Assembly: GCA_000004695.1 (NCBI GenBank) | Contig: CM000155.2 | Location: forward strand, 3,104,001-3,168,000 | Direction of reading: 5' to 3' | Origin: Dictyostelium discoideum | Taxonomy: Eukaryota | Length of the DNA stretch: 64,000 bases | Notes under the pieces: generated by a model | What the model was told of the DNA's origin: nothing | Databases searched by the model: none | Seen by the model: only the letters and a program-made list of their open reading frames with translations | Made by a program: the position numbers and the translations under genes | In this document: in pieces, positions 1 through 64,000 of the stretch | Layout of the letters: the number at the start of each line of letters is the position of its first letter | Position numbering within the stretch: the stretch's first letter is position 1

Positions 1-681
1 ATTGTTTTCACAATTGGGTCCATCTTTTTTTAGCCAATTTAATGATAATCCAAATGTAACATCATCATTCAATATTACTAATTGTGTAACTGAAATTAAT
101 TATGAGAAATATTTATATCTAGTGCAAATAGGTTAGATACTCCAATAAGTTTTATTAATAATAGTGTATTCTATAATAACAGTAAGCAATACAACTCTGT
201 AATAAATATCTTTTCATCTCCAATTAGTATTAATGATTGTTAATTTTATTCTGATGTTAATCATTGTGGTAGCTTTTTCAGTATTTACGACTCATTCTTA
301 ATTATTACAAATTCAACATTAATAAGTTTACTTGATCAAGTAAATTGGTTATCAGAGTATCAATCAATTGATTATAACACCTTAACTTTTTCAAACTCTA
401 CTGTTTTATTCGATAGTTGTACCTTTGGTAATGATTACACTAGTATTGGCTGTTCTCTCTCATCCAATGTTACATTTATCAATTCAATAAATTTTGATCC
501 ATTTTATTCTTGTGCAAACTGTAATCATTTAATTGTTGACTCCAATTTAATTCGTGATAGTAAAAGTGTTACAACCTCAACACTGATCCATCATGATAGT
601 AGTAACTCTTTAAAATTAATTCCAAACATTCATTCAATTATTATTTTTATCTTATTGATAACAACAATAATAGTCTCTTAA
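1..681 (+). CDS. 3' part of a gene running off the window start, encoding a secreted or cell-surface protein. It has many N-x-S/T sites, is Cys-rich, and ends in a hydrophobic tail (SIIIFILLITTIIVS) that is GPI-signal-like. At least two exons; the internal intron border is unresolved.
   Basis: Open frame 244-681 ending at TAA 679-681. Second open coding stretch 2-131 in another frame with the same N-glycosylation-rich composition, ending at ATAG|GTTAGA. Confidence 0.3.
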
Positions 682-857
682 TATATTTTTTAATTTAAAT
701 TAAATAAATCAAGTGATTTTTAAAAGGGTACCTTTAAAAATAATGGAAATTATTTTCACACAAAAAAAAAAAAAAAAAAAAAAAAAATTTTGATTTTTTT
801 AATTTATTTTTATTTTTTTTTTTTTTTATTTTTATTTTTCACTAAAACAATTTAAAG

Positions 858-1430
858 ATGACAATCAAATTAGCAGCAGTTACAGGTACCTATATGGGTA
901 TTTTAGGTGGTTATTATTTATATTTAACTTTAAATGTAGTAAAGGAAAGACAAAAGGCTAATATTGCAATTGGTGATGGTACAAGTGCAATCATTCAACA
1001 ATTGATTGATGGTAAAAATGAAACAATTGATCACTCTCGTTATCAACCACTTGGTATGTTTTTTAATTTTAATTAATTTAAATTTTTTTTTTTTTTTTTT
1101 TAATTTCCAATTTTTAATGTATTTAATTAATTTATTTTTTTTAATAGTAATTGCAATTAGAGCTCATGGTAATTTTAATGAATATATTCCTTTAATTGGT
1201 GTACTTTCATTAATAAATGAACTCCATGGTGCACCATCTGGTTTAATACACCTTGTTCTTGGTTCATTCACTCTTGCTCGTATTGCCCATGTTCATGGAT
1301 TAAAAGAAAAACATTCAATAGGTTTAGGACGTAAAGTTGGTGCAGTTTCAACTTTCTTAACTTTAGGTCTTGCTTCTGTTGGTTCATTCTATTTCTCAAA
1401 TAAGGAATCTATCCATTCATTAATTGGTAG

Positions 1431-1434
<4 letters not shown>
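858..1434 (+). CDS. MAPEG family protein (microsomal glutathione S-transferase 1-like). Two exons, intron ~1054-1162.
   Basis: ATG at 858. Exon 1 ends at a GTATGT donor (1054). Exon 2 encodes RAHGNFNEYIPLIG...FTLARIAHVHGL, matching the MGST1 'RRAHxNDxENIxPF' core. The two track ORFs 858-1076 and 1006-1434 are the two exons. Confidence 0.65.
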
Positions 1435-1466
<32 letters not shown>

Positions 1467-1808
1467 AGTAATAAAATTATATATCAAGATTTGTAAAAAT
1501 AAAAAAAAAAAATAACATAAATTTATATAAAAAATATGTTATTTTTTTTTTTTTGAGTGTTCTATTAAATTCATATTAAAAATAAATAAAATTTAAATCA
1601 TTGTCAATAAAAAAAAAAATGAAATTATTTTTTTTTTTTTTTTTAAAATGTCAAATGTGTTTTTGTCGGTGTTTATATATTTTTTTTATATATTTTTTGA
1701 AACACTTGAGTTTTTATTTTTTTTTTTTTTTTTTTTGGATTTGTTTTTTTTTTTTTTTTTTTTTGGATAGTCCCATTGCTGCAAATATCTTATCCCCAGA
1801 TTAATTTT

Positions 1809-1859
<51 letters not shown>

Positions 1860-2015
1860 CATTTTTTTTTTTTCATTTTAAAAATTTTATAATAACAATC
1901 TAACTCCATCGAATTTTTTTTTTTTTATCAATGTTTTTTGGGTTTATGATTTTTTAAAATTTTTTTTTCCCTCATATCAAATTTAATATTTTATTGTTAT
2001 TACTAAACAATCTCT

Positions 2016-2051
<36 letters not shown>

Positions 2052-2174
2052 CTTTTTGTTATATTTATATAAAATCATATCAAAAAACCCCCACCACCCT
2101 TTTATATATAAAAAATACTTCACTCCACTCTCAACACACACAAACCAAAGTGAGATAATACGATCCACACGATA

Positions 2175-2212
<38 letters not shown>

Positions 2213-2574
2213 ATTAAAAAAAAATAAATAAACACTTCTCATTTTCAATTTATTTATTTATTCAATTTTTTTTATTATTATTTATTTATTATTTATTTAT
2301 TTATTTTTAATTTTTTTTTTTTTTTAATTTTACCCCCACTACCCTCTTTTTTTTTTTTTTTTTTTTTTTCTCATATATAATTTTTTCAACACATTACACA
2401 CACACACTAATAATATATCAATTTCGAAACAAAAATAATAGAAACATATAAAAATAGAAATTGATAGGAAAAAAAATATAAAAAAAAAATAAAAAAAAAA
2501 GTTTAAAGAGTTAACAATTTATTATATATAGAAAGAAGAGAGAGAAAATTTTATAAAAAAAGATATAATTGGCA

Positions 2575-5048
2575 ATGGATTTCTATGAACAAAGTTCACA
2601 GTTTTCATTACCACCACCACCAATAATGTCAGAATTACCACCACCACCATCATCATCAACAATGTCGGATCTTCCATTACCAATGCCTGACATTTCTACA
2701 TTACCACCACCAATGTTTGATAATAATAATAGTAGTAGTAGTACAAATTCAGAGGGTATAGACCCATCGTCATTACCACCACCATCAATGGTTGACCTAC
2801 CTCCAATTCCATCAGGTTGGAATGAATGTGATGGAACTGAATTAATACCAGAGATAGATCCATCTGTTAGATTAAATGCAATCATTGTAATTCAATCATC
2901 TTGGAGAGCATTCAGAGAGAGAAGACAATATAAACTATTTTTAAAGGCTGTGGTTATAGTTCAAAAAGTATACAGAGGTTTTTTAGCTAGAAAGCTCTAT
3001 AAAAAATTATATGAAGAATCGCGTTGGTTAAGAGAAACACCACCTCCAACTGGTCCTGCTTTACAAATTGTATGTATATAAATTATTATTATTATTCATA
3101 TTTTATTATTATTATTATTATTATTATTTATTAATACATTTTAATTCTTTAAAATTTAAAAAAGATTAAAAAAGCAAGAGGTGCAGGTGGTAGATCTAGA
3201 CCAACTAGAGGACATAAAGTAGCAACAAAAGAAATTGAAAATTGTACAAATAATAATAATAATGATGAAAATAATAATAATAATACTGATGAAAATGGTG
3301 AAGGTGGTGGTGAGGGTAACGAGTCATCATCAACCGATAAACCAAAATTAGTAATGATGGGTACAGGTATGGTAATTCCAAAATTCGATCCATCTTCAAT
3401 CATGTTAAAAAGAGCACCAAAAGAAGGTAGACATAGTATTGCTTCTTTTGATTCTTTAACAATTAAATCAAAAAGTGCAGAGAATGAGGGTGGTTCATCA
3501 AGTGAACCAAATTCACCATTTGCATTAAGAAAAACTGTAAATAGACCACCTATTCAACAACAACCACCACCACCAGATTCATCACCTGTCTCTTCTTTTT
3601 CACCTTCAAATCTTAGAAAGACAGCTGTAATTAATTCTTCACTACCTCCAATCAATGATCATGATTCACCTTCAAAATTACCACCATTTGTATTAAAGAA
3701 AGCACCATCAACAAATCAATTAAGTTCAAGTGAAGGTTTACCACCTCCACCACCATCATTATCTTCATATGGTGATTTACCACCACCTCCACCACCACCA
3801 TCATTCACATCATTTGGTGATTTCCCACCACCACCACCACCATCAATTTCAGATTTACCACCACCAATTAATTTTAATACAAAACCACCAACACAACCTC
3901 CACCACCAATTCCAAAACAAATGTCACAATCAAATTTACCACCACCACCAATTAATTTTAATACAAAACCACCAACTATTTCAGCTACAGATATTCCATT
4001 ACCTTCAATTGATTTACCACCTATTAGACAACCATCACTTCCATACCATGTATCATCACCAAATCTTCCAACACCACCAAGTTTTAATGCGAAAACAGTG
4101 TCACCAAATTTCCCACCACCAAGATTAACAACTGATAATGTACCACCACCAAGAGTACAAAATGATAATCATAATTTACCACCTCCACCTCAAATTGTAA
4201 ATTTACCACCAATTAATTTTAATAATTCAAATTTACCACCACCACCACCAACATCCTCATCAATGGGAATACCTAATAATTTACCATCACCAATTAATTT
4301 ACCATCACCAATTAATTTACCATCACCAATTAATTTACCACCACCAATTACAGCAAATCAACCACAACCAAATCTATATAATAAACCACCACCAAAATTA
4401 CCATCTCAATCAAATTTATCATTACCAAATAATTTACCACCACCAATTACAGCAACAAAGATATTGAAACCAGGTTGGGAAGTATTTACAACACAAGAAG
4501 GTAAAAAATATTTTTCTAATAGATCTCAAAATTTAACTACTTGGAATGAAAATGATGCATATGATACAACTGTTTCAACACAATCATCATCTCTACCACC
4601 ACCTCCTTCACCATCATCAAATGATTGGGAAGAACTAATGACAAAAGATGGTAAAAAGTATTATTACAATAGAGCAACCAATGTTACAAAATGGGATAAA
4701 CCAATTTCAAATCCAACTTCAGAGATTAGTAATTCACAATCTCATATACCAAATCAATCATTAAATCAATCACCAGTTCAACAATCACAACAACAACAAA
4801 AAACCCAACCATCACCATCATCATCAAAAAAGAAAGAACACCACAAAGAGGTTATTTCACAAAATCCTGAAGAAAAGAAAAGAATTGGTGGTATACTTTC
4901 ATTATTTTTGAAAAAACGTCCAAATAAAACTGATTTAGTCTCAAAAAATATTTTGGTTGATGATGGTACTACTGCTTCAACTTCATCTTCATCCTCATCT
5001 TCTTCTTCTTCAAGTAAATCAAGTAAATCAAAGTCGAAAAAGAAATAA
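2575..5048 (+). CDS. Proline-rich protein with two IQ motifs and two WW domains. Two exons, intron 3070-3164.
   Basis: First ATG at 2575 (track start 2569 is TTG). IQSSWRAFRERRQYK and IVQKVYRGFLARKLYK are IQ motifs. Donor GTATGT at 3070, acceptor AG at 3163-3164, and the frame continues into ORF 3354-5048. WW domains are GWEVFTTQEGKKYFSNRSQNLTTW and DWEELMTKDGKKYYYNRATNVTKW. Long PPPP ligand-like tracts. Confidence 0.7.
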
Positions 5049-5283
5049 TTTTATATATATATACATTTTTTTTTAAAAAAATAAAAAAAAAAAAAAAAAA
5101 TATAAAAGAACAGATAAATAAAAACAAATTTATTAAAAAGCTATATATATTTATTTATTTATATAAACAAAAAAAAAAACAAAATAAAATTAAAGAATTA
5201 TCTTTTTTTTTTTTTTTTTTAATTATTTATTATTTATTTATTTAACTATTTTATTATTTTTTATTTTTTTTTTTTTAAAAAAA

Positions 5284-7374
5284 TTAAAAATTTAAATTAT
5301 TAATTTTTAATTGATTATTTAAATGATCTAATTGATTATTTGATTTAATGATTCCATTTTCACAATAATATTTAATTATATTTGTTTTGTTTTTATTAAT
5401 TGCAGATGATATTAAATCATTTGTAATTTTGAATTGAAATGGATAAAATTTTAAAAAGAGATCACACATTAAAATATCACCTCTAATGAAAGATTCAGTA
5501 AAGAAATTTATAGATGATTTTGAAATCTCTTCAAATGATGGAACAAAGAAATTGTAATAATGGGTAAACAAGTATTTGACAGTTTCCAATTGAATAAGAT
5601 CGAAATGAAAAGAATATTTCCCTTGAAAATGATAATAGTTTTGAAAGATTGCTTTGATTGCATCGACATTACCACTTGAAAAAATTAAATGAAACCAAGA
5701 GATAATCTCACCAACTGATAGAATATTATCTTTTTTAAATGTTGATTGAAATCTTTTGAGATTGAATTGTTTTAAAAGTAAATCACATCTAAATCCATTT
5801 GAAACCAAAGTTGTCCATAATTTCCATTCATTTCCAGTGTAATAATTATCTAAATAATATTGAATCTCTACATTGAATAGATGATTACAATTTAAATCTG
5901 AAACCAAATAAAATAAATCCTGAGACATTGACCAAACTGAACTCTTTCTATCAACACCAAAGGTGTCGTGAGTGCATTGTTTCATAAGTTCTAATAAGAG
6001 TGAATCAAAATTATCATCATCATCACCATCATCACTATTAAAAATAAAATCAAAAGTTAGCTTTCGATAATCTAAAATGATTCCAGATTTTAAATGGCCA
6101 GAGTTGTTTATATATCTACCAATCAAAACTTCACCATCGAATAATTGATTACTACCACGATCATAGTCATTTCTTTGGTCAGATTCTTCAAATTTTCTTT
6201 TTCTTGCAAAACCTTGGGTTTCTCTTTTCAATAAATATCTTATTAAAAATGGTGATTTAATTGCAAGATACCAAAATGTGTGACATAAACTATGATTGAT
6301 TATAATGGCATGATCTGATAATAATTTACGAACATTTTGAATAATTTCTAATTTTATACCATCGATATTCAATAATAATTGATAAAGATTATTAACAGTG
6401 ATTGAGGTTTGTTTATGATTATCAATATTAATTTCATTTATAAAATTTTGAATTAAATTTATAATTTCATTAATATCATATCTTGAAATTGATAATTCTA
6501 ATAAAGAATCAAAATAATAATTTGGTACTATTTTACTCTTAATTTCATCTAATGATAATTTATGATTTTCTAAAATTTTTAAAATTAAATCTTTATAATC
6601 AATTTCTATAAATTTATTAATTTTATTGTTATTATTATTATTATTATCGTTATCATTATCACCACTAATATAATAATTAAAATTATTATTATTAATTTCA
6701 TATCTTTTAAATTTAATATAATTTATTAAAATTTCTTTTGATTGATTTGATAAAGTTGATGATGAATTTGAATTTAGTATTAAATCTAGTAATATTATCA
6801 ATGAGTTATTATTATTTTGAGTTCTAATTACAAATTCTAAGGTTGATTGATAAATTGGTATTGGATATGATAAATCATTTAGAAATATTTTAAACATTTC
6901 TTTTATGCCATTGTTTTTGAAATCTATTTGAGTGTTAATAGCAAATTTTGAAATTAAAAATAATAAAATATCATCTATGAAACCATTACATTGTACTTTT
7001 TTAATTTTAAATAATAAAATTATAACTTGCTTTTCAATGATTGATAATTCACCTGAATTCATTGATGTTTTTATTAGGTTGATTATAAATGTTTCTAAAC
7101 TTTTTAAATTGATATCTATGTATTCATTAGCCATTAATTTACATTTTAATAAATAGAGTTGGTTCTTAATCATCCAATCCATTGATGTAATATCTTTAAA
7201 TTTAATTATCTCCCTTGCTTTATAGTTTTTATAATTTGAAATCAATTCATTGTAAACAATTTTTACTTTTTCATATTTTATATTATTCATTATATATTTA
7301 AATAAAAATATATTATTAAAAACTTTCCAAAATAATTGTTCATTTTTTTCTATATTTTTATTATTATTATTCAT
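5284..7374 (-). CDS. Asn/Ile/Lys-rich hypothetical protein (696 aa), single exon. Member of a lineage-specific family; paralog at 37895-40669.
   Basis: Uninterrupted ORF with ATG at 7374-7372. N-terminus LFWKVFNNIFLFKYIMNNIKY resembles LYKKVFNNKFLQNKIYNYIQF of the 37895 gene. Confidence 0.55.
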   Translation of the reverse strand: MNNNNKNIEKNEQLFWKVFNNIFLFKYIMNNIKYEKVKIVYNELISNYKNYKAREIIKFKDITSMDWMIKNQLYLLKCKLMANEYIDINLKSLETFIINLIKTSMNSGELSIIEKQVIILLFKIKKVQCNGFIDDILLFLISKFAINTQIDFKNNGIKEMFKIFLNDLSYPIPIYQSTLEFVIRTQNNNNSLIILLDLILNSNSSSTLSNQSKEILINYIKFKRYEINNNNFNYYISGDNDNDNNNNNNNKINKFIEIDYKDLILKILENHKLSLDEIKSKIVPNYYFDSLLELSISRYDINEIINLIQNFINEINIDNHKQTSITVNNLYQLLLNIDGIKLEIIQNVRKLLSDHAIIINHSLCHTFWYLAIKSPFLIRYLLKRETQGFARKRKFEESDQRNDYDRGSNQLFDGEVLIGRYINNSGHLKSGIILDYRKLTFDFIFNSDDGDDDDNFDSLLLELMKQCTHDTFGVDRKSSVWSMSQDLFYLVSDLNCNHLFNVEIQYYLDNYYTGNEWKLWTTLVSNGFRCDLLLKQFNLKRFQSTFKKDNILSVGEIISWFHLIFSSGNVDAIKAIFQNYYHFQGKYSFHFDLIQLETVKYLFTHYYNFFVPSFEEISKSSINFFTESFIRGDILMCDLFLKFYPFQFKITNDLISSAINKNKTNIIKYYCENGIIKSNNQLDHLNNQLKINNLNF

Positions 7375-7596
7375 TTATTTTGAATGGATGATCATTTAAA
7401 ATTAAAAAAAAAAAAAAACTAAAAAATTCAATGAAAAAAAAAAAAAAAAAGTAAAAAAAAAAAAGTATAATAAATTAATATTAATTTTTTTAATTTAACC
7501 ACATTTAAAACAAAAAAAGTAATAAACATTATTAATTGTTTAATAAAAAAAAATAATAATGATAAAAAAGTAATAAACATTATTAATTGTTTAATG

Positions 7597-7627
<31 letters not shown>

Positions 7628-7919
7628 AAAATAAATATATAAATTACACAATTGAATAAAATGTTAGAAAATAAAATATTTAATGAAATAGGTAAATTCA
7701 ATATAAAAAAACAAAAATAAAATATTTTCTTATTTTTTAGTTTTATTTTTTATTTTTAATATTTCAAATAATTATACTTTGAATTTCATAATAGAAAATG
7801 AGTTTTTTTTTTTTTAATAGTTTTATAATTACCCATTTTATCTTTTTTTTAATATTTTGGGGTGGTATTTAAAAAAAAAATATTTAATAATTAAAAATTT
7901 TTAAATTTCTTTTATTTAT

Positions 7920-9235
7920 TTAATCTTTTCTTAATTTGTGATAGTGAAGTCTTATTGACATTTTATAATGTGGAGGTATTAAAATTAAAATAACCAAAAC
8001 AAAAATAATTACAAAAAAAACATAACCAATTACAATACCAGCTATTTGAGATTTTGATAAAGATGATGAAGATGATGATGTGCATATTGAATTATCAGAA
8101 TTTGAAGAAGCTGGATTTGAATTTAATAATACAGAAAAGTCTGGATCAATTTCAATTTTTGATTTATATAAAGGTATTTGAATAGCGACAAATGATAATT
8201 TTTTACTTGAGGTTGTATTATTTAATTTTTCATTCTGATTGAAATCTGTTAAAACTTTATTACTAATTGTTTGTACTATTCCATTATCGATAATTGCTCT
8301 TTTTAAAAATCTCAAAAGAAAACAAAATTCACCAACTTGGAGTCCAAAATAATTAAAATTATCATTAAAACCAAATTGTTCACTTGAACAAATGTCATCA
8401 GTTTTTGAAGTTTCAATAAAACTTTTAAATATTAATTCAAATGTATTTAAAGAAGTTGAGAATGGATAATGACCAATTGTTTTTGTGTATTTTAAACATG
8501 ATGGATTTATAGTAAAGTTTTCACCTGCAAATGTTATTTGAGTTTCTTTTTCAAACCATTCGGCTACTACTGTTATTGTTGATACTTGATTAGCACCTTT
8601 TTTAATTTTTGTATTATAAATTACATTGTACTTGAAATGGGTGTGGAGATCCAATCATTATCATTAAAATAATGAATATTTTCAATTGAATTATTGAAAT
8701 TAATTTCACGTATTGCAACAATAGAAACCATTGTATAATTATCATTGCGTTTGAGCTATAAACTATACTATTTTCTACCTGTATATTATAATTATCAATT
8801 ATTGAAACAGTTGATTGAGACCCAAAATGTTTACCTATTATTGTTATGAATGAAACTCCACTTGAAATTAGTGAGATGGTATCAATTGAATTTGATTTCT
8901 TTAATAGAGGTTCATTATTATTTAAGAATTACTTTCACCACTACTGTATGAGTTTGATATTAAATTTTCAATATATGGTAAAGTAATAGTTTGATTGGTT
9001 GAAATATAACTTTTGAAACAGCTATATCCAAATCATAAGCTGAATAACCATTGAAATTGAATGAAGTATCGACAATTCCAAAAACTGATACTATAAAACC
9101 TTTACTTGAACTGAATCCATATGGAATAGAACAGAGTGCTTCATATTGTGCAAAAATGGTTAAATTCGTAGATGGGCCAAATCCCTTTCCTTTTAATTCA
9201 GTATTACATTCAATATTTGTTTTTTTTGATCTTAA
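7920..9235 (-). pseudogene. Truncated, internally deleted copy of the neighbouring tgr-like membrane-protein genes. Only the C-terminal ~244 codons remain in frame; upstream homology is broken.
   Basis: ORF 7920-8654 matches the C-terminal 240 aa of the 9521 and 14866 genes, including the TM segment and the tail HYKMSIRLHYHKLRKD. 8655-9235 stays nucleotide-homologous to segments 10240-10330 and 10660-11170 of gene 2, but the frame is broken and the EGF-encoding and upstream parts are missing. 3' flanks 7860-7920 and 9481-9540 are homologous. Confidence 0.6.
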
Positions 9236-9520
9236 AAAAAAAAAAATATAAAAATAGATAATTTATCTTATTTTTTTTATTTTTTTTTATTTTTTTTTTT
9301 TTATTTATTTATTTTTTTAATTTTTTCAACTAACTCTTTTTTTCATAATTTTGAATTAAGGTAAGAATACAATGAAGATACTGAAGAATATAAACACTTG
9401 AAATATATTTATGTTTATTACTTTTTAATTTTTAACAAAATGGATAATTTACAAAAAAAGTAATGGACATTGTTTAAAAAAAAAAAAAAAATTTTAATAA
9501 TTTTAATTTCATTTATTTAT

Positions 9521-14191
<4,671 letters not shown>

Positions 14192-14268
14192 TGTCTTTTA
14201 AAAAAATTTCTTTTCTTTTCTTTAATTTTTTACTTTTTTTTTCTTTTTTTCTTTTTTTTTTTTTTTTT

Positions 14269-14299
<31 letters not shown>

Positions 14300-14796
14300 T
14301 CTTTACTTTTATTTTCTTTTTTTTTTTCAATTTTATTTTCGTCTTTTTTTTTTTTTTTTCATAAAAAATATAAAAATTAAAAAAAATTAAAAATAGATAT
14401 TTTCTCTTGATTTTTTTTAAAATCATCTCTCTCACAGCCCAAAAAATTAATTTCTTAAAAAATGAAAAAAAAAAGTTAAAAGTAATTTTGTGCTGGTTTT
14501 ATTTTTTATTTTTTATGCGGTCATTTCTACCAGAAGCTCAAGATATTTTCATCCAGATAACCCATTTGTTTATGTTTTGATTGGTTCAAAAAATTATCAA
14601 GAAGCTAAAAATTTGTGTTTGGAAATATCAAAAAATAAAAAAAGTTAAATATCTTTGAAAAAAAAAAATAATAAAAGATTAAAAATTATTATTTATTTTT
14701 ATAAAAAGAGGGAAAAGATATTATCTATTTTTTATTTATATTTTTATTTGTTTTTTTATTTTTTTATTTTTTTTATTTATTTATTTATTTGTTTGT

Positions 14797-14843
<47 letters not shown>

Positions 14844-14865
14844 TTATAATAAATAAATTCTTTTT

Positions 14866-17800
14866 TTAATTTTTTCTGCTAACTCTTTTTTTCATTTTAA
14901 AAAGGAAAATTCTAAAAGATAATTTTGAATTTGAAGGTAATAAGATTAAAATAATTAAAATTAAAATTATAAAGAAAACTATAGAACCAATTACAATACC
15001 AGCTATTTGAGGTTTTGATAAAGATGATGAAGACGACGATGTGCATATAGAATTATCAGAATTTGAAGAAGCTGGATTTGAATTTAATAATACAGAAAAG
15101 TCTGGATCTAACTCTATATTAATATTATAGAAAGGTATTTGAATAGCGACAAACGATAATTTTTTACTTGAGGTTGTACTATTTAATTTTTCATTCTGAT
15201 TGAAATCTGTTAAAACTTTATTACTAATTGTACGTACTACATTATCAATATTTGCTCTTTTTAAATATTTTGAAAGAAAACTAAATTCACCAACTTGAAG
15301 TTCTAAATAATTTGAATGATCATTTAAACCAAATTGTTCACTTGAACAAATGTCATCAGTTTTTGAAGTTTCAATAAAATTTTTAAATATTAATTCCAAT
15401 GTATTTAAAGATGTTGAGAATGGATAATGATCAATTGATATTGAATATTTTAAACTTGATGGATTTATAGTAAATTTATCACCTGCAAACGTAATTTGAG
15501 TTTCTTTTTCAAACCATTCAGCTATCACTGTTATATTTGATACTTGATTAGCACCTTTTTTAATTTTAGAACTATATGAAAATTTTGTACTTGAAATATT
15601 TTTAAAATCCCAAATATCAAAATAATGAATATTTTCAATTGAATTATTAAAATTAATTTCACGTATTGCAACTATTGAAATTATAGTATTAAGTTTAATA
15701 TCACCATTATTGCCAACAATTGGAATTTCATTTTTAATATCTGGTGATGTTAAATTTGTTATAGGTTGAGGTATTTTAACAATCTCTGATAAACAATCAA
15801 ATCCACTATATGGTGAGATACATTGACATCCAATATTTTCAATACATTTACCTCTATTCAATCCACCACAACTATTTAAACATACTACTTTTGGTGTTGG
15901 TGTTATTAGTGTTGGTATTGATGGTGTTGAAGTAGGTGTTGTGGTTGAAGTTGGTGTTGAGGTTGGTGTTGAAGTTGGTGTTGAATCAGATGAAGAAGTT
16001 GAAGAATCAGGTAAAACAGTGATTTCAACAATATTGGATAGAGTTTGAGTAATTTCATCTTTTATATAAACATATAATTTTTCAGAATTAAATGATTCAA
16101 CTTTATTTATTAAAATAACATTTGAACTGAAAATTAAATTATTTTGAACAAGAGAATTTGAACTATCATTAATAAAAATTTTAGGATCAGAACCAAAACT
16201 ATTACCACTTATTGTTATTAAACCACCACTACTTGAGATTGATGTAAAACTTTCAATAAATGGTGTTTTGGTTTGTATAATTGGTGATATAATACTAGTG
16301 AAACCTAAATTTTCTAAATCAAATGATGAAAAACCACCAAGATTAAAAGAAGTATCAACAATTCCAAATACTGATGCCACAATCATATTACCATTACTAT
16401 CACCACCACCAAATCCATATGGTACTAAACAAGTTGCTGTATAATTTGCTGAAAATATCAAAAGGGAAGTATCCCATTGGAAACCATTTAATTTAGTTTC
16501 ACATTCTATACTTGTTAATTCTAAATCTAATAAATCATTTATGTAATATTCTAAAAATACAACTGGTTTATGAGTGTCATATAATAAACCAAAACTATCG
16601 GTAACTTGAAATTCAAACGATAAATCCCTATTATGTGAATATGAATCAATATTTAGAGTTGATGGTTTAAAAATTGAAAGAGTTGGTTGAGTTGCATCTG
16701 GTGTAAAATCTGGAGTATTAACTTTAAAAGTTAAAAAACTCATACTAGTTGAATCTATACTATATATTGGTGATAATAAATTTACACCTGATTCTTTATT
16801 AAAATTAAAATTATCTTCAATTATTTGAGATTTGTGACCTGAATTATCAATTAAAATTATATTTTCAAATGTAAAAGTTTGTCCTTGAATGGTTGGTTTC
16901 ACAAGGAATTTAATATTATATTGACCTATAAATTTATCACCACTTATTAAATCAAGTTCAGGTGTAAAATAAAATTCTAAAGGAATTGGATCCTTATCAC
17001 CAATAATTCTAAAATATGCAGATTTCAAACCATTAATTCTATCTTCAATTGTAACTGTCCAACCTACCATTAAATCTTTGGTTCCATTACATGTAAATTC
17101 ATTACCATTGACAGGTTCAATCGATTGGAAATAAGATATATTTTTAATAATTGGTGGCATTTCATCACAATCTGTTGAGGTTACACTTAAATTTGCAGCA
17201 TTACCAAATAATGAATAAAAGTAATCCATTGTATAACTAACGCTATCTACTTTAATAATATATGGCAAACTACCAGAACATTTACGAGGTGGAATTACAA
17301 ATTGAATTTTAAAAACATTTTCATTTTTGTCTTTTAAATATTGACCGACTTCAAGATCCATTGGATTAATTAATGAATCTCCATAAATTGGATCTAATAA
17401 ATAAAATGAGATTGGTATATCGTATGCTGAATCAATATAATCGAAATATAAAGTTTGTAAAAATCCATAATCAACATTTACATTTTGTGCTTCAAATTCA
17501 AATTTACTAACTGATAAAACTTGACTTCCACCATTAATACTATTATTAAAAGCATTTATATATGGGATTTCTTTTAAAGGATTTAATGAATAATATGTAT
17601 CATATATTTTGAATTGACCACCTGTAGTCATAATTAAAATTGGTGTTTTTTCAAAAGTAACAATGATAACTTTTTCATAATAACCATCACCTATTGTTCC
17701 ATTGACTAAATCCTTTTGAGTTATAATGTTACCACAATATTTCAACCATGATAAAACACCAGCACCTGCTTTTGAAATGATCCTAACTTGAAGAACTGCT

Positions 17801-19504
17801 CTTTTACCATCACCACCTCTTGGATAATAAATATTCATACTTTCAATAGATGGCAATTCATAAGTTTGTGGTGTGTCAAAAACTTCAAGAGATGTAACAA
17901 CTTTATTTAAATTTGAACTAAAGCTATAATATAATGAACCAATCACTTGAGTCTTTAATACACTCATTTGGTATTGAAATATTTGCATTGTACCTGAAAC
18001 AACACCATAAGGGTATTTAAATTGTCTTAGATTAATACCAACATTTTGTGTACTCTCAAAACCAGTTGAAAATAACATTGATCTTGATATATTACCGTTT
18101 ATTTCCATATTTATAAAATTTGTACTTGTATTTGTTGTACCATCAATAAAAGAAAAAGGTATCGCTATTTTAAATAATTGTAAAATATAAATAATTGTTA
18201 ATACTTTGATATTAAAAAAAAAAAAAAAAACAAAAAAAAAACTTACCATAGTAATCGATTGAAGCAGTTTCAAACGAAATATTATCATAAACTAAAGAAT
18301 GTACTTGATAACTTAATTTTGGTCTAATAAAATCTGACGGTAAAGAAGATGATAATAAAAACTGAGCCCTTGTTTCATTCCCACCTACCATTTTAAACCA
18401 TTGATTATTAAAATCTATAGGTTGATCAATCATTCCATATACAGCTTTTGAATATAAAAATAAATTCGATATTGATTTATCAATTGTATCACATGATGTA
18501 ATTAAACTTGTATCCCAATATGTACTTGATATATAACTACCACCTGCTCTATAATTATTACTTTGAGAACATACATCATTATCATAATCTTTTTTTTTTT
18601 TTTTTTTTATTAGTTTTTTTTTTTTTTTTCATATAAATTTAAAAAATATATTTATTACCTACCTATTAAAGGATTAAATAAATTGAATTCAATATTACTT
18701 AAAGAACCATATGAAATATTAAATAATAAATATGTTGGACTTACTCGAGGTGAGTTTGAAGGATTGAAATCTAATGAAAATCTTGCTAAATAGGTTGTTG
18801 AACTATCAATTAAAAATCCGTCTAAAAACGAGTATGTATATGGAAAAGGTGAATTTGTTGGTTTTAAACTTAACTGTTTTGTAACATTATAAATTTTTAA
18901 ATAAAAATAAATAGTTGATGATGGTGGAGTTGTTGTAATTAAATTTTCTAATACTTGAAAATTTAATGGTGATGTTGGTGGTTCTACACAATTATAGACG
19001 AATAAAGGAATTGCATAATTATTTGATCCATCATATATTGAGGAGAGGCTATATTGGCCGACTGTACAATTTGCATAAATTTCAAAACGACCAAATGTAT
19101 CTATTGATTGTATGAGTTCTGTTTTAAAATAATCAGTTGATAAACCTGAAATTAAAACTGTTGAAATTTGACTACCAAATGATCCAATAAATGTAAATCT
19201 TGGGTAACAATAACCACCTTTTTTATTTTAGTTTTTTTTTTTTTTTTATTTTGGGAAATAATATTAGTAAAAGAAATATAAATAAACGTTGCTATGTTTA
19301 ATTTTGACTTTTTCCCACATAAAAATTTTCAGATAAAAATCTGAATTTCGGCATCGTTTATTTTTTTTTTTTATTTTTAGTTTTCATACTTTCAGCATAA
19401 AAATCACTATTTTTTTTTAATTGAAAGAAATCAACAGAAGACAGTGTAATTACTAATTCTATAAATAATAAATTTAAAAAAATAAATAAAGTCAAAAATT
19501 TCAT
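14866..19504 (-). CDS. Paralog of the 9521-14191 gene. tgr-like type-I membrane glycoprotein of ~1430 aa, five exons, with an extra Thr/Pro/Ser-rich mucin-like linker.
   Basis: ATG at 19504 with signal peptide MKFLTLFIFLNLLFIELVITLSS. Donor GAAA|GTATGA. Exon 2 ~19230-18660, donor GTAGGT. Exon 3 ~18578-18250, shares QWFKMVGGNET with gene 2, donor GTAAGT. Last exon from ~18208 to the stop at 14866. IPT/TIG signature ISSSGGLITISGNSFG. EGF-like module CLNSCGGLNRGKCIENIGCQCISPYSGFDCL. Linker STPTSTPTSTPTSTTTPTSTPS. Confidence 0.6.
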
Positions 19505-20038
19505 CTTTTGGTTTTTGATTGGACATAAAAAAAAAAAAAAAAAAAAAAGTAAAAAAAAAAAAAAAAGTAAATCAAAAAAAAAAAATTGTGCAAAAGATAT
19601 TTTTATTTTTTTTTTTTTTTTTTCAAAGAATTAACAATTTTTTTAATGGATGTTTTTTTAATTTGTAATGATATAGATATTATCAATTGAAGAATTAACA
19701 ATTTTTTCCTTAAGCCAATTTATGGCAAATATAAAATAGGAATGAATAAACTTTTTAAATTTAATAGGTCTTAAAAAAATAAAAAAAAATAAAAAAATAA
19801 AAAAAGTGAATAAAAAAAAAGTGGATTAAAATCATTTTAAAAAATTAAAAATAAAAATATTTAATTTAAAAATAATATATTTAAAAAGGTGTTTAAATTT
19901 TTTTTATTAGATTTTAAAACTTTAAATAAAAAAAAATAAAAAAACTTGAACATATTTTTATTATATAAAATTAGAAAAAGAGAGAATACTATTTTCTATT
20001 ATCTTTTTTTATTTTTATTTTTATTTTTTTCATTAATT

Positions 20039-22283
20039 TTAAAGGAGAGCTTCAAAATTGAAATTTGCATTATCACTAGTATTACAAATTGATTTGAATG
20101 ATACGACTAAATTACCACCATCGAATTTCCAAACCCAATAAGAACTTTGTTTTTCAACAAATTGGAAGACGATTTTACAATTTTGAGTTGCTTCAACGAA
20201 ACCTTCTTTGACCATATCATCATCTTTACATCTTTTAACGATATTTTGACTGATGTAACGAATGATTTCAGCAAAGACATCACCAACACGTGGTTTATTA
20301 TTTTCTTCTAATTTTGGATAAACTTGTTCGATTGAAGATTCATCATAAGTCCAATCATTACCCAAGACTTCTTTAATCTTTTCGAAAGATTCATTGATTT
20401 TCTCTTGATTCTCTCTCAAATTGATTCTAGAGGCTAAAGTGAGTACACCTGGTGATGGTAAAATTTTAATGAAATCAAAGTTTGCATTATCACTAACATT
20501 GCAAATTGATTTGAAGGTGATTACTAAATCATTGTTTTCAAAACTCCAATTCCAATAACCGTTTGCTTTGGCATTGTGACGGAAAACAATCTTTGCATTT
20601 GAAGTTGCTTCGAGGAAACTTTCTAAAACCATATCCTCTTTACAACGTTTAACGATATTATCAGCGACATATTTAATAATCTCTTGGAATAAGTCACCAA
20701 TTCTTTCTTTATTTCTTTCTTCAAGTGCTGGATAAACAGTTTCCAATGATTGCTCATCATAGGACCAATCTACTTTAGTGACCTCTTTAATTCTTTCAAA
20801 AGCGGTATCGAATTTCTCTTGGTTCTCTTTCAAATTGATTTTAGCAGCTAATGAGAAAACACCTGGTACTGGAAGGACTTTAATGAAATCGAAATTGGCA
20901 TTATCAGAGATATTACAAATTGATTTAAAGGTGATGATTAAATTACCACCTTCAAAGGTCCAATTCCAATAACCACTTGCTTTGGCATTATGACGGAAAA
21001 CAATCTTTGCATTTGAAGTTGCTTCAACGAATGCTTCTAAAATTGTATCATTTTTACATTTCTTTTCAATGTTATCAGCAACATATTTGAAAATATCAGA
21101 GAATAAATCACCAATTCTCTCTTTATTTCTTTCTTCAAGTGCTGGATAAATTTGCTCCAATGATTCTTGCTCATATGACCAATCCATGTGGGTGGCTGCT
21201 TTAATTCTTTCGAAAGCGGTATCGAATTTCTCTTGGTTCTCTTTCATATTCAAACGAGCAGCTAATGAGAAAACACCTGGAACTGGGAGAACTTTAATGA
21301 AATCGTAGTTGGCATTATCAGAGATATTACTAATGGATTTGAAAGTAATGATGAGATCACCATTAGCGAATGACCAATTCCAATAGCCTGTGGTTTGTTT
21401 TGGATTATGTCTGAAACTAATTCTACCATTGGCAGTTACATCATTGAAACTTTCTAAAGTCATTTCATCTTTACAACGTTTTTCAATGTTTTGAGCAACG
21501 TATTCTAAAATTTGAGCAAATGTAGTACCAAATTGTTCACGTTGACTTTCATGTTCAAAAGCAGTTGGATAAACAGTTTCCATTGATGCTTCATCAAATG
21601 ACCAATCTCTACTGGTAACTACTTTAATTCTTTCGAATGCAAGTTCAAATCTTTCTTGATTCTTTTTCATATTAAGACGAGTTGGTAAACTATAAGCACC
21701 TTCACTTGGAATCACTTTATATAATTCGAAATTACCAGCTTCAGTAATATTATTACAACCTTTCTTGAATAAAAGATTTAATTGACCACCATTAAATGCA
21801 TACTTCCAATAGGATGAATTCTTGGCATCTTCATTAACAATTAATACAATCTTTTTAGCAGTATTTGCATTAATGATTGATTCTTTAGTTAATTCATCTT
21901 TTGATGCATTTACAATACATTTACTAATATTTGGACATAAATTTTTATAAAATACTTCACCCTTTTTTTAAAAAAAAAAAGAATTGATTAGATAAAAAAT
22001 GAAAATTAAAAAGAAAAAAAAAAAAATTACTTACTAATTGTTTTTTAACATGTTCATCAACTTTATCGAAAATGGCATCCCAATCAAATTCAATAATCCA
22101 TTCTTCACCATTTAAAGCATTTTTGATTTCTTCATGTGCTTTATTTAAGTGTTCTTCATTATCTCTTAATGATTTTCTGAAAAATAAAAAATAAAAAAAT
22201 GAAAAGAGTAAATAATTTGAACTTGATATTTTTTTATTTTTTTTTATTACTGTCTTTTTTTTTTATTTACCTAGCAACAAGGT
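20039..22283 (-). CDS. Protein made of five tandem ~135-aa repeats of an uncharacterised domain (N-terminal helical half, C-terminal beta-rich half ending ...YWNW(T/S)FEGGNLIITFKSICN(I/V)SDNANFDF). Three exons.
   Basis: ATG 22283-22281. Exon 1 (MPLNLVAR) donor GTAAAT at 22260. Exon 2 22176-22035, donor GTAAGT. Exon 3 21961-20039. The track ORF 20039-21715 begins at an internal GTG. The repeats are clear in the translation: LP(V/S)PGV(F/L)SLAA(R/K)(L/I)N(M/L)KENQEKFDTAFERIK... appears four times, plus a more divergent first copy. Confidence 0.6.
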
Positions 22284-22895
22284 TTAAAGGCATTTTAAAA
22301 AATTATATGTTTGTAATATCACAATGGTTTATAAAAAAAAAAAAAAAAAAAAAAAAATTTATATACAAAATTAAAAAAAAAAAAAAACAAAACAAAACAA
22401 AATATCTTTAAAAAACTGCTTTTTTTTTATAAAAATCAAAATATTGGGAAAAAAAAATGAATGAATCAAATCATTTTCCCTAAATTTTTTAGACAGATAT
22501 TTTATAAAAAAAAAAAAAAAAAGTTAGATTCCGGGCTAACAAAAAAATCAAAGAAAATAAAAAATATTTTTTATTTTTTTATAATTTTTTTTTAAAACTC
22601 GCAACACACTTAAGTCGAAAATATCTAAAAAAATTTTAAATATTTGACAAATTATAATAAAAATTTAATTTTTTTGAAACATAATATGACGTCAAATTAA
22701 ATAAATAAATATAAAAAAAAAAAAAACAAAATCCATTTTTAGAATGTCCACCTCGTGAATGAGCTTGAAAATAAAAGTAAAAAAAAAAAAAAAGAGGAGA
22801 CTTACCGACCAGCGCATAAAATTATCCAACCACATCATCAGTTTTTTTTTTTTTTTTAAAAAATTCTCTAAAATTATTTGCATTTTATTTTATTT

Positions 22896-23618
22896 TTATT
22901 TTAAAACTAAATCATTTGAAATGTTTGTAAATTTCGAAGTAATATCCCAAAGTTTTTTAGAAATTTCAATACTATTGAATTGTCTTGGAGTTTCAGTTAA
23001 TACACCAATGTTAAAGTAAGAACCTTTAATACCATTAAGTGATGGATCAGTACCAAGTGCAACTTTTGCACATTCTTTAGAAGCAACTTGAATTGGAGTG
23101 AAAATAAAATTTGGCATCAATGAAAAAGCAACTTTTAAAATACCAGTAAAATCACGTTGTAAACTAGTTTGAACTTTACCAGGATTAATTGAATTTACTA
23201 CTATTTTAGAACCTTTTTCAATTAATTTTCTTTGTAATTCCTTTGTGAATAATAGATTACAACATTTCGAAAGTGAATAATCTTTTAATTGATTATAGTT
23301 TGCCTCTGATTCAACATTTATTTTATCATTTAAAATCAATGATAAATCGGCATCTTTAAATCTATCAGATGTTAAAACTAAAATTCTTGGATTTTCACTT
23401 TTTTCCAAATTTTTTAATAATAAATTTGTTAATAAAAATGGACCAAAATGATTAGTAGCAATTTGAAATGAATAACCATCTTGAGTTATTGAAAATGGTG
23501 GACACATAACACCTGCATTATTAATTAATAAATCTAATGGTAAATTTAATTTATTAAATTCATTTACAAATGATTTTACTGACTATTTTTTTTTTTTTTT
23601 AAAAAAAATAATTTATTA

Positions 23619-23681
<63 letters not shown>

Positions 23682-23907
23682 GATTAAATTAAATTACATT
23701 TTGTTTACTAAGATCTAAATCTAAAATGATAATATTACTATTTCCAGTGTGTGATGAAATTTCTTTAGCAGCAACTTCACCTTTTTGTTTATTTCTACAT
23801 CCAATAACAATTGTGCCAATTTCTCTTGCAATTATCTTACAAGTTTCTTTTCCTATTCCATCACTTCCACCAGTTATAATTGCAACTTTATTATTTAATT
23901 TATTCAT
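22896..23907 (-). CDS. Short-chain dehydrogenase/reductase (retinol dehydrogenase/WWOX-like SDR). Two exons, intron 23583-23697.
   Basis: Exon 1 (23907-23698) carries the Rossmann motif IITGGSDGIGKE and a GTAATT donor. Exon 2 (23582-22896) starts at TCAGTAAAATCA and carries the YSLSK catalytic motif (YxxxK). The intron is dominated by a ~65-nt homopolymer. Confidence 0.75.
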
Positions 23908-24845
23908 TTTAATTTAATTTAATTTATTATTTTATTAATTATTAATTGTTTTGATTGATTATTTTTTTTTTTTTTCTTTAATTTTCCATTTAAATAGTTT
24001 TTTTTTTTTTTTTTTTTATTCATTTATTAATATAATTTTTTTTTTTTTTTTGGTATTAGTTTATCCTGGTTATTTTAATAAATTATTTTTAGAATCTTGA
24101 TAAGAATTTTCTTTATTTTTTGTTATTTTTTTTTGAAAATCACATTAAAAAAAAAGATTTTTTTTTTTTTCAAAGGAAATAAGATATTTTTTTTTTTTTT
24201 TTTCAAAGTAAAAAAGATATTTTTTTTTTTTTTCGAGCTTTGGTATTCCCAATTAATAATGACGTATTAATTCATGCTAAAATAAAATATGTTCTTTCAA
24301 AAATTGGAAATAAATCATATTATTATTATTATAATATTTTTTTTTTACAAATATTTTTAGAATTTTCTTAATTTCAGAGCATGGATATTAAGGTCACACT
24401 CTTTTTTTATTTTGATTATAACCCACAACAACTAAACATTACGTACAAAAAAAAAATGGTAGACTAGATTTTCCATTTATTTTTTGATTAATTAACGTTA
24501 GTCATCTGATTTAAAATCTTAAGAAACCAGCACAGAGAAATCTAAATAAATAAAAAAAAAATTACCAGGCAATATTAAAACGATGACAATAACAATAAAA
24601 AATAAAATAAATAAAAAAAAAAAAATTAAAATAAACTAAAATAAACTAAAATTATATTATTTAAATAATATCGTTGTTGCAAATATTAACTTTAAAATTA
24701 TACATAATTTATATAAAAATAAATAATTTAATATATTATTATTTTTTTTTAAAAAAAGAAATAACCAAAATATTTATTGTAAATAAAAGATTTAAATTTA
24801 TTTAAAAATAATCTTTTTTTTTTTTTTTTTTTTTTTTTTATTCTT

Positions 24846-25901
24846 TTATTCTTTTGAATTTAATATTGTTAAAATTTCATCGTCAGATAATGGTTGTAAA
24901 TTACGTTCATTTCTATTGAGTATAATTTCATTTTTCCAATAGTTATGATGATCATATTCATGATCTGAGGCACCAGTGAATTCTTTTTCTAAATCATTTG
25001 GCTCAAAGAATTGGGAGAAAACTTTAATTTTTTGTTTTTCACCATTTGCGAAAACGATCTTTTTATAGGTAACTTTATTGATGAATGGTGAGATGGTAGT
25101 CCAGAAAACATTGAAAATGAAGGGAGTTTCCACTAAAAAGGCATTACCGAGACGCTCTGGATAATGGTCGGATAAAATTTGAAGAACATACTTACTAACA
25201 GACATTGGTGGTGAATTTCTAATTGAATAGTTTTTAAAGTCGATTAACAATACAATTTGTTCGTGGCCACGTGTTTTATCCATTAATGATATTGCTCTTT
25301 CAATGTTGTAAACCATTAATCTGATTTGGTTATCATGGTTTTTAGTATTCTCTCTCACTGGTCTAAGATAGATAACACTTCTGCCATGTGATTTACCAAA
25401 TACGTATTGTTTACCTGAGGATGCTTCATAGGATAATGATTCGGCTGTAATCTCGTATGGCTTATATTTGCTTCTCCATTCCAATGTATTCTTTAGTAGA
25501 TTGAATGATAAAGAGAGATCATAATCTCTTGCTCTTAAATATCTTAATAATAACATATCACCACCATCCTCTAACCATTCTCTCTCCTTTTCTGATATCT
25601 CTCCAAATCCTGTGTTTGTTGATTTTTCATTACCATCTTTCCATACTTTTTCTTTAAATTGTTTGAAAATATTAATTTGTTTTTCACTTAAATTTTTAAA
25701 TGGGTTAAATTCACCACCATCTTCAAATTTTGTATTATTATATATTTCATTATCTTCACCTGTTACTGATGATGCACTATTTGTATTACTATCTGTTAAA
25801 TCTGAAGTTGAAATATCTTGTTCACTTTTTGTTGTAGTTGTTGTGGTTGTGGTTGTTGCAGTGGTTTCTTCATTTTTATTTTTTTTATCTTTTTTTCCCA
25901 T
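24846..25901 (-). CDS. Sec14-like / CRAL-TRIO domain phosphatidylinositol-transfer-type protein (351 aa), single exon.
   Basis: ATG 25901. CRAL-TRIO N-terminal region LLLRYLRARDYDLSLSFNLLKNTLEWR. Lipid-binding core GRSVIYLRPVREN...LLIDFKNYS...HYPERLGNAFLVETPFIFNVFW. Confidence 0.75.
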   Translation of the reverse strand: MGKKDKKNKNEETTATTTTTTTTTKSEQDISTSDLTDSNTNSASSVTGEDNEIYNNTKFEDGGEFNPFKNLSEKQINIFKQFKEKVWKDGNEKSTNTGFGEISEKEREWLEDGGDMLLLRYLRARDYDLSLSFNLLKNTLEWRSKYKPYEITAESLSYEASSGKQYVFGKSHGRSVIYLRPVRENTKNHDNQIRLMVYNIERAISLMDKTRGHEQIVLLIDFKNYSIRNSPPMSVSKYVLQILSDHYPERLGNAFLVETPFIFNVFWTTISPFINKVTYKKIVFANGEKQKIKVFSQFFEPNDLEKEFTGASDHEYDHHNYWKNEIILNRNERNLQPLSDDEILTILNSKE

Positions 25902-25907
25902 TTTTTA

Positions 25908-25938
<31 letters not shown>

Positions 25939-25998
25939 TTTTTTATCTTTTTTTTTTAATCTTTTTTTTTTTTCTGTGGTTTGATTACTTAGTGGTTG

Positions 25999-26031
<33 letters not shown>

Positions 26032-26317
26032 GAAAAAAGATTTTTTTTTTTGTTTTTTTTTTTTTTTTTAAAATAAATATTTATTTAAATTTTAATTTTT
26101 TTTTATATTTTTTTTTTTTTTATTTTTTTTTTTTTTTTATTTTTTTTTATTTAATTTTTTTTTTTTCCGATACGTATTTTCATTATAAAGTTCAGATCTC
26201 ATTTTTTTCAAGATTCGAAATATTCTTTATTTTTTATTTAAATAAAATAATATCCCCACCTTTTCCTCCCCTTTTTTTTTATTTTTAATTTTTATTTTTC
26301 CAAAAGACTAAAAATTA

Positions 26318-26353
<36 letters not shown>

Positions 26354-26385
26354 AAATTTCAGATTATTATGATTTTTTATTTATA

Positions 26386-26398
26386 ATGACAAGTGTTG

Positions 26399-26431
<33 letters not shown>

Positions 26432-27357
26432 GTAATAGTAATATAATTGAAACTAAATTAATTGGACATAAAGATACAGTATTATGTATTTCAAGTCATA
26501 ATAAAAAAGAGATAATAGCAAGTGGTTCAGATGATTGCACTGTTAGAATATGGGATTTAAATACAAATAAATCAATACAATCAATTGTTGAAGGATTTCA
26601 AGGTAACCCAGTTAATAACGTTTGTTTTGATCAAGATTTCACTCTTTATTGTTCATATGATAATATTATAGTTTCATTTGATTTAAGACAACCAAATGTA
26701 ATCTTAAAAGAATTTAATACTCAATATAAATTTAATACTGAAGAAATTAATCAAGTATGTAATTTTTAAAAAAAATTAATTATATATATATATATATTTC
26801 TTTTTCATTGCCACTTTTTACCATTTTTAAAAAATAATATAAACTGATAAAAAAAAAAAAAAAAAAAAAAGTTAAGTTTTGATTCAAAATATCAATATTT
26901 AGCAGCATGTGATGATTCAGGTCAAACTAAAATTATTGATGTTACAAAAAATAAATTAGTAGAATCATTAAATAAAAAGCATACAAATATAGCAACAGGT
27001 TGTGTTTTTAGACCAAATAGTAAAAATGAATTAATTACATCTTCAATGGATTTTTCAATCATTCATTGGGATTTCTTAAAAGCAAAAGTTTTACATAGAG
27101 ATACATTTAAAGAAGGTTCTTTACCTCAAAATATTTCAAAATCACAACAACAACAACAAGAAACAACAGAACCAAATAGAATGTTAAATCCACCATTCGT
27201 TACAAGTGTTGATTGTTCAAATAATTCAAAATATGTAGCTATTTCAATGGGTGATGGTACAATTGTAATTAATGAAATTTCAAGTTTTAAACAATATTTA
27301 AAAATAAATTCTATACATAAATCTTCAATTCAACAAGTGTATGTTATAATTATTCTT

Positions 27358-27398
<41 letters not shown>

Positions 27399-27704
27399 TC
27401 ATTATTTTACTAATATTAAAATTAATTTTAAAGTCATTATCCAAAATATTTAGAAAATAATTATCAAAGACTAATTTCATTTGGGAATTATGATAAAAAG
27501 ATAGTAATTTGGGATGTTTCTGAAGATATGAATACAAAAGTTTCATCATCTTTATTATCAAATGATGAAAAAAATAATGAAAGAATTAAAACATGGCTTG
27601 AACATTCTGAAAAAATTAATTGTTTAACAACTTCAAATTTAAAAAATAATGCAATATTTGTTGCCGATTTATCAAATGATTTAAAACTATTATCAATTCA
27701 ATAA
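26386..27704 (+). CDS. WD40-repeat protein. Three exons: 26386-26754, 26872-27338, 27434-27704.
   Basis: WD-like units (GHKDTVLCIS...DCTVRIWDL; KKIVIWDV). Donors GTATGT at 26755 and 27339. Acceptors AG at 26870-26871 and 27432-27433 keep one frame. Stop TAA at 27702-27704. Confidence 0.6.
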
Positions 27705-28338
27705 TTTCCTTTAGAGTTTTTCAAATAATTAATAAACTTATATATAATAATAAAAATAAATAGATAAATCATTATTATTAGAATTTCTTTTATTTTTTTT
27801 TTATTTTTTTTTTTATTGTTTTTTTAAATTTTTTATTAATTTTTTTTTTTATCCAATTAGATAATGAAATTGTTATTTGTTAATTTTTTATTTATTGGAA
27901 TTTGTTGGTCAAGTGCTAAATAGGTTTAGATACCTGAAATTAAAATTAATTTAATAAAATTAAAAAGGAAATTTACAAAAAAGAAGTAATATTGACTTCT
28001 TAAGAAGTAATATTGACTTCTTAATTTCAATATTACTTCTTAAAAAAATTTTATGATTATCATTTATTCCCATTCCCTCTTTAATTTTTTTAAAAAATTA
28101 TAAAATTTTTTTAGAATTTTCTATTTTTATTTTTTGTTTGTTTATTAATATTATTGTATTTGGGAACATTGTCCTCTTCAATTAGGTTCTTGATTCAAAA
28201 GCACCATATTCAAAAATGGCAATGGAAGAGTGAAAATGTCTTTCATTTATTCAAAATTTTAGTACGAATTGGTGGTTAAAATTAATATTATCATATTTTT
28301 TATATTTTATAATGTATAAATTATAAGAATTCATAAAA

Positions 28339-28411
28339 GGGGATGTAGCTCAGATGGTAGAGCGCTCGCTTAGCATGCGAGAGGTAAAGGGATCGATACC
28401 CTTCTTCTCCA
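28339..28411 (+). tRNA. tRNA-Ala (anticodon AGC)
   Basis: GGGGATGTAGCTCAGATGGTAGAGCGCTCGCTTAGCATGCGAGAGGTAAAGGGATCGATACCCTTCTTCTCCA. Cloverleaf fits, with a G3:U70 pair and AGC in the anticodon loop CTTAGCATG. Confidence 0.85.
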
Positions 28412-28866
28412 CTTTATAATTTATTGTGTAAAGTGATACTTTACGAAGTTCGGGTTTGGAAATCGAAAATAAAAATTAAAAAAATAATAAAAATAAAATA
28501 AAAACATTTTTCGTTTTTCGAAAAATTCAGTTTTTCACTTTGAATACAAATAACAATATTAGTATTATTTATTAATTTGAATTTCTAAACATCTATTTAA
28601 TTTATACATATTTATCTATAAATTTAACAATTGTATGGAATCTTAATATTATTAATTGTCACGACTTTCAGTTTTATATTTATTAGTATTACCATTACAA
28701 GTTTTTAATAGTCATAATATTAATAAGAATACTATAATAATACTTCTTATTTTAACTCATTATTTAATAATACTATTAACAATTATTTATTTAACAGATT
28801 TTCAAGATTTGTTTGAAAATTCCTAAATTGGAATTTTCAAAATAAAAATTTAGATATTAATTTTAA

Positions 28867-28905
<39 letters not shown>

Positions 28906-29758
28906 ATTTTTTTGCAGATCTTAATAAAATTAAGATTAACAGAGACGTTGCAAGACTAAAGAATGAGGAATAAAAAAAGATATAAATAGTGGGATATTTT
29001 AAAAGGACCACAGATTTTATTATCAATTTTTAACCATTTATTACATTTTAATTTAATATTACACAATAAATATATACATAAACAAATTATATTAATTTAG
29101 GTAAATACATAATAAAATAATAAATTATATAAACGTTATCAAAATTATTACTTAAAATAAATAAATAATTTAAAAATGAGTGAACCAGGAAATATCACAA
29201 CTAAAAGACAGCTTCAACAACAATTAAATGAAAGAATTACAGAAGAAATAAACAAGATAAACCAGCGGAAGATCTTTACATATATTTATATATTTATTTT
29301 TATATATATTTATTTATATATTTATATTTATTTATAAAAATATATTTAATTATATATTTATTTATATATTTATATATTTTTATATTTTTATATATTTTTA
29401 TATATTTATATTTATATTGCATTACATGTTAAATTTATAACAAAGTAGTTTGGTTAATTATATAGATGTTTAAAAATAATAAATCAAATAATACCAATGT
29501 TTTGTTTTTTTATTTTTTATTTTTTTATTTTTATTTTTATTTTTTATAAACTGAATTGGTAAAATACCAATGTATTTCACATTTATTAGTTTGTAAAATA
29601 CTTTGGTATTTTACGAAGTTTAGTTTATATGATTTTTTAAAAAAAGAAAATTTAAAAATTTTTTTTTTTTTCGAAAATGAAAATGATTTTTTGAAAAAAG
29701 AAAATTTAAAAATTTTGGAATTGAAAATGTGGTATATTTTTCAAAGAATTTCAAGAAA

Positions 29759-29831
29759 GCTCGATTAGCTCAGTCGGCAGAGCGTGGTGCTAATAACGCC
29801 ACGGTCGCAGGTTCGATCCCTGCATCGAGCA
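29759..29831 (+). tRNA. tRNA-Ile (anticodon AAT)
   Basis: GCTCGATTAGCTCAGTCGGCAGAGCGTGGTGCTAATAACGCCACGGTCGCAGGTTCGATCCCTGCATCGAGCA. Anticodon stem TGGTG/CGCCA with loop CTAATAA. Confidence 0.85.
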
Positions 29832-29861
29832 AGTATTTTTATACAACCCAAAATGGTCGTT

Positions 29862-29872
29862 GGTTCGATTCC
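29862..29872 (+). promoter_or_regulatory. External B box (ex-B, GGTTCGATTCC) 31 bp downstream of tRNA-Ile
   Basis: Perfect B-box consensus GGTTCGANTCC outside the tRNA body. Dictyostelium tRNA genes commonly carry a second downstream B box. Confidence 0.5.
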
Positions 29873-29939
29873 TTCCTAATCAACTGACCACTTAATTGAA
29901 ATTCATAAATAAAACTATTAATTATTGTTTATTTGTTAT

Positions 29940-30515
29940 AAATGATCTTTTTTCATGTTGAAAGACCCACATATACACAAAACAGAATTTCAAAAAGATC
30001 TATTCTTTAAAGGATATAGTTACAATCAATTATTCCCAAACATATTGAAGATAAGAGATACGAAAACCAAAAACACAATGTTCAGATTTCATTCAAGATG
30101 TTTACCTCTAAATTATCTTCACAATAAAGATTGTCCATTGTGTAATATGAATATGAAAAATGATCCATATAGATCACCTATAATACCTTCTAACATGTAA
30201 AAAGATCATGACATAAACATAGACTACATTCATTCAAAATTTTGAATGGTGCTACAAAGCTATAGATTATGACCTCTCTAGACATTTTCATATAAAAATA
30301 TAATAGCACTGATATTACACCAAATTTGGATATGGATTTGCAATCAAATATACAGCGAAGACAAAACTTTAAACTATCATCATCAAAAGACTCACTTTCA
30401 ATCTGTAATAAAAACGAATACATAAATCAAATTAAAAATATCAAAAAACAAATAATCAAAGAATACTGTATACCAATCATAGCCCTACCAAATAGAGAAA
30501 TTTTTGACCAATTTC

Positions 30516-30545
<30 letters not shown>
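29940..30545 (+). mobile_element. 5'-truncated non-LTR retrotransposon 3' fragment (TRE3-like), ending in poly(A). It begins ~109 bp downstream of tRNA-Ile.
   Basis: ~600-bp block with clearly lower AT content and an A/C-rich plus strand. Degenerate ORF with an ORF2-C-terminal-like Cys/His motif HSRCLPLNYLHNKDCPLC. Terminates in A27 at 30519-30545. The position matches the known TRE3 preference for ~100 bp downstream of tRNA genes. Confidence 0.4.
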
Positions 30546-30549
<4 letters not shown>

Positions 30550-30999
30550 AAATACAACAATATAACCAATTATTACTATTCAAATAATTAAAATAAAATA
30601 AAATAAACATTATTATTATTTATTTGTTTATTATTATAATTATCTTAAATGAAGACAATTTAGCAATGGAGAGATGAAACTATCTCGAAAACAAGGATTT
30701 TAAGTATCTCTATAGAGAATTAATAGTTTTATCTGTTTCGCAATTTTAATCCTTGTCGACTAATATTAATATTTAATTATTCCTAATTCTATTTAATTGT
30801 ATTTCTAATTTTTTCATTTTTTGTATTTTTTACTTCTAAAATATATAAATTAAATCATTTTTTTATTTTTAAAAAATATTTTTTATATTTATAATCTATT
30901 TTGAATTTTATTTTTTTAAAAAATGAATAAATAAGGAGATGTTCTATTTTTATTTTGTAATCATTTTGATTAATTAATTTTTAATTTTAAAAAATAATT

Positions 31000-31042
<43 letters not shown>

Positions 31043-31283
31043 CCACACCCCAAATCAAATAAATTTATTATTATTTTATTATTTTTATTTTTTTCACACT
31101 TTAATAATATACAACATAAAAAATAAAAATATAAAATAAATATAAAATAAAACATTTCAAATAATTTTTTTTATTAATACGATAATCATTAATATATAAA
31201 TAAAATCATATATAAATAATAAATATATAGATAGTATAGAAAGTTCAAAAAAAAAAAAAAAAAAAAGTTAAAAAGAAAATAAG

Positions 31284-32807
31284 ATGGTCAACATCTTCCT
31301 AATCATTGTTGCGGTTGTTATACCAGCACTTGTAGCTTTAGGAAGTTTGTATTTAATTGCATACTTTCAACATCCTGACGATAAAAATGTTGCCTATTTC
31401 CCGAAGATTATTGTTATTTTAGGTATTACTTTAGCAGCAACAAGTATATTAATGTTACCATTGGATGTAGCAAATCAAGGAGGAAAAGGCGGATTTCCAA
31501 TGGATATATTATGGATTGTTATATATATAGTAGTTGCAGTATTTGCAATTGTTATATGCCCATTTGCAATGTTCTTTTATGAATCAGAAGAAGCAGATCC
31601 AGCAGCAGGTAGTCAAATTGCAGGTGCATTCAAAGGTACATTTGCAATTCTTTTTGCATTTGCAGCATTAACTATTGTTTTATATGTATTCTTTGGAGTT
31701 GCAGAGATACCAACCATAGTGATTTTAAGTAGATTCCAAATTATTAATTATCCAATAGCAACTGATAGTATTAATATAACAACAACATTACCAGAGATAG
31801 CGTCAATCGTTGGTGGAGGGAATGATAAAATTAAATTGGATCCTGGAAATCCAGAATTATTAGGTAATGGCTCTGAATATGTAGAGTATCGTTTAGATAA
31901 AGAGTTTTTACAATTCCGTGTATCAATTGCACTTTTCATTATTACTATGGTTGCTTTCTTTGGTTGGTTATTATTCATTATTTTCGGTGGTATTGGTTTG
32001 GTTGCCCTTCCATTCGATATGATTACAGACTTTAAGAATCGTCCACAACGTATACCATACGATAAATATTTGGAAAGAAAGAAAAAGATTGGTGAACGTG
32101 CCACGGAATTGGTTGACGTTGGTAAGACCATTCAGTCACGTACCACTGGTGGTATCATGAGCAAACGTGATAGAAGAAATTACAATCGTTTCCGTCAAGC
32201 AATTTTCTTATTAGAAGAGGATTATGAACGTTTAAAGATTTCATACAAGAGACAAGGTGGCAAGGTCATACTTTATTATGCCCAGTTCTTTGGTGGTTTC
32301 ATTGCATTGGGTGTTAGTCTTGGTTGGCTACTTCATATCATAATCTATATGATCACAGCTCCAGAGCCATTCCATCCTTTCTTAAATAGTTTGGTGATAT
32401 CTTTGAATAATGCTTGGGGTTTCCTTGGTGTTATCGTCTATGGTTTACTCTCTTTCTATTTATTGTTCTGTGTTGTCAAGGGTAATTTCAAATTTGGGTT
32501 ACGTCTTTTCTTCCTCTTCCCAATTCACCCAATGAGGGTTGGTAATACCATGATGAATGCTTTCCTATTCAATGTTGGTTTAATCCTTATCACATCGGTT
32601 TCAATCACTCACTTTTGTACAATGGCTTTCTCTCAATTCACTTCAACAACTTCCATTAATTCACTCTTTGAAACTGCTGTTAAAAATCTTAAAATCTTAA
32701 AATGGTTCTGGGTTGTCTATATCTTTGCCATCTTTGCTATGTCAATTCTTACTGCTATCTTTTTATTCATTAAACCTAAAGATAAACCAGCTAGAATTCG
32801 TGTATAA
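31284..32807 (+). CDS. LMBR1-domain multi-pass membrane protein (LMBRD1 / lysosomal cobalamin transport escort-like), 507 aa, single exon.
   Basis: ~9 predicted TM helices. Central charged loop [25 protein letters not shown] resembles the LMBD1 loop ARDKRALKQFEEKLRTLKKRERHLE. N-terminal LPLDVANQ motif. Confidence 0.55.
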
Positions 32808-33355
32808 TTAATTATAATAATATATTAATATTTCAAAAAATCATAATCAATAAAATCATTTTATTTCATTTCAATTGTTTTTTTTCTATTTATTTTAAAT
32901 TTAATTATTTTAAATATAATTATAATATAATTATAATATTAATAATAACAATTATATTGAGTATATTCAATAATCAAAAAAAAAAAAAAAAAATGTAAAT
33001 AAAAACAAAAATAAAAATTAATTGTTTGAGATTTTAGATCGTAATAGTTTTTTAGAATCAAATCGTATAAAATTTTTAATGCATTATCTTTTTTCATTTC
33101 AATATTATTAGAATCACATAGTTTTTTAATAAAATGAATTTGTCAAAAGAGATACTAAAATAAAATTATTATTTTGATTTGATTTAAATACAGATATTAT
33201 TTTAGTTTAGATCATCAATATTTATTAATGCTTTGATTGTTTTTTTCTTATTTTTTGTATGTATGGAAATTATTTTGTGTTAGATTTTCTTTGATCATTA
33301 ATTGTGTGTTCCTTTATTTATTAAATCAATACATAAATAAAAACTACTTCGAAAA

Positions 33356-33365
33356 GAATCGAACC
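33356..33365 (-). promoter_or_regulatory. External B box (GGTTCGATTC on the minus strand) 32 bp downstream of the minus-strand tRNA-Lys
   Basis: The plus-strand sequence gaatcgaacc is the reverse complement of the B-box consensus. Confidence 0.5.
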
Positions 33366-33396
33366 ATTGACTATTTTTGTTCCAAATGAAAAGTTT

Positions 33397-33469
33397 CGCC
33401 CAAAGGGGGGCTCGAACCCCCGACCACAAGGTTAAAAGCCTTGCGCTCTACCGACTGAGCTATCTGGGC
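33397..33469 (-). tRNA. tRNA-Lys (anticodon TTT), copy 1
   Basis: Reverse complement GCCCAGATAGCTCAGTCGGTAGAGCGCAAGGCTTTTAACCTTGTGGTCGGGGGTTCGAGCCCCCCTTTGGGCG. Anticodon loop CTTTTAA. Confidence 0.85.
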
Positions 33470-33514
33470 TTTGGATGAAAAAATATTTTTTAAAAAATAT
33501 AATATATCTAATTT

Positions 33515-33978
33515 CAGATCGAAAAAAACAAACAACAACAACAATCTCTTTTTTTGATTATTTCATTTTTCATATAAAAAAGACTTAAAAAACAAATAAA
33601 TAAATAAATAAACTATTTTAAAAAGCCATCTTTTTACTTTATTGTAATTTATTATTTGTTTCGTTTTGAGAATTTTGCGTAGCAAAATTTTCAAAAAAAA
33701 AGCAAAAAATAATCAGATCGAAAAAAACAAACAACAACAACAATCTCTTTTTTTGATTATTTCATTTTTCATATAAAAAAGACTTAAAAAACAAATAAAT
33801 AAATAAATAAACTATTTTAAAAAGCCATCTTTTTACTTTATTGTAATTTATTATTTGTTTCGTTTTGAGAATTTTGCGTAGCAAAATTTTCAAAAAAAAA
33901 GCAAAAAATAATCAGATCGAAAAAAACAAACAACAACAATCTCTTTTTTTGATTATTTCATTTTTCATATAAAAAAGA

Positions 33979-33990
<12 letters not shown>
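33515..33990 (+). repeat. Tandem array of TRE5-A A-modules: ~200-bp unit x 2.4
   Basis: Units start with cagatcgaaaaaaacaaacaacaac at 33514, 33714 and 33913. The third unit is truncated and replaced by poly(A). Confidence 0.8.
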
Positions 33991-34014
<24 letters not shown>

Positions 34015-34090
34015 GGAACCCAAGTTAATCAGAAAATTTCCAGATTTTTAACTTTTTAAAGAAAAATAAAAAAAATAGAAAGAAAATAAG

Positions 34091-35425
34091 ATGAAAATCA
34101 CAAACAACACCACAAATATTAAGCAACACAAATGCCTACAAAAAATAAGCGAAATTGTGGATAAAACTCAATTAAAAAAAAAACAATTCAAATACGTCAT
34201 AAACATCAATCACGAACCAGACGATAAAATAAAAAAAGATTTAGAAAAAAGTTTGGACAAAAAAGATGTTTTAATCAAAAGTAATAATACATTCAAAATT
34301 CTCACAGACAGTATTAGTACAGTAATCTATTTTGTAAATATGTTTGATGCAGAATTAAAAGGACAATTTATAACCACTATAAGACCAAAAAATATGTATA
34401 CAGATTTTGATTGGTATAAATCACTCACAGAAATAGAATGGGTAATAGAAAATGAAGGATGTAAACTAATTAAATTAGAAATTAAAGGCGAAACTCTAAT
34501 TATCAAAACAGTGAAAAGAGTCGTAGAAGAATTTGACACTATCATTGAACTAGACAATCTAACATTAATTGGACACTCCAACAAAGGATGGAGAGATCAA
34601 ACCTCATTACCAGAAAATCAAGAAGAAAACAAAAATAAAAAACAATCAGATGAACAACAACCACAATCTACATCAGAACAAATACCAAAACAAGGAAAAA
34701 GAACAATCATTATCCCACCAATCACATCCTCATCTAATGATAAAACATTTATGGCCCTAGATGATACAGCTCAAAAGGTAATAGAAGCATCACTAGAAAA
34801 CGTAGATGAACTAACAAGAATAGAGAATGAGATCAATACACAATCGATAAACAATCAAGAAATTAAAACAAAATCAGAAAAACCTATCGAACCACCATCT
34901 CCATACAATACACCAATAAAACAACACGGCGAAACAAAGGGACTAACAACGGAAGAAAAACTTAGAGAGGCAAATGATATCTTCGACTTCACCAGCCCAA
35001 ACACTGATGCAATAAGAAAAATAGAATTCCCACTTTCAATCCCTTCAAATCAATGGTTCTTCTCCTCTCCAATAAAACATATCATGAGTTTCAGCCCAAC
35101 CTATGGTACACCATCGAAAATTATCGATTCACCAAGTAAATTGTTAAACACACCAAAAAAGAAACAACAAGACAAAACAAACAAGACCAACAAAACACCA
35201 GTCAAACCAAAATTGGGTGAATATGGACAAAAAAGCATAAAAACAAAAATGGATGAAGATATAGACAACTTCAACAAGGAAATTCTAAAACAAATCAATA
35301 AATCAAAAAACCCCACAAACACACAAGACCAACAACACAACGAACAAAGTAAAGATCAGTTAGAAGACAAAATAAACCAGAAACTTCAAAAGGTAGATAA
35401 AAATCTACCCCAAATAAAACTATAA
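34091..35425 (+). CDS. TRE5-A ORF1 protein (444 aa), intact reading frame
   Basis: ATG-initiated ORF MKITNNTTNIKQHKCLQKISEIVDK.... The same N-terminal 60 codons recur in the 3' B-module at 35824-36002. Confidence 0.7.
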   Translation: MKITNNTTNIKQHKCLQKISEIVDKTQLKKKQFKYVININHEPDDKIKKDLEKSLDKKDVLIKSNNTFKILTDSISTVIYFVNMFDAELKGQFITTIRPKNMYTDFDWYKSLTEIEWVIENEGCKLIKLEIKGETLIIKTVKRVVEEFDTIIELDNLTLIGHSNKGWRDQTSLPENQEENKNKKQSDEQQPQSTSEQIPKQGKRTIIIPPITSSSNDKTFMALDDTAQKVIEASLENVDELTRIENEINTQSINNQEIKTKSEKPIEPPSPYNTPIKQHGETKGLTTEEKLREANDIFDFTSPNTDAIRKIEFPLSIPSNQWFFSSPIKHIMSFSPTYGTPSKIIDSPSKLLNTPKKKQQDKTNKTNKTPVKPKLGEYGQKSIKTKMDEDIDNFNKEILKQINKSKNPTNTQDQQHNEQSKDQLEDKINQKLQKVDKNLPQIKL

Positions 35426-35439
35426 AGAAAAACACAATA

Positions 35440-35700
35440 AGAATAGGTGTTTGGAACATCCAAGGATCCAACACCATCCAATCTGCCAGCATAATAAACA
35501 CCGTTTTAGACAACAACAAGCTGGACGCAGCACTTCTAACTGAAACAAATATAAAAACAAATAAAATTTACTCAATAAATCAACAATATAAAAACAAAAT
35601 AACACACCACGCACCAATTGATAAAACAGGACAAGGGGTGTCACAAATCATCATCAACACCCGCAATAGAACTTCCTAAACATCTCAAAAAATACAATAA
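35440..35700 (+). pseudogene. Truncated ORF2 (endonuclease N-terminus only) of the TRE5-A copy
   Basis: RIGVWNIQGSNTIQSASIINTVLDNNKLDAALLTETNIK... ends after ~85 codons and is followed by the 3' B-module poly(A). Confidence 0.55.
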
Positions 35701-35721
35701 TTCACTCAGTACTTTCTATAA

Positions 35722-35782
<61 letters not shown>

Positions 35783-37182
35783 CAAGTTAATCAGAAAAAT
35801 AAAAAAGATAGAAAGAAAATAAAATGAAAATCACAAACAACACCACAAATATTAAGCAACACAAATGCCTACAAAAAATAAGCGAAATTGTGGATAAAAC
35901 TCAATTAAAAAAAAAACAATTCAAATACGTCATAAACATCAATCACGAACCAGACGATAAAATAAAAAAAGATTTAGAAAAAAGTTTGGACAAAAAAGAT
36001 GTTTTAATCAAAAAGACCCTGTAAAAAAAAAAAATAAATAAAATGAGATCTAGCATCTCAAGGAGAAGCAAATAATAATTGCGTTATCCAATTCAAAAAA
36101 AAAAATATATCTAATTTCCAAATTCAAAATAGTGAATTAAATATTAACCAACAATTTAGTGTCTATGGAGATATTAATGATAAAACTAGCGATTATATTT
36201 TGGTTTTATACCAACAGTACAGAAGTTCTCCTGGTAATATAATAGTTAATAATGTTGAAGAACAACATCAATGTTATCAATCGAATAACGAAAATTCAAA
36301 TGTATTGGGTAAACCATTGGAAAAAGTAGAACATGGTCACGTGGAGCATTTCTCTCCAAATAGTCGAGATTGTGATAGATCAAAACCTGTAGACATCGAA
36401 ACCGATAAAAATTAGAAATTTAATTTTTTGGGTACTATTGACAGTAGAAGTTAAGAAAGTAAAGCAGAATCAACACCAACTAGTACTATTCAAGGTAGTT
36501 TAATCAGTGTATGGTCATTTGATAGATCAGTTGATCATGTTGTTTTAGGAACAACTGTAAAACATGGTATGAGTGATAGTGGTAGTTGGAAGTAACATCA
36601 AACATAATAACAATTACCATATTAAAGAACATAACAAAGTAAGTGAAAAAGTTATCTATTTAAATTCAAAAAATCCATTTGCTGAATTCTATAATCACAA
36701 ACCATTTACAAATAATTTTACTATCAATCATTAATGAGTTAAAATTTACTCAAGATATATTAAAAATTTTTTAAAATAAAAATAATTAAATAAATAAAAA
36801 TTATAAAAAGTTTAGATAATAGTTTTTTTTTTATTTATTTTTAAAAATAATCTATTTTCAATATATACTCCGCTCATTGTTGTATAAATTATAAACCAAT
36901 TAAATTTTTGATTAAAAAAAAAAGGTAAAGAAAACTGAATATTTAATCCCATTGTTTGTTTGAGATTTTAGATCCATCATCTTTTGTCCATTTCAATATT
37001 ATAAGAATCATTGAATTTTTATAATATTGATCAATCAAATATGGAAGAATATTATAATTTTAATATCAATAACCAACATCATGTCATGAATTCTATAGTT
37101 TTCATGCCACTGGTGGTGAATCGGTTGAACCAGAAGATGAATAATAAATATTTTTAGATGGATGAGATATATCATCTCAAGG

Positions 37183-37334
37183 AGAAGCAAATAACATTTG
37201 CGCTACCCATTCAAAAGCTTCTCTTTGAGTAAATTAATGATAACTTTTTTTTGAATTGGATAACGCAATTATTAGTTTCTTTTCCTTGAGATGCTAGATT
37301 TCATTTTATTTGTAGTAATTTTACAGGGTCTTTA
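37183..37334. repeat. Palindromic cluster of TRE5-A C-module fragments: a direct partial copy at 37183-37227 and an inverted, near-complete copy at 37235-37334
   Basis: 37235-37334 is the reverse complement of 36003-36100 (aaagaccctgtaaa...catctcaaggagaagcaaataa..ttgcgttatccaattcaaaaaaaa). 37183-37227 repeats atctcaaggagaagcaaataacatttgcgctacccattcaaaag in direct orientation. Confidence 0.6.
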
Positions 37335-37443
37335 AAAGAGGGGTTAGTTTACAAAATGTAGATAACATGATAATAACGGACCAGACTTAATTTAAATTTA
37401 TGGTAAAGGGTTTTAACTATTTTTTTTTTCATTAACATCCAAA

Positions 37444-37516
37444 GCCCAGATAGCTCAGTCGGTAGAGCGCAAGGCTTTTAACCTTGTGGTCGGGGGTTCG
37501 AGCCCCCCTTTGGGCG
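37444..37516 (+). tRNA. tRNA-Lys (anticodon TTT), copy 2, identical to copy 1 and in inverted orientation
   Basis: The same 73-nt sequence as 33397-33469 on the opposite strand. The immediate 5' flanks are similar (tttttcat..ccaa). Confidence 0.85.
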
Positions 37517-37545
37517 AAACTTTTCCCCTGGAACATAAGGGCAGA

Positions 37546-37555
37546 GGTTCGATTC
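37546..37555 (+). promoter_or_regulatory. External B box GGTTCGATTC 30 bp downstream of tRNA-Lys copy 2
   Basis: Consensus B-box match outside the tRNA body. Confidence 0.5.
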
Positions 37556-37824
37556 TGATTAAAAATTATATCACCATTTTTTAAATCGTAAATTAAAAAT
37601 CAAAAATTAAAATCTCAAATGACTTGGTTGTTTTTTATTAATTCGATAATATATTTAAAACTGATATATTGAAAAATAAAAAATTTCTCTAAAGAGAAAC
37701 AAATTCAATTGAATCCTCTCAAAATATTTATTTATTTTTTAAATCAAAAACTTTGGATGATAACTTCATATTTTAAATAATATTTTGTTGGATATTAAAA
37801 AAAAAAAAAAAAAAAAAAATCTGT

Positions 37825-37863
<39 letters not shown>

Positions 37864-37894
37864 CTTTGCATTTTTTCCAACCTCAGAGTAAAGA

Positions 37895-40669
37895 ATGGAT
37901 ATCTTATATAAAAAAGTATTTAATAATAAATTTTTACAGAATAAAATTTATAATTATATTCAATTCAAAGATAGAGAAGAGAATAATAATGATTTAGAGA
38001 AATGTTTTAATGAATATATTAAGTATTATAATGTTCAAGATTTAGAGATTGAAAGATTGGTATTAAGAAAAGAGTATAGATTATTATTTGAAACTATTGA
38101 TAATTATTTTCAATATGGTATAGTTGATCCAATCCGATATTGGTATTATATAATCACACCAAGTAAATATGAGATTAAATTATTGATTCAATTGAGTGGA
38201 TTAGGATTCGAAAGATTTCTATTACTTTATAACGAATTCACAATACTATTCAAAAGATTAAAACACCAACTATTAAGAAACGTATTAATTAGTGGTAATG
38301 AAGAGATATTCAATTTCCTTTTGAACAAAGGTTATAAATTAAATCTAACAATTAATTGGGATAATTCTGAATTTTCAAAATTAAATTGTGCTGGTAATAT
38401 TAATTTATTTAAATTAATAATTGAAAATCATTATACTCGTTTCAATAGTGATTTAGATTTAATCTCATTTAAATTATTATTAAAATTATCATCTCAAATT
38501 AGATATCAAATTGGACAAGTAAAAAGTAATAGTTTTTATTTATCAGTTCAAAATCATAATAACAATCCATTTTATTCTTCTCCTCCAAGTAATAATAATA
38601 ATAATAATAACAATGGATCTATATATAAAATTTATCATACAGAAATTTCAAATGATTGGAATAATGATAAATGTTGGTCAAATTTTAATTATTTAGATAT
38701 TTATAGATATTTAATGAATAGAGTTGAAATTACATGTATACCAATTTCAAAATTATTTGTATCATTTAGAGTTTCAGATATTTCATTAGCAAAAGCAATT
38801 TGTGAATATAGTAATGAAAGGGTTCATCATCAAACTGGTGAAGGTATTGATGAAGTTGATTCTTATATTACAAAATTGGGTATAATCTTAAATACATTGA
38901 AATATCGCAATTCCTATAGATCTCAATTGCTATCAATACCACAAAGTATTTATCAAGTTTTAAAATTCACATTAGAGAATCATATTAGTAGAGAAAAGAA
39001 AACTGACCAACTTTATGGTAACATTGAAAATATTTTTAAACCAATCCATTCAAAACATCCATTTGCAAATGATATATCTCATCATCATTTAAATGATGAT
39101 CCAACTAATCCAGTAACAGTTTATTCAATCAATTATAATCAACTAAATGATGATGATGATAGATTATTTAAATTATTTTTAGAAAATGATTATTTACCAA
39201 ATTGTTTAGATGAATTTAAATATATGTTATCAAAGAATTTAAAAATTAAAAATGAATCTGATAATATTGGTAAACTATTTATACATTGCTCAAATCAGTT
39301 AACAGATTTTGAATTTTTAAAATTTTGTTATCAACATTATCAACCAAATTCAAAAGAAATTTTAAAAAATGTAATTCATGATTGTATTATTTCAACATTT
39401 GAAATTTCAACATGGATTATAAATCAAGTATTTCCTTATGGTTATTGTAATAGTGATATTAATCAATTCATTCCAAAGTCTCCATCAAATTATTGTTTAC
39501 AAAATTTAATTATTTTTGATCAAAAATCACTTGAACTAGTATTACCAATTATTAATATCGATTTAAATCTATTTAAATCAATAATTGGCTTTAAAAATTC
39601 AAATTTTTATTTTGTTTTCATTCAATTATATAAAAAATTACTTTTAGAAAAAGCTAATGATCCAACAAGTGTATCCAATATAACAAGTGAAATATTGAAA
39701 TCTATTTACTATAAAGATTGGTTCCCATTATTTAAATATATTCTTGATAATGATTATAAAGGTAATAATGAAAAAATTCAATCTATCTATAAATCTTTTA
39801 AAAAAACTCAACCTTATCAACTTCATCCAAAATATCATTCATTAATTCAATTTACTCTATCAAATAATATTAATAATAATAATAATAACCATCCAAATTA
39901 TTTAAATTTCATTATTAATTCAATGTATCAAAATGGTGAACAACTTTTAAAAGTTTATGATGGTAGTTTATCAACAATTAAAAATAATTTACAATCAATT
40001 AAATTTAATTCAACAAAAGTTTTAAATAATGTATTTGAAAATATTATATCTCCTCATTATATAATTCCAAATCAAAATAATAATAATAATAACCATTCAA
40101 ATTATTTTATTTCAAGATTAATTGGAACAAGTATTAAGAAATTTTATTTTTTATTAAATTTTAATGATAATGATAATAATAATAATAATTATATTAGTGT
40201 TAATAATAATTTTTTAAAAATTAATTTTAAAATTATAATTAAAGAATCAATTTTATCAAATTATTTATCAATTTTAAAATATATAATTTTTAGAAATGAT
40301 AATAAAGAAAAAGTATTTGGTAGTAGTAGTGATTTTCAATTTATGATTGAATTTCATTCATACTTTTTATTTTATTCAATATTATCATTTTTAGAGAAAA
40401 GAAATAATAGAAAACAATATTCAATTGGTAATTCATTATTATTAAAATCATCTTTAGAAATTGTTAATCATTGTATAGAAATTTTTAACAACCATTCAAT
40501 ATATTATCAATTAAATCAAATTTTAAATTTTATTAAAAATGAAAATGTTTCTTTAATATTATTTAAAAATAATTTAAATTTATTTTTAAATAATATTAAT
40601 CAAATATCAATTAATGAAGATAAATTAAAAAAATTTTTATTAAATTTAAAAAAAAATATAAATGAATAA
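37895..40669 (+). CDS. Asn-rich hypothetical protein (924 aa), single exon. Paralog of the 5284-7374 gene.
   Basis: ATG at 37895. Shared N-terminal motif (L/Y)KKVFNNKFLQNKIYNYIQF. Many poly-N tracts. Confidence 0.55.
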   Translation: MDILYKKVFNNKFLQNKIYNYIQFKDREENNNDLEKCFNEYIKYYNVQDLEIERLVLRKEYRLLFETIDNYFQYGIVDPIRYWYYIITPSKYEIKLLIQLSGLGFERFLLLYNEFTILFKRLKHQLLRNVLISGNEEIFNFLLNKGYKLNLTINWDNSEFSKLNCAGNINLFKLIIENHYTRFNSDLDLISFKLLLKLSSQIRYQIGQVKSNSFYLSVQNHNNNPFYSSPPSNNNNNNNNGSIYKIYHTEISNDWNNDKCWSNFNYLDIYRYLMNRVEITCIPISKLFVSFRVSDISLAKAICEYSNERVHHQTGEGIDEVDSYITKLGIILNTLKYRNSYRSQLLSIPQSIYQVLKFTLENHISREKKTDQLYGNIENIFKPIHSKHPFANDISHHHLNDDPTNPVTVYSINYNQLNDDDDRLFKLFLENDYLPNCLDEFKYMLSKNLKIKNESDNIGKLFIHCSNQLTDFEFLKFCYQHYQPNSKEILKNVIHDCIISTFEISTWIINQVFPYGYCNSDINQFIPKSPSNYCLQNLIIFDQKSLELVLPIINIDLNLFKSIIGFKNSNFYFVFIQLYKKLLLEKANDPTSVSNITSEILKSIYYKDWFPLFKYILDNDYKGNNEKIQSIYKSFKKTQPYQLHPKYHSLIQFTLSNNINNNNNNHPNYLNFIINSMYQNGEQLLKVYDGSLSTIKNNLQSIKFNSTKVLNNVFENIISPHYIIPNQNNNNNNHSNYFISRLIGTSIKKFYFLLNFNDNDNNNNNYISVNNNFLKINFKIIIKESILSNYLSILKYIIFRNDNKEKVFGSSSDFQFMIEFHSYFLFYSILSFLEKRNNRKQYSIGNSLLLKSSLEIVNHCIEIFNNHSIYYQLNQILNFIKNENVSLILFKNNLNLFLNNINQISINEDKLKKFLLNLKKNINE

Positions 40670-40727
40670 ATAAATAAATAAATAATTAAAAGTTTTGTTT
40701 TATTTTATTTTATTTTATTTTATTATT

Positions 40728-43700
40728 TTATTTTTTTAATTTTTTATTTGATGTTGGTTTTGTTGAAGATTTTATATTTTCAGGTTGTTTTCTAACTTTT
40801 GAAGATTTATTTGAAGATGAGGTAGAGGAAGTTGATTTATTAATATTATTTTCTTGATTTAAAATATCATCTAAATTATTACTATCAATATCATCAGATG
40901 GTACGAATGAAATATTTGGATTTATACAATTAATTTTTAATTTTTGATCATGAGCTTTACTATCATCAACATAAATTTCAACAGTAACTTTATCAAATAC
41001 TCTAAAAGTATGAATACCATTACCAAGTGTTTGATCTTCATGATTATAATTATAAATATTAGATGTGCCACCACCACCATTGGTGGTAGCAGTTGAAGAA
41101 TTTGGATCAGAAACATAAACAGTACCTTCAAAACCATAACGTGGCACTAATACAACAAAAGCATTAGCTTTTACACGAATGATATAAGCATCTTCAACAG
41201 ATTTACGACCTTTGAAAAAGATTAAAGTATGAAGTTGAGTTGAACCTCTACTTGCGTATTGAGCCATTTTATGACGGAAATTATTATTCTCTGTTAATGC
41301 TGAAATGGTTTTATTCTCTAAATTTAATGAAACTGATTGAATACCAATTGCAGAAGCTAATAAACGATGAACTATAATATCTGGATAACGACGAATTGGT
41401 GATGTGAAATGAGTGTAAATATCAGTGGCCAAACCATAATGATTAAAATCTTCATATGGTAATGAACCTGATGAGAAATATTTAGCTGGTGACATGCAAC
41501 GGGTTGTCATAATACGACATAGGGTATTAAAGTATGAATCGTTCTTATCTACAGCGGAATCCAATGAATCTGCTAAATCTTTACTTGTGGTGGTTGAGAA
41601 TTTGTAACCTTTATTCTCGATTAACTTTGTCAATAAATCGAAAGCTGCTTTATTTGGAGTTGGATGACGACGTAACATAGCACAACCTGGGAAATGTTTA
41701 TAAATTTTCTTGGCAACCCAAATATTTGCTAACAACATAAACTCTTCAATCATTGAATTTGTTTCACGAAGTTGATAAATTTCAACATCGGATGGATCAC
41801 CACCCAATTCTTCAGTCTTGAATTTAACTTGTGGTGAAGCTAAATAGAGTGCACCCCTATCGAAACGTTGTTTTCTAAGAATTTTTGCTAAACTATTTAA
41901 ATTTCTAAGATTTACTGTGATTTGATCATTTTGAGATTTATCATCAATTCTAATTTGTGCTTGTTCATAGGTTAGAGATGCACATGAACGAATTATACTT
42001 TTAGTATATTCGACTGCAATGATTTCACCAGTGTGTTGATTAATTTTCCAAATACAAGAGAAAGCGAAACGATCTACATTTGACATTAATGAACAAAGAT
42101 TACCTGATAATTCACCTGGTAACATATCAATTCTTCTATCGACTAAATAAACAGAAGTACTACGATTTGCAGCTTCTTCATCGATTGCTGTACCTTCTTG
42201 AACAAAATGTGATACATCAGCAATATGAACACCAACCTCCATAATACCTTTACCAAGATCTTTAATATGTAATGCATCATCAATATCTGTACAACCTGGT
42301 GGATCAACACTGAAAATACACTCCTTTCTCAAATCTTTACGACCCACCATATCAGCACTCGTAACACGATCCATAATATCTGGTGATGGTAAACATTTCA
42401 TTACTGCTGCACCAAATGGATGATGTGGTATATCGAATTGTAACAATAATACTTGACTCTCTGTTTCCTTATCGCCCAATGGTCCTAAATCCTTTACAAA
42501 ATGACCACTTGGATATTTTGAATTCTTATCCCATTGATCGATTGCCACAACAATACGTTTACCAATTAAATTACTAACTTGACGACTTTTGATTCTAATT
42601 TTTGGTATACGTTTATCAATTGGCATAAAATAAAGAAAATGTAAACCTGTACTTGTTTTCGTAGTAGTATTATTATCATCTTGTTTGAATTCAACTGCAC
42701 CACAATATGGCTTCCAATTACGTTTAATTATACCAACGACTTTACCAGTTGGTTGCTTTTTTGAAATTAATGAATCCTTTGCAATTGAATCATCATCTTC
42801 TTCAACACCTTCATTCTCTAACATAATTAAAGTCGATGGTGTATTCCATTTAGATTGATCAAATAATTCAACGGCAACAATATCACCATCCACTGCTCTA
42901 TTTATATTCTCAATACCTTGAATCAATATCTCCTTTTCCATCTCCCTATTTGATACTGTTGCTTCTCTATAATTGGTTATACTTGTTCTAAATATACCTT
43001 GAATTAATTTACCACCTTTAATTCCCTCTGTTAACATTGACATTGGCTTATGTTCTTGATATTGGAATCTCTTTGATTCATCATTATCTTTTTCATTACT
43101 ATCATCATTTGGATCTGATAATTTATCAACCAATGATGGATTCTTATCTGATAATTCAAATACTAAATCTTGAACTAGTGTTTTTTAAAAAAAATAAAAA
43201 ATTAATATTTTATGTATATATATAAAATAATATAATATAATACTTACTAGTTTGACAATCTAAACCTAATGATTTTGCTTTTTTTAAATTATCTTTATCA
43301 TTTGTAATTAATAAAACTTTAATTGAATATTTATGAAGATGTGATTTATACCATTGAGTAGCTACACGAATTGCACGATCATTTCTATCATTTGGCGATT
43401 CACCATTTTCTCTAGTGATTGATGTGAATGTACTATATTCATTAGAGTAAACATAAAATTTTCTTGAGGATTCTTTAATTACATCACGTATACGATTAAA
43501 GATTGCACGATTTTGTGATTTAACTTCATCTAATACCGTTGATAATATTATACAATTCTTTATGGTTGGATCTTCTAATAAATCAATTTGGTGCAATATT
43601 ACATTTGTATCTAATATTAATATTTTATCAGAATCAATTGTATTGATTTCGTTTGATAATAATGCTCTATCTTCAACTGTTGTCCTTCTCTCTAATTTGA

Positions 43701-43821
43701 TTTTACATTCTTTACAACTATCATGTCCACATGGTATATCATCTCTTAAATAAATTTCATTTACAACTTTTATAATTGTTCCTTTCTTTGTTGCTTTATA
43801 AAAACATTTATTTGATTGCAT
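40728..43821 (-). CDS. dis3: Exosome exoribonuclease DIS3/RRP44 homolog (PIN domain, CR3 motif, RNB domain, S1). Two exons, intron 43175-43247.
   Basis: Exon 1 (43821-43248) carries the CR3 motif CGHDSCKEC and the PIN domain (LILDTNVILHQIDLLE), ending ACTA|GTAAGT. Exon 2 starts after cactAG at 43174 and encodes the RNB domain through the large ORF 40728-43133. The track splits the gene into two ORFs, both with non-ATG starts. Confidence 0.75.
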
Positions 43822-44082
43822 TATTTTAAAAAAAATTAAAAAAATAAAAATAAAAAAATAAAAAATAAAAAAATAAAAGAAAATGTGAAAAAAAAAAACG
43901 AAAAAAAAGTGATTTATCAACTCGTTTTTTTTATTTTTTTTTTATTTTTTTTTTTAATTTCTCATATTTTTGATATCATTAACAATTTAACATTTAAATT
44001 AAAAATTTTTTTTTTTTTTTTTTTTTGTTTAATTTTATTTACAATACAAATTTATTTACAGAAGTTTTTATTTATTTTATTT

Positions 44083-44123
<41 letters not shown>

Positions 44124-44469
44124 ACTAATTATGTATATTTTGAGCAATTGCACTTTCTAAATCTTCAATTGTATTATTTATTAAGAAACTATTATATTCT
44201 CCCAAAATTTGTGAAATATTTATTGATACGATTTCATTTACATTTATTTCTTTTTTAAATAGTTTACTTTTTTTTAAAAATGAAATTGTGGTTGTTAATT
44301 CAAATGAATTATTTTCATTTTCAATACTATTACAAATTGGAGGCATCTTTGAAATTATTTTGATTTTGATTTTATTTGTCTTTTTTTTTAGGTTTTATTA
44401 TTTTTAGTAATATGTTTTTTTTTAATTTGTTTTTTTTTTTTTTATACACTTTTTTAATTTTATATTTTT

Positions 44470-44640
44470 AATTTTTTTTATTTTTTATTTTATTTTAATT
44501 TATCTTTATTTTAATTTATTTTTATTTTAATTTATTTTTTTATTTTAATTTATTTTTTTATTTTAATTTATTTTTTTATTTTAATTTATTTTTTTATTTT
44601 TATTTTATTTTTTATTACAATTTATTTTTATTTTACTTTA
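44470..44640. repeat. Minisatellite: ~21-bp unit tttattttaatttatttttt repeated about 7 times
   Basis: Read directly from the sequence. Confidence 0.8.
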
Positions 44641-45355
44641 TTTATTTTTTTTTTTTTTTTTTTTTTTTTATTTTTGTTTAAATAACAAATAAATAAAAAA
44701 ATTAAATATTTGAAAATAATAATAATTTAATATAAAAAATAAAAATTTATTAATTATTGGTTATACTATGTATGGTGGTACACGCAATATTATTATAATG
44801 TATTGAACAACAATAACAATAACATTAAAAACTAAATCTCAGTTTTTTGCTTGGATAAAATTATTTTTTTATATTTTTTTTTTTTTTAGCTTTTAAATTA
44901 TTATTTTTTTTTTTTTATTTCTTTATTTATTTATTAAATACATTTTTTTTTTTTTTATTTTTTTTTTTTAATAAATTCTGAATTTATGAACCACTACAAT
45001 AATAATTAACTAATAGGTCAAGGTGTGTTTTTGAATGGTGGGGGTGTTGTGTGTTTGTTAGGTGATTTGAAGGGTGGGTTATTAGAATTTAGATTTAATA
45101 AGGGTGTGAGTTTGTCGATTTTGACCACATTGTTTTTTTTTTTATTATTATTTTTATTTTTTTTGTTTTTTTTTTTTTTTTTTTTTTTTTCTTAATTTTT
45201 GTATTTATCCATTAATTTTTTAAATTTTTTTTTTTTTTTTTTCTACTTTCAAAAATTTGAGATTTAAATCATATAGCTGTTGATGTGGATAAAGTGTTTA
45301 AAATTTTGATAATTTTAACAATATTGTTTACTACCTATATATATAGTGTTTAAAT

Positions 45356-45389
<34 letters not shown>

Positions 45390-45599
45390 CTTTCATTTTT
45401 TATCATATTCAATGGGTAAATTTTAGTCCCACAATGTTATTACCTTTTAAGGTTATACCAAAAAAAAACCCCACCACCCTAAACTATCAAGTAAAAAAAA
45501 TATAATAAATAATAAAAAAAATAAAAATATATTTAATATATTGTTGGAGTTTTTTTTTTTTTCTAATGTGGGGTGTATGAAATAAATAATGAAAATAAA

Positions 45600-45614
45600 T
45601 AATGAAAATAAATA

Positions 45615-45685
<71 letters not shown>

Positions 45686-45695
45686 TAAAAATAAA

Positions 45696-45743
<48 letters not shown>

Positions 45744-45980
45744 TTCAAATAAATAATAAAAAATAAAATAAAAAATCATTCCTAATTTATCTTTTTCTTT
45801 TTTAGATTTAATCAACATGATAAAAAAAAAAAAAGATTTTTATTATTAGTGTGGTGTGGTGTGGTGTGTGGGTATATGTTAAATTTAAGTTAGTTTCACA
45901 TTTATCTATTTATATTTATTTACATTGTTAAAATCAATTTAACATATTAAGCTTCTGGAATATATTTGCAATTATTATTA

Positions 45981-46030
<50 letters not shown>
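45600..46030. repeat. Long (AAT)n / (ATT)n trinucleotide microsatellites (45617-45750 AAT-type, 45961-46030 TTA-type)
   Basis: Read directly from the sequence. Confidence 0.9.
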
Positions 46031-46070
46031 TTTTTTTTGTTTTTTTTGTTTTTTTTTTTTTTTTTTTTTT

Positions 46071-46804
46071 CTAATTATTTTTATTTTGAATTAAATCTAA
46101 AGAATTTATAAAGATGATACCATTATCTTTCATTTTCTGTAATGATTGATCGGTACCATTCTTTGAAACACCTTTTGAGCAATCTTCTATGAAATAAGTT
46201 TTAAAACCACAACTAACTGAATCCAAGCAACTAGCCAACACGCAGAAATCAGTTGCCAAACCACAAATGTAAACATTAACAATTGAATGTTTTTTTAATA
46301 TATCATGTAATTCAGTTTTTGATTTTTTATCATTATCATAAAATGATGAAAAACTATCAACTTCTTTATCCAATCCTTTATTTATTATTATATCTTTATC
46401 TTTTACAATTAAATCTTTATTAATTTCACTACCTTTTGTATTTTGAATACAATGATCCTATTTTTTTTTTTTTTTTTTTTTTTATCCCAAACAGTTTTAG
46501 AATTTATTTTTTTATTTTATTTTTTTTTTTTTATTTTTTCAAAAATTTGAATTTTACATACAGGAAATAAAAGTTGTGTATTATTTGATTTTGTTATAAT
46601 GGAGTCATATGGTTTTTTGTTATGAGTTGATGCAAATGAAATATGGTTTTCTGGGTGCCAATCTTTTGATAAAGCAACTAAATCGAATGAACAATTATTA
46701 CGGATATCGTTTATTGGTTTTATTATATCATTTGCATTCTCTACTTCTAAACTGCCATCTTTCATAAAATCATTTTGGACATCAATAATTAATAAGCAAG
46801 ACAT
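46071..46804 (-). CDS. Nicotinamidase/pyrazinamidase (isochorismatase family). Two exons, intron 46458-46561.
   Basis: Exon 1 (46804-46562) LLIIDVQNDF...ALSKDWHPENHISF, donor GTATGT. Exon 2 (46457-46071) starts DHCIQNTKGSE and carries ICGLATDFCV (catalytic Cys). Acceptor ataG. Confidence 0.75.
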
Positions 46805-47520
46805 ATTACTACTTCTACCACTACTATTTTTGAAGAATTATTATATAATAAAAAAATAAAAAATAAAAAATAAAAAATTTAATCTTAAAAAAAGAATTTT
46901 GAAAATATATATTAAAAAATCTTTTTGTTTTGTTTTGAAACACTATAAAAAAAAATAAAAAAAAAAAATAATAAAAAAATAAAATTTTAAAAAAAAAAAA
47001 AATGAAATTTTATTCTAGAACGACCCATATAAACGAGAAAAAAAAAAAAAGAAAAGGGACAAAAATGTTTTTTGGTTGAGCTTAAAATCTTAATAGCATA
47101 TTAAATTAAATTACTAAATTTTGATATTTTTATAAAAAAAAAAAATCGGATTGGTCAATTCAATGAAACTTTTATATTAATATTTATTTATTTAAAAAAA
47201 TAATCCAATAACACATTGATATCAAAATCCAAATTGTAATTAATAATTACTATTACCCCGAGTGGTAATTAATATTTATGGTGTTGATCAAAACTAAACA
47301 AATTTTATTTTATTTTTTTTTTTTTTTTTTTATTTATTTTCCGCACACCGATTTTGGTGAAACCTAAAAAAATTAATTCCAATGAAAATATTTATAAAAC
47401 GGGTAGATTTTTAAATTTATCCAACCAGAATTTTATTTTAAAATTAAAAAAAAAAAAATTATATTTTATTTTTTTTCTTTTTCTTTTTATTTTTTTTTTA
47501 TATATTTGGGAAAAAATAAA

Positions 47521-47600
47521 AAAATAAAATAAAATATAATAATATAAAATAAAATAAAATAAAATAAAATAAAATAAAATAAAATAAAATAAAATAAATA
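47521..47600. repeat. (AAAAT)n pentanucleotide microsatellite, ~13 units. Similar (TTTTA)n at 55925-55990 and (ATTT)n at 14771-14847.
   Basis: Read directly from the sequence. Confidence 0.85.
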
Positions 47601-47624
47601 AAATAAAAAAAAAAAAAAAGGAAA

Positions 47625-47665
<41 letters not shown>

Positions 47666-48425
47666 AATAAAAAGATGTGGGACTAATGAAAAAAGAAAAT
47701 GTTTCTTTTTCGTTCGAAAAAGAAAAGGGGTTAAAAAAAAGTTTAGTGTTTAGCCCGCAAAAAAAAAAAAAATTTAAAAAAAAAAAAAAAAAATTTTGAA
47801 AAATTAAAAAAAATGATTAATAAGATTTTATCCAATGAAAAAGCGTAAAGATATTATTTTGATTGGAAAAAAAAAGATTTGAAAAAATAAAAAAAAAAAA
47901 ATAAAAAAAAAATAAAATAAAAAAATAAAATAAATTGAAAAAAAAAAAAAAAAAAAAAAAAGAAAAAAAATTGAAAAAAAAAAAAATCATTATATCTGCA
48001 ATCACAAAGGTTTACAGTCGAACGAATTCAATTAATTATAAAATATTTTTTTTTTTTTTTTTTTTTTCAAATTTTTAATTTTTTTTTCTCAATTTTGAAA
48101 TAATTTGTCAAATTTAAAAATCTTGTATATCAATTACCAATAAAAATAATTTCACTAAATAAATAAATATATATAAAAAATACACAATGGGAAAAGATGA
48201 TAAAAAAGGTATGTAATAATTTTTTTATTATTTTCATTTTTTTTTTTTTTTCATTTTTTTCATTTTTTATTTTTTTTTTTCCTTTATTCCCCTAATATGT
48301 AGATATATATATTTTGTATATCACATAACTTTTTATTTTTTTTAAAAAATATTTTATTTTTAACCCCTTTCAACCCCACACGAAAATACATCACCCCACA
48401 AATCATATTATTATTTTTTTATACA

Positions 48426-48473
<48 letters not shown>

Positions 48474-49007
48474 CAAATGTTGTTAATTCAACCAATAATA
48501 AAATCTATTCTACCTAATTAAATATGTAGTTATTTGAAGGAATAACTTTTTTTATTTTTTTTTTATTTTTGCACCTTTACATTAATTTACAACTTATTGT
48601 TTTTTTCTTCTTGCTCAGATTTTTTTTTTTTTTTTCATAAAATTTGAATCTGTAATTATTTTTTTATTTTTATTTTTATTTAAATTTAAGTGATATTATT
48701 ATACTACTTTTATATTTTTTTTTATTATTTATTTCTTTTTTTATAAAATCAAACCAATTAAACATATAATTTTTTTAAATTTTTTTTTTTCCTATTTTAT
48801 TTTTATTTTTTTTATTTTTTAAAATATTTTATCATTAAATTTTATTTATTTTATTTTATTTTATTTTTTTTAAAATATTATATCATTAAATTAAAATTTT
48901 TTTATCTCCATCATTTACTTAATTTCAAAATTTAAGAGACGACTAATTTAAAATTTTATATTATTAATAAAAAAAAAAAAAAAAAAAAAAAAAAATTAAA
49001 AAATAAA

Positions 49008-49382
49008 ATGCCAATTTTTAAAGTTAAACAACCAGTTCTTAGTGAAATTATGAAGAAACTATTAGAACCACAAGAAGTTGTTATATCAAGATATAGAGAT
49101 GCTGATGGTAAACCCAAGATAGATGAATTTAAAGAGGCTTTGGTTAAAGGTTTCTTTTTAATTAAATTCCCAAAATCATTTGGTGGTGCAGAGATTGGCG
49201 TAAATATTAAAGGTTTACCAAAAGAATATACATTACATAATACGACAAGCGAATGGTCAGTTGATGGAAATAGTGTGAAAATTATTGGTAAAGTCGAATT
49301 TCAATCAATACCCACTAGATTCCAAGCTTCTTTTCAATTAAATACTTTCCAAGGTGTTGGAAATTTAGAATTAATTAATTAA
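49008..49382 (+). CDS. Small hypothetical protein (124 aa)
   Basis: ATG-initiated ORF with balanced, non-low-complexity composition (MPIFKVKQPVLSEIMKKLLEPQEVV...). No recognisable family. Confidence 0.45.
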   Translation: MPIFKVKQPVLSEIMKKLLEPQEVVISRYRDADGKPKIDEFKEALVKGFFLIKFPKSFGGAEIGVNIKGLPKEYTLHNTTSEWSVDGNSVKIIGKVEFQSIPTRFQASFQLNTFQGVGNLELIN

Positions 49383-49589
49383 TTTTTTTTTTTTTTAAAA
49401 AAAAAAAAAAATATATTTAAAAAAAAAGTATAAAAAAAACATAATTCACGCACAAACCTTCATATATACATGCATCAAATATAAAATTCATAAATCATAT
49501 TTATTCATAATTCAACCACTCAACTTCATTACAACATCATTGGTTTTTTTTTAGTATTTTTTTTTATTTTTCTATTTTTTAGTTTGTAC

Positions 49590-49631
<42 letters not shown>

Positions 49632-49909
49632 AAAAAAAACCAATCACGTTCAACCCAACTTAGCAATCAATTAATAGTATTACTACTATTATTATTTTTA
49701 ACCCATAAAACCATATCACACCAATAAAAATACCTCCCCTCCCCCCTATATAGAATTGTATTTTAATATAAAAAAAAAAACAAATCCTCAAACCCTTTTA
49801 TCGAGCTTGTGAGGTTGCTTTTCTCGTATAAGAAATAAATAAAAAGTAAAAAAAAAATTAAAAAATTAAAAAAAATACCTATTAGTTATTTTTATTTATT
49901 TTTATTCAT

Positions 49910-49941
<32 letters not shown>

Positions 49942-50704
49942 TAATTAAAAAAACACACAAATAAATAATTTTTTTTATAAAGATTTAATTTTTTGTTGAT
50001 TAAATTATCATAGTTTATATTTTCTTCTTTTTTTTTATTTTTTTTAATTACCCAAATATTACCTCCTATCAGTAATTCATATTTATAAATATCTTGTTTG
50101 TGTGATAAAAAAAAACCAATTTTTAAAGTCAATATTTTAAGTCCCCATTTTCCCAACCGTTTGCAAATAAAATCATTTTTGTATAATTAATTTTTTTTTT
50201 TATAAATTATAACGGTTTTTTTTATGGACGAAATTAATATTGACGACACAAAAATTTGGAATGATAAAATTAAAAAACGAACTAGTCCAATCACAAAAAA
50301 AAAAAAAATTAATATAATTTTAAAAAAAGTTGTTTTTAACATCTTTGATAACACCAAAAGATTTGTGATATTCCAATTTTTTTTTTTTTTTTATTAACAT
50401 TTTGATTTTTTTGAAGGTTTTTTTAAAAAAAAACAAAAAAAAAAAATTTAAATGCAAAGAGTGAAGTGGCGAAGTATGATGTTATATTTTTCACTATAAA
50501 TTAATGGATATTATTACACATCTTCGTACAATCCAACTTATTGTGCTTTAAAGTTCTTTGAACTATTTTTAATGGGTTTAATATTTTTTTTTTTATTATC
50601 TTTAATTCCAAAGATCATTTTTTTTTTTTTGAAAAAAAAAAACTATAAATAAAAAAAAAAAAAAAAAACAACAGACAAAATTAAATAATTTTTTTTTATA
50701 TATA

Positions 50705-53001
50705 ATGGAACAAAAAGAATTTGTAATTATATTTTTTAAAAAACAAATAAAAAAAAAAAAAAATGTTAATTATATTATTTTTTTTTTTTTTTTTAATGTA
50801 AAAAACAATTTTAGGATATTAAAAATATTTTATTGAAGATTGAAAAAGATAAAAATGAAACTTCAAAAAAAATACAAGAAAAATATAAAGATTGTACAAT
50901 TGAAGATTTGGAAAAATCTTTAAGAATCCAAAATAAAAAATCAGAAGAAATTACTTTTATCTCAAAAAAGATTGAAGAATTAAATGAAAAATTAATAGTT
51001 GAAAAATATAAACCATTATTGTCATCGTCCAATAATTCAAATGAAATTGAAAATGAGATATCACCAAAAATTAAAGAAATTTTAATTAAAAACTCTATAT
51101 TAAAAAATGAAAATTCAGCAGTATCACCATCGATAACAACAACAGATGCATCAGCATCATTAAGTTTTGGGGGTAAAACAATTGTTTTACCATCAAATCA
51201 ACCAACAACATTAAGAAAGAGTGATGCACCAGCTGATACAAAACATATTAAATTGGAAATTACCAATGATAATAAAATTAATATTATTTGGCAGGATGCA
51301 AAAAATTATCAATCAAAAGATTGGGTTGCACTTTATAACTATAAATATGCACCACCAGATGGTTATGTAAATAATACATGGTATTGGGCTGGTAATAAAA
51401 CAAGTGGTAAAGTTGAAACAGGTGTTACTTATGATGCTAATAGAACTCAACAAGTTAGATATTATAATTATCAAAATGAACTTATTAGTCAATATACAGT
51501 TGAAAGTCAATGTTGGATAGATATTCACGGTGATCTTGGAAGTGGTCTACAAGTAAATTGGCCAAATTATTCGACATCTGGTAGTAATGATATAATTGCA
51601 ATTCATAATAGTAATTTTGGTGAACCAAAAGATCTTGCCAATTCAATTGAACAATGCTATGCTAATAAAAATGATGGTGATTGGGTTTCTGAAATTATTA
51701 ATTGTGGTTTACCATATTATGCAGTTTATTGGTCTAACATTGGTGGTGGCAATTATATAAAACAAGCATGTTCAAAACCTATGACACCAGTTGATAGAAA
51801 ACTTGCAATTGGTGAATATTATAATGGAGAAGATTCTTATAACACATCAGTTGCTGCATTTTATGATTCAAGAGCAAACGATGACAAAGATTATATTATG
51901 GTTACCCTCAAAGAAGTCGATCAACCAGGAACTCCCGGATATAATGCAAAAGCAGCCAACGGTATAGTTTTATCATCTAATCATTCGTCATACAATGATA
52001 CACTTTATTTTTGGGGAACCTATTGTAGCTTTGATAATGAAACTGGTAAATTTTATATTCGTCAAAAAAGCTGTGCACTTGAATATAGAAAATGGATCAC
52101 TGATAATTACTCAAAGTTAAAGGATAGAAAAGTAAGAAATTTAGTTTTACCAGGTTCACACGATTCAGCAACTTACTTTATCAATTCACTCTCACCAAAA
52201 TCACCAGATGCTGACCATTATAAATATCCAGATTATCTTTTAACTCCATGGTCAAAAACTCAAACTTGCTCAGTTTATAAACAATTATGTTTTGGTGTAA
52301 GATATTTTGATTTAAGAGTTGCAAGATTAAAAGATAAACTTTATATTATTCATAATTTTTACTCTGATTCAGTTAAACAAGTTTTAAAAGATATTCTTCA
52401 ATACGTTTCAGAAAATGTAAATGAAGTTATCATTCTTCATTGGAGTCATCTTTATCTTGTCGATGAAGATAATAAATTATTAATGAAGATGATAATTGAA
52501 ATATTAGGAAAATTCATGTCAAATAGTAATAAAGGACCAGATGTTAAAGTTGGAGATTTAGCTGGTACACCAATTATTTGTATATATGATGATTTAGTAA
52601 ATCCATTAAGTAATGGTGGTGCTGGTGGTAATGGAAAAAGACCAGATATTCGTGATCCAAGACTTTGGGATCCTTCATGTATATCCTCACCTTATGAAAC
52701 TTCAAGATATCATAGTTTCGAATCAATTTTAAAATTTTTAAAATCTAGAATTAATGTACCAAAAAGAAAAGTTCTCCATGTTTGTCAAGCAATTCTTACA
52801 ATTGAATTTTCTTATGAATTCTTTGGACATGACTTAATAACTTGGACTGTAGAACATCGTAATAAATTCAATGAATTCTTTAATGATCTTGAAACCTTTG
52901 CTTCACCAACAAATATTATAATGACTGATTTCGTTACATTTTATCCATTATCTTCATATTGTATTCGTAGAAATACTTTAGAATTTAATAATAGTAATTA
53001 A
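50705..53001 (+). CDS. PI-PLC X-domain (PLC-like phosphodiesterase) containing protein, with a 6-codon first exon (MEQKEF). Intron 50723-50814.
   Basis: Track ORF 50833-53001 begins at TTG with no in-frame ATG, and the frame stays open back to an AG acceptor at 50813-50814. An upstream ATG at 50705 is followed by a GTAATT donor at 50723 in phase. The PLC-X-like core is LVLPGSHDSATYF...QLCFGVRYFDLRVARLKDKLYIIHNFY...EVIILHWSHL. Confidence 0.55.
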
Positions 53002-53148
53002 TTAGAATAAATAAATAAAAAAAAAAAAATGAAATAATAATAATTGGTTATATTTTTTTTTTATTTATATTTTTTTTTATTTTTTTTTTATTTTATAATT
53101 TTGAAGGGATGATTATACACAAATAATAATAATAATTAATAATTTATT

Positions 53149-53439
53149 TTATCTAAAAACAGCTTCAATTAATTTGACAATAAAGGCCATTCCTTCATCT
53201 TTTGGAAATTCTAATCTAGTACCAAGAAATTCATTTTCATTTCTACAATTATCAATTGATATTGGATCATAATATATATCATCTTCATTAATTGTAATAT
53301 AACCATGTACTTTTGCATCATATTTTGGATTTTGACAAATAACTTCAAATTTATTTTCAGAAATAATTGAAATATTTGTACCAGTTAAAAGTTTATAAAT
53401 TTCTAAATGATTTTCATTAGTTTTATCTAAAATTAATAG

Positions 53440-53479
<40 letters not shown>

Positions 53480-53487
53480 TTAATTTA

Positions 53488-53532
<45 letters not shown>

Positions 53533-54987
53533 CTTACTTAATAAATTTGAATTATTTAAATCAATTTTTGATTGTTCAAATTGATTTAAAATTTTTTGAA
53601 TTGATTTTAAAGAATCATCAGTTGAAGATAATAATTTTTCTTCATATTCTTCAATTTCAGATAAATGTTTTTTCTCTAATTCTTCAATTTCAGCATTTTT
53701 CAATTCTAATTGATCAAATAATAATTTATCATTTACAATTGTAATCTCTTCGATTTCCTTTTGTAAACTATCAATGATTTGTTTTGAAGAGGTTTGTAAT
53801 TGATCATAATTGAGTTGTTTTTCTTTAATGGTTAATTGTAGTTGTTGAATTTCTTTATTCTTTGATTGAGTTAATTGTTCATGATCTTGGAGTACAGATT
53901 GTTTGATATCATCGATTTTAGATAACAACTCTTTATAACTATTTGATTTATCTTGATATTTAATTGATAATTGTTGGTATTTATTTGCAAAATCAGATTT
54001 CTCATTCTCTAATCGGTTTAATAACTCTGAGGATTCCTTTAACTTTTCTTGGGTTTTTTTCACCAAGTCTTGGTGTTTCTCTAGATTTGATCTTTGTTCA
54101 TTTTCATATTTAACTTTTAAATTCTCAATAAATTCTTTTAATTTCATTAAATCATTCTCTTCATTCAAGTTTCTTTGTAATTGGGCTTCTTGCTGTCGTC
54201 TCTCTTGGATTCTCTCTGATGATGGTGTTAGGTTTTCAAAGAGGATTCTGTCCCTTTCCTCTTTCTCGGATCGTTCTTTGTTCTGCTTGTTTTGGGTCTC
54301 AATCACTTGGTTTCTGTATGAGTCAAAGTCATTGGACACTCTTTGATTGTCAGTTTCAAGTTGCTCGATTCTGCCCTCGTAAAAGAGTTTAAGTTGATTG
54401 ATTGTAAATTCATGATCATCCTTTGATTTTAATAATATATCTTTTCTAATCTCTTCACAGTTAAATCCATGACCTTCCTTTAATGATTCCATTAATACTC
54501 TATTACTCGTATTTACATTATCCAATTCTCTCTTTAATTTATTTATAACTTTCCTAGATTCAGTATCCCTTTGTTCTGCTCGAATTTTAAAATCTTCAAA
54601 TAATTGTTCTGTCTCTGTAAATCTAATCTTCTTTATTTCATTAACTTTATCTTTTAATTCATAATATTTCCTTTTAAATAAATTTAAATTATTTAAATTA
54701 TTATTATTATTATCATCATTATTTAAATTATTATTATTATTATTATTTAAATTATTATTTTTATTATTATTTACATTAATATTACTATTTGTTGTAATAT
54801 TATTATTATTTATATTATTATTATTATTATTATTATTTTCAATATCATTATTATTTTCAATATAGCTATTATTATTATTTATATTATTATTTTCTAAATT
54901 ATTTTCATCTTCAGTGAAATTTTTATGTACAGTTTGATCAATACGTTGTTTTTGTGATCTTCTATTATCTGTTGCCCTTCTTGGCAT
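53149..54987 (-). CDS. Long coiled-coil protein with an Asn-rich N-terminus and a ~90-aa C-terminal globular domain, which is encoded by a separate last exon. Intron 53427-53537.
   Basis: True ATG at 54987 (MPRRATDNRRSQ). The track ORF start at 55131 translates the 5' poly-T. Heptad-rich E/K/Q/L sequence. Donor TTAA|GTAAGT at 53538 and acceptor tttAG at 53427. Last exon NKTNENHLEIYKLLTGTNISIISENKFEVICQNPKYDAKVHGYITINEDDIYYDPISIDNCRNENEFLGTRLEFPKDEGMAFIVKLIEAVFR, stop at 53149. Confidence 0.55.
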
Positions 54988-55607
54988 TTTATTTTTATAA
55001 AAATTAATTAAAATAAAAGTTGGTTTGAAGAGGAAAAATAATTGTTGTATTTTTATTATTAATAAAAAAGTAAAAAAAAAAAAAAAAAAAGAAAAATTGA
55101 AAAAAAAAAAAGGAAAAAAAAGTGGCGCCAAAAAAAAAAATAATAATTTTGGAGGGCAGATTTTTTTTTTTTTAACTACAAAAATTTGTTTAAGATTTAG
55201 AATTTATTTTTAAAATTAAAACATATGAAAATAAATAAAAAAAAAAGAAAAAAAATTGATTTTTTTTTTATTTTTTTTATTTTGGATTATATGTTTACAA
55301 ATAATTAATTTCAAAAATCAATTTTTTTTTTTTTTTTTTGAAACAATAATTTTATTGTTTATTTTTTATTTTTTGGTATCATAATTTTGTATTTCCTGAT
55401 TTTTTTCTTGGTGTTATTTTTATTTTTATAAAAAATAAAAAAAAAAAAAAAATAAAAATGAAAAATTAAAAAAAAAAAAAAAAAAAATTTTTAAAAAAAC
55501 CGAGTCGAACGAATCTTTTTTTTTTTTTTTTTTTTTTTTTAATTTTTTTTTTTTAATTTTTTTTATTTTCTTTAATTTATATATATATTTGACCTACAAA
55601 AATAAAA

Positions 55608-58600
55608 ATGGGAAAAAAAATAAAGAAACAAACAGTTTTACCATTAAATGTTAAACCAAAGGGATTAACAAAAAAAGTACAATTACCAAAAGATCAAAAT
55701 TTAACAATTAAAGAATTAACAAAATATGATATCCTCTTTAAACAAGGTGAAAAGAATGTATCAAAAACTTCAGACTTTGTAGAAGTAGGTGAAGATGAAG
55801 TTGATAGTGAAGAAGATGATTATTTTAAAAATTCTTCATTTTTAAAATCAAATTTAACTGATGATGCGTATGTGTATATTTTATTTTTATTTTCAATAGA
55901 ATTTTAATAACCCCACCCACTAATATACTAATTTTTTTATTTTATTTTATTTTATTTTATTTTATTTTATTTTATTTTATTTTATTTTATTAGTAAATTT
56001 CAAAAATTATCATATTCTAAACAATTAGAAAATGAATATGAAGATCCAAAAGAAAAATCTAAAGCAGAAGAATCAGTTAAACAATTAAAAAAAAGAAAAT
56101 CAATTGATGATGATGAAGAAGAGGAATATAATGAATTAGAAGAAGATGAAATATATAATGAAAAGAGTGATGATGATGACGATGATGATGATGATGATGA
56201 TGATATTGAAAATGAAAGAGAAAATGATGAAAATAAAAGAGAATGGAAATTAGAAACAGTTGTTAAAAAGAGATTACCAATTAAAACACATGATGGTAGA
56301 ATGAAAACAATTACTCAAGTTATCACAGCAAAGGAATTAAAAGAAACTAAAGAAAAAAATGAAAAAACTAAAGAACAATTAATTGAACAAGTTACAAAAG
56401 AAAGAAATGCCAAAAATAAACAAAAAGGTAAAAAACCAACAGCAACACCAACAACAATTTCAAAAGAAGTAAATAAACAAATTAAAGATGCACCACAAAA
56501 GAAACAAAAAAAAAAAGATAATGATGAATCATCAGATGAAAGTGATACAGAGATTGAGAATTTAGATGTTTTAGATAGAGATATTGATGATAATGAATTT
56601 AATGATAATTCAAAATCATTGAACAGTAATAAAGATGATGACTTTTCAAAATTATCAGAAGGTGAAAGATATTTAAAAGAACAAGAATTAATTGAGAATG
56701 CAAAGATGAGTTTAGCAAAAGCAAGTTCATTGATTATTTCAAATCCAGAGAATAACATTCAAGCAATTAAAGAATTATTTTCAATTTGTATCAATAATAA
56801 AAACATTGTTATTAAAAAGTATAGTATTTTATCATTATGTGCAGTATTTAAGGATATCATACCAGGTTATAAGATTAATAAAGATTTGGCAGACGAGATT
56901 AAAAATGGCCAAACCAGTGCCGACGGTGCAGGACAGCCAAAGCAAAAACTTTCTAAAGAGATTAAAAAGATTAGAGAATATGAGAAAAAGCTATTGAAAT
57001 TCTATCAAAATTATTTAGTATTAATTGAAAATTCAATTAGTAATATTCTATCATTATTGGCAAGAAAAGTACCAAATACCAATGGTATTGGATTCTTTAA
57101 AATCAATGGTACCAACTATAGTAATAATGATTTAACATCATTATTACAATGTATTTTGAAGGCTGTTTCAACATTATTAATCACTCATCCACATTTCAAT
57201 TTCCGTACCAATTTAGTCACAATCACATCACGTTTTACAGTTTACAAAGATAAAGATATTGCAATGATGTGTTTGGAAGCCGTTAAATCATTATTTGAAC
57301 ATGATTCAACTGGTGGTGAAACTTCATTAGAGGTAGTACGTTGTTTGGCAAATGTAGCAAAATCTGCAAACTATTTAATTGATCCAAAGGTTGTACGTGT
57401 TTTCTTGGCAATGCGTTTAACAGATGTAATCGAGAAAATCAATCCATTCGGGTTCGCATCTGATGAGGCAAAGTTGGGTAAAAAAGATAGAAAGCATCTA
57501 ACTCGTACTGAAAAGAAGAAAAGAAAAGAAGATAAATCATTAGATAAAGAAATGAAAGAGGCAGAAGCTGAATTCTCAGTAAAGGAGCAAAAATTCCTTC
57601 AAACTGAAATTTTAAAGGCAATATTTATTCTTTATTTTAGAATTATAAAGAAAGCACCAAATTCACCTGCATTGACATCGGTATTGGAAGGGTTGGCTAA
57701 ATTCTCCCATTTGATATCTGTGGATTTCTTGGGTGACCTTTTGAAGGTACTTGGTGACTTGATTGAGAATGGTATCACTTCTATTGCCAATGCATTCAAT
57801 ACCAATATCACCGCCTTTAAGACTATTAAACTCCATGGTGGCTCGTTGAATGTCGATTTGAAGGATTACTACGTCCGTGTCTACTCCCTCCTCACCGACA
57901 TGGTTTTACCTAAAGAGCATGGTGTGATCGTAACTGCCTTGGACGCCCTACAATTAATGTTGGGTGACAAGAAGCAAACCGCCGTTGAAAGAGTTGCATC
58001 ATTCATTAAACGTCTCTCAACCATCGCTTTGTTTTTACCACCACATGCATCATTGGCATTAGTTTCATTCATTAAACAATTATTTATAACTTATCCACAA
58101 ACCCAACGTTTACTTGAAACCGATTCAACTTTCTCTGGTGGTGACTACGTTCCAGAGGCACAAGATCCTGATCATTGTAATCCATTCGCTTCAACTCTAT
58201 GGGAACTATCATTGTTAACCAATCACTGGCATCCAAAATTCGAACCAATCTTAAAAAGAATCTTATCATATAATGAATCACAAATGTCCTCTCAACATGT
58301 TACTCGTGAACGTTCACCATTGGAATTATATCGTTCCTATGATAATAGTAAAGGTGGTTTCAATCCACCAATTGAATTACCAAAAGAACATCATTTACTT
58401 GGTAAAATGCGTAAATTAAAAAAATCATTTAAAAATCGTGAAATTCAAGTTTTCATCACTCCTCAAAAACAATTTGAAAAATCATCTTTCCTTAATCAAT
58501 GTCAACAACAAACCTCTGATAAAGAAATTCAAAAACAAAATATTACTTTTGATAATTATTTTAATGAAAATAAAGATTTTAATAATCAAATGAAATTATT

Positions 58601-58709
58601 TAAAAAATTGGAAAATTTAAAAAATTTAAAATCAAGATTGGATTCTCAAAAATCTCAAAAATCTCAACCACAAAAGAAAAATACCAAGAAAATTTTAAAT
58701 ACTAAATAA
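55608..58709 (+). CDS. noc3: Nucleolar complex protein 3 (NOC3, CBF/Mak21 family) homolog. Two exons, intron 55869-55993.
   Basis: Exon 1 ends GATGATGC|GTATGT. Acceptor ttattAG at 55992-55993. The frame continues through an acidic stretch into ORF 56301-58709. NOC3-like central region LSLCAVFKDIIPGYKI...CLEAVKSLFEHD. The intron contains (TTTTA)n. Confidence 0.65.
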
Positions 58710-58860
58710 AATTTTAAATAAAAATAAAAAAAAATAAAAAATAAAAAATAAAAAAAAAAATTAAAAATATAAAAAAATAAAAAAAAAAAAATAAAAAAAT
58801 TTATATTCTTTTTTTTATCATTTCTATAATCAATTATTCAAAAAAAAAAAAAAAAAAAAA

Positions 58861-59388
58861 ATGCAAAATAGTAATAATTTAGGTTTATCTTTAGAAAAAA
58901 AAGATTATCATAATAAAAGTAAAATTATTGATAATGATGATAATAATAAAGAAAAAATTTATTGGTTAAATTATGATATTGAAAATATTAAAAAAGAATT
59001 ACAAGAATTACAAGATGAAGAAAATCAAATTTTAAAAGATTTAGAACCTTTTAAAAAACAAATTAAAGAATTAGAAGAAATTGAAAAACGTAATCTTGAT
59101 AAAGTTCATACATATAATGAAATTAAAGATGCAACTCAAAATCAAATAGGTATAGTATTAACATTATTTTAAAAAATATAAAAAAAAAAAAAAAAGATTT
59201 TTTTTTTTTTTTAATTTTCTTTATTTACCACTGGTTGTTTTATTTTTTAAAAAAATAAAAAAATAAAATTTTCTAATTTTTTATTATAATAAAAAATTTT
59301 AATAGGTAAATTAGCAGAATATGAAGGTGTTACAATAATTCAAATGACTAAAAAACTTGGCATATTTTTGAACAGTGATGAAAAATAG
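58861..59388 (+). CDS. swi5: SWI5 homologous-recombination mediator homolog. Two exons, intron 59160-59305.
   Basis: Coiled-coil exon 1 ends ...HTYNEIKDATQNQI G|GTATAG. Exon 2 GKLAEYEGVTIIQMTKKLGIFLNSDEK matches the conserved Swi5 C-terminus (YNEI(K/R)D...IG(K)(L/V)AE...F(G)). Confidence 0.6.
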
Positions 59389-59478
59389 GTGTTATTTTTA
59401 TTTTTAAAATTTTTATTTTTTTTTATTTTGGGTTTGTCCATCTGAAACTCTTTATTTTATTGGTTTAAATATAAAAAC

Positions 59479-59509
<31 letters not shown>

Positions 59510-60444
59510 AAACAAAAGAAAAAAAGAAAACAAAAAAATATTTTTAAAAATAAAAATATCAAAGACTTAGGAAATAGAGAAAAAAAATGTCTTTTTCTAT
59601 TCCATTTCCAGCCTAAAAGCACCATCGCATCGTGGATTTGTGTTTAAAAATAAACTTTTATGATAAAGATAAAAAATAAAAATAAAAAAAAAATAATAAA
59701 ATAATAAAACAACACTTAAAGAGATTAATTGAATTTTTTTTTTATTTTTTATTTAGACCAAATCTTTTTTTTGTGCGAATCTTGATCTGTGTAAAAATAT
59801 GCACGTTGCAAAAAAAAAAAAAAAAAAAAAAAATATTAAAAAAAAAAAAAGAAAACCAAAAATAAATTTTATTTTTATTTTTTTTTATTTTTTTTTTTTA
59901 TTTTTAAGTTGGTTCTTTCTTTCTCTTACTCTTTCAGTTGTGTAAATACTCAATCAAAAACCAAAAATCAAAAAAATATTATTCATTAAAAAAAAAAAAA
60001 AGGAAAAGAAAATCAATTCTGATAAGAGAGAATTTCAAACTATCATACCTTTATATTTTTTTAATATTTTATTTTTGCCATAAATTCATTTTAACCCATC
60101 ACACACCACACTCACACAACACTGTAAAAATAATAACTACCTTTGTGTTATGTTTGTAAAATATATTTTCAATTAAATTATTATATAATAATAATAACAC
60201 CACCCATTAAAAATAAAAAAATAAAAAAAAATAAAAAAAATAAAAATAAAAATAAAAAAAAATAAACAAATAAAAATAAAAAAAAAGCAAAAAATATATT
60301 TTATTTAAACAATTTTCTTTTTTTTAATTTTTGTGTTGTGTGTTTAAAATTTTTTTTCCAGATCTTAATATTTATGAAAATATAAAAATAACAAAACAGT
60401 AATAAGAATATAAATAAATAAAAAAATAAAAAAAAAAATAAAAA

Positions 60445-62441
60445 ATGGCAGGTGATGATGATAGAAATTCAATTCCAATGGAACATTATGACCAACAAGA
60501 ATTACAACCACCACAACAAGAATTACAACAACCACCACAACAACAACAACAACAACAACAAGAATTACAACAACAACAACAACAACAACAACAAATATAT
60601 CCAAGTATAAATGATTTAGATTCTTCAAGAAATAATTCACCACAAGTACCACATTATGCAAGTAAGAATTCATTTAATAATAATAATAGTAGTAGTAATC
60701 AATCATTAGAAAAAATACAAGAATTGGAAAGTAAAAAAGAACTTGCCTATGAACATTTAAGTCCAGCACCACAATCATCATCGTATGAAGATTTAGGATT
60801 AAAAGATCAAGTTTTAGAGAATGTATTTGGTGCAACAGTACGTCAAAAGAAAGCAAGAGTACCTGAGGGATTTATAGTGAGTTATACAAAATCAGGTCAA
60901 CCATTTTTATTATCGGTAGAGTTACAACGTGAAACCAATGAAGATTTCATGGCAGCTAATGAACATGCAAAATTGAAACTACCAATAAATTGTGACAATA
61001 AAGATATCGAGAGAGTGTATGGCACTGGTGTTTATTTATACTTTAATTTCATTTCATTTTGTATTGGTGTCAATGTATTATTATTCCTATGCGTACTCAT
61101 TAACATGATACCACATTATTACTTTGGTGCAAAGTATGACCATTTTAAGAATTTCTCAATTCAAGATTATCTATTACTCTCTTTGAATCTTCAATCCTAT
61201 TATCAGTCAGAGGTGAAATTGTACTATTTCTGGTCGACTTTTGGTTGTATTTTACTCTCATTTTTCATGGGCCCCGTCTATGCTTTCAAAATTAATTCAT
61301 ACTTTAGAAAATCAAATAAAACTGATTTCGAAGATGGATTCGATGCTGATGATGTAATCATTAAAAATGCAAATATACCACGTAAAGAACGTTTAGTTCG
61401 TTTTTTCATCTCTTATATCATCTTTATTTTATTATTATGTGGTTCCGCTGTACTTTGTGCTTTAGTTTTAAAATTTGTAAATTCTTATAAATTTTTTACA
61501 AATATTTTGTAAGTTTTTTTTTTTTTTTTTTAAAAAAATAATAATAAAATAATAAATAATATTAATATTAATTTTTTTTCCTATATATAGAACAACATCA
61601 TTTATTTCAGCTTGTATTATTAGAGTTATAAATGTAATTTATGATCAAATTTCAATTTATTTAACAATGTTTGAAAAACATCCAACTTGGACAAAATTTA
61701 AAATTCAAAATACTTTAAAATTATTTGTTTTTAAAATTGTAAATGTTATTATTTTATATATTCTTAGAGATAGAATATTTGAAAATATTACTCATCAATC
61801 AATTTTAGAAGGTTGTCCATTTGTTGACGTTGGTTCTCAATTTTTATTTATTTTAGTTTTAGATTTAACTGTAAGTTTTATATAAATAAATTATATTTTA
61901 AAATTAATAATTTATTTATTAATTTTATTTTAATTATTTATTTTTGAATCAATAGTTATCAAATCTTTGGGAAATTATTTATAGTGTTTCAATGGCATAT
62001 ATTGGAAGAAGAAGAGAAAAGAGTGGTAAAAAATCAACAGAATCTTATAAACCTGAATTTGAAATTTCTGAAGAATATTTGGAGATTTTGTATAGACAAT
62101 TTATTGTATATTTAGGTTTACCAATTTATCCAATTGTAACTTTATTTGGTGTTGTTTGTAATATTGTTGAATATTATGTTGATAGATTCAGATTAATTAG
62201 AATTTGTAAAAAACCACATAGAATGCAAGGTTCTATGAAAAAGTTTTTATCATTTTATTTATTATTCATCTCTTTAATTAGTGTTGCTAGTTATCCGTAT
62301 GGTTCAGGTTGGGTTTTAATTCAAATTGGTTTTAAAACTGGAAATTTAAATACTAATTGTGGTTATTTATTCGATGGTGATATTCCAGTTTCTGATTCTT
62401 CATCTTCAAGTACTGGAAATGGAATTGGTATTAAAATCTAA
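60445..62441 (+). CDS. TMC (transmembrane channel-like) family protein. Three exons: 60445-61508, 61591-61870, 61956-62441. Poly-Q N-terminus.
   Basis: Donors GTAAGT at 61509 and 61871. Acceptors tatatAG at 61590 and caatAG at 61955 maintain the frame. TMC-signature-like sequence EGCPFVDVGSQFLFILVLDL...PEFEISEEYLEILYRQFIVYLGLPIYPIVTLFGVVCNIVEYYVDRFRL. Multiple TM helices. Confidence 0.55.
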
Positions 62442-62544
62442 AAAAAATAAAAAATATAAAAAAAAATATAAAAAAATAAAGAAAAATAAAAAAAAAAAAA
62501 AAAAAAACTATTTATTAATTAAAGAAATAAAAATATAAAATTAA

Positions 62545-62595
<51 letters not shown>

Positions 62596-62783
62596 TTAAT
62601 AGTTTGAAGAAAAAATTAAGATTTAAAAAAAAAAAATAAAAAAAAAAAAAAAAAAAAAATATCTTTATTTTGTGGAAAATGTTTAATTACATATGTGTGA
62701 ATATATTAATTAAATTTAATAATTAATAATTTTTAAAAATATCAAAATGTGGTTTCAATTTGGTTATTTGAAAAATTTGCAAC

Positions 62784-62824
<41 letters not shown>

Positions 62825-63248
62825 TTTTTTTTTACATTTTATTTTATTTTTTTTATATTTTTTTTTTTAATTTTTTTTAATTTTTTTTATTTTATGGGTG
62901 TAGTGTGTTTGATAAATAATACAGAGATATCAATACCAATTTTGTAATAATACAAATATTCAAATATTTTTTTATATACATATATATTTTTTCCTTAATT
63001 TATAAAAAAAAATAAAAAAATAAATTTTTTTTATATAATAACATATTAATAATAATATCTTTGTCATTTTAAAATAATAATTTTTTTTATTTTTCTTATT
63101 TATTTAGGACATATATATCCAATAATTTAAAATTTTCTCAACCAATATTTTTTTTTTTTTAATTATTTAAAAATTAATTAACTAGATTTTTTTTTTTTTT
63201 TTTTAAAAAAAAAACAAAAAAAAAAAAAAAAAGCAAAAAAAAAAAAAA

Positions 63249-64000
63249 ATGGCAGGCAAAAAAAATAAAAAACAATTAAAACAAGAAAAACAACAAAGAA
63301 AAGAACAATATCTAGCTCAACAACAACAAGAACAACAACAAGAACAACAACATAAAGAAGAAGAAGAATCAAAAGTTACAACAGCAATTATATCAACTGA
63401 TGATGAAGATGACATAATAAATAATGATAATGATGATAATAATAATGATAATAATAATAATAGTGTAAATAACAATAATAAAAATAATAATATAGAAACT
63501 GATGATGAAGAAGATTATGATTACGACGATGATGATGATGATGATGATGAAGATGAGGAAGTTGGTAAAATTACCAATTATTGGGTTGAAGAATCACCAA
63601 TGAAACAAGAATTATATGATATGTTTGGTAGTAATTTATTATCAAATGGATCAATTGATATTGATGAACCAAAAGTTCAATTTAATCAAACAAGAAAGAT
63701 TTTTCATTTTACAAAAAGTCCAATTGAATTATTACCAGAATCTTATTTTGATTATACAGATTTTCGTGAATATGATGAAGATGACGATGAAAAAGAAGAT
63801 GACGATGAAGATGAAGACGACGAAGACGATGATGATTACCAAGATGGTGAATATGAAAATAATTTAAAAGATAGTCAAGATAAAGAAAATGAAAATGACG
63901 ATGACGATGAAGATGAAGAACAAGAGGATGAAGAAGAAGGTATACAACAATTTAATAAAAATAATAAATTTAATAATAAGCGTGATGAATATTATGATTA
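63249..64000 (+). CDS. 5' part of a gene for a highly acidic (Asp/Glu-rich) protein. Open to the window end, partial.
   Basis: ATG at 63249 (MAGKKNKKQLKQEKQQRKEQYLAQQQQ...) with no stop for 250 codons. It is not in the ORF track, presumably because it does not terminate within the window. Confidence 0.45.
   Translation, partial: MAGKKNKKQLKQEKQQRKEQYLAQQQQEQQQEQQHKEEEESKVTTAIISTDDEDDIINNDNDDNNNDNNNNSVNNNNKNNNIETDDEEDYDYDDDDDDDDEDEEVGKITNYWVEESPMKQELYDMFGSNLLSNGSIDIDEPKVQFNQTRKIFHFTKSPIELLPESYFDYTDFREYDEDDDEKEDDDEDEDDEDDDDYQDGEYENNLKDSQDKENENDDDDEDEEQEDEEEGIQQFNKNNKFNNKRDEYYD

What the first reader, a model, noticed from the sequence alone, without database searches (positions are those of the whole stretch)
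7920..19504. Tandem cluster of three tgr-like IPT/TIG-EGF membrane glycoprotein paralogs with mosaic identity
Three head-to-tail paralogs sit on the minus strand: two intact ~4.6-kb five-exon genes and one decayed copy. The intact pair alternates between blocks of ~95% nucleotide identity and blocks with almost no protein similarity. The identical blocks are 11880-12250 vs 17220-17600 (encoding EIPYINAFNNSINGGSQ...CDEMPPIIKNI) and the C-terminal 250 codons. The divergent block is the ~350 aa preceding the IPT/TIG and EGF modules. Gene 3 has also gained a Thr/Pro mucin-like linker. This mix of gene conversion and diversification is what cell-surface self/non-self recognition loci show, and the tgrB1/tgrC1 allorecognition genes of Dictyostelium have the same domain architecture (signal peptide, IPT/TIG, EGF, TM). 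These copies are not the known head-to-head tgrB1-C1 pair, so they may be an uncharacterised tgr subfamily cluster.
Basis: partly seen in the sequence, partly recalled or inferred. Interest (0 to 1): 0.7.

Follow-up and report, generated by a model that had tools for sequence, protein, structure and literature searches.

The report
ComC-family surface-protein genes with conversion tracts
Two intact genes and one decayed tandem copy for a Dictyostelium cell-surface protein keep two segments nearly identical by copying them between genes, but they belong to the ComC-like family, not the tgr kin-recognition family, and are not unusually variable between strains.

Summary
The window is Dictyostelium discoideum AX4 chromosome 6. 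The observation largely holds. Two intact minus-strand genes lie head to tail (gene 2, 9521-14191, is DDB_G0293720; gene 3 is 14866-19504), followed by a decayed copy (7868-9221, annotated DDB_G0293600). Each intact gene has 4 exons, not 5, and encodes 1436 aa.

Identity is mosaic. A 470-nt tract is 94% identical and the C-terminal block about 90%, against 17-55% amino-acid identity in the N-terminal third.

Five other Dictyostelium assemblies show that the mosaic comes from interlocus gene conversion. In the divergent blocks the copies group by paralog type (100% bootstrap). In the two similar blocks they group by species (99-100%). Synonymous divergence there is about 3-10 times lower.

The tgr/allorecognition reading is not supported:
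- Pfam gives DUF7743-DUF7035-DUF7034-EGF-ComC_SSD. The only IPT/TIG match is a single one below threshold.
- The genes lie head to tail, not head to head.
- Synonymous divergence between strains equals that of the flanking gene (0.085-0.11 vs 0.073-0.079).
- No window between orthologs has dN/dS above 1.

This is a known kind of evolution in a large, uncharacterised family found so far only in dictyostelids. Interest is modest.

The parts
14866..19504 (-). Gene 3 (gene-3 type, first copy in the array). Exons 19504-19390, 19217-18663, 18588-18247, 18164-14866; 1436 aa. Signal-peptide-like N-terminus, transmembrane segment at aa 1391-1413, tail ...SNSKLSFRIFLFKMKKRVSRKN.
   Evidence: The assembled coding sequence is open with GT-AG introns. 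It is 92.5% identical to the ortholog P0004. An AX4 re-assembly calls a 1436-aa product here. Pfam finds DUF7035, DUF7034, DUF7949 and ComC_SSD and DUF7743.
9521..14191 (-). Gene 2 = DDB_G0293720 (UniProt Q54BJ0). Exons 14191-14080, 14000-13440, 13274-12957, 12840-9521; 1436 aa when started at the upstream ATG. The database model starts at Met21 (14128).
   Evidence: The only GT-AG solution found contains the annotated protein P0001 in full. It is a 100% match to P0001. Pfam domains are DUF7743 (aa 437-547), DUF7035 (670-822), DUF7034 (838-972), TIG-like (1007-1074, below threshold), DUF7949/EGF (1107-1138) and ComC_SSD (1153-1369). The transmembrane segment is about aa 1394-1416.
7868..9221 (-). 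Gene 1: a decayed gene-2-type copy. A 258-aa model (DDB_G0293600, Q54BJ2) is annotated on it. The first ~895 codons are missing, 323 nt including the EGF module are deleted, and it has frameshifts and no signal peptide.
   Evidence: blastn against gene 2 matches 9221-8735 to 11150-10659 and 8736-7868 to 10335-9473, both at 88.5%. The homologous sequence reads in three different frames with stops. The ORF 7920-8654 hits ComC_SSD.
11772..12236 (-). Conversion tract A in gene 2 (aa ~536-690). It lies between DUF7743 and DUF7035, has no Pfam model, and ends at the family-wide CDEMPPII motif.
   Evidence: 94.3% identical to gene 3 over 470 nt. Paralog dS is 0.164 here vs 0.63-0.67 in blocks N and B. 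The tree groups copies by species, with 100% bootstrap.
17117..17581 (-). Conversion tract A in gene 3, the partner of 11772-12236.
   Evidence: Four nucleotide sites in block A are shared by the two AX4 paralogs against all four copies in the other two strains.
9574..10209 (-). Similar block C in gene 2, covering most of ComC_SSD up to the transmembrane segment. It has been homogenised more weakly or longer ago than tract A.
   Evidence: Tracts of 89-92% identity. Paralog dS is 0.197 vs 0.35-0.44 for AX4-D. dimigraforme orthologs. The two D. dimigraforme copies are sisters with 99% bootstrap in columns 921-1010.
14934..15569 (-). Similar block C in gene 3, the partner of 9574-10209.
15889..15987 (-). 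Thr/Pro-rich linker of gene 3 (DSTPTSTPTSTPTSTTTPTSTPSIPTLITPTPK), directly before the EGF-like module.
   Evidence: It is present, with variable repeat number, in every gene-3-type ortholog and absent from every gene-2-type copy.
10610..10813 (-). A single divergent IPT/TIG-like domain in gene 2 (aa 1007-1074).

Best explanation
This is a tandem array of genes for type I membrane glycoproteins of the ComC-like family, which my searches found only in dictyostelids. The family architecture is DUF7743, DUF7035, DUF7034, one weak IPT/TIG-like domain, an EGF-like module, a membrane-proximal ComC supersandwich domain, a transmembrane helix and a short tail.

Shown:
- The array evolves by birth and death: 1 to 4 copies at the syntenic site in six genomes, and one decayed copy in AX4.
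- The gene-3 type and gene-2 type split before D. discoideum and D. dimigraforme diverged.
- Since that split, interlocus gene conversion has repeatedly homogenised two segments (tract A and the supersandwich block), independently in at least two lineages. The N-terminal ~450 aa, the middle stalk and the cytoplasmic tail have stayed specific to each paralog type.

Inferred:
- Conversion persists only where purifying selection keeps the copies similar enough to recombine. It is blocked, or selected against, where the paralogs have diverged.
- The proteins are cell-surface adhesion or receptor molecules. The variable N-terminal head and the conserved, type-specific tail would give each paralog its own partner and output. 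The homogenised modules would be a shared scaffold.
For: Identity and family:
- Pfam hits above the curated cut-offs.
- The same architecture in Tieghemostelium and Polysphondylium homologs.
- 782 cluster representatives at E<=1e-3 and 294 at E<=1e-30, mostly 1300-1430 aa. All ten sampled that carry names are dictyostelid.
- The EGF+SSD module aligns to a protein that carries LRR_ComC and ComC_SSD, at E=1e-11.

Copy number.

Gene conversion:
- Within-species paralog identity in block A is 0.93-0.98 in both AX4 and D. dimigraforme, while orthologs are only 0.82-0.90 identical there.
- Paralog dS in block A is 0.164 (AX4) and 0.068 (D. dimigraforme), against 0.63-0.67 in blocks N and B.
- Fisher p for the synonymous deficit is 3e-4 to 6e-7.
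- NJ trees give paralog-type clades at 100% in blocks N and B, and species-type clades at 100% and 99% in blocks A and C1.
- Block A has 4 strain-type against 5 orthology-type sites. Elsewhere the counts are 0-2 against 17-208.

Both paralogs are under constraint: whole-exon dN/dS is 0.27-0.42, and the gene-2 tail has dN/dS 0.09 between species.

Against: - No expression or functional data exist for these genes. No paper in the library mentions the two locus tags known for this cluster (DDB_G0293720, DDB_G0293600) or four neighbouring tag numbers I guessed.
- The surface-receptor role rests on architecture and a model with mean pLDDT of only 56.5.
- The trees are NJ trees on short blocks with 11 sequences. 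Within the D. discoideum clade, block A is poorly resolved (26-57% bootstrap).
- Strong purifying selection on block A (dN/dS 0.09-0.3) contributes to its similarity. Conversion is shown by synonymous sites and tree topology, not by protein identity alone.
- The comparison strains are diverged lineages (flank dS about 0.075). They are not a population sample, so within-population polymorphism is untested.
Confidence: 0.85

Rival explanations
1. One reading: an uncharacterised tgr subfamily cluster that acts in self/non-self recognition. Diversifying selection would drive the divergent blocks and conversion would shuffle the variants.
For: - It is a single-pass surface protein with Ig-like domains and one weak IPT/TIG-like domain.
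- The array shows conversion, pseudogenes and copy-number change, as recognition loci do (general description in 10.1101/2025.10.22.684067).
- dN/dS is higher than in the flanks (0.31-0.42 vs 0.07-0.26).
Against: - No TIG repeat passes threshold in gene 2, gene 3 or three distant relatives.
- The architecture is the ComC-like one.
- The genes lie head to tail, not as a head-to-head pair.
- dS between strains is 0.085-0.11, against 0.073-0.079 for the flanking gene.
- There is no hypervariable patch between strains and no ortholog window with dN/dS above 0.93.
- None of the named relatives is a tgr protein.
Confidence: 0.04
2. There is no gene conversion. The mosaic only reflects uneven purifying selection along two old paralogs.
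For: Blocks A and C have the lowest dN/dS (0.09-0.46). Block A ends in a family-wide invariant motif.
Against: - Synonymous divergence is also about 3-10 times lower in these blocks.
- Paralogs within a species are closer than orthologs between species, in two lineages independently.
- Tree topology switches with 99-100% bootstrap.
- AX4-specific states are shared by both paralogs in block A.
Confidence: 0.04
3. The gene-3 type and gene-2 type are a co-evolving ligand-receptor or heterodimer pair, kept adjacent. Their homogenised modules would be the mutual or common interface.
For: - Both types, in the same order, are present in AX4, three other discoideum-clade assemblies (L001-L003) and D. 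dimigraforme.
- The type-specific heads and tails are conserved across species.
Against: - D. citrinum keeps only the gene-3 type.
- The second copy in cf. discoideum has a broken reading frame.
- Gene-2-type copy number varies from 0 to 3.
- There is no interaction or expression evidence.
Confidence: 0.07

Closest known systems
ComC-like family of Dictyostelia (proteins carrying Pfam ComC_SSD PF22933; comC is listed as a developmentally essential gene with EGF domains, signal peptide and TM in PMC4931340, Table 3)
   Same: - An EGF-like module is followed by a linker, the ComC supersandwich domain, a single transmembrane helix and a short tail.
- The C-terminal module aligns to a protein bearing LRR_ComC and ComC_SSD at E=1e-11.
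- UniProt already names the decayed copy 'ComC supersandwich domain-containing protein'.
   Different: - No LRR_ComC domain was found. The N-terminal two thirds are instead DUF7743-DUF7035-DUF7034 plus about 430 aa with no Pfam model.
- These are therefore a separate, much larger subfamily, not comC orthologs.
- Any role of comC in cell-cell communication during development is recalled from my own knowledge (Kibler et al. 2003, Dev Biol) and could not be read here.
tgr family (tgrB1/tgrC1 allorecognition genes)
   Same: - Type I surface glycoproteins built from Ig-like beta-sandwich domains.
- A multigene family with clusters, pseudogenes, copy-number change and interlocus conversion (10.1101/2025.10.22.684067 and PMC12745789).
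   Different: - tgr proteins are defined by repeated IPT/TIG or Ig E-set domains. Here there is one sub-threshold TIG-like domain.
- tgrB1 and tgrC1 lie head to head and are extraordinarily polymorphic. These genes lie head to tail and their synonymous divergence is at background level.
Segmental concerted evolution of tandem paralogs (interlocus gene conversion restricted by divergence and selection)
   Same: Conserved tracts are homogenised within each species. Flanking regions keep the phylogeny by paralog type. A decaying extra copy and variable copy number fit birth-and-death dynamics.
   Different: Nothing unusual. Tract lengths (about 0.5 and 0.6 kb) and the pattern are typical.
GLMP (glycosylated lysosomal membrane protein, PDB 8r8q_B) and galactose-mutarotase-like supersandwich domains
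   Different: This is only a fold-level resemblance, on a model whose pLDDT in the SSD region is about 70-82. Sequence identity is 6-9%. No catalytic or transporter-partner function is implied.

Membership tests
tgr family | Repeated IPT/TIG (PF01833 / IPR002909) or Ig E-set domains in the ectodomain | tested here: not met
   - Gene 2 has one TIG match at E=0.052, 14 bits against a 20.9-bit cut-off. Gene 3 has none.
- The isolated segment scores 16.7 bits. Two of 8 family members give a sub-threshold match.
- The distant relatives P0008, P0011 and P0013 have none.
tgr family | Signal peptide plus a single transmembrane segment (type I membrane protein) | tested here: met
   Both genes have a hydrophobic N-terminus and one C-terminal helix. 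This feature does not discriminate, because many families share it.
tgr family | Sequence or phylogenetic grouping with annotated tgr proteins | not testable with these tools
   No tgr sequence could be retrieved. Indirectly, none of the named homologs is a tgr protein, and the 150 best of 782 homologs are mostly proteins of the same ~1300-1430-aa size.
tgrB1/tgrC1-type allorecognition locus | Head-to-head gene pair with a shared promoter | tested here: not met
   All copies are on one strand, head to tail, in AX4 and in five other assemblies.
tgrB1/tgrC1-type allorecognition locus | Extreme polymorphism between strains relative to the genome background | tested here: not met
   - AX4 vs two diverged D. 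discoideum strains: dS is 0.085-0.11 for these genes and 0.073-0.079 for the flanking gene.
- Identity is fairly even, 0.76-1.0 per 50-aa window.
- Caveat: this compares a few diverged strains, not a population sample.
tgrB1/tgrC1-type allorecognition locus | Diversifying selection (dN/dS above 1) in the recognition region | tested here: inconclusive
   - No 60-codon window between orthologs exceeds 0.93.
- Block N is 0.6-1.0 within the D. discoideum clade, on only 7-11 nonsynonymous changes.
- Site-level codon models could not be run.
ComC-like family (ComC_SSD proteins) | ComC supersandwich domain (PF22933) above the gathering score | tested here: met
   61.7 bits (gene 2), 46.6 bits (gene 3) and 41 bits (gene 1 remnant), against a cut-off of 24.
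ComC-like family (ComC_SSD proteins) | EGF-like module directly N-terminal to the SSD, then a transmembrane segment | tested here: met
   DUF7949 scores 38.5 and 36.3 bits against 27. Six cysteines are invariant across 14 family members. A transmembrane helix is predicted at model residues 1058-1082.
ComC proper (comC orthologs) | N-terminal LRR_ComC (PF24141) region | tested here: not met
   No LRR_ComC match at E<=1. A protein with that domain exists near the D. dimigraforme cluster and shares only the EGF+SSD module with gene 2.
DUF7743-DUF7035-DUF7034 subfamily of dictyostelid EGF-like proteins | DUF7743, DUF7035 and DUF7034 in this order, above the gathering scores | tested here: met
   For gene 2: DUF7035 93.3, DUF7034 79.5 and DUF7743 38.5 bits (33.2 when the N-terminal part is scanned alone), all above 27. 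The order is the same in Tieghemostelium and Polysphondylium homologs.
Interlocus gene conversion (concerted evolution) | Paralogs within a genome are closer than orthologs between species in the tract, with lower dS and a switch in tree topology | tested here: met

The most novel reading that the evidence does not exclude
The adjacent gene-3-type and gene-2-type genes could be a second cell-cell recognition or signalling pair, independent of tgr. Each type has its own head and its own cytoplasmic tail, both conserved since before D. discoideum and D. dimigraforme split. The two proteins would bind each other or a common partner through the modules that gene conversion keeps identical. Changes in copy number of the gene-2 type would then tune specificity between lineages.
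Probability: 0.06. Interest if true: 0.65.

Novelty: new member of a known kind. Interest (0 to 1): 0.3.

Why it matters
The result corrects a tempting misassignment: these are not tgr genes and show no allorecognition signature.

It documents a clean, outgroup-verified case of segment-restricted concerted evolution in a very large family of surface proteins found so far only in dictyostelids (hundreds of 50%-identity clusters). No member of the DUF7743-DUF7035-DUF7034 subfamily seen here carries more than an automatic name, and no paper in the library mentions the locus tags searched.

It also gives three practical annotation fixes:
- DDB_G0293720 should start 21 codons upstream, which restores a signal peptide.
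- DDB_G0293600 is a pseudogene remnant.
- Gene 3 is an intact 1436-aa gene.

The conserved paralog-specific heads and tails make the two genes reasonable knockout targets for cell-cell interaction phenotypes. Nothing here reopens a long-standing question.

Tried and rejected
- Solved structures: a sequence search of the PDB with gene 2 found nothing.
- Word-indexed homolog searches: the profile search and the search with the SSD domain alone returned almost nothing new. The family size came from the exhaustive HMMER search instead.
- AlphaFold-database fold search: not available, so no named Dictyostelium structural neighbours, whether comC or tgr, could be ranked.
- Direct comparison with a tgr protein: no sequence was obtainable. 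The PNAS paper has no supplements held.
- Literature on comC with lagC/lagD, and on the locus tags: nothing found.
- Exact look-up of my gene 3 protein: not in the collection. An AX4 re-assembly does call a product of the same length.
- Assembly artefact: rejected, because the same mosaic appears in five further assemblies.
- Tandem tgr neighbours in the window: rejected. The other large ORFs are housekeeping genes (WW-domain protein, LMBR1, RNB exoribonuclease, NOC3/CBF and others).
- The structure model is of low overall confidence (mean pLDDT 56.5). It was used only for fold class.
Full report
**Where this is.** The window has about 22% G+C. The large ORF at 9521-12826(-) is 100% identical to 'hypothetical protein DDB_G0293720 [Dictyostelium discoideum AX4]' on a 3.60-Mb record, which I take to be chromosome 6. 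The surrounding large ORFs are ordinary genes: a WW-domain protein, LMBR1, an RNB exoribonuclease, NOC3/CBF, a short-chain dehydrogenase and a CRAL-TRIO protein. None is tgr-like.

**Anatomy.** A search over GT-AG junctions gave a single solution for gene 2 that contains the annotated protein in full. Its exons are 14191-14080, 14000-13440, 13274-12957 and 12840-9521. Gene 3 was assembled by reading the sequence against its ortholog P0004. Its exons are 19504-19390, 19217-18663, 18588-18247 and 18164-14866. Both genes have four exons and encode 1436 aa. An AX4 re-assembly also calls a 1436-aa product for gene 3. The database model of gene 2 starts at Met21. The in-frame ATG at 14191 adds MKHYIFLIFFFILIPKSLGG, a signal-peptide-like stretch also present in the orthologs P0002 and P0003.

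Gene 1 is a remnant. Two pieces (9221-8735 and 8736-7868) are 88.5% identical to gene 2. Between them, 323 nt that include the EGF module are missing. Everything before about codon 895 is absent, and the homologous sequence reads in three frames with stops. AX4 nevertheless carries a 258-aa model on it (DDB_G0293600, 'ComC supersandwich domain-containing protein').

**The mosaic is real.** A codon-level alignment of genes 2 and 3 gives 61% amino-acid identity overall. The profile along the protein is as follows:

| Region of gene 2 | Identity to gene 3 |
|---|---|
| first ~450 aa | 17-55% aa |
| aa 450-550 | 65-70% aa |
| aa 550-670 | 90-100% aa, 93-98% nt |
| aa 790-1100 | 36-57% aa |
| aa 1205-1414 | 80-90% aa, 86-94% nt |
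| cytoplasmic tail | about 50% aa |

The main tract is gene 2 12236-11772 against gene 3 17581-17117: 470 nt at 94.3%, with a 113-nt perfect run.

**Conversion or just constraint?** I fetched the syntenic locus from five other assemblies: two diverged D. discoideum strains, one 'cf. discoideum', D. citrinum and D. dimigraforme. They come from the genome set of PMC12745789, which describes these strains as genetically diverged from AX4. The array lies between the same flanking genes in all of them and holds 3, 4, 2, 1 and 2 copies. The first copy always has the gene-3-type tail (…SNSKLSFRIFLFKMKKRVSRKN). Later copies have the gene-2-type tail (…PPHYKMSIRLYYHKLRKH). Four lines of evidence point to conversion.

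- *Identity.* In the divergent blocks, orthologs are much closer than paralogs. In block A the two paralogs within AX4 (0.93-0.97) and within D. dimigraforme (0.93-0.98) are closer than AX4-D. dimigraforme orthologs (0.82-0.90).
- *Synonymous divergence.* Paralog dS is 0.164 (AX4) and 0.068 (D. dimigraforme) in block A, and 0.197 and 0.185 in block C. It is 0.63-0.67 in blocks N and B. The deficit is significant, with Fisher p from 3e-4 to 6e-7.
- *Trees.* Bootstrapped NJ trees switch topology. Blocks N and B give paralog-type clades at 100%. Blocks A and C1 put the two D. dimigraforme copies together at 100% and 99%.
- *Recent events.* Within block A, four nucleotide states are shared by both AX4 paralogs against all four copies of the other two strains, compared with five fixed paralog-type differences. 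Elsewhere the counts are 0-2 against 17-208.

The duplication is therefore old, and two segments have been homogenised repeatedly and independently. The rest has escaped.

**What family.** Pfam gives DUF7743, DUF7035, DUF7034, DUF7949 (an EGF-like module) and ComC_SSD, all above the curated cut-offs. IPT/TIG appears only as one sub-threshold match in gene 2 (14-16.7 bits against 20.9) and not at all in gene 3. Homologs from Tieghemostelium and Polysphondylium have the same architecture. An exhaustive HMMER scan finds 782 cluster representatives at E<=1e-3 and 294 at E<=1e-30, mostly 1300-1430 aa long. All of the ten sampled that carry names are dictyostelid 'EGF-like domain-containing' or hypothetical proteins, including other AX4 paralogs on a different, 8.48-Mb AX4 record. 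The EGF+SSD module aligns at E=1e-11 to a D. dimigraforme protein that carries LRR_ComC and ComC_SSD. No LRR_ComC domain is present here.

The genes therefore share ComC's membrane-proximal module but belong to a different and larger subfamily. In the literature held, comC is listed only as a developmentally essential gene with EGF domains, a signal peptide and a transmembrane segment, restricted to group 4 (PMC4931340).

**Structure.** An AlphaFold2 model of the exon-4 product (1101 aa, 14-sequence alignment) has low overall confidence (mean pLDDT 56.5). Its domains score 70-82. It is all-beta with one C-terminal helix.

- Foldseek matches chains of Ig-like and macroglobulin-like domains, such as complement C3, CD109, titin, invasin and filamin.

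A single such domain does not make a tgr protein.

**Testing the recognition idea.** The tgr family is defined by a transmembrane segment plus repeated IPT/TIG or Ig E-set domains. tgrB1 and tgrC1 are a head-to-head pair and are extraordinarily polymorphic, against a genome-wide mean nucleotide diversity of 0.003 (10.1101/2025.10.22.684067 and PMC12745789). This cluster differs on each point.

- The genes lie head to tail.
- Between AX4 and the two diverged D. discoideum strains, the adjacent flanking gene has dS 0.073-0.079 and dN/dS 0.07-0.08. Exon 4 of these genes has dS 0.085-0.11 and dN/dS 0.31-0.37. Synonymous divergence is thus at background level, and only the protein evolves faster.
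- Amino-acid identity between strains is fairly even (0.76-1.0 per 50 aa) with no hypervariable patch.
- No 60-codon window between orthologs exceeds dN/dS 0.93.
- The N-terminal end of exon 4 runs near 0.6-1.0 within the D. discoideum clade, but on only 7-11 nonsynonymous changes. Windows above 1 appear only between gene 2 and an extra gene-2-type copy in one strain, again on small counts.

This looks like relaxed or mildly adaptive evolution of a surface protein. It does not look like balancing or diversifying selection of the tgrB1/C1 kind. The caveat is that the strains compared are diverged lineages, not a population sample.

**How it most likely works.** Shown: this is a birth-and-death tandem array of ComC-like surface-protein genes with two recurrent conversion tracts. 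Both intact AX4 genes are under purifying selection. Their cytoplasmic tails are type-specific and conserved between species (gene-2 tail dN/dS 0.09).

Inferred: conversion continues only where constraint keeps the copies similar enough to pair, and divergence elsewhere blocks it, so the mosaic maintains itself. The proteins would be glycosylated (19-22 N-X-S/T sequons) adhesion or receptor molecules. The N-terminal head and the tail would give each paralog its own partner and output, on a shared scaffold.

The Thr/Pro linker is a stable feature of the gene-3 type, with variable repeat number. Because distant paralogs also carry Pro/Thr linkers, loss in the gene-2 type is at least as likely as gain in gene 3.

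**Verdict.** The conversion-plus-divergence reading is confirmed with outgroups. The tgr/allorecognition interpretation is not supported. The genes are already annotated as hypothetical proteins, and the evolutionary mode is well known. What is new is the documentation for this cluster and a few annotation corrections.

Noticed in passing
window 14128-14191 (-): The AX4 model of DDB_G0293720 starts at Met21. The in-frame ATG at 14191 adds a signal-peptide-like N-terminus (MKHYIFLIFFFILIPKSLGG) that is also present in the orthologs P0002 and P0003. The database model probably lacks its true start.
   Followed up: partly
window 7868-9221 (-): DDB_G0293600 is annotated as a 258-aa protein, but it sits on a 5'-truncated, internally deleted and frameshifted remnant with no signal peptide. 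It is most likely a pseudogene. One re-annotation of an AX4-identical assembly fuses it to gene 2 as a 1780-aa product (P0016).
   Followed up: yes
L004 14917-16061 (D. citrinum): D. citrinum has only the gene-3-type copy. An integrase-fragment gene (SH3_Tf2-1, Integrase_p58_C) lies where the gene-2-type copy sits in other species. This hints at loss associated with a transposable element.
   Followed up: no
L003 about 12149 (cf. discoideum, second copy): The reading frame of the gene-2-type copy is broken inside block A. The deposited gene model skips the affected residues. This is either a pseudogene in the making or a sequencing error.
   Followed up: no
L002 15760-24592 (D. discoideum strain, GCA_054859355.1): Two further gene-2-type copies are annotated as one 2830-aa fusion, so this strain has four copies. 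Against AX4 gene 2, the third copy has dN/dS above 1 in two windows, on small counts.
   Followed up: partly
L005 801-4923 (D. dimigraforme): A gene of the ComC-proper type (LRR_ComC, EGF_TEN, ComC_SSD) lies two genes upstream of the cluster in D. dimigraforme. It is not at the corresponding place in AX4, where a CRAL-TRIO gene sits.
   Followed up: partly
window 858-1434 (+); L003 20941-24351: The cf. discoideum assembly has four tandem MAPEG-family genes downstream of the cluster, and the other assemblies show at least one or two within the sequence fetched. The window has a membrane-protein-like ORF at 858-1434 in the corresponding position, which I did not test against Pfam.
   Followed up: no
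window 13315-13440 (-), intron 2 of gene 2: A long poly(A) run, which reads as a poly-Lys ORF tail, lies just inside the intron after the exon-2 donor. It makes the raw ORF list misleading here.
   Followed up: no
[not shown]
   Followed up: no

What the first reader, a model, noticed from the sequence alone, without database searches (positions are those of the whole stretch)
20039..22283. Gene encoding five tandem ~135-aa repeats of an unrecognised domain
The whole protein is built of repeats with a conserved pattern: LPVPGVFSLAARLN-KENQEKFDTAFERIK...DWSY(D/E)E.S.E..YP..EE(R/H)N.ER.G..F..I.KYVA.NI.K.CK.D....F.EAT.N.KIVF.HN.K..GYWNWSF..G.L.ITFKSICN.SDNANFDF(I/E). Each unit looks like a helical half followed by a beta half, with paired conserved Trp (YWNW). 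The first unit is split over three exons and more divergent. I cannot place this domain in a known family. A rigid five-module array suggests a lectin/ligand-binding or scaffolding role.
Basis: partly seen in the sequence, partly recalled or inferred. Interest (0 to 1): 0.5.

Follow-up and report, generated by a model that had tools for sequence, protein, structure and literature searches.

The report
Five-repeat protein, undescribed protist domain
This is a real, highly expressed Dictyostelium gene (DDB_G0293724) whose whole 695-residue protein is five tandem copies of a ~138-residue domain that matches no described family or solved structure, and that belongs to a sizeable, unnamed family in amoeboid protists.

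Summary
On the minus strand, three exons (22293-22271, 22176-22035, 21961-20039) encode a 695-aa protein identical to D. discoideum AX4 DDB_G0293724 (Q54BI8, "hypothetical"). It consists of five tandem units of 138-141 aa. R2-R5 are 45-78% identical to each other, and R1 is 26-35% identical to the rest.

A profile search found 453 cluster representatives with 1-5 units each. All named ones are uncharacterised eukaryotic proteins (Dictyostelia, Echinostelium, Physarum, Percolomonas). A few carry N-terminal PH, PX or SAM domains.

The protein has no signal peptide, no transmembrane segment and no conserved catalytic-type residue. Published proteomics shows it is very abundant in growing cells and falls about 200-350-fold by the fruiting-body stage.

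Best reading: a soluble, non-enzymatic, multivalent binding or scaffold protein of feeding amoebae, possibly near membranes or the cortex. This function is inferred, not shown. The lectin idea has no support.

The parts
22271..22293 (-). Exon 1 (ATG at 22293-22291; codons 1-7 plus 2 nt)
   Evidence: Splice reconstruction gives a 695-aa ORF identical to XP_629041.1
22177..22270 (-). Intron 1, 94 nt, GTAAAT...TTTCAG
22035..22176 (-). Exon 2 (through codon 55)
21962..22034 (-). Intron 2, 73 nt, GTAAGT...AAAAAG
20039..21961 (-). Exon 3 (codons 56-695 plus stop at 20039-20041)
21713..22293 (-). Repeat unit R1 (aa 1-138; spans both introns). Divergent 'N-terminal type'. Closest to unit 1 of the 2-unit paralog DDB_G0284999 (48%)
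21290..21712 (-). Repeat unit R2 (aa 139-279)
   Evidence: dN/dS 0.06 between strains
20876..21289 (-). Repeat unit R3 (aa 280-417)
20462..20875 (-). Repeat unit R4 (aa 418-555). This is the unit modelled alone: pLDDT 87.5, pTM 0.81
20042..20461 (-). Repeat unit R5 (aa 556-695). 'C-terminal type', closest to unit 2 of DDB_G0284999 (58%)

Best explanation
DDB_G0293724 encodes a soluble cytosolic protein of 80 kDa and pI 5.2. It is nothing but five tandem copies of a ~138-residue alpha+beta module that has not been described as a family. The module has five to six helices, then a three-stranded antiparallel meander and a short helix. Short Pro/Gly linkers (KVLPVPGV) join the units into an ordered array.

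I propose that the module is a non-catalytic binding unit. The five-unit protein would then act as a multivalent scaffold or cross-linker in growing, feeding amoebae, most likely at or near membranes or the cell cortex. It is switched off as cells starve and develop.

Shown:
- the gene model and the five units
- purifying selection on every unit
- lack of any known-family match
- confident predicted structure
- family distribution and fusions
- no signal peptide or TM segment
- abundant protein in vegetative cells that declines through development

Inferred:
- the non-enzymatic nature (from conservation)
- the rigidity of the array (from pTM and pLDDT only)
- the membrane/cortex connection (from PH/PX/SAM/beta-trefoil fusions in distant relatives)
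- the scaffold mechanism itself
For: Gene and repeats.

Unit positions are orthologous from Dictyostelium to Heterostelium (R1 to R1, R2 to R2, and so on). dN/dS is 0.07 between strains and 0.21 between paralogs, with every unit constrained.

Structure: one unit has pLDDT 87.5 and pTM 0.81. R2-R5 has pLDDT 93, pTM 0.69 and no disordered linkers.

Not an obvious enzyme. Across 254 non-redundant units, the positions conserved at 74% or more are Gly34, Gly60, Gly115, Asn126, Leu9, Asp80, Ile96 and Tyr107. No His or Ser column exceeds 40%, and the only Cys column (78) is 48%. There is no HExxH, P-loop or CxxC motif.

Cytosolic. The N-terminus is hydrophilic and the maximum 19-residue Kyte-Doolittle value is 1.39. 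The paralog Q54G31 was recovered from whole-cell extracts in a nucleocytoplasmic O-fucose pulldown (PMC11507795).

Membrane/cortex hint. Pfam matches above gathering score sit N-terminal to the units in relatives: PH in P0050 (Percolomonas), P0069 and P0123; PX in P0144; SAM in P0171. A beta-trefoil (FRG1/fascin-like, sub-threshold) occurs in P0155 and P0094.

Abundance and timing. LFQ intensity is 1.43e9/1.56e9 in vegetative cells. That equals acetyl-CoA carboxylase and exceeds RPL10A (3.4e8) and UBA1 (4.8e8). It falls to 4.1e6/8.5e6 in fruiting bodies. The protein is in cluster 1 of PMC12821622, 'abundant in vegetative cells, progressive decline'.
Against: - No direct evidence exists for any ligand, partner or localisation.
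- PH/PX/SAM fusions occur in only 5 of about 150 listed representatives. They are in distant lineages, on short metagenome or transcriptome contigs.
- Very high abundance is unusual for a signalling scaffold. It fits a structural, buffering or carrier role equally well.
- PAE was not available, so rigidity rests on pTM alone.
- The alignment for the four-unit model had only 12 rows.
- Absence of conserved catalytic-type residues does not exclude an unusual activity.
Confidence: 0.4

Rival explanations
1. Each unit is a small-molecule or lipid-binding (carrier, transfer or buffer) module. The protein would be an abundant multi-site carrier in growing cells. The PH/PX-fused relatives would deliver the same cargo-binding module to phosphoinositide-marked membranes, as PH-START or PH-ORD lipid-transfer proteins do.
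For: - PH and PX domains lie N-terminal to the units in relatives.
- The fold is alpha+beta.
- The protein is very abundant in vegetative cells. It clusters with proteins that PMC12821622 describes as rich in lipid catabolism and sterol synthesis enzymes.
Against: - The unit is small (138 aa).
- The best-conserved side chains are polar or turn residues, not a hydrophobic cavity lining.
- Five tandem copies is not a usual lipid-transfer architecture.
- No cavity analysis was possible because model coordinates are not exposed.
Confidence: 0.2
2. It is a cytosolic lectin or glycan-binding array. It would be comparable in lifestyle to the discoidins.
For: It is multivalent and tandem. Dictyostelium does have abundant cytosolic lectins (general knowledge). 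Two relatives carry a beta-trefoil, a fold that is often a lectin.
Against: - No signal peptide or TM segment.
- Mostly helical, with only a three-stranded sheet.
- Expression is highest in growth and declines in development.
Confidence: 0.05
3. The unit is a diverged or degenerate catalytic domain, related either to the HECT C-lobe or to zincin-like (SprT/Wss1/MATCAP-type) proteases.
For: - A Cys at unit position 78 is present in 48% of units.
Against: - Foldseek E-values are all 0.08 or higher.
- No HExxH motif in any of 206 held family sequences.
- Cys78 is replaced by Leu, Ala or Val in many units.
- No HECT N-lobe or any other Pfam domain in the protein.
Confidence: 0.05
4. It is a growth-phase housekeeping factor unrelated to membranes, for example a proteostasis or nucleic-acid/ribosome-associated binding protein. 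It would be switched off with the translation apparatus on starvation.
For: - The abundance profile parallels ribosomal and rRNA-maturation proteins of cluster 1.
- The paralog was captured together with nuclear and nucleocytoplasmic proteins.
- Three relatives carry a Rad52-like N-terminal fragment plus an E/R/K-rich coiled coil.
Against: - The protein is acidic (pI 5.2), which argues against general nucleic-acid binding.
- The PH/PX fusions point elsewhere.
- The O-Fuc enrichment of the paralog is marginal (5.8-fold, p = 0.025, one of four conditions).
Confidence: 0.1

Closest known systems
HECT E3 ligase C-lobe (e.g. UBR5 3pt3_B, HUWE1 6fyh_A)
   Different: The score is in the grey zone, identity is 9-12%, and only about 58% of the unit is covered. 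Foldseek does not find it. There is no N-lobe and no invariant Cys (48% at position 78). The tandem arrangement is unknown for C-lobes. I treat this as fold-level resemblance at most.
Rod or scaffold proteins built from tandem globular modules (e.g. Dictyostelium filamin/ABP120 Ig-like rod repeats, spectrin repeats). This comparison is from general knowledge.
   Same: The protein consists solely of tandem ~100-140-residue modules joined by very short linkers. The array is predicted to be ordered (pTM 0.69). It is cytosolic and abundant.
   Different: The module is unrelated in sequence and fold (no Pfam Filamin or Spectrin hit). There is no actin-binding or dimerisation domain attached. The working resemblance is untested.
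PH- or PX-anchored modular proteins (sorting-nexin-like, PH-lipid-transfer proteins)
   Same: Distant family members have exactly this layout: PH or PX at the N-terminus followed by 1-5 of these units.
   Different: The window's protein has no PH or PX. The attached module is not BAR, START, ORD or any other known effector domain.
Glypican (PF01153), the label that automated pipelines attach
   Same: The whole-protein hmmscan score of 30.7 bits exceeds the Pfam gathering score of 26.4. PF01153 is precomputed for orthologues.
   Different: The score is the sum of weak per-unit matches (13-16 bits) to only about 60 of 555 profile positions. There is no signal peptide, GPI signal or 14-Cys pattern. 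It is a false positive.

Membership tests
Unnamed 'DDB_G0293724-type' ~138-aa repeat family (defined here) | Match of each unit to the family profile: consensus L.L..RKN..DNE...L..I..ATG ... R.GE...YL..LA..IEK.CKDDM.KEAF.EA...KI.F..D.K...Y....F.DG.L ... N....G.D.E..L | tested here: met
   Five units at 1e-58 to 1e-77. The profile finds 453 cluster representatives at E<=1e-3 and 255 at E<=1e-10.
Unnamed 'DDB_G0293724-type' ~138-aa repeat family (defined here) | Common predicted fold: helices, then a three-stranded meander and a short helix | tested here: met
   The same secondary-structure order appears in the single-unit model and in each of R2-R5. Distant members were not modelled.
Glypican (PF01153) | Match along the ~555-position glypican profile | tested here: not met
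   Only profile positions 86-146 are matched, at 13-16 bits per unit.
Glypican (PF01153) | Secretory signal peptide, C-terminal GPI signal and a conserved 14-Cys pattern (general knowledge of the family) | tested here: not met
   Hydrophilic N-terminus, maximum KD19 of 1.39, 11 Cys in total with 1-3 per unit.
HECT domain C-lobe | Strong structural superposition | tested here: not met
HECT domain C-lobe | Invariant catalytic Cys, preceded by a HECT N-lobe | tested here: not met
   The only Cys-rich column is 48% Cys. There is no HECT Pfam hit and no non-repeat sequence in the protein. Structural equivalence of Cys78 to the catalytic Cys was not examined.
Zincin-like metalloproteases (SprT/Wss1, MATCAP, M1 etc.) | HExxH (or HxxEH) zinc-binding motif | tested here: not met
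Lectin families (discoidin/F5_F8_C, ricin-B, bulb-type, H-type, and others) | Profile or fold match to a carbohydrate-binding domain | tested here: not met
Protein kinase-related (the label given to paralog Q54G31 in PMC11507795, Table 2) | Pkinase-type catalytic domain | tested here: not met
   No Pkinase or PK_Tyr_Ser-Thr hit at E<=1. The precomputed Pfam list for the paralog cluster (P0003) has no kinase family.

The most novel reading that the evidence does not exclude
The ~138-residue unit is a new fold. It defines a previously unrecognised, widespread family of amoeboid protists (Amoebozoa, Heterolobosea and many unidentified soil eukaryotes). The family would function as a multivalent membrane- or cortex-associated module. 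In some lineages it is tethered by PH or PX domains. In Dictyostelium it is expanded to a five-unit rod that is among the abundant proteins of the feeding amoeba. This would make it an unstudied structural component of the macropinocytic/phagocytic cell.
Probability: 0.25. Interest if true: 0.65.

Novelty: new variant of a known kind. Interest (0 to 1): 0.42.

Why it matters
Dictyostelium is a main model for macropinocytosis, phagocytosis and cell motility. Yet one of its abundant growth-phase proteins, together with two paralogs, has no name, no domain annotation and no structural relative.

Defining the unit gives an unannotated family of at least 453 sequence clusters a handle: boundaries, a profile, a confident model and fusion partners. 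It also corrects two annotation errors, a false 'Glypican' call and spurious 4-unit gene models. It yields a cheap, testable hypothesis, because the three D. discoideum genes can be knocked out and tagged.

If the module proves to be a new membrane or cortex-binding fold, it would add a lineage-specific component to the feeding machinery of amoebae. If not, it remains a well-delimited orphan domain suitable for a Pfam entry.

Tried and rejected
Family and fold searches that found nothing real:
- Pfam on the whole protein, on one unit and on 26 diverse units gave only scattered sub-threshold hits, plus the summed Glypican artefact.
- NCBIfam gave nothing.
- PDB sequence search with the protein and with the unit profile gave nothing below E 0.046.
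- Foldseek against PDB and BFVD gave no hit at E<=0.001.

Searches that could not be run or were limited:
- Foldseek against AFDB50 was not installed.
I modelled one unit and R2-R5 from the window ORF instead.
- The search for related loci on viral and prokaryotic genome collections could not be run, because no 7-10-column stretch is conserved enough. Absence from viruses and prokaryotes is therefore not shown. All contexts I could inspect are eukaryotic (SH2-kinase, Arm, split RRM genes).
- Word-indexed homolog searches with profiles recovered few extra named proteins, all 'hypothetical'.

Literature:
- The three gene and UniProt identifiers occur only in two papers' text.
- Supplements were not held for the Leep1, spatial-proteome and M. 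marinum papers.
- The identifiers were absent from the supplements of PMC6830349.

Ideas rejected:
- 'Four-unit alleles' as natural copy-number variation. These are annotation artefacts.
- Motifs HExxH, P-loop, EF-hand-like and CxxC are all absent.

Full report
**1. What is there**

The region is AT-rich, intron-bearing DNA with a long minus-strand ORF. Joining three exons across two GT..AG introns of 94 and 73 nt gives a 2088-nt CDS and a 695-aa protein. The exons are 22293-22271, 22176-22035 and 21961-20039. An exact-sequence look-up shows this protein is XP_629041.1 / EAL60674.1 / Q54BI8, 'hypothetical protein DDB_G0293724' of Dictyostelium discoideum AX4, on a 3.60-Mb record. The gene model is therefore the reference one.

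**2. The repeats are real**

- The protein divides into five units: aa 1-138, 139-279, 280-417, 418-555 and 556-695. There is no other sequence.
- Pairwise identity is 78% for R3/R4, 45-61% among R2-R5, and 26-35% for R1 against the rest.
- An HMM of the five units scores each at 1e-58 to 1e-77. It also finds five units in orthologues and three in independent metagenome proteins at 1e-10 to 1e-18.
- At the DNA level, Tandem Repeats Finder reports a 414-bp period over 20399-21362.

**3. The architecture is old and constrained**

- In D. firmibasis, D. purpureum and Heterostelium album, and in the D. discoideum paralog DDB_G0290465, unit i is most similar to unit i for R1 and R2, and mostly so for R3-R5. 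R3 and R4 are partly interchangeable. The five-unit layout therefore predates the divergence of these dictyostelids.
- A third D. discoideum gene, DDB_G0284999 (277 aa), has two units. The first resembles R1 (48%) and the second resembles R5/R4 (58/57%). This suggests the five-unit proteins arose by internal amplification of the second-type unit.
- Nei-Gojobori dN/dS over exon 3 is 0.07 against another D. discoideum strain and 0.21 against the paralog. Every unit is constrained.

**4. No described family fits**

- Pfam (2025 copy) gives no genuine hit for the protein, for one unit, or for 26 diverse units.
- The one formally 'passing' hit is Glypican (30.7 bits against a gathering score of 26.4). 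It is the sum of 13-16-bit matches of each unit to about 60 of 555 profile positions. The protein has no signal peptide, TM segment or glypican Cys pattern.
- NCBIfam gives nothing.
- PDB sequence searches with the protein and with a 29-sequence unit profile give nothing better than E = 0.046.

**5. Predicted structure**

- One unit (R4), modelled with an alignment of 29 units, gives pLDDT 87.5 and pTM 0.81. It has helices at 9-17, 19-33, 41-50, 53-56, 59-77 and 81-90, strands at 95-100, 108-113 and 116-121, and a helix at 127-132.
- R2-R5 (558 aa, 12-row alignment) gives pLDDT 93.0 and pTM 0.69. The same elements recur in every unit, and the linkers have pLDDT of 87 or above.
- A pTM of 0.69 for four equal domains is higher than expected if their mutual arrangement were undetermined. 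I therefore infer an ordered array. PAE was not available to confirm this.
- Foldseek against PDB and BFVD gives nothing at E<=0.001. Zincin-like proteins (SprT/Wss1, MATCAP, GtgA, M1) recur among the weak hits. However, no HExxH motif occurs in any of 206 family sequences held.
- AFDB50 could not be searched.

**6. A sizeable unnamed family**

- The unit profile, scored against 1.84 billion cluster representatives, finds 453 proteins at E<=1e-3, 255 at E<=1e-10 and 72 at E<=1e-30.
- Among the 175 sequences held at that point, units per protein were 1 (27), 2 (84), 3 (32), 4 (12) and 5 (20). Single-unit proteins of 134-150 aa start and end exactly at the unit boundaries. This confirms the domain limits.
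- Every member that carries a name is 'hypothetical' or 'uncharacterized'. The organisms are:
  - Dictyostelia: Dictyostelium, Polysphondylium, Heterostelium, Tieghemostelium, Cavenderia and Acytostelium
  - the myxogastrids Echinostelium and Physarum
  - the heterolobosean Percolomonas
- The many short JGI/Logan contigs look like eukaryotic transcripts. The longer contigs carry eukaryotic neighbours, including an SH2-kinase, Arm-repeat genes and an intron-split RRM gene.
- Family-wide, the positions conserved at 74% or more are Gly34, Gly60, Gly115, Asn126, Leu9, Asp80, Ile96 and Tyr107. The polar motifs RKN..DNE (12-19) and KDD..KEA (79-86) are moderately conserved. The only Cys column is 48%, and the dictyostelid 'YWNW' Trp residues are not conserved.

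**7. Fusions**

Most members are units only. Exceptions with Pfam hits above gathering score are:
- PH + 5 units (P0050, Percolomonas) and PH + 3 units (P0069, P0123)
- PX + 1 unit (P0144)
- SAM + 2 units (P0171)

Two proteins have an N-terminal beta-trefoil followed by a Pro/Gln-rich linker. The trefoil scores FRG1 24.7 bits against a cutoff of 27, a designed Symfoil at E 0.0035, and fascin at about 0.08. Three have a Rad52-like fragment plus an E/R/K-rich coiled coil. These fusions are few and lie in distant lineages. They are the only context-type evidence available, and they point to phosphoinositide-marked membranes or the cortex.

**8. The protein is made, and when**

Stage-resolved label-free proteomics (PMC12821622, supplement) gives the following intensities for Q54BI8 in two replicates:

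| Stage | Replicate 1 | Replicate 2 |
|---|---|---|
| Vegetative | 1.43e9 | 1.56e9 |
| Aggregation | 6.8e8 | 7.8e8 |
| Mound | 2.2e8 | 1.9e8 |
| Culmination | 8.4e7 | 1.1e8 |
| Fruiting body | 4.1e6 | 8.5e6 |

- The vegetative value equals that of acetyl-CoA carboxylase. It exceeds RPL10A (3.4e8), UBA1 (4.8e8) and talin B (1.7e8) in the same table.
- The authors place the protein in cluster 1, 'abundant in vegetative cells ... decline is progressive'.
- The paralog Q54G31 is about 6-fold less abundant, with a milder decline.
- The 2-unit DDB_G0284999 is biphasic, peaking in vegetative cells and again at culmination.
- Q54G31 was 5.8-fold enriched (p = 0.025) in one anti-O-Fuc(Thr) pulldown from vegetative extracts (PMC11507795).
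- DDB_G0284999 names a cluster of early Mycobacterium marinum infection-responsive genes (bioRxiv 10.64898/2026.09.10.750649).

**9. Mechanism**

Best-supported reading, confidence about 0.4. This is a soluble, non-catalytic protein whose five ordered copies of a new alpha+beta binding module give it multivalency. It would act as a scaffold or cross-linker of the feeding amoeba, plausibly membrane- or cortex-proximal, and is down-regulated on starvation.
- Shown: the anatomy, selective constraint, lack of known-family membership, cytosolic character, and abundance and timing.
- Inferred: non-enzymatic nature, rigidity, membrane/cortex link, and multivalent binding.

Rivals:
- Lipid or small-molecule carrier (0.2). 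It fits the PH/PX fusions and the abundance, but no known carrier fold matches.
- Growth-phase housekeeping binder (0.1).
- Lectin (0.05).
- Degenerate HECT-C-lobe or zincin-like catalytic domain (0.05).

**10. Comparison and novelty**

The gene is in the reference annotation, but only as 'hypothetical'. The domain has no Pfam entry in the 2025 copy searched and no solved or clearly related structure. What is familiar is the kind of architecture: a protein made solely of tandem globular modules. What is new is the module itself and its family. I therefore rate it 'new variant of a known kind', with a 0.25 chance that it is a genuinely new fold with a membrane/cortex role. Interest is moderate. 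It would not overturn anything, but it is a well-delimited and experimentally tractable unknown in a major model organism.

Noticed in passing
L001:3001-5268 and L002:3001-5296 (proteins P0005, P0006): New NCBI annotations of other D. discoideum strains give 554-aa 'four-unit' versions of this gene and of its paralog. In the orthologue (P0005), the missing unit R2 is present in the DNA as part of an uninterrupted 642-codon ORF. The gene model has removed it as a spurious in-frame 423-nt GT..AG 'intron' (GAAG|GTGCTT ... CCAG|GTGTTT). R2 is under purifying selection (dN/dS 0.06). For the paralog (P0006/L002), the locus likewise holds an uninterrupted ORF long enough for all five units, but its junction was not examined. 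These are annotation artefacts, not copy-number alleles.
   Followed up: yes
window 20039-22293 (-): Pfam Glypican (PF01153) passes its whole-sequence gathering score (30.7 against 26.4 bits) only by summing weak matches of the repeated units to profile positions 86-146. It is already stored as a precomputed Pfam hit for orthologues. It is a repeat-driven false positive.
   Followed up: yes
window 9521-12826 (-) and 14866-18288 (-): Two large tandem paralogous ORFs (1101 and 1140 aa) with a C-terminal TM segment. Both carry DUF7035, DUF7034, DUF7949 and the ComC supersandwich domain; the first also has DUF7743. They appear to be a local duplication of ComC-like surface glycoprotein genes. An ORF between them (13315-13839, 174 aa, ending in a poly-Lys run) has no Pfam hit. 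It may be an upstream exon or a fragment.
   Followed up: partly
window 22896-23507 (-) and 24846-25901 (-): The upstream neighbours are a short-chain dehydrogenase (adh_short; the ORF is only part of the gene) and a CRAL-TRIO (Sec14-like) lipid-binding protein. The same gene order is found in another D. discoideum strain (L001).
   Followed up: partly
paralog DDB_G0284999 (P0181, not in the window): The two-unit paralog has a biphasic protein profile: 3.9e7 in vegetative cells, about 100-fold lower at aggregation and mound, and 2.5e7 at culmination. It also names a cluster of early Mycobacterium marinum infection-responsive genes in a 2026 preprint.
   Followed up: partly
paralog DDB_G0290465 (Q54G31, not in the window): It is listed as 'ser/thr kinase related' in Table 2 of PMC11507795 (O-fucose pulldown). 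The paralog's own sequence was not scanned here. The window's protein, about 76% identical to it, has no kinase hit, and the precomputed Pfam list for the paralog's cluster names no kinase family. I found no support for that label.
   Followed up: partly
P0138, P0149, P0160 (metagenome relatives; L010:4276-6552): Three GC-rich relatives share an N-terminal Rad52/22-like fragment (26.5 bits in P0138), a long E/R/K-rich coiled coil and an Ala/Pro-rich linker ahead of 2-3 units. The contig of P0138 is eukaryotic (Arm and split RRM genes as neighbours), despite a JGI auto-name of 'FlhF'.
   Followed up: partly
P0009-P0016 (L003-L007): A tight group of 434-aa three-unit proteins recurs on full-length, transcript-like ~1.4-kb contigs in several JGI and SRA samples. 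The source organism is unidentified.
   Followed up: no

Follow-up and report, generated by a model that had tools for sequence, protein, structure and literature searches.

The tRNA gene-targeted retrotransposons (TREs) of Dictyostelium discoideum make up about 3.7% of its genome, and 61% of its tRNA genes carry at least one of them (PMC5006619). The TRE5 and TRE3 groups have in common the APE-RT-ZF architecture of their ORF2 (PMC5006619) but differ in where they settle: TRE5 elements lie about 40 to 54 bp upstream of tRNA genes and in the opposite orientation, whereas TRE3 elements as a rule insert 40 to 150 bp past the 3′ end of the tRNA gene, read in the same direction as it, and go with an internal or external B box (PMC5911963). 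TRE3-like elements, but no TRE5-like elements, are present in D. purpureum (PMC5006619). The catalogued TRE3 subfamilies of D. discoideum (PMC5006619 Table 1) are Dd_TRE3-A (consensus of 5229 bp; 67 copies, 14-228 bp downstream of a tRNA gene), Dd_TRE3-B (5279 bp; 43 copies, 34-188 bp downstream), Dd_TRE3-C (4734 bp; 29 copies, 14-305 bp downstream), and Dd_TRE3-D, which is represented by a partial 1559-bp consensus and 11 copies, none intact, 49-285 bp downstream.

Here, we describe a block of roughly 580 nt, A/C-rich and running up to a poly(A) tract, that lies behind a tRNA-Ile gene in a 64-kb stretch of DNA (hereafter the window, meaning the whole stretch analyzed, in whose numbering all coordinates are given). 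We interpret this block, with a probability of about 0.93, as what is left of the 3′ end of a D. discoideum TRE3-type non-LTR (LINE-like) retrotransposon; TRE3 is preferred over TRE5 because of where the block and its relatives lie, rather than because of a rooted tree that includes labelled references. The kind of element is already known: this is an ordinary, long-dead, 5′-truncated TRE3-type copy at the usual site.

The tRNA-Ile locus and its surroundings

The window has a GC content of 22% and is rich in homopolymer runs. Positions 20017-36118 are 99.6 to 100% identical to a contig of another D. discoideum assembly (L001; GCA_054883475.1), and, judged by its sequence, the window is D. discoideum nuclear DNA. 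Its four tRNA genes are clustered, and one of them, tRNA-Ile(AAU), is the Pol III target gene of the insertion:

28339-28412, + strand: tRNA-Ala (ARAGORN, Rfam)
29759-29831, + strand: tRNA-Ile(AAU), anticodon AAT on the DNA (ARAGORN; Rfam tRNA, 64.1 bits)
29810-29820, + strand: internal B box of tRNA-Ile, GGTTCGATCCC (regular expression)
29862-29872, + strand: external B box, GGTTCGATTCC, 31 bp past the tRNA-Ile 3′ end (pattern match)
29873-29957, + strand: spacer from external B box to element, without homology to relatives upstream of about 29958
33397-33469, − strand: tRNA-Lys (ARAGORN, Rfam)
37444-37516, + strand: tRNA-Lys (ARAGORN, Rfam)

A reading of the DNA made earlier from its letters alone (the sequence-only reading) had placed a perfect external B box just 3′ of tRNA-Ile, and GGTTCGATTCC is indeed found there, at 29862-29872. 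The pattern GGTTCGANTCY has three matches in the window, where shuffled sequence would give 0.02, and all of them sit some tens of bases past the 3′ end of a tRNA gene; these matches are genuine external B boxes. The same motif follows the tRNA genes at two loci that carry relatives of the block (L003 and L007, described below).

The spacer at 29873-29957 is most likely target DNA. The 5′ junction of the block is confined to the interval 29941-29960 and not to a single base: the base composition changes at about 29941, i.e., 109 bp past the end of tRNA-Ile (the gap of ~109 bp noted earlier) and 68 bp past the external B box, and homology to ORF2 is first demonstrable at 29955-29961, i.e., 123 to 129 bp past tRNA-Ile; in the DNA alignment it starts at about 29958, which is 126 bp past tRNA-Ile and 85 bp past the external B box. 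Block and tRNA-Ile are both on the + strand, with the truncated 5′ end of the block pointing toward the tRNA gene, and the next tRNA gene past its 3′ end is about 2.85 kb away.

This tRNA cluster also hosts a TRE5-A copy (33516-36104) of textbook form, which has a 14-bp target-site duplication and lies 46 bp upstream of the neighboring tRNA-Lys, about 3 kb from the block. Because this TRE5-A copy, duplication included, sits upstream of tRNA-Lys, TRE activity at the cluster is real. Its proximity, together with an APE-RT-ZF architecture that is the same in the ORF2 of both groups (PMC5006619), could suggest that the block itself is a fragment of a TRE5-type rather than a TRE3-type element. The arrangement speaks against this: TRE5 elements are found upstream of tRNA genes and in opposite orientation (PMC5911963), whereas the block lies downstream of tRNA-Ile in the same orientation, and there is no tRNA gene within 2.8 kb past the block's other end. 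The TRE5-A copy of the window shows no sequence similarity to the block. Together with the evidence from relatives (below), position and orientation make a TRE5 origin very improbable.

In base composition, which the sequence-only reading had called nongenomic and estimated at ~65% AT, the block does stand out against its flanks (GC content of 26.8% versus 13%), but the AT content measures 73.2%, with A+C at 60.6% on the + strand, and 26% of same-size segments within the window reach the GC content of the block; 5% match both its GC content and its strand asymmetry. The composition looks coding-like rather than foreign. The terminal tract, previously counted as A27, is A28 at 30519-30546. Since the window contains 25 A or T runs with a length of ≥27 nt (67 if all those of ≥18 nt are counted), a poly(A) run alone is weak evidence; the A28 run becomes meaningful because the ORF2 stop codon abuts it. 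Neither the poly(A) run nor the base composition, both weak indicators in this genome, was retained as evidence standing by itself.

Homology to ORF2 proteins and positions of related copies

Within the block, an 81-aa ORF (29955-30200) encloses a zinc-knuckle-like string, and the following features are recognizable:

29958-30520, + strand: 5′-truncated, degenerate 3′ end of an ORF2, in all probability TRE3-type (phmmer, Pfam domains of the matches, tblastn, DNA alignment, blastn)
30090-30143, + strand: proximal half of the ORF2 Cys/His (zinc-knuckle) domain, HSRCLPLNYLHNKDCPLC (within the 81-aa ORF; family alignment)
30518-30520, + strand: original ORF2 stop codon TAA, after ...LPNREIFDQFL (relatives end in ...LPNxxxxDQFI, then stop)
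30519-30546, + strand: poly(A) tail, A28 (run search)

An exhaustive phmmer (HMMER) search of 1.84 billion representative proteins with the translation of 29946-30197 (84 aa) returned 17 proteins at E values of ≤1e-3, 11 of which have E values below 1e-10. The best match (E = 3.8e-28, 75% identity) is P0002, from D. cf. discoideum, and matches from D. purpureum display 59% identity; the hosts of the ten matches checked by name are D. discoideum, D. cf. discoideum, D. citrinum, D. purpureum, or metagenome records, and a subsequent profile search added a homologue from D. dimigraforme. A word-index protein search with the 81-aa ORF had returned a single protein, P0001, and missed relatives of 75% identity, so its negative outcome is uninformative.

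The domain content of the matches points to their nature. One protein of 1189 aa (P0004) carries Exo_endo_phos and RVT_1 (Pfam) and matches the block at residues 936-1009, and three others (P0003, P0006, and P0014) carry RVT_1 (Pfam); these are non-LTR ORF2 products with the APE-RT-ZF layout described for TREs. When all collected proteins were compared with the window by tblastn, only 29955-30517 was matched, with the matches spread over frames 3, 1, and 2. At the 3′ end, LPNREIFDQFL* of the block aligns with LPNLISFDQFI of P0003 and LPNRVIVDQFI of P0002. Since the TAA at 30518-30520 merges into the A-run, with which it has bases in common, the block has no 3′ UTR and consists entirely of ORF2 coding sequence. 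In the full-length P0004, the counterpart of the block is approximately the final 255 of 1189 codons (about the last fifth of ORF2), and the APE and RT parts are missing from the block owing to 5′ truncation.

In intact relatives, the Cys/His region follows the pattern C-X6-H-X4-C-X2-C-X10-H-X4-C (for example, RCLPINHLHNTNCPLCNIPMSNDPYGHLFIKC in P0004), and in the family alignment C49 is invariant and R48, L50, and P51 are nearly so. The CCHC-like zinc knuckle proposed from the sequence is borne out by the string at 30090-30143, but only as the proximal part of the domain, the distal His and Cys having been deleted from this copy. A Pfam scan of the ORF of the block yielded only a sub-threshold RING-finger match, which is uninformative.

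At the DNA level, blastn aligns the block with four loci (L002, L003, L004, and L007) at 75 to 83% identity over about 550 nt. In a window that holds 25 A or T runs of ≥27 nt and in which short ORFs are common, the A-run, the AT-rich ORF, and the tRNA gene might have come together by chance; an E value of 3.8e-28 in a search of 1.84 billion proteins, this DNA identity to four independent loci, and homology that is co-linear as far as the stop codon at the A-run make that explanation negligibly probable.

The identical sequence in the second assembly (GCA_054883475.1) carries a gene model, the hypothetical protein ACTFIT_012363 (P0001), whose spliced product is 110 aa long and to which the ORF is 98% identical, so that the block could be taken for a host protein-coding gene. 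This model, however, requires an intron to bypass the stop codon and frameshifts, and its product would fuse two non-contiguous pieces of ORF2; its homologues are retroelement ORF2 tails only, it has no significant Pfam domain, and the distal zinc ligands and about 230 nt are lost in comparison with family members. We consider a host gene slightly less probable still than a TRE5 fragment and regard ACTFIT_012363 as a transposon-derived annotation artefact that ought to be masked. The two outcomes that the sequence-only reading had named as counting against it did not occur: the best match is not a cellular gene, the sole "cellular" match, P0001, being an automatic gene model on the same fragment in the second assembly, and retroelement similarity is present.

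Of the six loci examined for the surroundings of relatives (L002-L007), five carry them downstream of a tRNA gene and on the same strand:

L003: tRNA-Pro (+), external B box, 5′-truncated copy starting in the RT region (+)
L004 (D. cf. discoideum): tRNA-Val (+), element (+)
L005: tRNA gene (+), full-length element after 62 bp (+), 12-bp target-site duplication
L006: tRNA-Lys (+), ORF1-ORF2 (+)
L007: tRNA-Arg (+), external B box, spacer of about 88 bp, 5′-truncated ORF2 tail, A-rich end (+)

The full-length element at L005 is about 5.23 kb long and has an ORF1 (417 aa) and an ORF2, and L006 also carries a TRE5-A ORF1, without a TRE5-A ORF2. The remaining locus, L002, departs from this pattern, which speaks against the TRE3 reading: it lies inside a transposon cluster and has no tRNA gene within 10 kb. 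The arrangement at L007 is a near twin of that in the window.

These loci bear on the choice between the two TRE groups, in that each of the five relatives that have a tRNA gene close by is found on its downstream side, contrary to what a TRE5 fragment would lead one to expect. Moreover, no collected family member matches the start of the ORF2 of the window's TRE5-A (blastx), a word-index search seeded with this TRE5-A remnant returned only fragments of 123 to 127 aa, and close matches come from D. purpureum, which is without TRE5 (PMC5006619). The block combines ORF2-type ancestry, a poly(A) tail, the distance and orientation of a TRE3, and relatives that target the region downstream of tRNA genes. 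The dead, 5′-truncated TRE3-type insertion first proposed from the letters alone is thereby upheld by C-terminal ORF2 homology (E values to 4e-28), by the stop codon at the poly(A), and by position and orientation.

Subfamily, decay, and origin of the copy

Pairwise comparison of the long proteins separates three D. discoideum lineages. The P0027/P0047 lineage is abundant, with an element of about 5.23 kb, and is (with L005) probably Dd_TRE3-A, whose 5229 bp its length fits; Dd_TRE3-A was formerly named Tdd-3. The P0029/P0031/P0045 lineage, likewise abundant, is 40% identical to the first, has an element of about 5.3 kb, and is probably TRE3-B. The third, the P0040 lineage, is rare and 58% identical to the P0027/P0047 lineage. 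In an unlabelled neighbor-joining (NJ) tree of the C-terminal domain, the block groups with the rare lineage (L002/P0050, L007/P0049, P0046, and, from D. cf. discoideum, L004/P0002) and forms its own branch inside it. L002 and L007 are 87% identical in DNA sequence, and the block is 76 to 77% identical to these two and 79 to 81% identical to L004.

From these comparisons, the block appears to belong to a rare TRE3 lineage that is separate from the two abundant ones. Its subfamily, arrived at by elimination, is likely TRE3-C or TRE3-D, and its degenerate, fragment-only state fits TRE3-D; at 76 to 77% identity to L002 and L007, it may represent the second of these two rare subfamilies rather than theirs. 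It could also descend from a TRE3-like lineage that is not among the catalogued subfamilies A to D, perhaps older and extinct, with its nearest living kin in D. cf. discoideum: the closest protein (P0002, 75%) is from that organism, the DNA is closer to the D. cf. discoideum copy (79 to 81%) than to the D. discoideum copies L002 and L007 (76 to 77%), and the block branches alone within its lineage in the NJ tree. Yet a decayed 0.6-kb 3′ fragment is the expected look of TRE3-D (PMC5006619 Table 1), and such divergence is expected from the neutral decay of an old copy. We regard this lineage as an unlikely source, and an insertion that predates the split from D. cf. discoideum as similarly improbable; in either case, the block would be a small molecular fossil from the time when TRE3 elements began to diversify, preserved behind a tRNA gene that has an external B box.

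The decay of the TRE3-type copy can be followed in a DNA alignment of the block with L003, L004, and L007, from which the lesions were called:

30174/30175, + strand: deletion point, about 145 nt lost (nucleotides present in L003, L004, and L007)
30198-30200, + strand: premature in-frame stop TAA (Lys codon in relatives)
near 30240, + strand: 14-nt deletion, frameshift (DNA alignment)
near 30285, + strand: 1-nt deletion, frameshift (DNA alignment)
30362/30363, + strand: second large deletion, about 85 nt lost (versus L004 and L007; blastn segment breaks)

With the 145-nt deletion, the zinc knuckle lost its distal His-X4-Cys codons. The four deletions, two of them large, and one or more premature stops have abolished the coding capacity of the block.

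A search for a target-site duplication around the block returned no direct repeat of ≥11 nt in the flanks, the 5′ junction being uncertain by about 20 bp; the longest word common to the flanks is an AT-rich 10-mer about 70 nt past the tail and out of register. Such duplications are a hallmark of target-primed reverse transcription and not specific to the TRE3 family; those of L005 and of the window's TRE5-A copy measure 12 to 14 bp. That none flanks the block counts against the TRE3 reading, although this outcome is expected of an old copy with so uncertain a junction. An empty-site allele was sought via the neighboring LMBR1 gene, which returned only the same contig. We also considered a 10-bp hairpin just ahead of the tail (30493-30519; z scores of −3.0 and −4.5 within 91 and 43 nt, respectively) as a conserved 3′-end recognition structure and rejected it, as no such fold forms at the corresponding ends of L003, L004, and L007; the hairpin is specific to this copy and probably incidental.

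By analogy with L1-like and TRE biology, the element RNA would have been inserted by target-primed reverse transcription, in which copying of the RNA would begin at its poly(A) end from a nick made in the target by the ORF2 endonuclease. The site may have been chosen via the Pol III transcription complex, with TFIIIC at the internal or the external B box, although according to reviews the protein contacts in TRE3 targeting are not experimentally established. Reverse transcription presumably halted early, so that only the last roughly 0.6 to 0.8 kb were copied, which would account for the 5′ truncation, and the copy would then have decayed neutrally, with no present function.

Given that 61% of tRNA genes carry TREs (PMC5006619), a tRNA gene followed by a decayed TRE3 tail is only to be expected, and the locus has very little significance outside annotation. 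It also adds a further case of a layout composed of a tRNA gene, an external B box, a spacer of about 70 to 90 bp (85 bp here and about 88 bp in L007), and a TRE3, the layout that underlies the idea that B-box-bound TFIIIC positions TRE3 integration.

Comparison with other elements at tRNA genes

Skipper-2, a chromovirus LTR retrotransposon, occupies the same niche as the block, downstream of dictyostelid tRNA genes (PMC5006619). Unlike the block, it is of the LTR type, has RT-RNH-IN and a chromodomain, and lacks a poly(A) tail. The LTRs and Gag/RT-RNH-IN proteins of Skipper-2 and DGLT-A have no counterpart here: the homologues of the block are of the APE-RT-ZF type, the block ends in poly(A), and self-comparison of the window revealed neither a repeat partner nor a second copy of it.

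Dd_TRE5-A (DRE) is closer, as it belongs, like the block, to the TRE superfamily (L1-like non-LTR elements) and resembles it in the domain order of ORF2, in its poly(A) end, and in targeting Pol III genes; unlike the block, it inserts about 50 bp upstream of its target, in opposite orientation, and has modular A/B/C UTRs.

Dd_TRE3-A (the P0027/L005 lineage) has the ORF2 architecture of the block and the same kind of C terminus (...DQFI*). The amino acid identity between P0027 and the block is about 38% (BLASTP, 266 positions), or 54% over common alignment columns, and DNA similarity between the P0027 lineage and the block is limited to a 122-nt stretch. Furthermore, stop codon and poly(A) are separated by a 3′ UTR of about 105 nt in the P0027 lineage, and the lineage of the block has none.

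The nearest described systems are Dd_TRE3-C and Dd_TRE3-D, reportedly characterized by Glöckner et al. in 2001 as rare, tRNA gene-targeted non-LTR retrotransposons of D. discoideum. Like the block, they follow a tRNA gene and are oriented as it is, with the distance of the block inside their published ranges, and they have an oligo(A) end and an ORF2 with a Cys/His tail; TRE3-D further resembles the block in being both rare and degenerate (11 copies, none intact).

Annotation and hairpin of the TRE3 tail

In the other D. discoideum assembly (GCA_054883475.1), the dead TRE3 ORF2 tail makes up the whole of ACTFIT_012363, a single-intron gene model for a 110-aa "hypothetical protein" that is very likely an annotation artefact. 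A hairpin is also present at the 3' end of the tail:

Window 30078-30197 and 30302-30520: parts of ACTFIT_012363, equivalent to 10001-10443 of the corresponding contig (L001)
Window 30493-30519: perfect 10-bp hairpin, UAGAGAAAUU / AAUUUCUCUA, with a 7-nt loop, directly 5' of the poly(A) and overlapping its start

This hairpin scores z = -3.0 when folded within 91 nt and z = -4.5 within 43 nt. L003, L004, and L007, three genomic loci of TRE3-family relatives, do not share it at their corresponding ends.

With an 81-aa query, only one candidate came out of a word-index protein search, which missed P0002, the best protein match to the ORF of the tail (from D. cf. discoideum, with 75% identity and many shared 5-mers). 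P0002 was recovered by an exhaustive HMMER search. Negatives from the word-index search are untrustworthy for short proteins from AT-rich genomes.

TRE3 relatives at other loci

Among RT-containing relatives in D. discoideum, the closest is P0040, the ORF2 protein at locus L002, whose ORF2 tail contains a 917-nt AT-rich repetitive insertion (L002 12742-13658). It has no tRNA gene within 10 kb and resides in a transposon cluster, where its neighbours are an LTR retrotransposon (RT-RNaseH-integrase) and a gene for a DDE_Tnp_4 transposase. At two other family loci, L005 and L006, full-length TRE3 elements form head-to-tail pairs behind one tRNA gene:

L005 758-6008 and about 6050-11305: paired full-length TRE3 elements
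L006 about 7830-13155 and 13200 onward: paired full-length TRE3 elements

Every paired element is flanked by a separate target-site duplication (in L005, ATAAGAGATCAA and ATAATGCATAA), and the pairs fit a history in which one tRNA gene was hit repeatedly. In L005 this gene (613-696), which received an odd anticodon call from ARAGORN, may contain an intron.

tRNA genes and external B boxes

A canonical external B box lies 30-40 bp beyond the 3' end of three of the four tRNA genes in the window:

29862-29872, plus strand: external B box
33355-33365, minus strand: external B box
37546-37556, plus strand: external B box

For the remaining gene, tRNA-Ala (28339-28412), the only counterpart is a degenerate motif, AGTTCGGGTTT, near 28445. 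An A31 run (28872-28902) closes the ~460 bp downstream of this gene, in which tblastn of the collected family proteins onto the window found no TRE3-family homology.

The two tRNA-Lys(UUU) genes (33397-33469, minus strand; 37444-37516, plus strand) are 4 kb apart and point away from each other. This divergent arrangement, their equal Rfam scores (72.6 bits each), and flanks that are alike in short stretches (81% between 36965-37026 and 33072-33131) suggest an old inverted duplication of the tRNA locus.

TRE5-A sequences beside the tRNA-Lys genes

Between these genes lies a complete but internally deleted TRE5-A element, and two smaller pieces resemble its C-module:

33516-36104, plus strand: TRE5-A element (TRE5-A.2-like), flanks 33502-33515 and 36105-36118
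34091-35425, plus strand: intact TRE5-A ORF1, 444 aa
37162-37216, plus strand: C-module-like piece, 88% identity to 36012-36102
37245-37333, minus strand: C-module-like piece, 88% identity to 36012-36102

The element opens with a tandem array of ~2.4 A-modules of 199 bp, followed in order by an A-run, a B-module, ORF1, the start of ORF2 (its first ~80 codons), A57, a second B-module with a repeated ORF1 start, a C-module, and oligo(A). Its flanks form a perfect target-site duplication of 14 bp, ATATATCTAATTTC.

The C-module-like pieces, mutually inverted and located 110-280 bp before the start of the tRNA-Lys gene on the plus strand (37444), are probably leftovers of older TRE5 insertions; comparable pieces occur close to tRNA genes in L003, L005, and L006.

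Whereas window 33489-36118 holds a single TRE5-A unit followed by unique sequence, L001 13400-18575 holds two tandem units, each with a 444-aa ORF1 gene, and the contig ends within the second copy; either the strains differ here or one assembly is in error. The element in the window is oriented opposite to the minus-strand tRNA-Lys and lies 46 bp upstream of it, a site and orientation that are as expected for TRE5.

Follow-up and report, generated by a model that had tools for sequence, protein, structure and literature searches.

TRE5-A.2, formerly known as DRE, is a non-autonomous, ORF2-deleted derivative of TRE5-A.1, which targets the tRNA genes of Dictyostelium discoideum. [quoted passage not shown] Position 47 is the primary TRE5-A integration site, and TRE5-A is found at 98 of 405 tRNA genes (PMC5391098). 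A stem-loop of the C-module RNA near the 3' end, with published stems I-III, is essential for TRE5-A retrotransposition. According to the literature, 66-80% of tRNA genes possess external B boxes, which are defined for D. discoideum in PMC3159450. The pairing pattern of tRNA genes in this species has already been described (PMC8163159). The yeast elements Ty1 and Ty3, like TRE5, use the Pol III complex as a landmark, and their clusters likewise contain repeated insertions and decayed remnants upstream of tRNA genes (PMC5911963, PMC5006619). However, Ty1 and Ty3 are LTR elements with an integrase, whereas TRE5 is a non-LTR element with target-primed reverse transcription, and the resemblance is one of convergence, not homology.

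The window analysed here is a stretch of 64,000 nucleotides of D. discoideum DNA, and the locus under study lies on chromosome 6, adjoining DDB_G0293612. It very probably represents an old divergent pair of tRNA genes, each of which has served as a Pol III landmark for TRE5 insertions, a young TRE5-A.2 among them. The pair and its external B boxes, the latter located by pattern search, are as follows.

33397..33469, minus strand: tRNA-Lys(UUU) gene 1 (tRNA1), called by ARAGORN (ttt) and by Rfam RF00005 at 72.6 bits
37444..37516, plus strand: tRNA-Lys(UUU) gene 2 (tRNA2), called by ARAGORN (ttt) and by Rfam RF00005 at 72.6 bits
33356..33365, minus strand: external B box of tRNA1, GGTTCGATTC, 31 nt past the tRNA1 3' end
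37546..37555, plus strand: external B box of tRNA2, GGTTCGATTC, 29 nt past the tRNA2 3' end

A first, sequence-only reading of this DNA had proposed two identical tRNA-Lys(UUU) genes facing each other, each with an external B box downstream. The genes and their identity are borne out: covariance and heuristic models both return a cloverleaf with a UUU anticodon (the gathering score of RF00005 is 29), and the two copies align at 73 of 73 nucleotides. They face each other only in that their 5' ends are opposed across 3974 bp; transcription runs outward, so the intervening segment is upstream of both genes. The B boxes are also present, as defined for D. discoideum. GGTTCGATTC occurs three times in the window against 0.08 occurrences expected, the third being located behind a tRNA-Ile gene. 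Homology extends beyond the genes, as the same reading had suggested for the flanks, into an inverted repeat of about 92% identity (33355-33477 and 37436-37556) whose core of 103 nt is 96% identical and includes an essentially perfect stretch of about 88 nt; the spacer measures 3958-3974 bp. The 5' flanks were correctly described as similar, both ending in ...TTTTTTCA(..)CATCCAAA, and in the duplicated segment the gene is accompanied by 5' flank that aligns clearly over about 8 nt and by about 40 nt of 3' flank, which includes the external B box. Like the known tRNA gene pairs of D. discoideum, this one consists of two identical genes, here Lys(UUU) about 4 kb apart with external B boxes. The boxes start about 30 nt after the gene, compared with a published average of about 41 bp, and the divergent orientation is simply one possible arrangement among such pairs.

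The larger part of the interval is occupied by a single element.

33516..36104, plus strand: complete TRE5-A.2 non-LTR retrotransposon, 2.59 kb, delimited from its sequence and repeats
33502..33515, no strand: left target-site duplication (TSD) of the element, 14 bp, ATATATCTAATTTC
36105..36118, no strand: right TSD of the element, 14 bp, ATATATCTAATTTC
33516..33981, plus strand: A-modules, two complete 199-bp tandem units and a 68-bp partial third
34011..34300, plus strand: 5' B-module, including the ORF1 start codon at 34091
34091..35425, plus strand: intact ORF1 of 444 amino acids, from the list of open reading frames
35425..35676, plus strand: ORF2 stub, about 84 codons followed by stops in the translation
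35781..36016, plus strand: 3' B-module copy, 99% identical to the 5' B-module
36017..36104, plus strand: truncated C-module of 88 nt plus an A11 tail, from C-module alignment

The first nucleotide of the element, 33516, is 47 bp upstream of tRNA1 nucleotide +1 (33469), within the 47±3 bp typical of TRE5-A, and the element on the plus strand is head-to-head with tRNA1 on the minus strand, the orientation expected of TRE5-A. The TSD is perfect and ATATATCTAATTTC occurs exactly twice in the window, once on each side of the element; together with the A11 tail it is a hallmark of non-LTR retrotransposition. The A-module units are located at about 33516-33714 and 33715-33913, the 199-nt repeats being 100% identical, with GATCG... 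starts at 33517, 33716 and 33915, and they are followed by a run of 29 A (33982-34010). The B-module is doubled at the 3' end (34060-34280 versus 35793-36013, 99% identical), giving the modular A/B...B/C order of TRE5-A. A second ORF1 start at 35824 was considered as a sign of a nested second element and rejected, since it belongs to the canonical 3' B-module, and every sister copy has it. The remainder of ORF2, including the reverse transcriptase (RT) domain, is missing, and a run of 57 A (35724-35780) follows the stub. This large ORF2 deletion, the AB-ORF1-BC order and a B-module fused to an 88-nt C remnant (a 72-bp BC deletion) all characterise the TRE5-A.2 subtype. The C-module has two predicted stem-loops (-11.3 kcal/mol, z = -3.2), and alignment with long-form C-modules at 37237-37350 of the window and at two other loci (L004 and L007) indicates that these reach about 25 nt further upstream. 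The earlier proposal of a TRE5-A.2-like element with complete ends is borne out, and the present analysis shows the AB-ORF1-BC order, the poly(A) tail, the 14-bp TSD and the 47-bp distance from tRNA1.

Multi-copy proteins of D. discoideum AX4 that have the same length as the ORF1 product match it at 98-99% identity, and they are annotated simply as "hypothetical protein"; an exact-sequence look-up of the AX4 ORF1 protein P0001 found no record. Pfam searches with four queries, namely ORF1, the ORF2 stub, the product of the host pseudogene described below and an ORF2 C-terminus from the divergent strain (L004), returned no significant match; the one signal, zf-RVT at E = 0.1, did not reach the cutoff. 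The ORF2 stub found nothing meaningful among PDB sequences, and HMMER with this query against all representatives yielded just three short fragments and zero full-length ORF2. Neither the stub nor the L004 ORF2 C-terminus had a tblastn cross-match in the RT-bearing elements of two further loci (L007 and L008). The stub is a putative endonuclease N-terminus.

Comparison with sister copies indicates that the insertion is very recent. The element shows no substitution over 2.36 kb relative to three other genomic copies, an identical ORF1 protein is encoded at five further loci, and the ORF2 stub is identical among all sister copies. The architecture of the element recurs in these copies. At four of the five, a tRNA-Arg, -Gly, -Pro or -Val gene on the other strand is separated from the element 5' end by about 42-50 bp, and the fifth has a tRNA-like A/B-box motif at its target; all five copies examined are therefore located at Pol III targets, and the opposite-strand arrangement holds at all of these loci. 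TSDs read at three sister copies are 13-17 bp long. The name TRE5-A.2 expresses a match to published architecture and behaviour, rather than an alignment with the type sequence. The resemblance extends to the A-module of about 200 bp, the duplicated B-module with the ORF1 start, the C-module of about 87 nt, the poly(A) tail, the TSD, and a position about 47 bp upstream in which the 5' ends of element and tRNA gene face each other. The sole difference is one full 199-bp A-module more than in each of the five other copies.

The remaining sequence, towards tRNA2, is of mixed origin.

36119..36731, plus strand: pseudogene of a host orphan gene, homologous to residues ~30-192 of protein P0008 (tblastn)
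36818..37160, no strand: rearranged fragments not derived from transposable elements (BLAST)
37162..37229, plus strand: TRE5 C-module fragment, 84-87% identical to the TRE5-A.2 C-module, with a 13-nt snap-back end
37237..37350, minus strand: solo TRE5 C-module of the long form, carrying a short A tail and matching the TRE5-A.2 C-module at 88% identity
37351..37421, no strand: about 70 bp between the C-module remnant and the proximal flank of tRNA2

A 4-kb retroelement nest had been proposed for the whole interval. Retroelement sequence does account for about 2.8 kb of the 3974 bp; about a quarter, however, is host pseudogene and gene fragments (36119-37160, about 1.05 kb of decayed host-gene sequence). 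The pseudogene lacks its 5' end, carries two in-frame stops and one frameshift, and has just three homologues in the protein database. Relatives of the fragments at 36818..37160 are found in a neighbouring gene of a paralogous locus (L005 8873-9207) and, in inverted orientation, at L004 10170-10243; the direct similarity of these fragments to 32873-33131 of the window is weak. The additional element debris noted earlier proves to be TRE5 C-module sequence of about 0.2 kb near tRNA2. The solo C-module is head-to-head with tRNA2, has a disrupted stem-loop, and stops 94 bp from the gene, not 47 bp. The smaller fragment at 37162-37229 is on the plus strand, which is the wrong orientation for tRNA2. 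The inverted repeat 36017-36102 / 37245-37322 was also considered as the terminal inverted repeats of a DNA transposon; this was rejected, since its left arm is the TRE5-A.2 C-module inside the TSD and its right arm an independent solo C-module. The stretch 37351..37421 has no match in L004 or any other locus compared.

Three assemblies were compared in all: the window, GCA_054883475.1 and the divergent GCA_054859385.1, in which the locus is designated L004. A homologue search with the 924-aa neighbouring protein found its own 90% cluster alone. L004 is syntenic with the window, its neighbouring coding sequence being about 95% identical, and it contains the same divergent tRNA-Lys pair at a spacing of 4140 bp. 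Both L004 copies have the same 73-nt tRNA sequence, and both external B boxes are kept, that of tRNA1 as GGTTCGACTC. The orphan pseudogene is orthologous to L004 11156-12044 and the solo C-module to L004 12124-12240. TRE5-A.2, present in the window, is absent from L004, and the strain comparison envisaged in the sequence-only reading has thereby given a clear difference. At -47 of tRNA1, L004 has instead a 5'-truncated TRE5 of 312 bp with a 12-bp TSD, and a TRE5 3' portion of about 1.4 kb, comprising a zinc-knuckle ORF2 C-terminus and C-module, extends to about -47 of tRNA2. The TRE5 fragments of L004 cover 9485-9983 and 12124-13531. These different remnants at both tRNA genes indicate that both are independent and repeatedly used landmarks, and they reinforce the earlier suggestion that tRNA genes act as landmarks from both sides.

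The flanks of the tRNA genes cluster by orthology between window and L004, not by paralogy, and the duplication is consequently older than the split of these lineages. This bears on the origin of the pair. Retroelements might themselves have made it, by tRNA transduction or by an inverted duplication mediated by transposable elements, and TRE C-modules in both orientations could supply homology for such a rearrangement. This origin is most improbable, as a divergent strain of different transposable element content has the pair too, together with its external B boxes and with flanks specific to the lineage, and the duplicated segment is free of transposable element sequence. The clean TSD and the near-identity to copies elsewhere indicate that TRE5-A.2 arrived long after the tRNA pair.

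The same comparison also concerns the question of why the two genes are identical. Besides purifying selection, gene conversion still acting between the inverted copies would be consistent with genes that are 100% identical between diverged flanks and with the motif TGGAACA, which is found in both 3' flanks of the window but is missing from the L004 copies. It is nevertheless unlikely, because the gene-adjacent flanks group by orthology and the occurrence of the same 73 nt in both copies of a divergent strain makes simple isodecoder conservation sufficient; conversion limited to the gene body would be undetectable without variation.

The inverted genes had further been suggested to mediate inversion or hairpin formation, such that the 4-kb interval would flip or fold with structural or regulatory consequences. 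Arms of 103-123 nt at 92-96% identity, small internal rearrangements (36951-37024 of the window has the opposite orientation in L004, at 10170-10243) and a C-module palindrome would fit this suggestion. However, with the LMBR1-type and DDB_G0293612 genes on either side as reference, the unique pseudogene points the same way in the window, GCA_054883475.1 and GCA_054859385.1, and the breakpoints of the internal rearrangements are outside the tRNA arms. A 3.96-kb spacer would also be far too long for a cruciform or lagging-strand hairpin with arms of about 100 nt. With one host orientation in all three assemblies, inversion or hairpin formation is without support, and we consider it very unlikely.

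Contigs of GCA_054883475.1 break exactly at TRE5-A.2: JBTAPE010000001.1 starts exactly at the right TSD copy (36105..36118), and one contig end reads TSD-TRE-TSD-TRE. These breaks might suggest an assembly artefact as the source of the nest or of the tRNA duplication; yet the same pair and outer synteny are found in two further independent assemblies, and the window copy is bordered by unique sequence and a clean TSD, which makes an artefact extremely unlikely.

For the preferred reading, a divergent tRNA pair targeted from both sides, the following course of events is proposed. A tRNA-Lys(UUU) gene, together with its downstream external B box, would long ago have been duplicated in inverted orientation, producing two divergent Pol III genes about 4 kb apart. 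TFIIIC and TFIIIB would assemble on each, and the complex would be recognised by TRE5-type non-LTR retrotransposons; published in-vitro data implicate an interaction of the ORF1 protein with TFIIIB in TRE5 targeting. Integration would follow by target-primed reverse transcription, a step adopted from the literature, about 47 bp upstream, such that the 5' ends of element and tRNA gene face each other. As the tRNA genes are divergent, both landing zones are within one interval, which gathers insertions from both sides. A complete, non-autonomous TRE5-A.2 has landed very recently at -47 of tRNA1; full-length TRE5-A.1 elements presumably supplied the ORF2 protein for its mobilisation in trans. The tRNA2 side holds a C-module remnant that is old and decayed, different TRE5 remnants occupy both sites in another lineage, and the rest of the interval is a dying host orphan gene.

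Such landing zones may not be wholly "safe". The orphan gene of the AX4-type lineage has lost its 5' part, and the break coincides exactly with the tRNA1 integration zone at -47; in the divergent strain only 18 bp separate TRE5 tails from the start codon annotated for the gene. TRE5 may therefore have killed it, through an integration-associated deletion or recombination between TRE5 copies of the same orientation. Separately, the TSD-TRE-TSD-TRE structure in GCA_054883475.1 could be a real second integration at the identical nucleotide instead of an assembly artefact. Both suggestions are tentative and rather doubtful.

The locus is a clean but ordinary case of well-described biology and introduces no new principle. 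It illustrates the tRNA targeting of TRE5-A in several respects: position and orientation are exact, the same nucleotide has been hit independently in different lineages, both genes of a divergent pair have served as targets, and one lineage has a very young copy that another lacks. Its practical value is that of a well-resolved polymorphic marker locus, and of a warning that such nests break long-read assemblies.

Four tRNA genes were called in the window by ARAGORN, two of them tRNA-Lys(UUU). These two are the same at 73/73 nt in alignment and belong to an inverted repeat of about 92% identity (33355-33477 and 37436-37556), which also takes in the last ~8 nt of the 5' flank, CATCCAAA, preceded at both genes by a T-run and CA, and ~40 nt of the 3' flank, with GGTTCGATTC at its end. 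A pattern search of the window returned three matches to the decamer GGTTCGATTC against 0.08 expected, lying 31 nt 3' of tRNA1, 29 nt 3' of tRNA2 and 30 nt 3' of tRNA-Ile. It is the external B box as described for D. discoideum tRNA genes, where it is reported at 66-80% of them (PMC3159450). The identical inverted genes, their external B boxes and their similar 5' flank ends are thus all as the sequence-only reading had described. That the two genes face each other holds insofar as they are inverted with their 5' ends toward the interval, but their transcription is divergent, so that both genes have the 3974-bp interval on their upstream side.

Features of the tRNA-Lys pair and the interval (window coordinates; Rfam tRNA model gathering score 29)
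33397-33469, minus: tRNA-Lys(UUU) gene 1 (tRNA1); ARAGORN, Rfam tRNA model 72.6 bits
33502-33515 and 36105-36118, flanking TRE5-A.2: target-site duplication (TSD) copies, ATATATCTAATTTC, a perfect 14-bp direct repeat
Within 33516-33913, plus: A-modules, two complete 199-bp tandem units, 100% identical
After the two complete units, plus: partial third A-module, 68 bp, then a 29-nt A-run
After the 29-nt A-run, plus: 5' B-module, holding the ORF1 ATG
34091-35425, plus: ORF1, intact, 444 aa
After ORF1, plus: ORF2 remnant, about 84 codons, then stops
Between ORF2 remnant and second B-module, plus: A-run, 57 nt
After the 57-nt A-run, plus: 3' B-module, 99% identical to the 5' B-module
Element's 3' end, plus: C-module remnant, 88 nt, predicted to form stem-loops, followed by an A11 tail
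37162-37229, plus: C-module fragment, 55-68 nt
37237-37350, minus: solo long-form C-module, 88% to the TRE5-A.2 C-module
37444-37516, plus: tRNA-Lys(UUU) gene 2 (tRNA2); ARAGORN, Rfam tRNA model 72.6 bits

The window is placed on chromosome 6 by the 924-aa ORF immediately right of tRNA2, which matches DDB_G0293612 of D. discoideum AX4 at 100% identity. The promoter region of this gene (37772-37859) shows ~88 nt of T/A-rich inverted similarity (83%) to 26001-26089, 11 kb leftward. The other two tRNA genes, tRNA-Ala(AGC) and tRNA-Ile(AAU), occupy 28339-29871 within 3.9 kb that hold no long ORF; a perfect external B box follows tRNA-Ile at 29862, and no sequence fitting the search pattern follows tRNA-Ala. 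A 35-nt A-run near them (about 28868-28902) could represent a truncated element's tail, and ~430 bp of additional sequence directly follow tRNA-Ala in L004, the divergent D. discoideum assembly GCA_054859385.1.

The element at 33516-36104 (plus strand) shows all the hallmarks of a complete TRE5-A.2 and is named by match to the published description; the claim of complete ends is borne out by its full modular structure, A11 tail and 14-bp TSD, of which the window holds no third copy. It starts 47 bp from nucleotide +1 of tRNA1, which is encoded on the other strand. Published TRE5-A.2 has the structure AB-ORF1-BC, with a 200-bp A-module, a 290-bp B-module defining where ORF1 starts and a C-module reduced to its terminal 87 bp, and TRE5-A integrates ~50 bp upstream with its 5' end toward the tRNA 5' end (PMC3159450). 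[quoted passage not shown] The window element agrees in architecture, module sizes, distance and orientation. A candidate second ORF1 start at 35824 was rejected, being the 3' B-module.

The same TRE5-A.2 is found at the same site in GCA_054883475.1, which is ~99.6% identical to the window, indels making up most differences. Five other loci of that assembly encode an exact match to the window ORF1 protein, and all five sister elements can be aligned over their full length with the window copy, starting at its second A-module. Over 2.36 kb, three show zero substitutions, homopolymer lengths alone varying; internal A-runs are common to the family. The sole difference is one extra complete A-module in the window copy, the sister copies having one complete and one partial unit against two and a partial. 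At four of these copies the neighbouring gene is tRNA-Arg, -Gly, -Pro or -Val, encoded on the other strand at a distance of 42-50 bp; TSDs of 13-17 bp were read at three of the five. The fifth (L010 6440-6630, near a chromosome end) adjoins a degenerate tRNA-like A-box/B-box motif, TGGTGTAATGG ... GGATCGAATCC, not called by ARAGORN and recalling the A/B-box target of DDT-B (PMC9012585). The window TRE5-A.2 is therefore a very young copy from an active family that targets tRNA genes. RT-encoding elements lie just downstream of tRNA-Gly and tRNA-Pro on the same strand (L007 1292-6322 and L008 2103-6418, loci with sister copies), the position expected of TRE3-type elements; these tRNA genes also bear TRE5-A.2 upstream.

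One contig of GCA_054883475.1 ends in TSD-TRE5-A.2-TSD-TRE5-A.2 (JBTAPE010000004.1, L003 12219-17376), and the adjoining contig starts exactly at the same 14-bp TSD (JBTAPE010000001.1, L001 1-14). The two copies are zero substitutions apart, both with the extra A-module, and the arrangement is either tandem re-integration at the same nucleotide, a duplication or an assembly artefact.

L004 is syntenic (CRAL-TRIO, WD40, tRNA-Ala, tRNA-Ile, LMBR1, interval, DDB_G0293612 orthologue, Rrp44), with neighbouring coding sequence about 95% identical and the same divergent tRNA-Lys pair at a spacing of 4140 bp. Its interval lacks TRE5-A.2, so the proposed strain comparison does reveal presence and absence. 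It contains instead a 312-bp 5'-truncated TRE5 with a 12-bp TSD, its proximal end at -47 of tRNA1, and an additional solo C-module. Toward tRNA2, L004 has the orthologue of the minus-strand C-module of the window, joined to ~1.3 kb of the ORF2 C-terminal part, where a Cys-X2-Cys...His-X4-Cys knuckle is present; this remnant extends to about -47 of tRNA2. Both tRNA-Lys genes have thus been hit independently, at canonical distance and orientation and in different lineages, which directly supports the view that tRNA genes serve as landmarks on both sides. Among the four tRNA-Lys copies, flanks cluster by orthology, not paralogy; hence the inverted duplication had occurred before these lineages separated, and the retroelements came later.

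The supposed 4-kb retroelement nest comprises about 2.8 kb of retroelement and about 1.05 kb of host sequence in decay. The segment 36119-36731 has homology to residues ~30-192 of an orphan protein with only three database entries, and is a pseudogene, as its 5' end is missing and it carries two in-frame stops and one frameshift; L004 has the orphan gene annotated as coding. The 5' break of the pseudogene coincides with the TRE5 landing zone of tRNA1, and the annotated L004 start codon lies 18 bp past a TRE5 poly(A) tail. Rearranged fragments at 36818-37160 are related to the neighbour gene at L005, a paralogous D. cf. discoideum locus, and, inverted, to L004 10170-10243, with weak direct similarity to window 32873-33131. 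A ~75-250-bp segment with the motif ATG(G/A)A(A/C)AAAG...GATCTAAAATCTCAAACAA is present both downstream of the LMBR1-type gene and within the interval (window 36818-37160 and 32873-33131; L004 10036-10283; L005 8873-9207). Strains carry it in opposite orientations, and a junction within it, at ~37019 of the window, is inverted relative to L005; these segments are probably rearranged fragments of a paralogous gene.

The further element debris is likewise present as the two C-module fragments. The solo C-module is head-to-head with tRNA2, but its end is 94 bp away; the two fragments, lying tail-to-tail, make up an imperfect palindrome of ~140 nt (37162-37333). The plus-strand fragment, terminated by a 13-nt snap-back of itself, is missing from the orthologous L004 position. 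Sequence 37351-37421 had no match in L004 or the other loci examined.

It had also been suggested that the inverted tRNA genes could mediate inversion or hairpin formation. A flip between the tRNA arms would keep the head-to-head TRE geometry, so that the unique pseudogene sequence alone is informative; its orientation relative to the outer genes is the same in all three assemblies (window, GCA_054883475.1, L004), showing no flip and speaking against the suggestion. Arms of ~100 nt some 4 kb apart would be poor fold-back substrates. The region's one plausible hairpin-former is the small C-module palindrome, with a DNA fold of -24.4 kcal/mol (z = -4.1), and it is lineage-specific debris.

The analysis documents the element's position and orientation, its TSD and poly(A) tail, its youth and polymorphism, and the repeated use of both sites. 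From the literature, TRE5-A depends on intact B boxes in its target and probably on Pol III transcription complexes bound to the DNA there, the ORF1 protein interacts with TFIIIB subunits in vitro, and retrotransposition needs the C-module stem-loop; the TRE5-A.1 ORF2 protein mobilises TRE5-A.2 in trans (PMC3159450). Integration would take place immediately outside the TFIIIB footprint, by target-primed reverse transcription.

The earlier reading is accurate and its main interpretation holds, and the biology is already known. All components are described for the D. discoideum genome, namely pairs of tRNA genes sharing an anticodon (PMC8163159), the external B box, element nests at tRNA genes, and TRE5-A.2 together with its distance, orientation and activity. 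The extra A-module, the possible re-integration tandem in the other assembly and the orphan gene truncated at the landing zone are minor novelties that leave this verdict of known biology unchanged.

Follow-up and report, generated by a model that had tools for sequence, protein, structure and literature searches.

The locus examined here raises the question of what lies immediately upstream of a tRNA-Lys gene and how it came to be there. The window, the whole 64-kb stretch of DNA that was analyzed, is Dictyostelium discoideum DNA with a GC content of 22%, and its proteins match genes of AX4 chromosome 6 exactly. A first-pass annotation had placed a 2.6-kb TRE5-A element bounded by a duplicated target at this site. 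Our analysis bears this out: with a probability of about 0.96, positions 33516-36103 represent one full-length copy of TRE5-A.2, a non-autonomous non-LTR (LINE-like) retrotransposon, which integrated 47 bp upstream of tRNA-Lys(UUU) through target-primed reverse transcription. Nothing among all results contradicted the TRE5-A.2 assignment.

Insertion site and target-site duplication

The target gene, tRNA-Lys(UUU), was identified by ARAGORN on the minus strand at 33397-33469, with its 5' end toward the element. The 46 nt between this end and the element start place the first element base at -47. The element lies on the plus strand with its A-module adjoining the tRNA gene, a head-to-head orientation. 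The distance of 47 bp had been said to fit a known rule, and it does fall within the published TRE5 integration window of 47 +/- 3 bp upstream of tRNA (Pol III) genes, for which a strict orientation has also been described (PMC5391098). Both the -47 position and the fixed orientation are therefore those of TRE5 elements.

The element is flanked by an exact 15-bp repeat, AATATATCTAATTTC, found by exact repeat search as a left, tRNA-proximal copy at 33501-33515 and a right, distal copy at 36104-36118. These were its only exact occurrences within the 64-kb window, which removes the concern that the repeat recurs nearby by chance. A single one-mismatch match was found in the window, at 17128, against a chance expectation of 0.18 matches with at most one mismatch, and none of 100 shuffles reached three. 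The chance of finding this 15-mer at one fixed position is 6e-8, given the base composition of the window. The repeat directly abuts element ends that are set independently by other copies, namely the 5' end 'agatcgaaaaaaac' and the 3' end 'ccaattc(A)n'. A chance origin was rejected for this exact repeat, which is unique in the window and would be expected at only about 6e-8. The final 'tc' of the left copy also ends an A-module unit, and the initial 'aa' of the right copy may be part of the oligo(A) tail; the perfect duplication of 14 to 15 bp originally proposed is therefore best given as 11 to 15 bp. Published TRE5 target duplications are 10 to 16 bp long (PMC9012585). The exact 15-bp repeat, together with a 3' run of 11 adenines (A11), shows the variable-length duplication and 3' oligo(A) of non-LTR retrotransposons that integrate by target-primed reverse transcription.

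The right flank is a 5'-truncated pseudogene, a gene remnant cut 2-3 bp beyond the target duplication. The flanking gene is DDB_G0293612.

The orthologous tRNA-Lys loci of two other strains, D. discoideum ACTFIW (L008) and D. cf. discoideum (L018), were rearranged and occupied by older TRE5-like fragments, and an empty-site allele was found at neither. If the element were itself old, or owed its place to recombination or gene conversion involving an ancestral TRE5 insertion, the 15-bp repeat would not be a fresh duplication. Consistent with such a history, in a divergent strain the orthologous tRNA-Lys gene has a TRE5-A-like 5' end, 'agatcgaaaaaaatc', at position -49, adjoining a flank homologous to the target-site duplication of the window at 10 of 15 bases, and the truncation of the gene remnant so close to the duplication implies that the site was rearranged earlier. 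However, the flanks differ by 8-14% between strains, whereas the element matches the two copies that a second assembly has at this locus, except for A-run lengths, and is about 99% identical to those elsewhere in the genome; the element is thus much younger than the strain split. Further, an exact 15-bp repeat located precisely at both termini would arise by chance at about 6e-8, and recombination between two different insertions would leave unlike flanking repeats. An ancient or recombined origin is therefore very improbable, and integration of the element with a fresh target-site duplication is strongly preferred.

Module structure and coding regions

The complete element measures 2,588 bp, and every feature described for it in the first-pass annotation was found at its position. 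From 5' to 3' on the plus strand, it consists of two A-modules, a partial A-module, an A-run, a B-module, ORF1, a deleted ORF2, a second A-run, a second B-module, a shortened C-module and oligo(A), the A(n)-B-ORF1-(ORF2 deleted)-B-C-oligo(A) order by which TRE5-A.2 is defined (PMC3159450).

A tandem repeat with a period of 199 bp and 2.5 copies was detected at 33514-34007. By repeat analysis, the first A-module unit (33516-33714, 199 bp) begins with the canonical 'agatcgaaaaaaac' 5' end, which is common to the copies L002, L004 and L005. The second unit (33715-33913) is 100% identical to the first and matches the single A-module of standard copies. The first part of a third A-like unit follows (33914-33981), one CAA shorter than the full units, and then an internal A29 run before the 5' B-module (33982-34010; 27-29 adenines across assemblies). 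By motif counts across loci, all copies whose 5' end is intact, TRE5-A.1 included, carry a terminal 78-nt partial A-module followed by an A-run; this segment is part of the canonical A/B junction rather than an extra amplification. Thus, of the 2.4 A-modules first counted, the two full units stand but the fraction does not reflect amplification, and the real amplification here is only from one to two units. DRE elements carry one or multiple A modules (AnB), and the proposed variability of A-module number in TRE5-A was evident among 20 elements, which ranged from 1 to about 21 units, with other copies carrying 8 or about 21. The second A-module of this copy is a mild example of the instability that the 199-bp unit shows in general. 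Either it was inherited through a transcript begun in the first of two units of a parent element, or it arose in place through unequal exchange or slippage.

The 5' B-module (34011-34301, delimited as in PMC3159450) holds the ORF1 start codon at 34091, and homology to the 3' B-module of TRE5-A.1 extends to its last base, 34301. ORF1 (34091-35425) encodes 444 amino acids without a stop, confirming that it is intact. Its product is 98-99% identical to AX4 proteins and exactly matches EAL60657.1/EAL68829.1 (DDB_G0293690 / DDB_G0277285, AX4). The same stop-free ORF1 was present at no fewer than six other genomic copies (at least 6) and in 7 places in assembly GCA_054883475.1. Pfam searches of ORF1 and of the ORF2 remnant gave no significant domain.

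The ORF2 remnant (35401-35679), delimited by its reading frame and by comparison with the TRE5-A.1 copy L011, overlaps ORF1 by 25 nt and comprises 87 native N-terminal codons (35401-35661), five frameshifted codons and a stop at 35677-35679. The deletion reported earlier is therefore real, and the count of about 85 codons given for it is corrected to 87. Alignment with L011 placed the deletion junction at 35662-35663, between '...atcaacaccc' and 'gcaatagaac...'; the last 20 native ORF2 codons and their stop are retained at 35663-35725, now out of frame. The missing segment corresponds to 3.13 kb of TRE5-A.1 (L011 positions 2764-5896) and includes the reverse transcriptase domain: ORF2 of L011 has 1,152 codons with RVT_1 at residues 502-743 (Pfam), and this domain is wholly absent from the element. 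An APE endonuclease domain was not found by Pfam in either the full ORF2 or the remnant, and its assignment to ORF2 is taken from the literature. Use of the 92-aa remnant as a query returned three short fragments and no full ORF2.

Downstream of an internal A61 run (35720-35780; A38 and A41 in the other assembly), the 3' B-module (35781-36013) carries 7-nt and 29-nt internal deletions relative to TRE5-A.1, as determined by alignment with L011. It repeats the first 63 ORF1 codons, within a 66-aa ORF at 35824-36024. As had been reported, the B-module is present twice (34060-34280 and 35793-36013), and these segments are 99% identical. A C-module was likewise correctly recognized at the outset, but its shortened, 81-bp TRE5-A.2 form (36014-36094; alignment and PMC3159450) had been overlooked. 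About 70 bp across the B/C border are missing in comparison with TRE5-A.1; the L011 alignment, in which A-run lengths vary, shows a gap of 70 nt here. A large ORF2 deletion together with a BC deletion of about 70 bp characterizes the non-autonomous TRE5-A.2 elements (PMC3159450); the class, first assigned from size and the ORF2 deletion, thus also holds by this second, diagnostic deletion. The 3' part of the C-module is otherwise identical to that of L011, and its last 54 nt are predicted to form stem-loops (-11.3 kcal/mol, z = -3.1). The C-module 3' stem-loop is essential for TRE5-A retrotransposition, and both its sequence and its predicted fold are found here. The expected oligo(A) end follows as the 3' tail at 36095-36103, part of an 11-nt run (A11) that reaches 36105 and covers the first two bases of the duplication. 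Dust-masked BLAST of the element against the 64-kb window detected C-module fragments near 37.2 kb and no second full element copy.

Related copies and copy number at the locus

Genomic TRE5-A copies served as references, with full-length TRE5-A.1 taken from loci L010 and L011. Over its entire length, the element was 98-99% identical to copies at 16 other loci in D. discoideum assemblies, which settles the family assignment made at first reading. Among these were 14 other TRE5-A.2 copies (L001-L005 and L009-L017), collinear across both deletion regions at the same 98-99% identity. L001-L004 each have their own 12-17-bp duplication, start 46-49 nt from a tRNA gene and share the same orientation. 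L005 has its own target duplication, and a tRNA gene was not detected at that locus.

These copies bear on whether ORF2 was deleted only after a full-length TRE5-A.1 element had inserted at this site, so that the present copy never retrotransposed as TRE5-A.2. This scenario has no specific support; the junction microhomology is just 1 bp, which is compatible with a local deletion. However, the 14 collinear copies lie at unlinked tRNA genes, and the deletion-bearing copies whose ends were read each have their own target-site duplication. Deletion in place was rejected, since the junctions are identical in other copies, and it is to be regarded as extremely improbable. The data instead favor retrotransposition of an already deleted TRE5-A.2 element.

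The copy shares with TRE5-A.2 (a former DRE subform) the AB-ORF1-BC layout, the large ORF2 deletion and the BC deletion of about 70 bp with the 3' part of the C-module kept, as well as the intact ORF1, oligo(A), target duplication, -47 position and head-to-head orientation. It differs from TRE5-A.2 copies with one A-module (2,363-2,391 bp) by its length of 2,588 bp, the extra 199-bp A-module and the long internal A61 run. Near-identity to TRE5-A.1, the autonomous parent of about 5.7 kb, extends over the A, B and C modules, ORF1, the C stem-loop and, of ORF2, the first 87 and the last 20 codons; absent from the present copy are 3.13 kb of ORF2 with the RT domain, 36 nt in the 3' B-module and about 70 bp at the B/C border. 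Non-autonomous LINE-like derivatives mobilized in trans use the reverse transcriptase of a partner that recognizes a shared 3' end, integrate by target-primed reverse transcription and generate target duplications. Unlike other such derivatives, TRE5-A.2 keeps and needs its own ORF1 protein, with cis preference (PMC3159450), and targets Pol III genes via TFIIIB rather than loose AT-rich sites.

In GCA_054883475.1, the assembly of a near-identical strain, two tandem copies of the element are present at the same tRNA-Lys locus.

The number of element copies at this tRNA-Lys locus is uncertain. The site may hold a tandem of two or more identical TRE5-A.2 copies, with the same 15-bp duplication after each of them, that was collapsed in the older assembly; the identity of the element would be unchanged. 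Over 9.4 kb, the left flank in GCA_054883475.1 equals that of the window, with 5 homopolymer gaps and 0 mismatches, and is followed by an element, the target-site duplication and a second element, at whose oligo(A) the contig stops, while the contig of the right flank starts exactly at the duplication. The three element sequences, one in the window and two in GCA_054883475.1, differ only in A-run lengths. Further, tandems with one duplication present three times occur at L010 and L011, where they are real, the two members being structurally different, and TRE-TRE tandems have been documented (PMC5391098). However, the sequence of the window passes from one copy directly into the right flank, and neither an N nor any trace of a join interrupts it. 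Since TRE5-A is active in laboratory strains, the other strain may just have acquired an additional copy; that a contig breaks off exactly at the boundary of the repeat may also point to a problem in the GCA_054883475.1 assembly. On balance, a collapsed tandem in the window is a real possibility to which we give somewhat less than even odds, and a single copy is the preferred reading.

The same-duplication tandem pattern was seen at this locus in the second assembly and at two other loci. The tRNA-Lys site could therefore be a hot spot of re-integration, at which successive TRE5-A insertions at the same nick pair produce tandems with an identical, repeated duplication, although we consider this rather doubtful. 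Were it true, the Pol III complex would fix both strand cleavages, not just the first, and reference-type sequence would collapse such arrays. Taken with the truncation of the gene remnant 2-3 bp away from the duplication, it would also mark the 'safe haven' upstream of tRNA genes as locally mutagenic.

Proposed mechanism and significance

The module structure, A-module promoter, trans mobilization and ORF1 cis preference of TRE5-A have been described (PMC3159450), and TRE5-A.2 is mobilized in trans by the ORF2 protein of TRE5-A.1 (PMC3159450, PMC5391098). The numerous near-identical copies found here, which have target-site duplications of their own, agree indirectly with such mobilization. 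From the published biology of this family, we infer the following steps for this copy. The A-module would promote a plus-strand RNA, from which ORF1 protein would be translated beginning at the ATG inside the B-module. The ORF1 protein would touch TFIIIB bound upstream of the tRNA gene and in this way select the site. The ORF2 protein (endonuclease/reverse transcriptase), presumably supplied in trans by a full-length TRE5-A.1 element, would recognize the C-module stem-loop and nick the strand from which cDNA synthesis is primed at the oligo(A) end. The duplication would result from a second nick, staggered by about 15 bp toward the tRNA gene. The copy is useful in being clean, full-length and probably mobilizable, with two promoter modules; its transcription and mobilization are predicted from its intactness and its identity to other copies.

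Collectively, the element is ordinary and well described and occupies a textbook position, and it adds nothing new to what is already known. The finding has little importance beyond correct annotation, as the copy behaves as described for TRE5-A.2. TRE5-A.2 is a well-studied model of Pol III-gene-targeted retrotransposition. The side observations, namely the tandem in the other assembly, arrays that reach about 21 A-modules, recurrent use of the same nick positions and loss of a neighboring gene at the integration hot spot, may be of interest for repeat stability in the compact Dictyostelium genome or for re-assembly of the reference.

Class and anatomy of the element

The element on the plus strand at 33516-36103, in a window of 22% GC, is well known from this reference organism and is a textbook example of its class. 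The first-pass annotation, made from the sequence alone, had assigned it to the TRE5-A family and, within it, to the non-autonomous TRE5-A.2 class; this reading is correct. Its ORF1 shares 98-99% identity with proteins of Dictyostelium discoideum AX4 and exactly matches the sequence EAL60657.1/EAL68829.1 (DDB_G0293690 / DDB_G0277285); the recent D. discoideum assembly GCA_054883475.1 encodes the identical ORF1 protein at seven positions. The right-hand 924-aa gene is DDB_G0293612. These ORF1 loci, together with nine more found via a sister ORF1 variant, supplied genomic copies as references, and identities of 98-99% to them bore out the family membership.

All parts of the order proposed for the element (A-modules, B-module, ORF1, ORF2 remnant, B-module, C-module, oligo(A)) were located in the window. 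The A-module array at 33514-34007 consists of a 199-bp unit in 2.5 copies, as detected by Tandem Repeats Finder. A 221-bp stretch of B-module is present twice, at 34060-34280 and 35793-36013. ORF1 (34091-35425) is intact, as claimed, with 444 open codons, and overlaps by 25 nt the ORF2 remnant, which starts at 35401 and stops at 35677-35679. The 3' terminus is an A-run of 11 nt. As a by-product, duplication of the B-module places a second copy of the ORF1 start and first 63 codons in the 3' untranslated region, as a 66-aa ORF (35824-36024) that all copies share.

The element was compared with a full copy of the autonomous parent, TRE5-A.1, at comparison locus L011, in which the ORF2 frame after ORF1 comprises 1,152 codons, with the reverse-transcriptase domain at residues 502-743. 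Relative to this copy, the window element is missing 3.13 kb of ORF2, with the deletion junction between '...atcaacaccc' and 'gcaatagaac...' (35662/35663). ORF2 had been described as cut after about 85 codons; 87 native codons are kept at its start, followed by five foreign codons and then a stop because the deletion shifts the frame. The final 20 native ORF2 codons and their stop (35723-35725) are kept out of frame. At the B/C border, ~70 bp are missing relative to L011, and the part of the C-module that is kept (36014-36094) has the same sequence as in TRE5-A.1. The 3' B-module carries deletions of 7 nt and 29 nt. For the last 54 nt of the C-module, the expected stem-loops are predicted (-11.3 kcal/mol, z = -3.1). 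In the published description of TRE5-A.2, a non-autonomous derivative, a large part of ORF2 is deleted, and a 72-bp BC deletion leaves 87 bp at the 3' terminus of the C-module (PMC3159450). In agreement with this description, both deletions are present in the window element, which upholds its placement in this class.

Element ends and A-module number

A version with one A-module was found at eight loci (L001-L005, L012, L013, and L017). Seven of these eight elements are 2.36-2.39 kb long and, starting at position ~200 of the window element, share 98-99% identity with it; the alignment of L012 begins at position 185. In L001-L005, the five copies whose ends were read, the 5' end lies at 'agatcgaaaaaaac' or a few bases off, the 3' end reads 'ccaattc(A)n', and each copy has a separate direct repeat of 12-17 bp. 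A tRNA gene (Arg, Gly, Pro, or Val) lies 46-49 nt from L001-L004, head-to-head as in the window, while a search of L005 with ARAGORN found no tRNA gene. Since the ends of other copies fix the element ends without the flanking repeat, the termini of the window element are independently defined, and its target-site duplication (TSD) adjoins them exactly.

All copies whose 5' end is intact, TRE5-A.1 included, have a 78-nt A-like start and then an A-run before the B-module. The window element therefore has two full A units versus one in the standard copy. The earlier count of 2.4 A-modules thus stands for its two full units, which do not differ from each other, but its '0.4' is the partial start common to all intact-5' copies. 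Full units were counted in 20 elements. None was present in the 5'-truncated L016, one was present in nine elements, and two were present in six (the window element, both L006 copies, both L010 copies, and the distal L011 copy). Some TRE5-A.2 arrays of the 199-bp unit are far longer than that of the window, with eight units in L009 (5226-6810) and L015 (5214-6810) and about 21 in L014 (2628-6810). The statement that TRE5-A elements carry one or several A-modules therefore agrees with counts of 1 to about 21 among intact-5' copies. Given these varying counts, A-module number variation is a family trait, of which the amplification in the window is a mild case. The 1992 DRE paper reportedly wrote the proximal end as 'AnB'.

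Target duplication and position relative to the tRNA gene

The perfect 14-15 bp direct repeat claimed to flank the element was confirmed as two exact copies of AATATATCTAATTTC, at 33501-33515 and 36104-36118. Chance recurrence of the repeat nearby had been raised as a concern; both exact occurrences in the window are the element flanks, with no third. With one mismatch allowed, one extra match was found versus 0.18 expected, and 0 of 100 shuffles contained three. At the window composition (39% A, 38% T), this 15-mer would occur at a given position by chance with a probability of 6e-8. The last bases of the left copy, 'tc', are the same as the end of the A-module unit, and the first bases of the right copy, 'aa', are possibly part of the element tail. 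Because these ends are ambiguous, the true duplication is 11-15 bp, which falls within the published range of 10-16 bp (PMC9012585).

ARAGORN placed a tRNA-Lys(UUU) gene on the minus strand at 33397-33469. Its 5' end is separated from the first element base (33516) by 46 nt, so that the element begins at -47, matching the distance of 47 bp first reported. Published integrations lie 47+/-3 bp from the tRNA gene, with the element 5' end toward the tRNA 5' end (PMC3159450; PMC5391098), and the window element resembles these in both its position and its facing 5' ends (PMC5391098). In the described mechanism, plus-strand transcription is driven by the A-module, ORF1 starts within the B-module, the ORF1 protein interacts with TFIIIB and has a cis preference, TRE5-A.2 is mobilised in trans by the TRE5-A.1 ORF2 protein, and the C-module hairpin is essential (PMC3159450; PMC5391098). 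The evidence derived from the window itself comprises the structure, junctions, intact ORF1, target duplication, position, and orientation. From the geometry of TPRT, priming would have begun at a minus-strand nick at the end of the 15-bp target farther from the tRNA gene, with the second nick about 15 bp closer to that gene.

Repeated insertion at tRNA gene targets

At the window locus in GCA_054883475.1 (L006 9427-14570, L007 1-30), two tandem element copies are present with the same 15-bp TSD between them. The contig with the left flank stops at the second oligo(A); the one with the right flank begins at the TSD. The left flank has 0 substitutions relative to the window over 9.4 kb, and the window copy and the two tandem copies differ in A-run lengths alone. 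Either a tandem was collapsed in the assembly of the window, or an additional copy was acquired in the other strain.

Two further tandems were observed, one of TRE5-A.2 and TRE5-A.1 with the identical TSD (a)gattaatcaccaat three times (L010 6420-14880) and one of TRE5-A.1 and TRE5-A.2 with the identical TSD gttttgtaatt three times (L011 790-9010). These two tandems are unrelated, and their members are structurally different. The occurrence of one TSD three times in each shows that successive integrations used identical nick positions on the two strands, and the pattern is consistent with documented TRE-TRE tandems (PMC5391098).

The right flank of the window element (36121-36832) is a pseudogene derived from a 342-aa gene: it is truncated at its 5' end by about 68 codons, has lost about 190 bp internally, and is interrupted by stop codons. 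A short hydrophobic stretch, MIKQIFIICLIYTSLV..., opens the parent gene, which is intact in L008, from a divergent D. discoideum strain (8220-9248), and in L018, from D. cf. discoideum (5001-6026); D. dimigraforme also has it. Among the homologues found, none is an AX4 protein. Since the truncation point lies 2-3 bp past the TSD, it reflects an older rearrangement that preceded the present insertion at this integration hot spot.

A second tRNA-Lys(UUU) gene (37444-37516, plus strand) forms a divergent pair with the first, with ~4 kb between them. A gap of 28 bp separates two solo TRE5 C-module fragments in tail-to-tail orientation (37162-37216, plus strand; 37245-37348, minus strand), which are 86-88% identical to the element C-module. 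The minus-strand fragment ends ~95 bp upstream of the second tRNA-Lys gene and contains sequence deleted in TRE5-A.2, and thus derives from an A.1- or TRE5-C-type element. A B-box-like GGTTCGATTC is found 31 and 29 nt past the 3' ends of the first and second tRNA-Lys genes (33356-33365 and 37546-37555, respectively), which resembles the external B box described for Dictyostelium tRNA genes.

The flanks of L008 are 86-92% identical to those of the window. At its orthologous tRNA-Lys gene, older TRE5 insertions have left a palindromic remnant (7249-7371), in which a diverged 'agatcgaaaaaaatc', the short A-module 5' end, lies at -49 and is followed by an inverted A-module start fragment. The second tRNA-Lys gene of L008 is accompanied by a solo A-module and its A-run (9421-9566). 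In L018, short TRE5-A-like elements without ORFs flank both sides of the interval between two tRNA-Lys genes: an A-B-C-type element (2954-3695, plus strand) and a B-C-type element (6671-7186, minus strand), inverted to each other around the intact 320-aa homologue of the gene whose remnant is the window pseudogene. Neither L008 nor L018 thus provides the empty-site allele proposed for checking the TSD. The window copy is far younger than the strain split: it differs from the two tandem copies at its own locus in GCA_054883475.1 in A-run lengths alone and is ~99% identical to copies elsewhere, while the flanks are ~10% different between strains. The tRNA-Lys site has been struck repeatedly in all three lineages, those of the window, L008, and L018.
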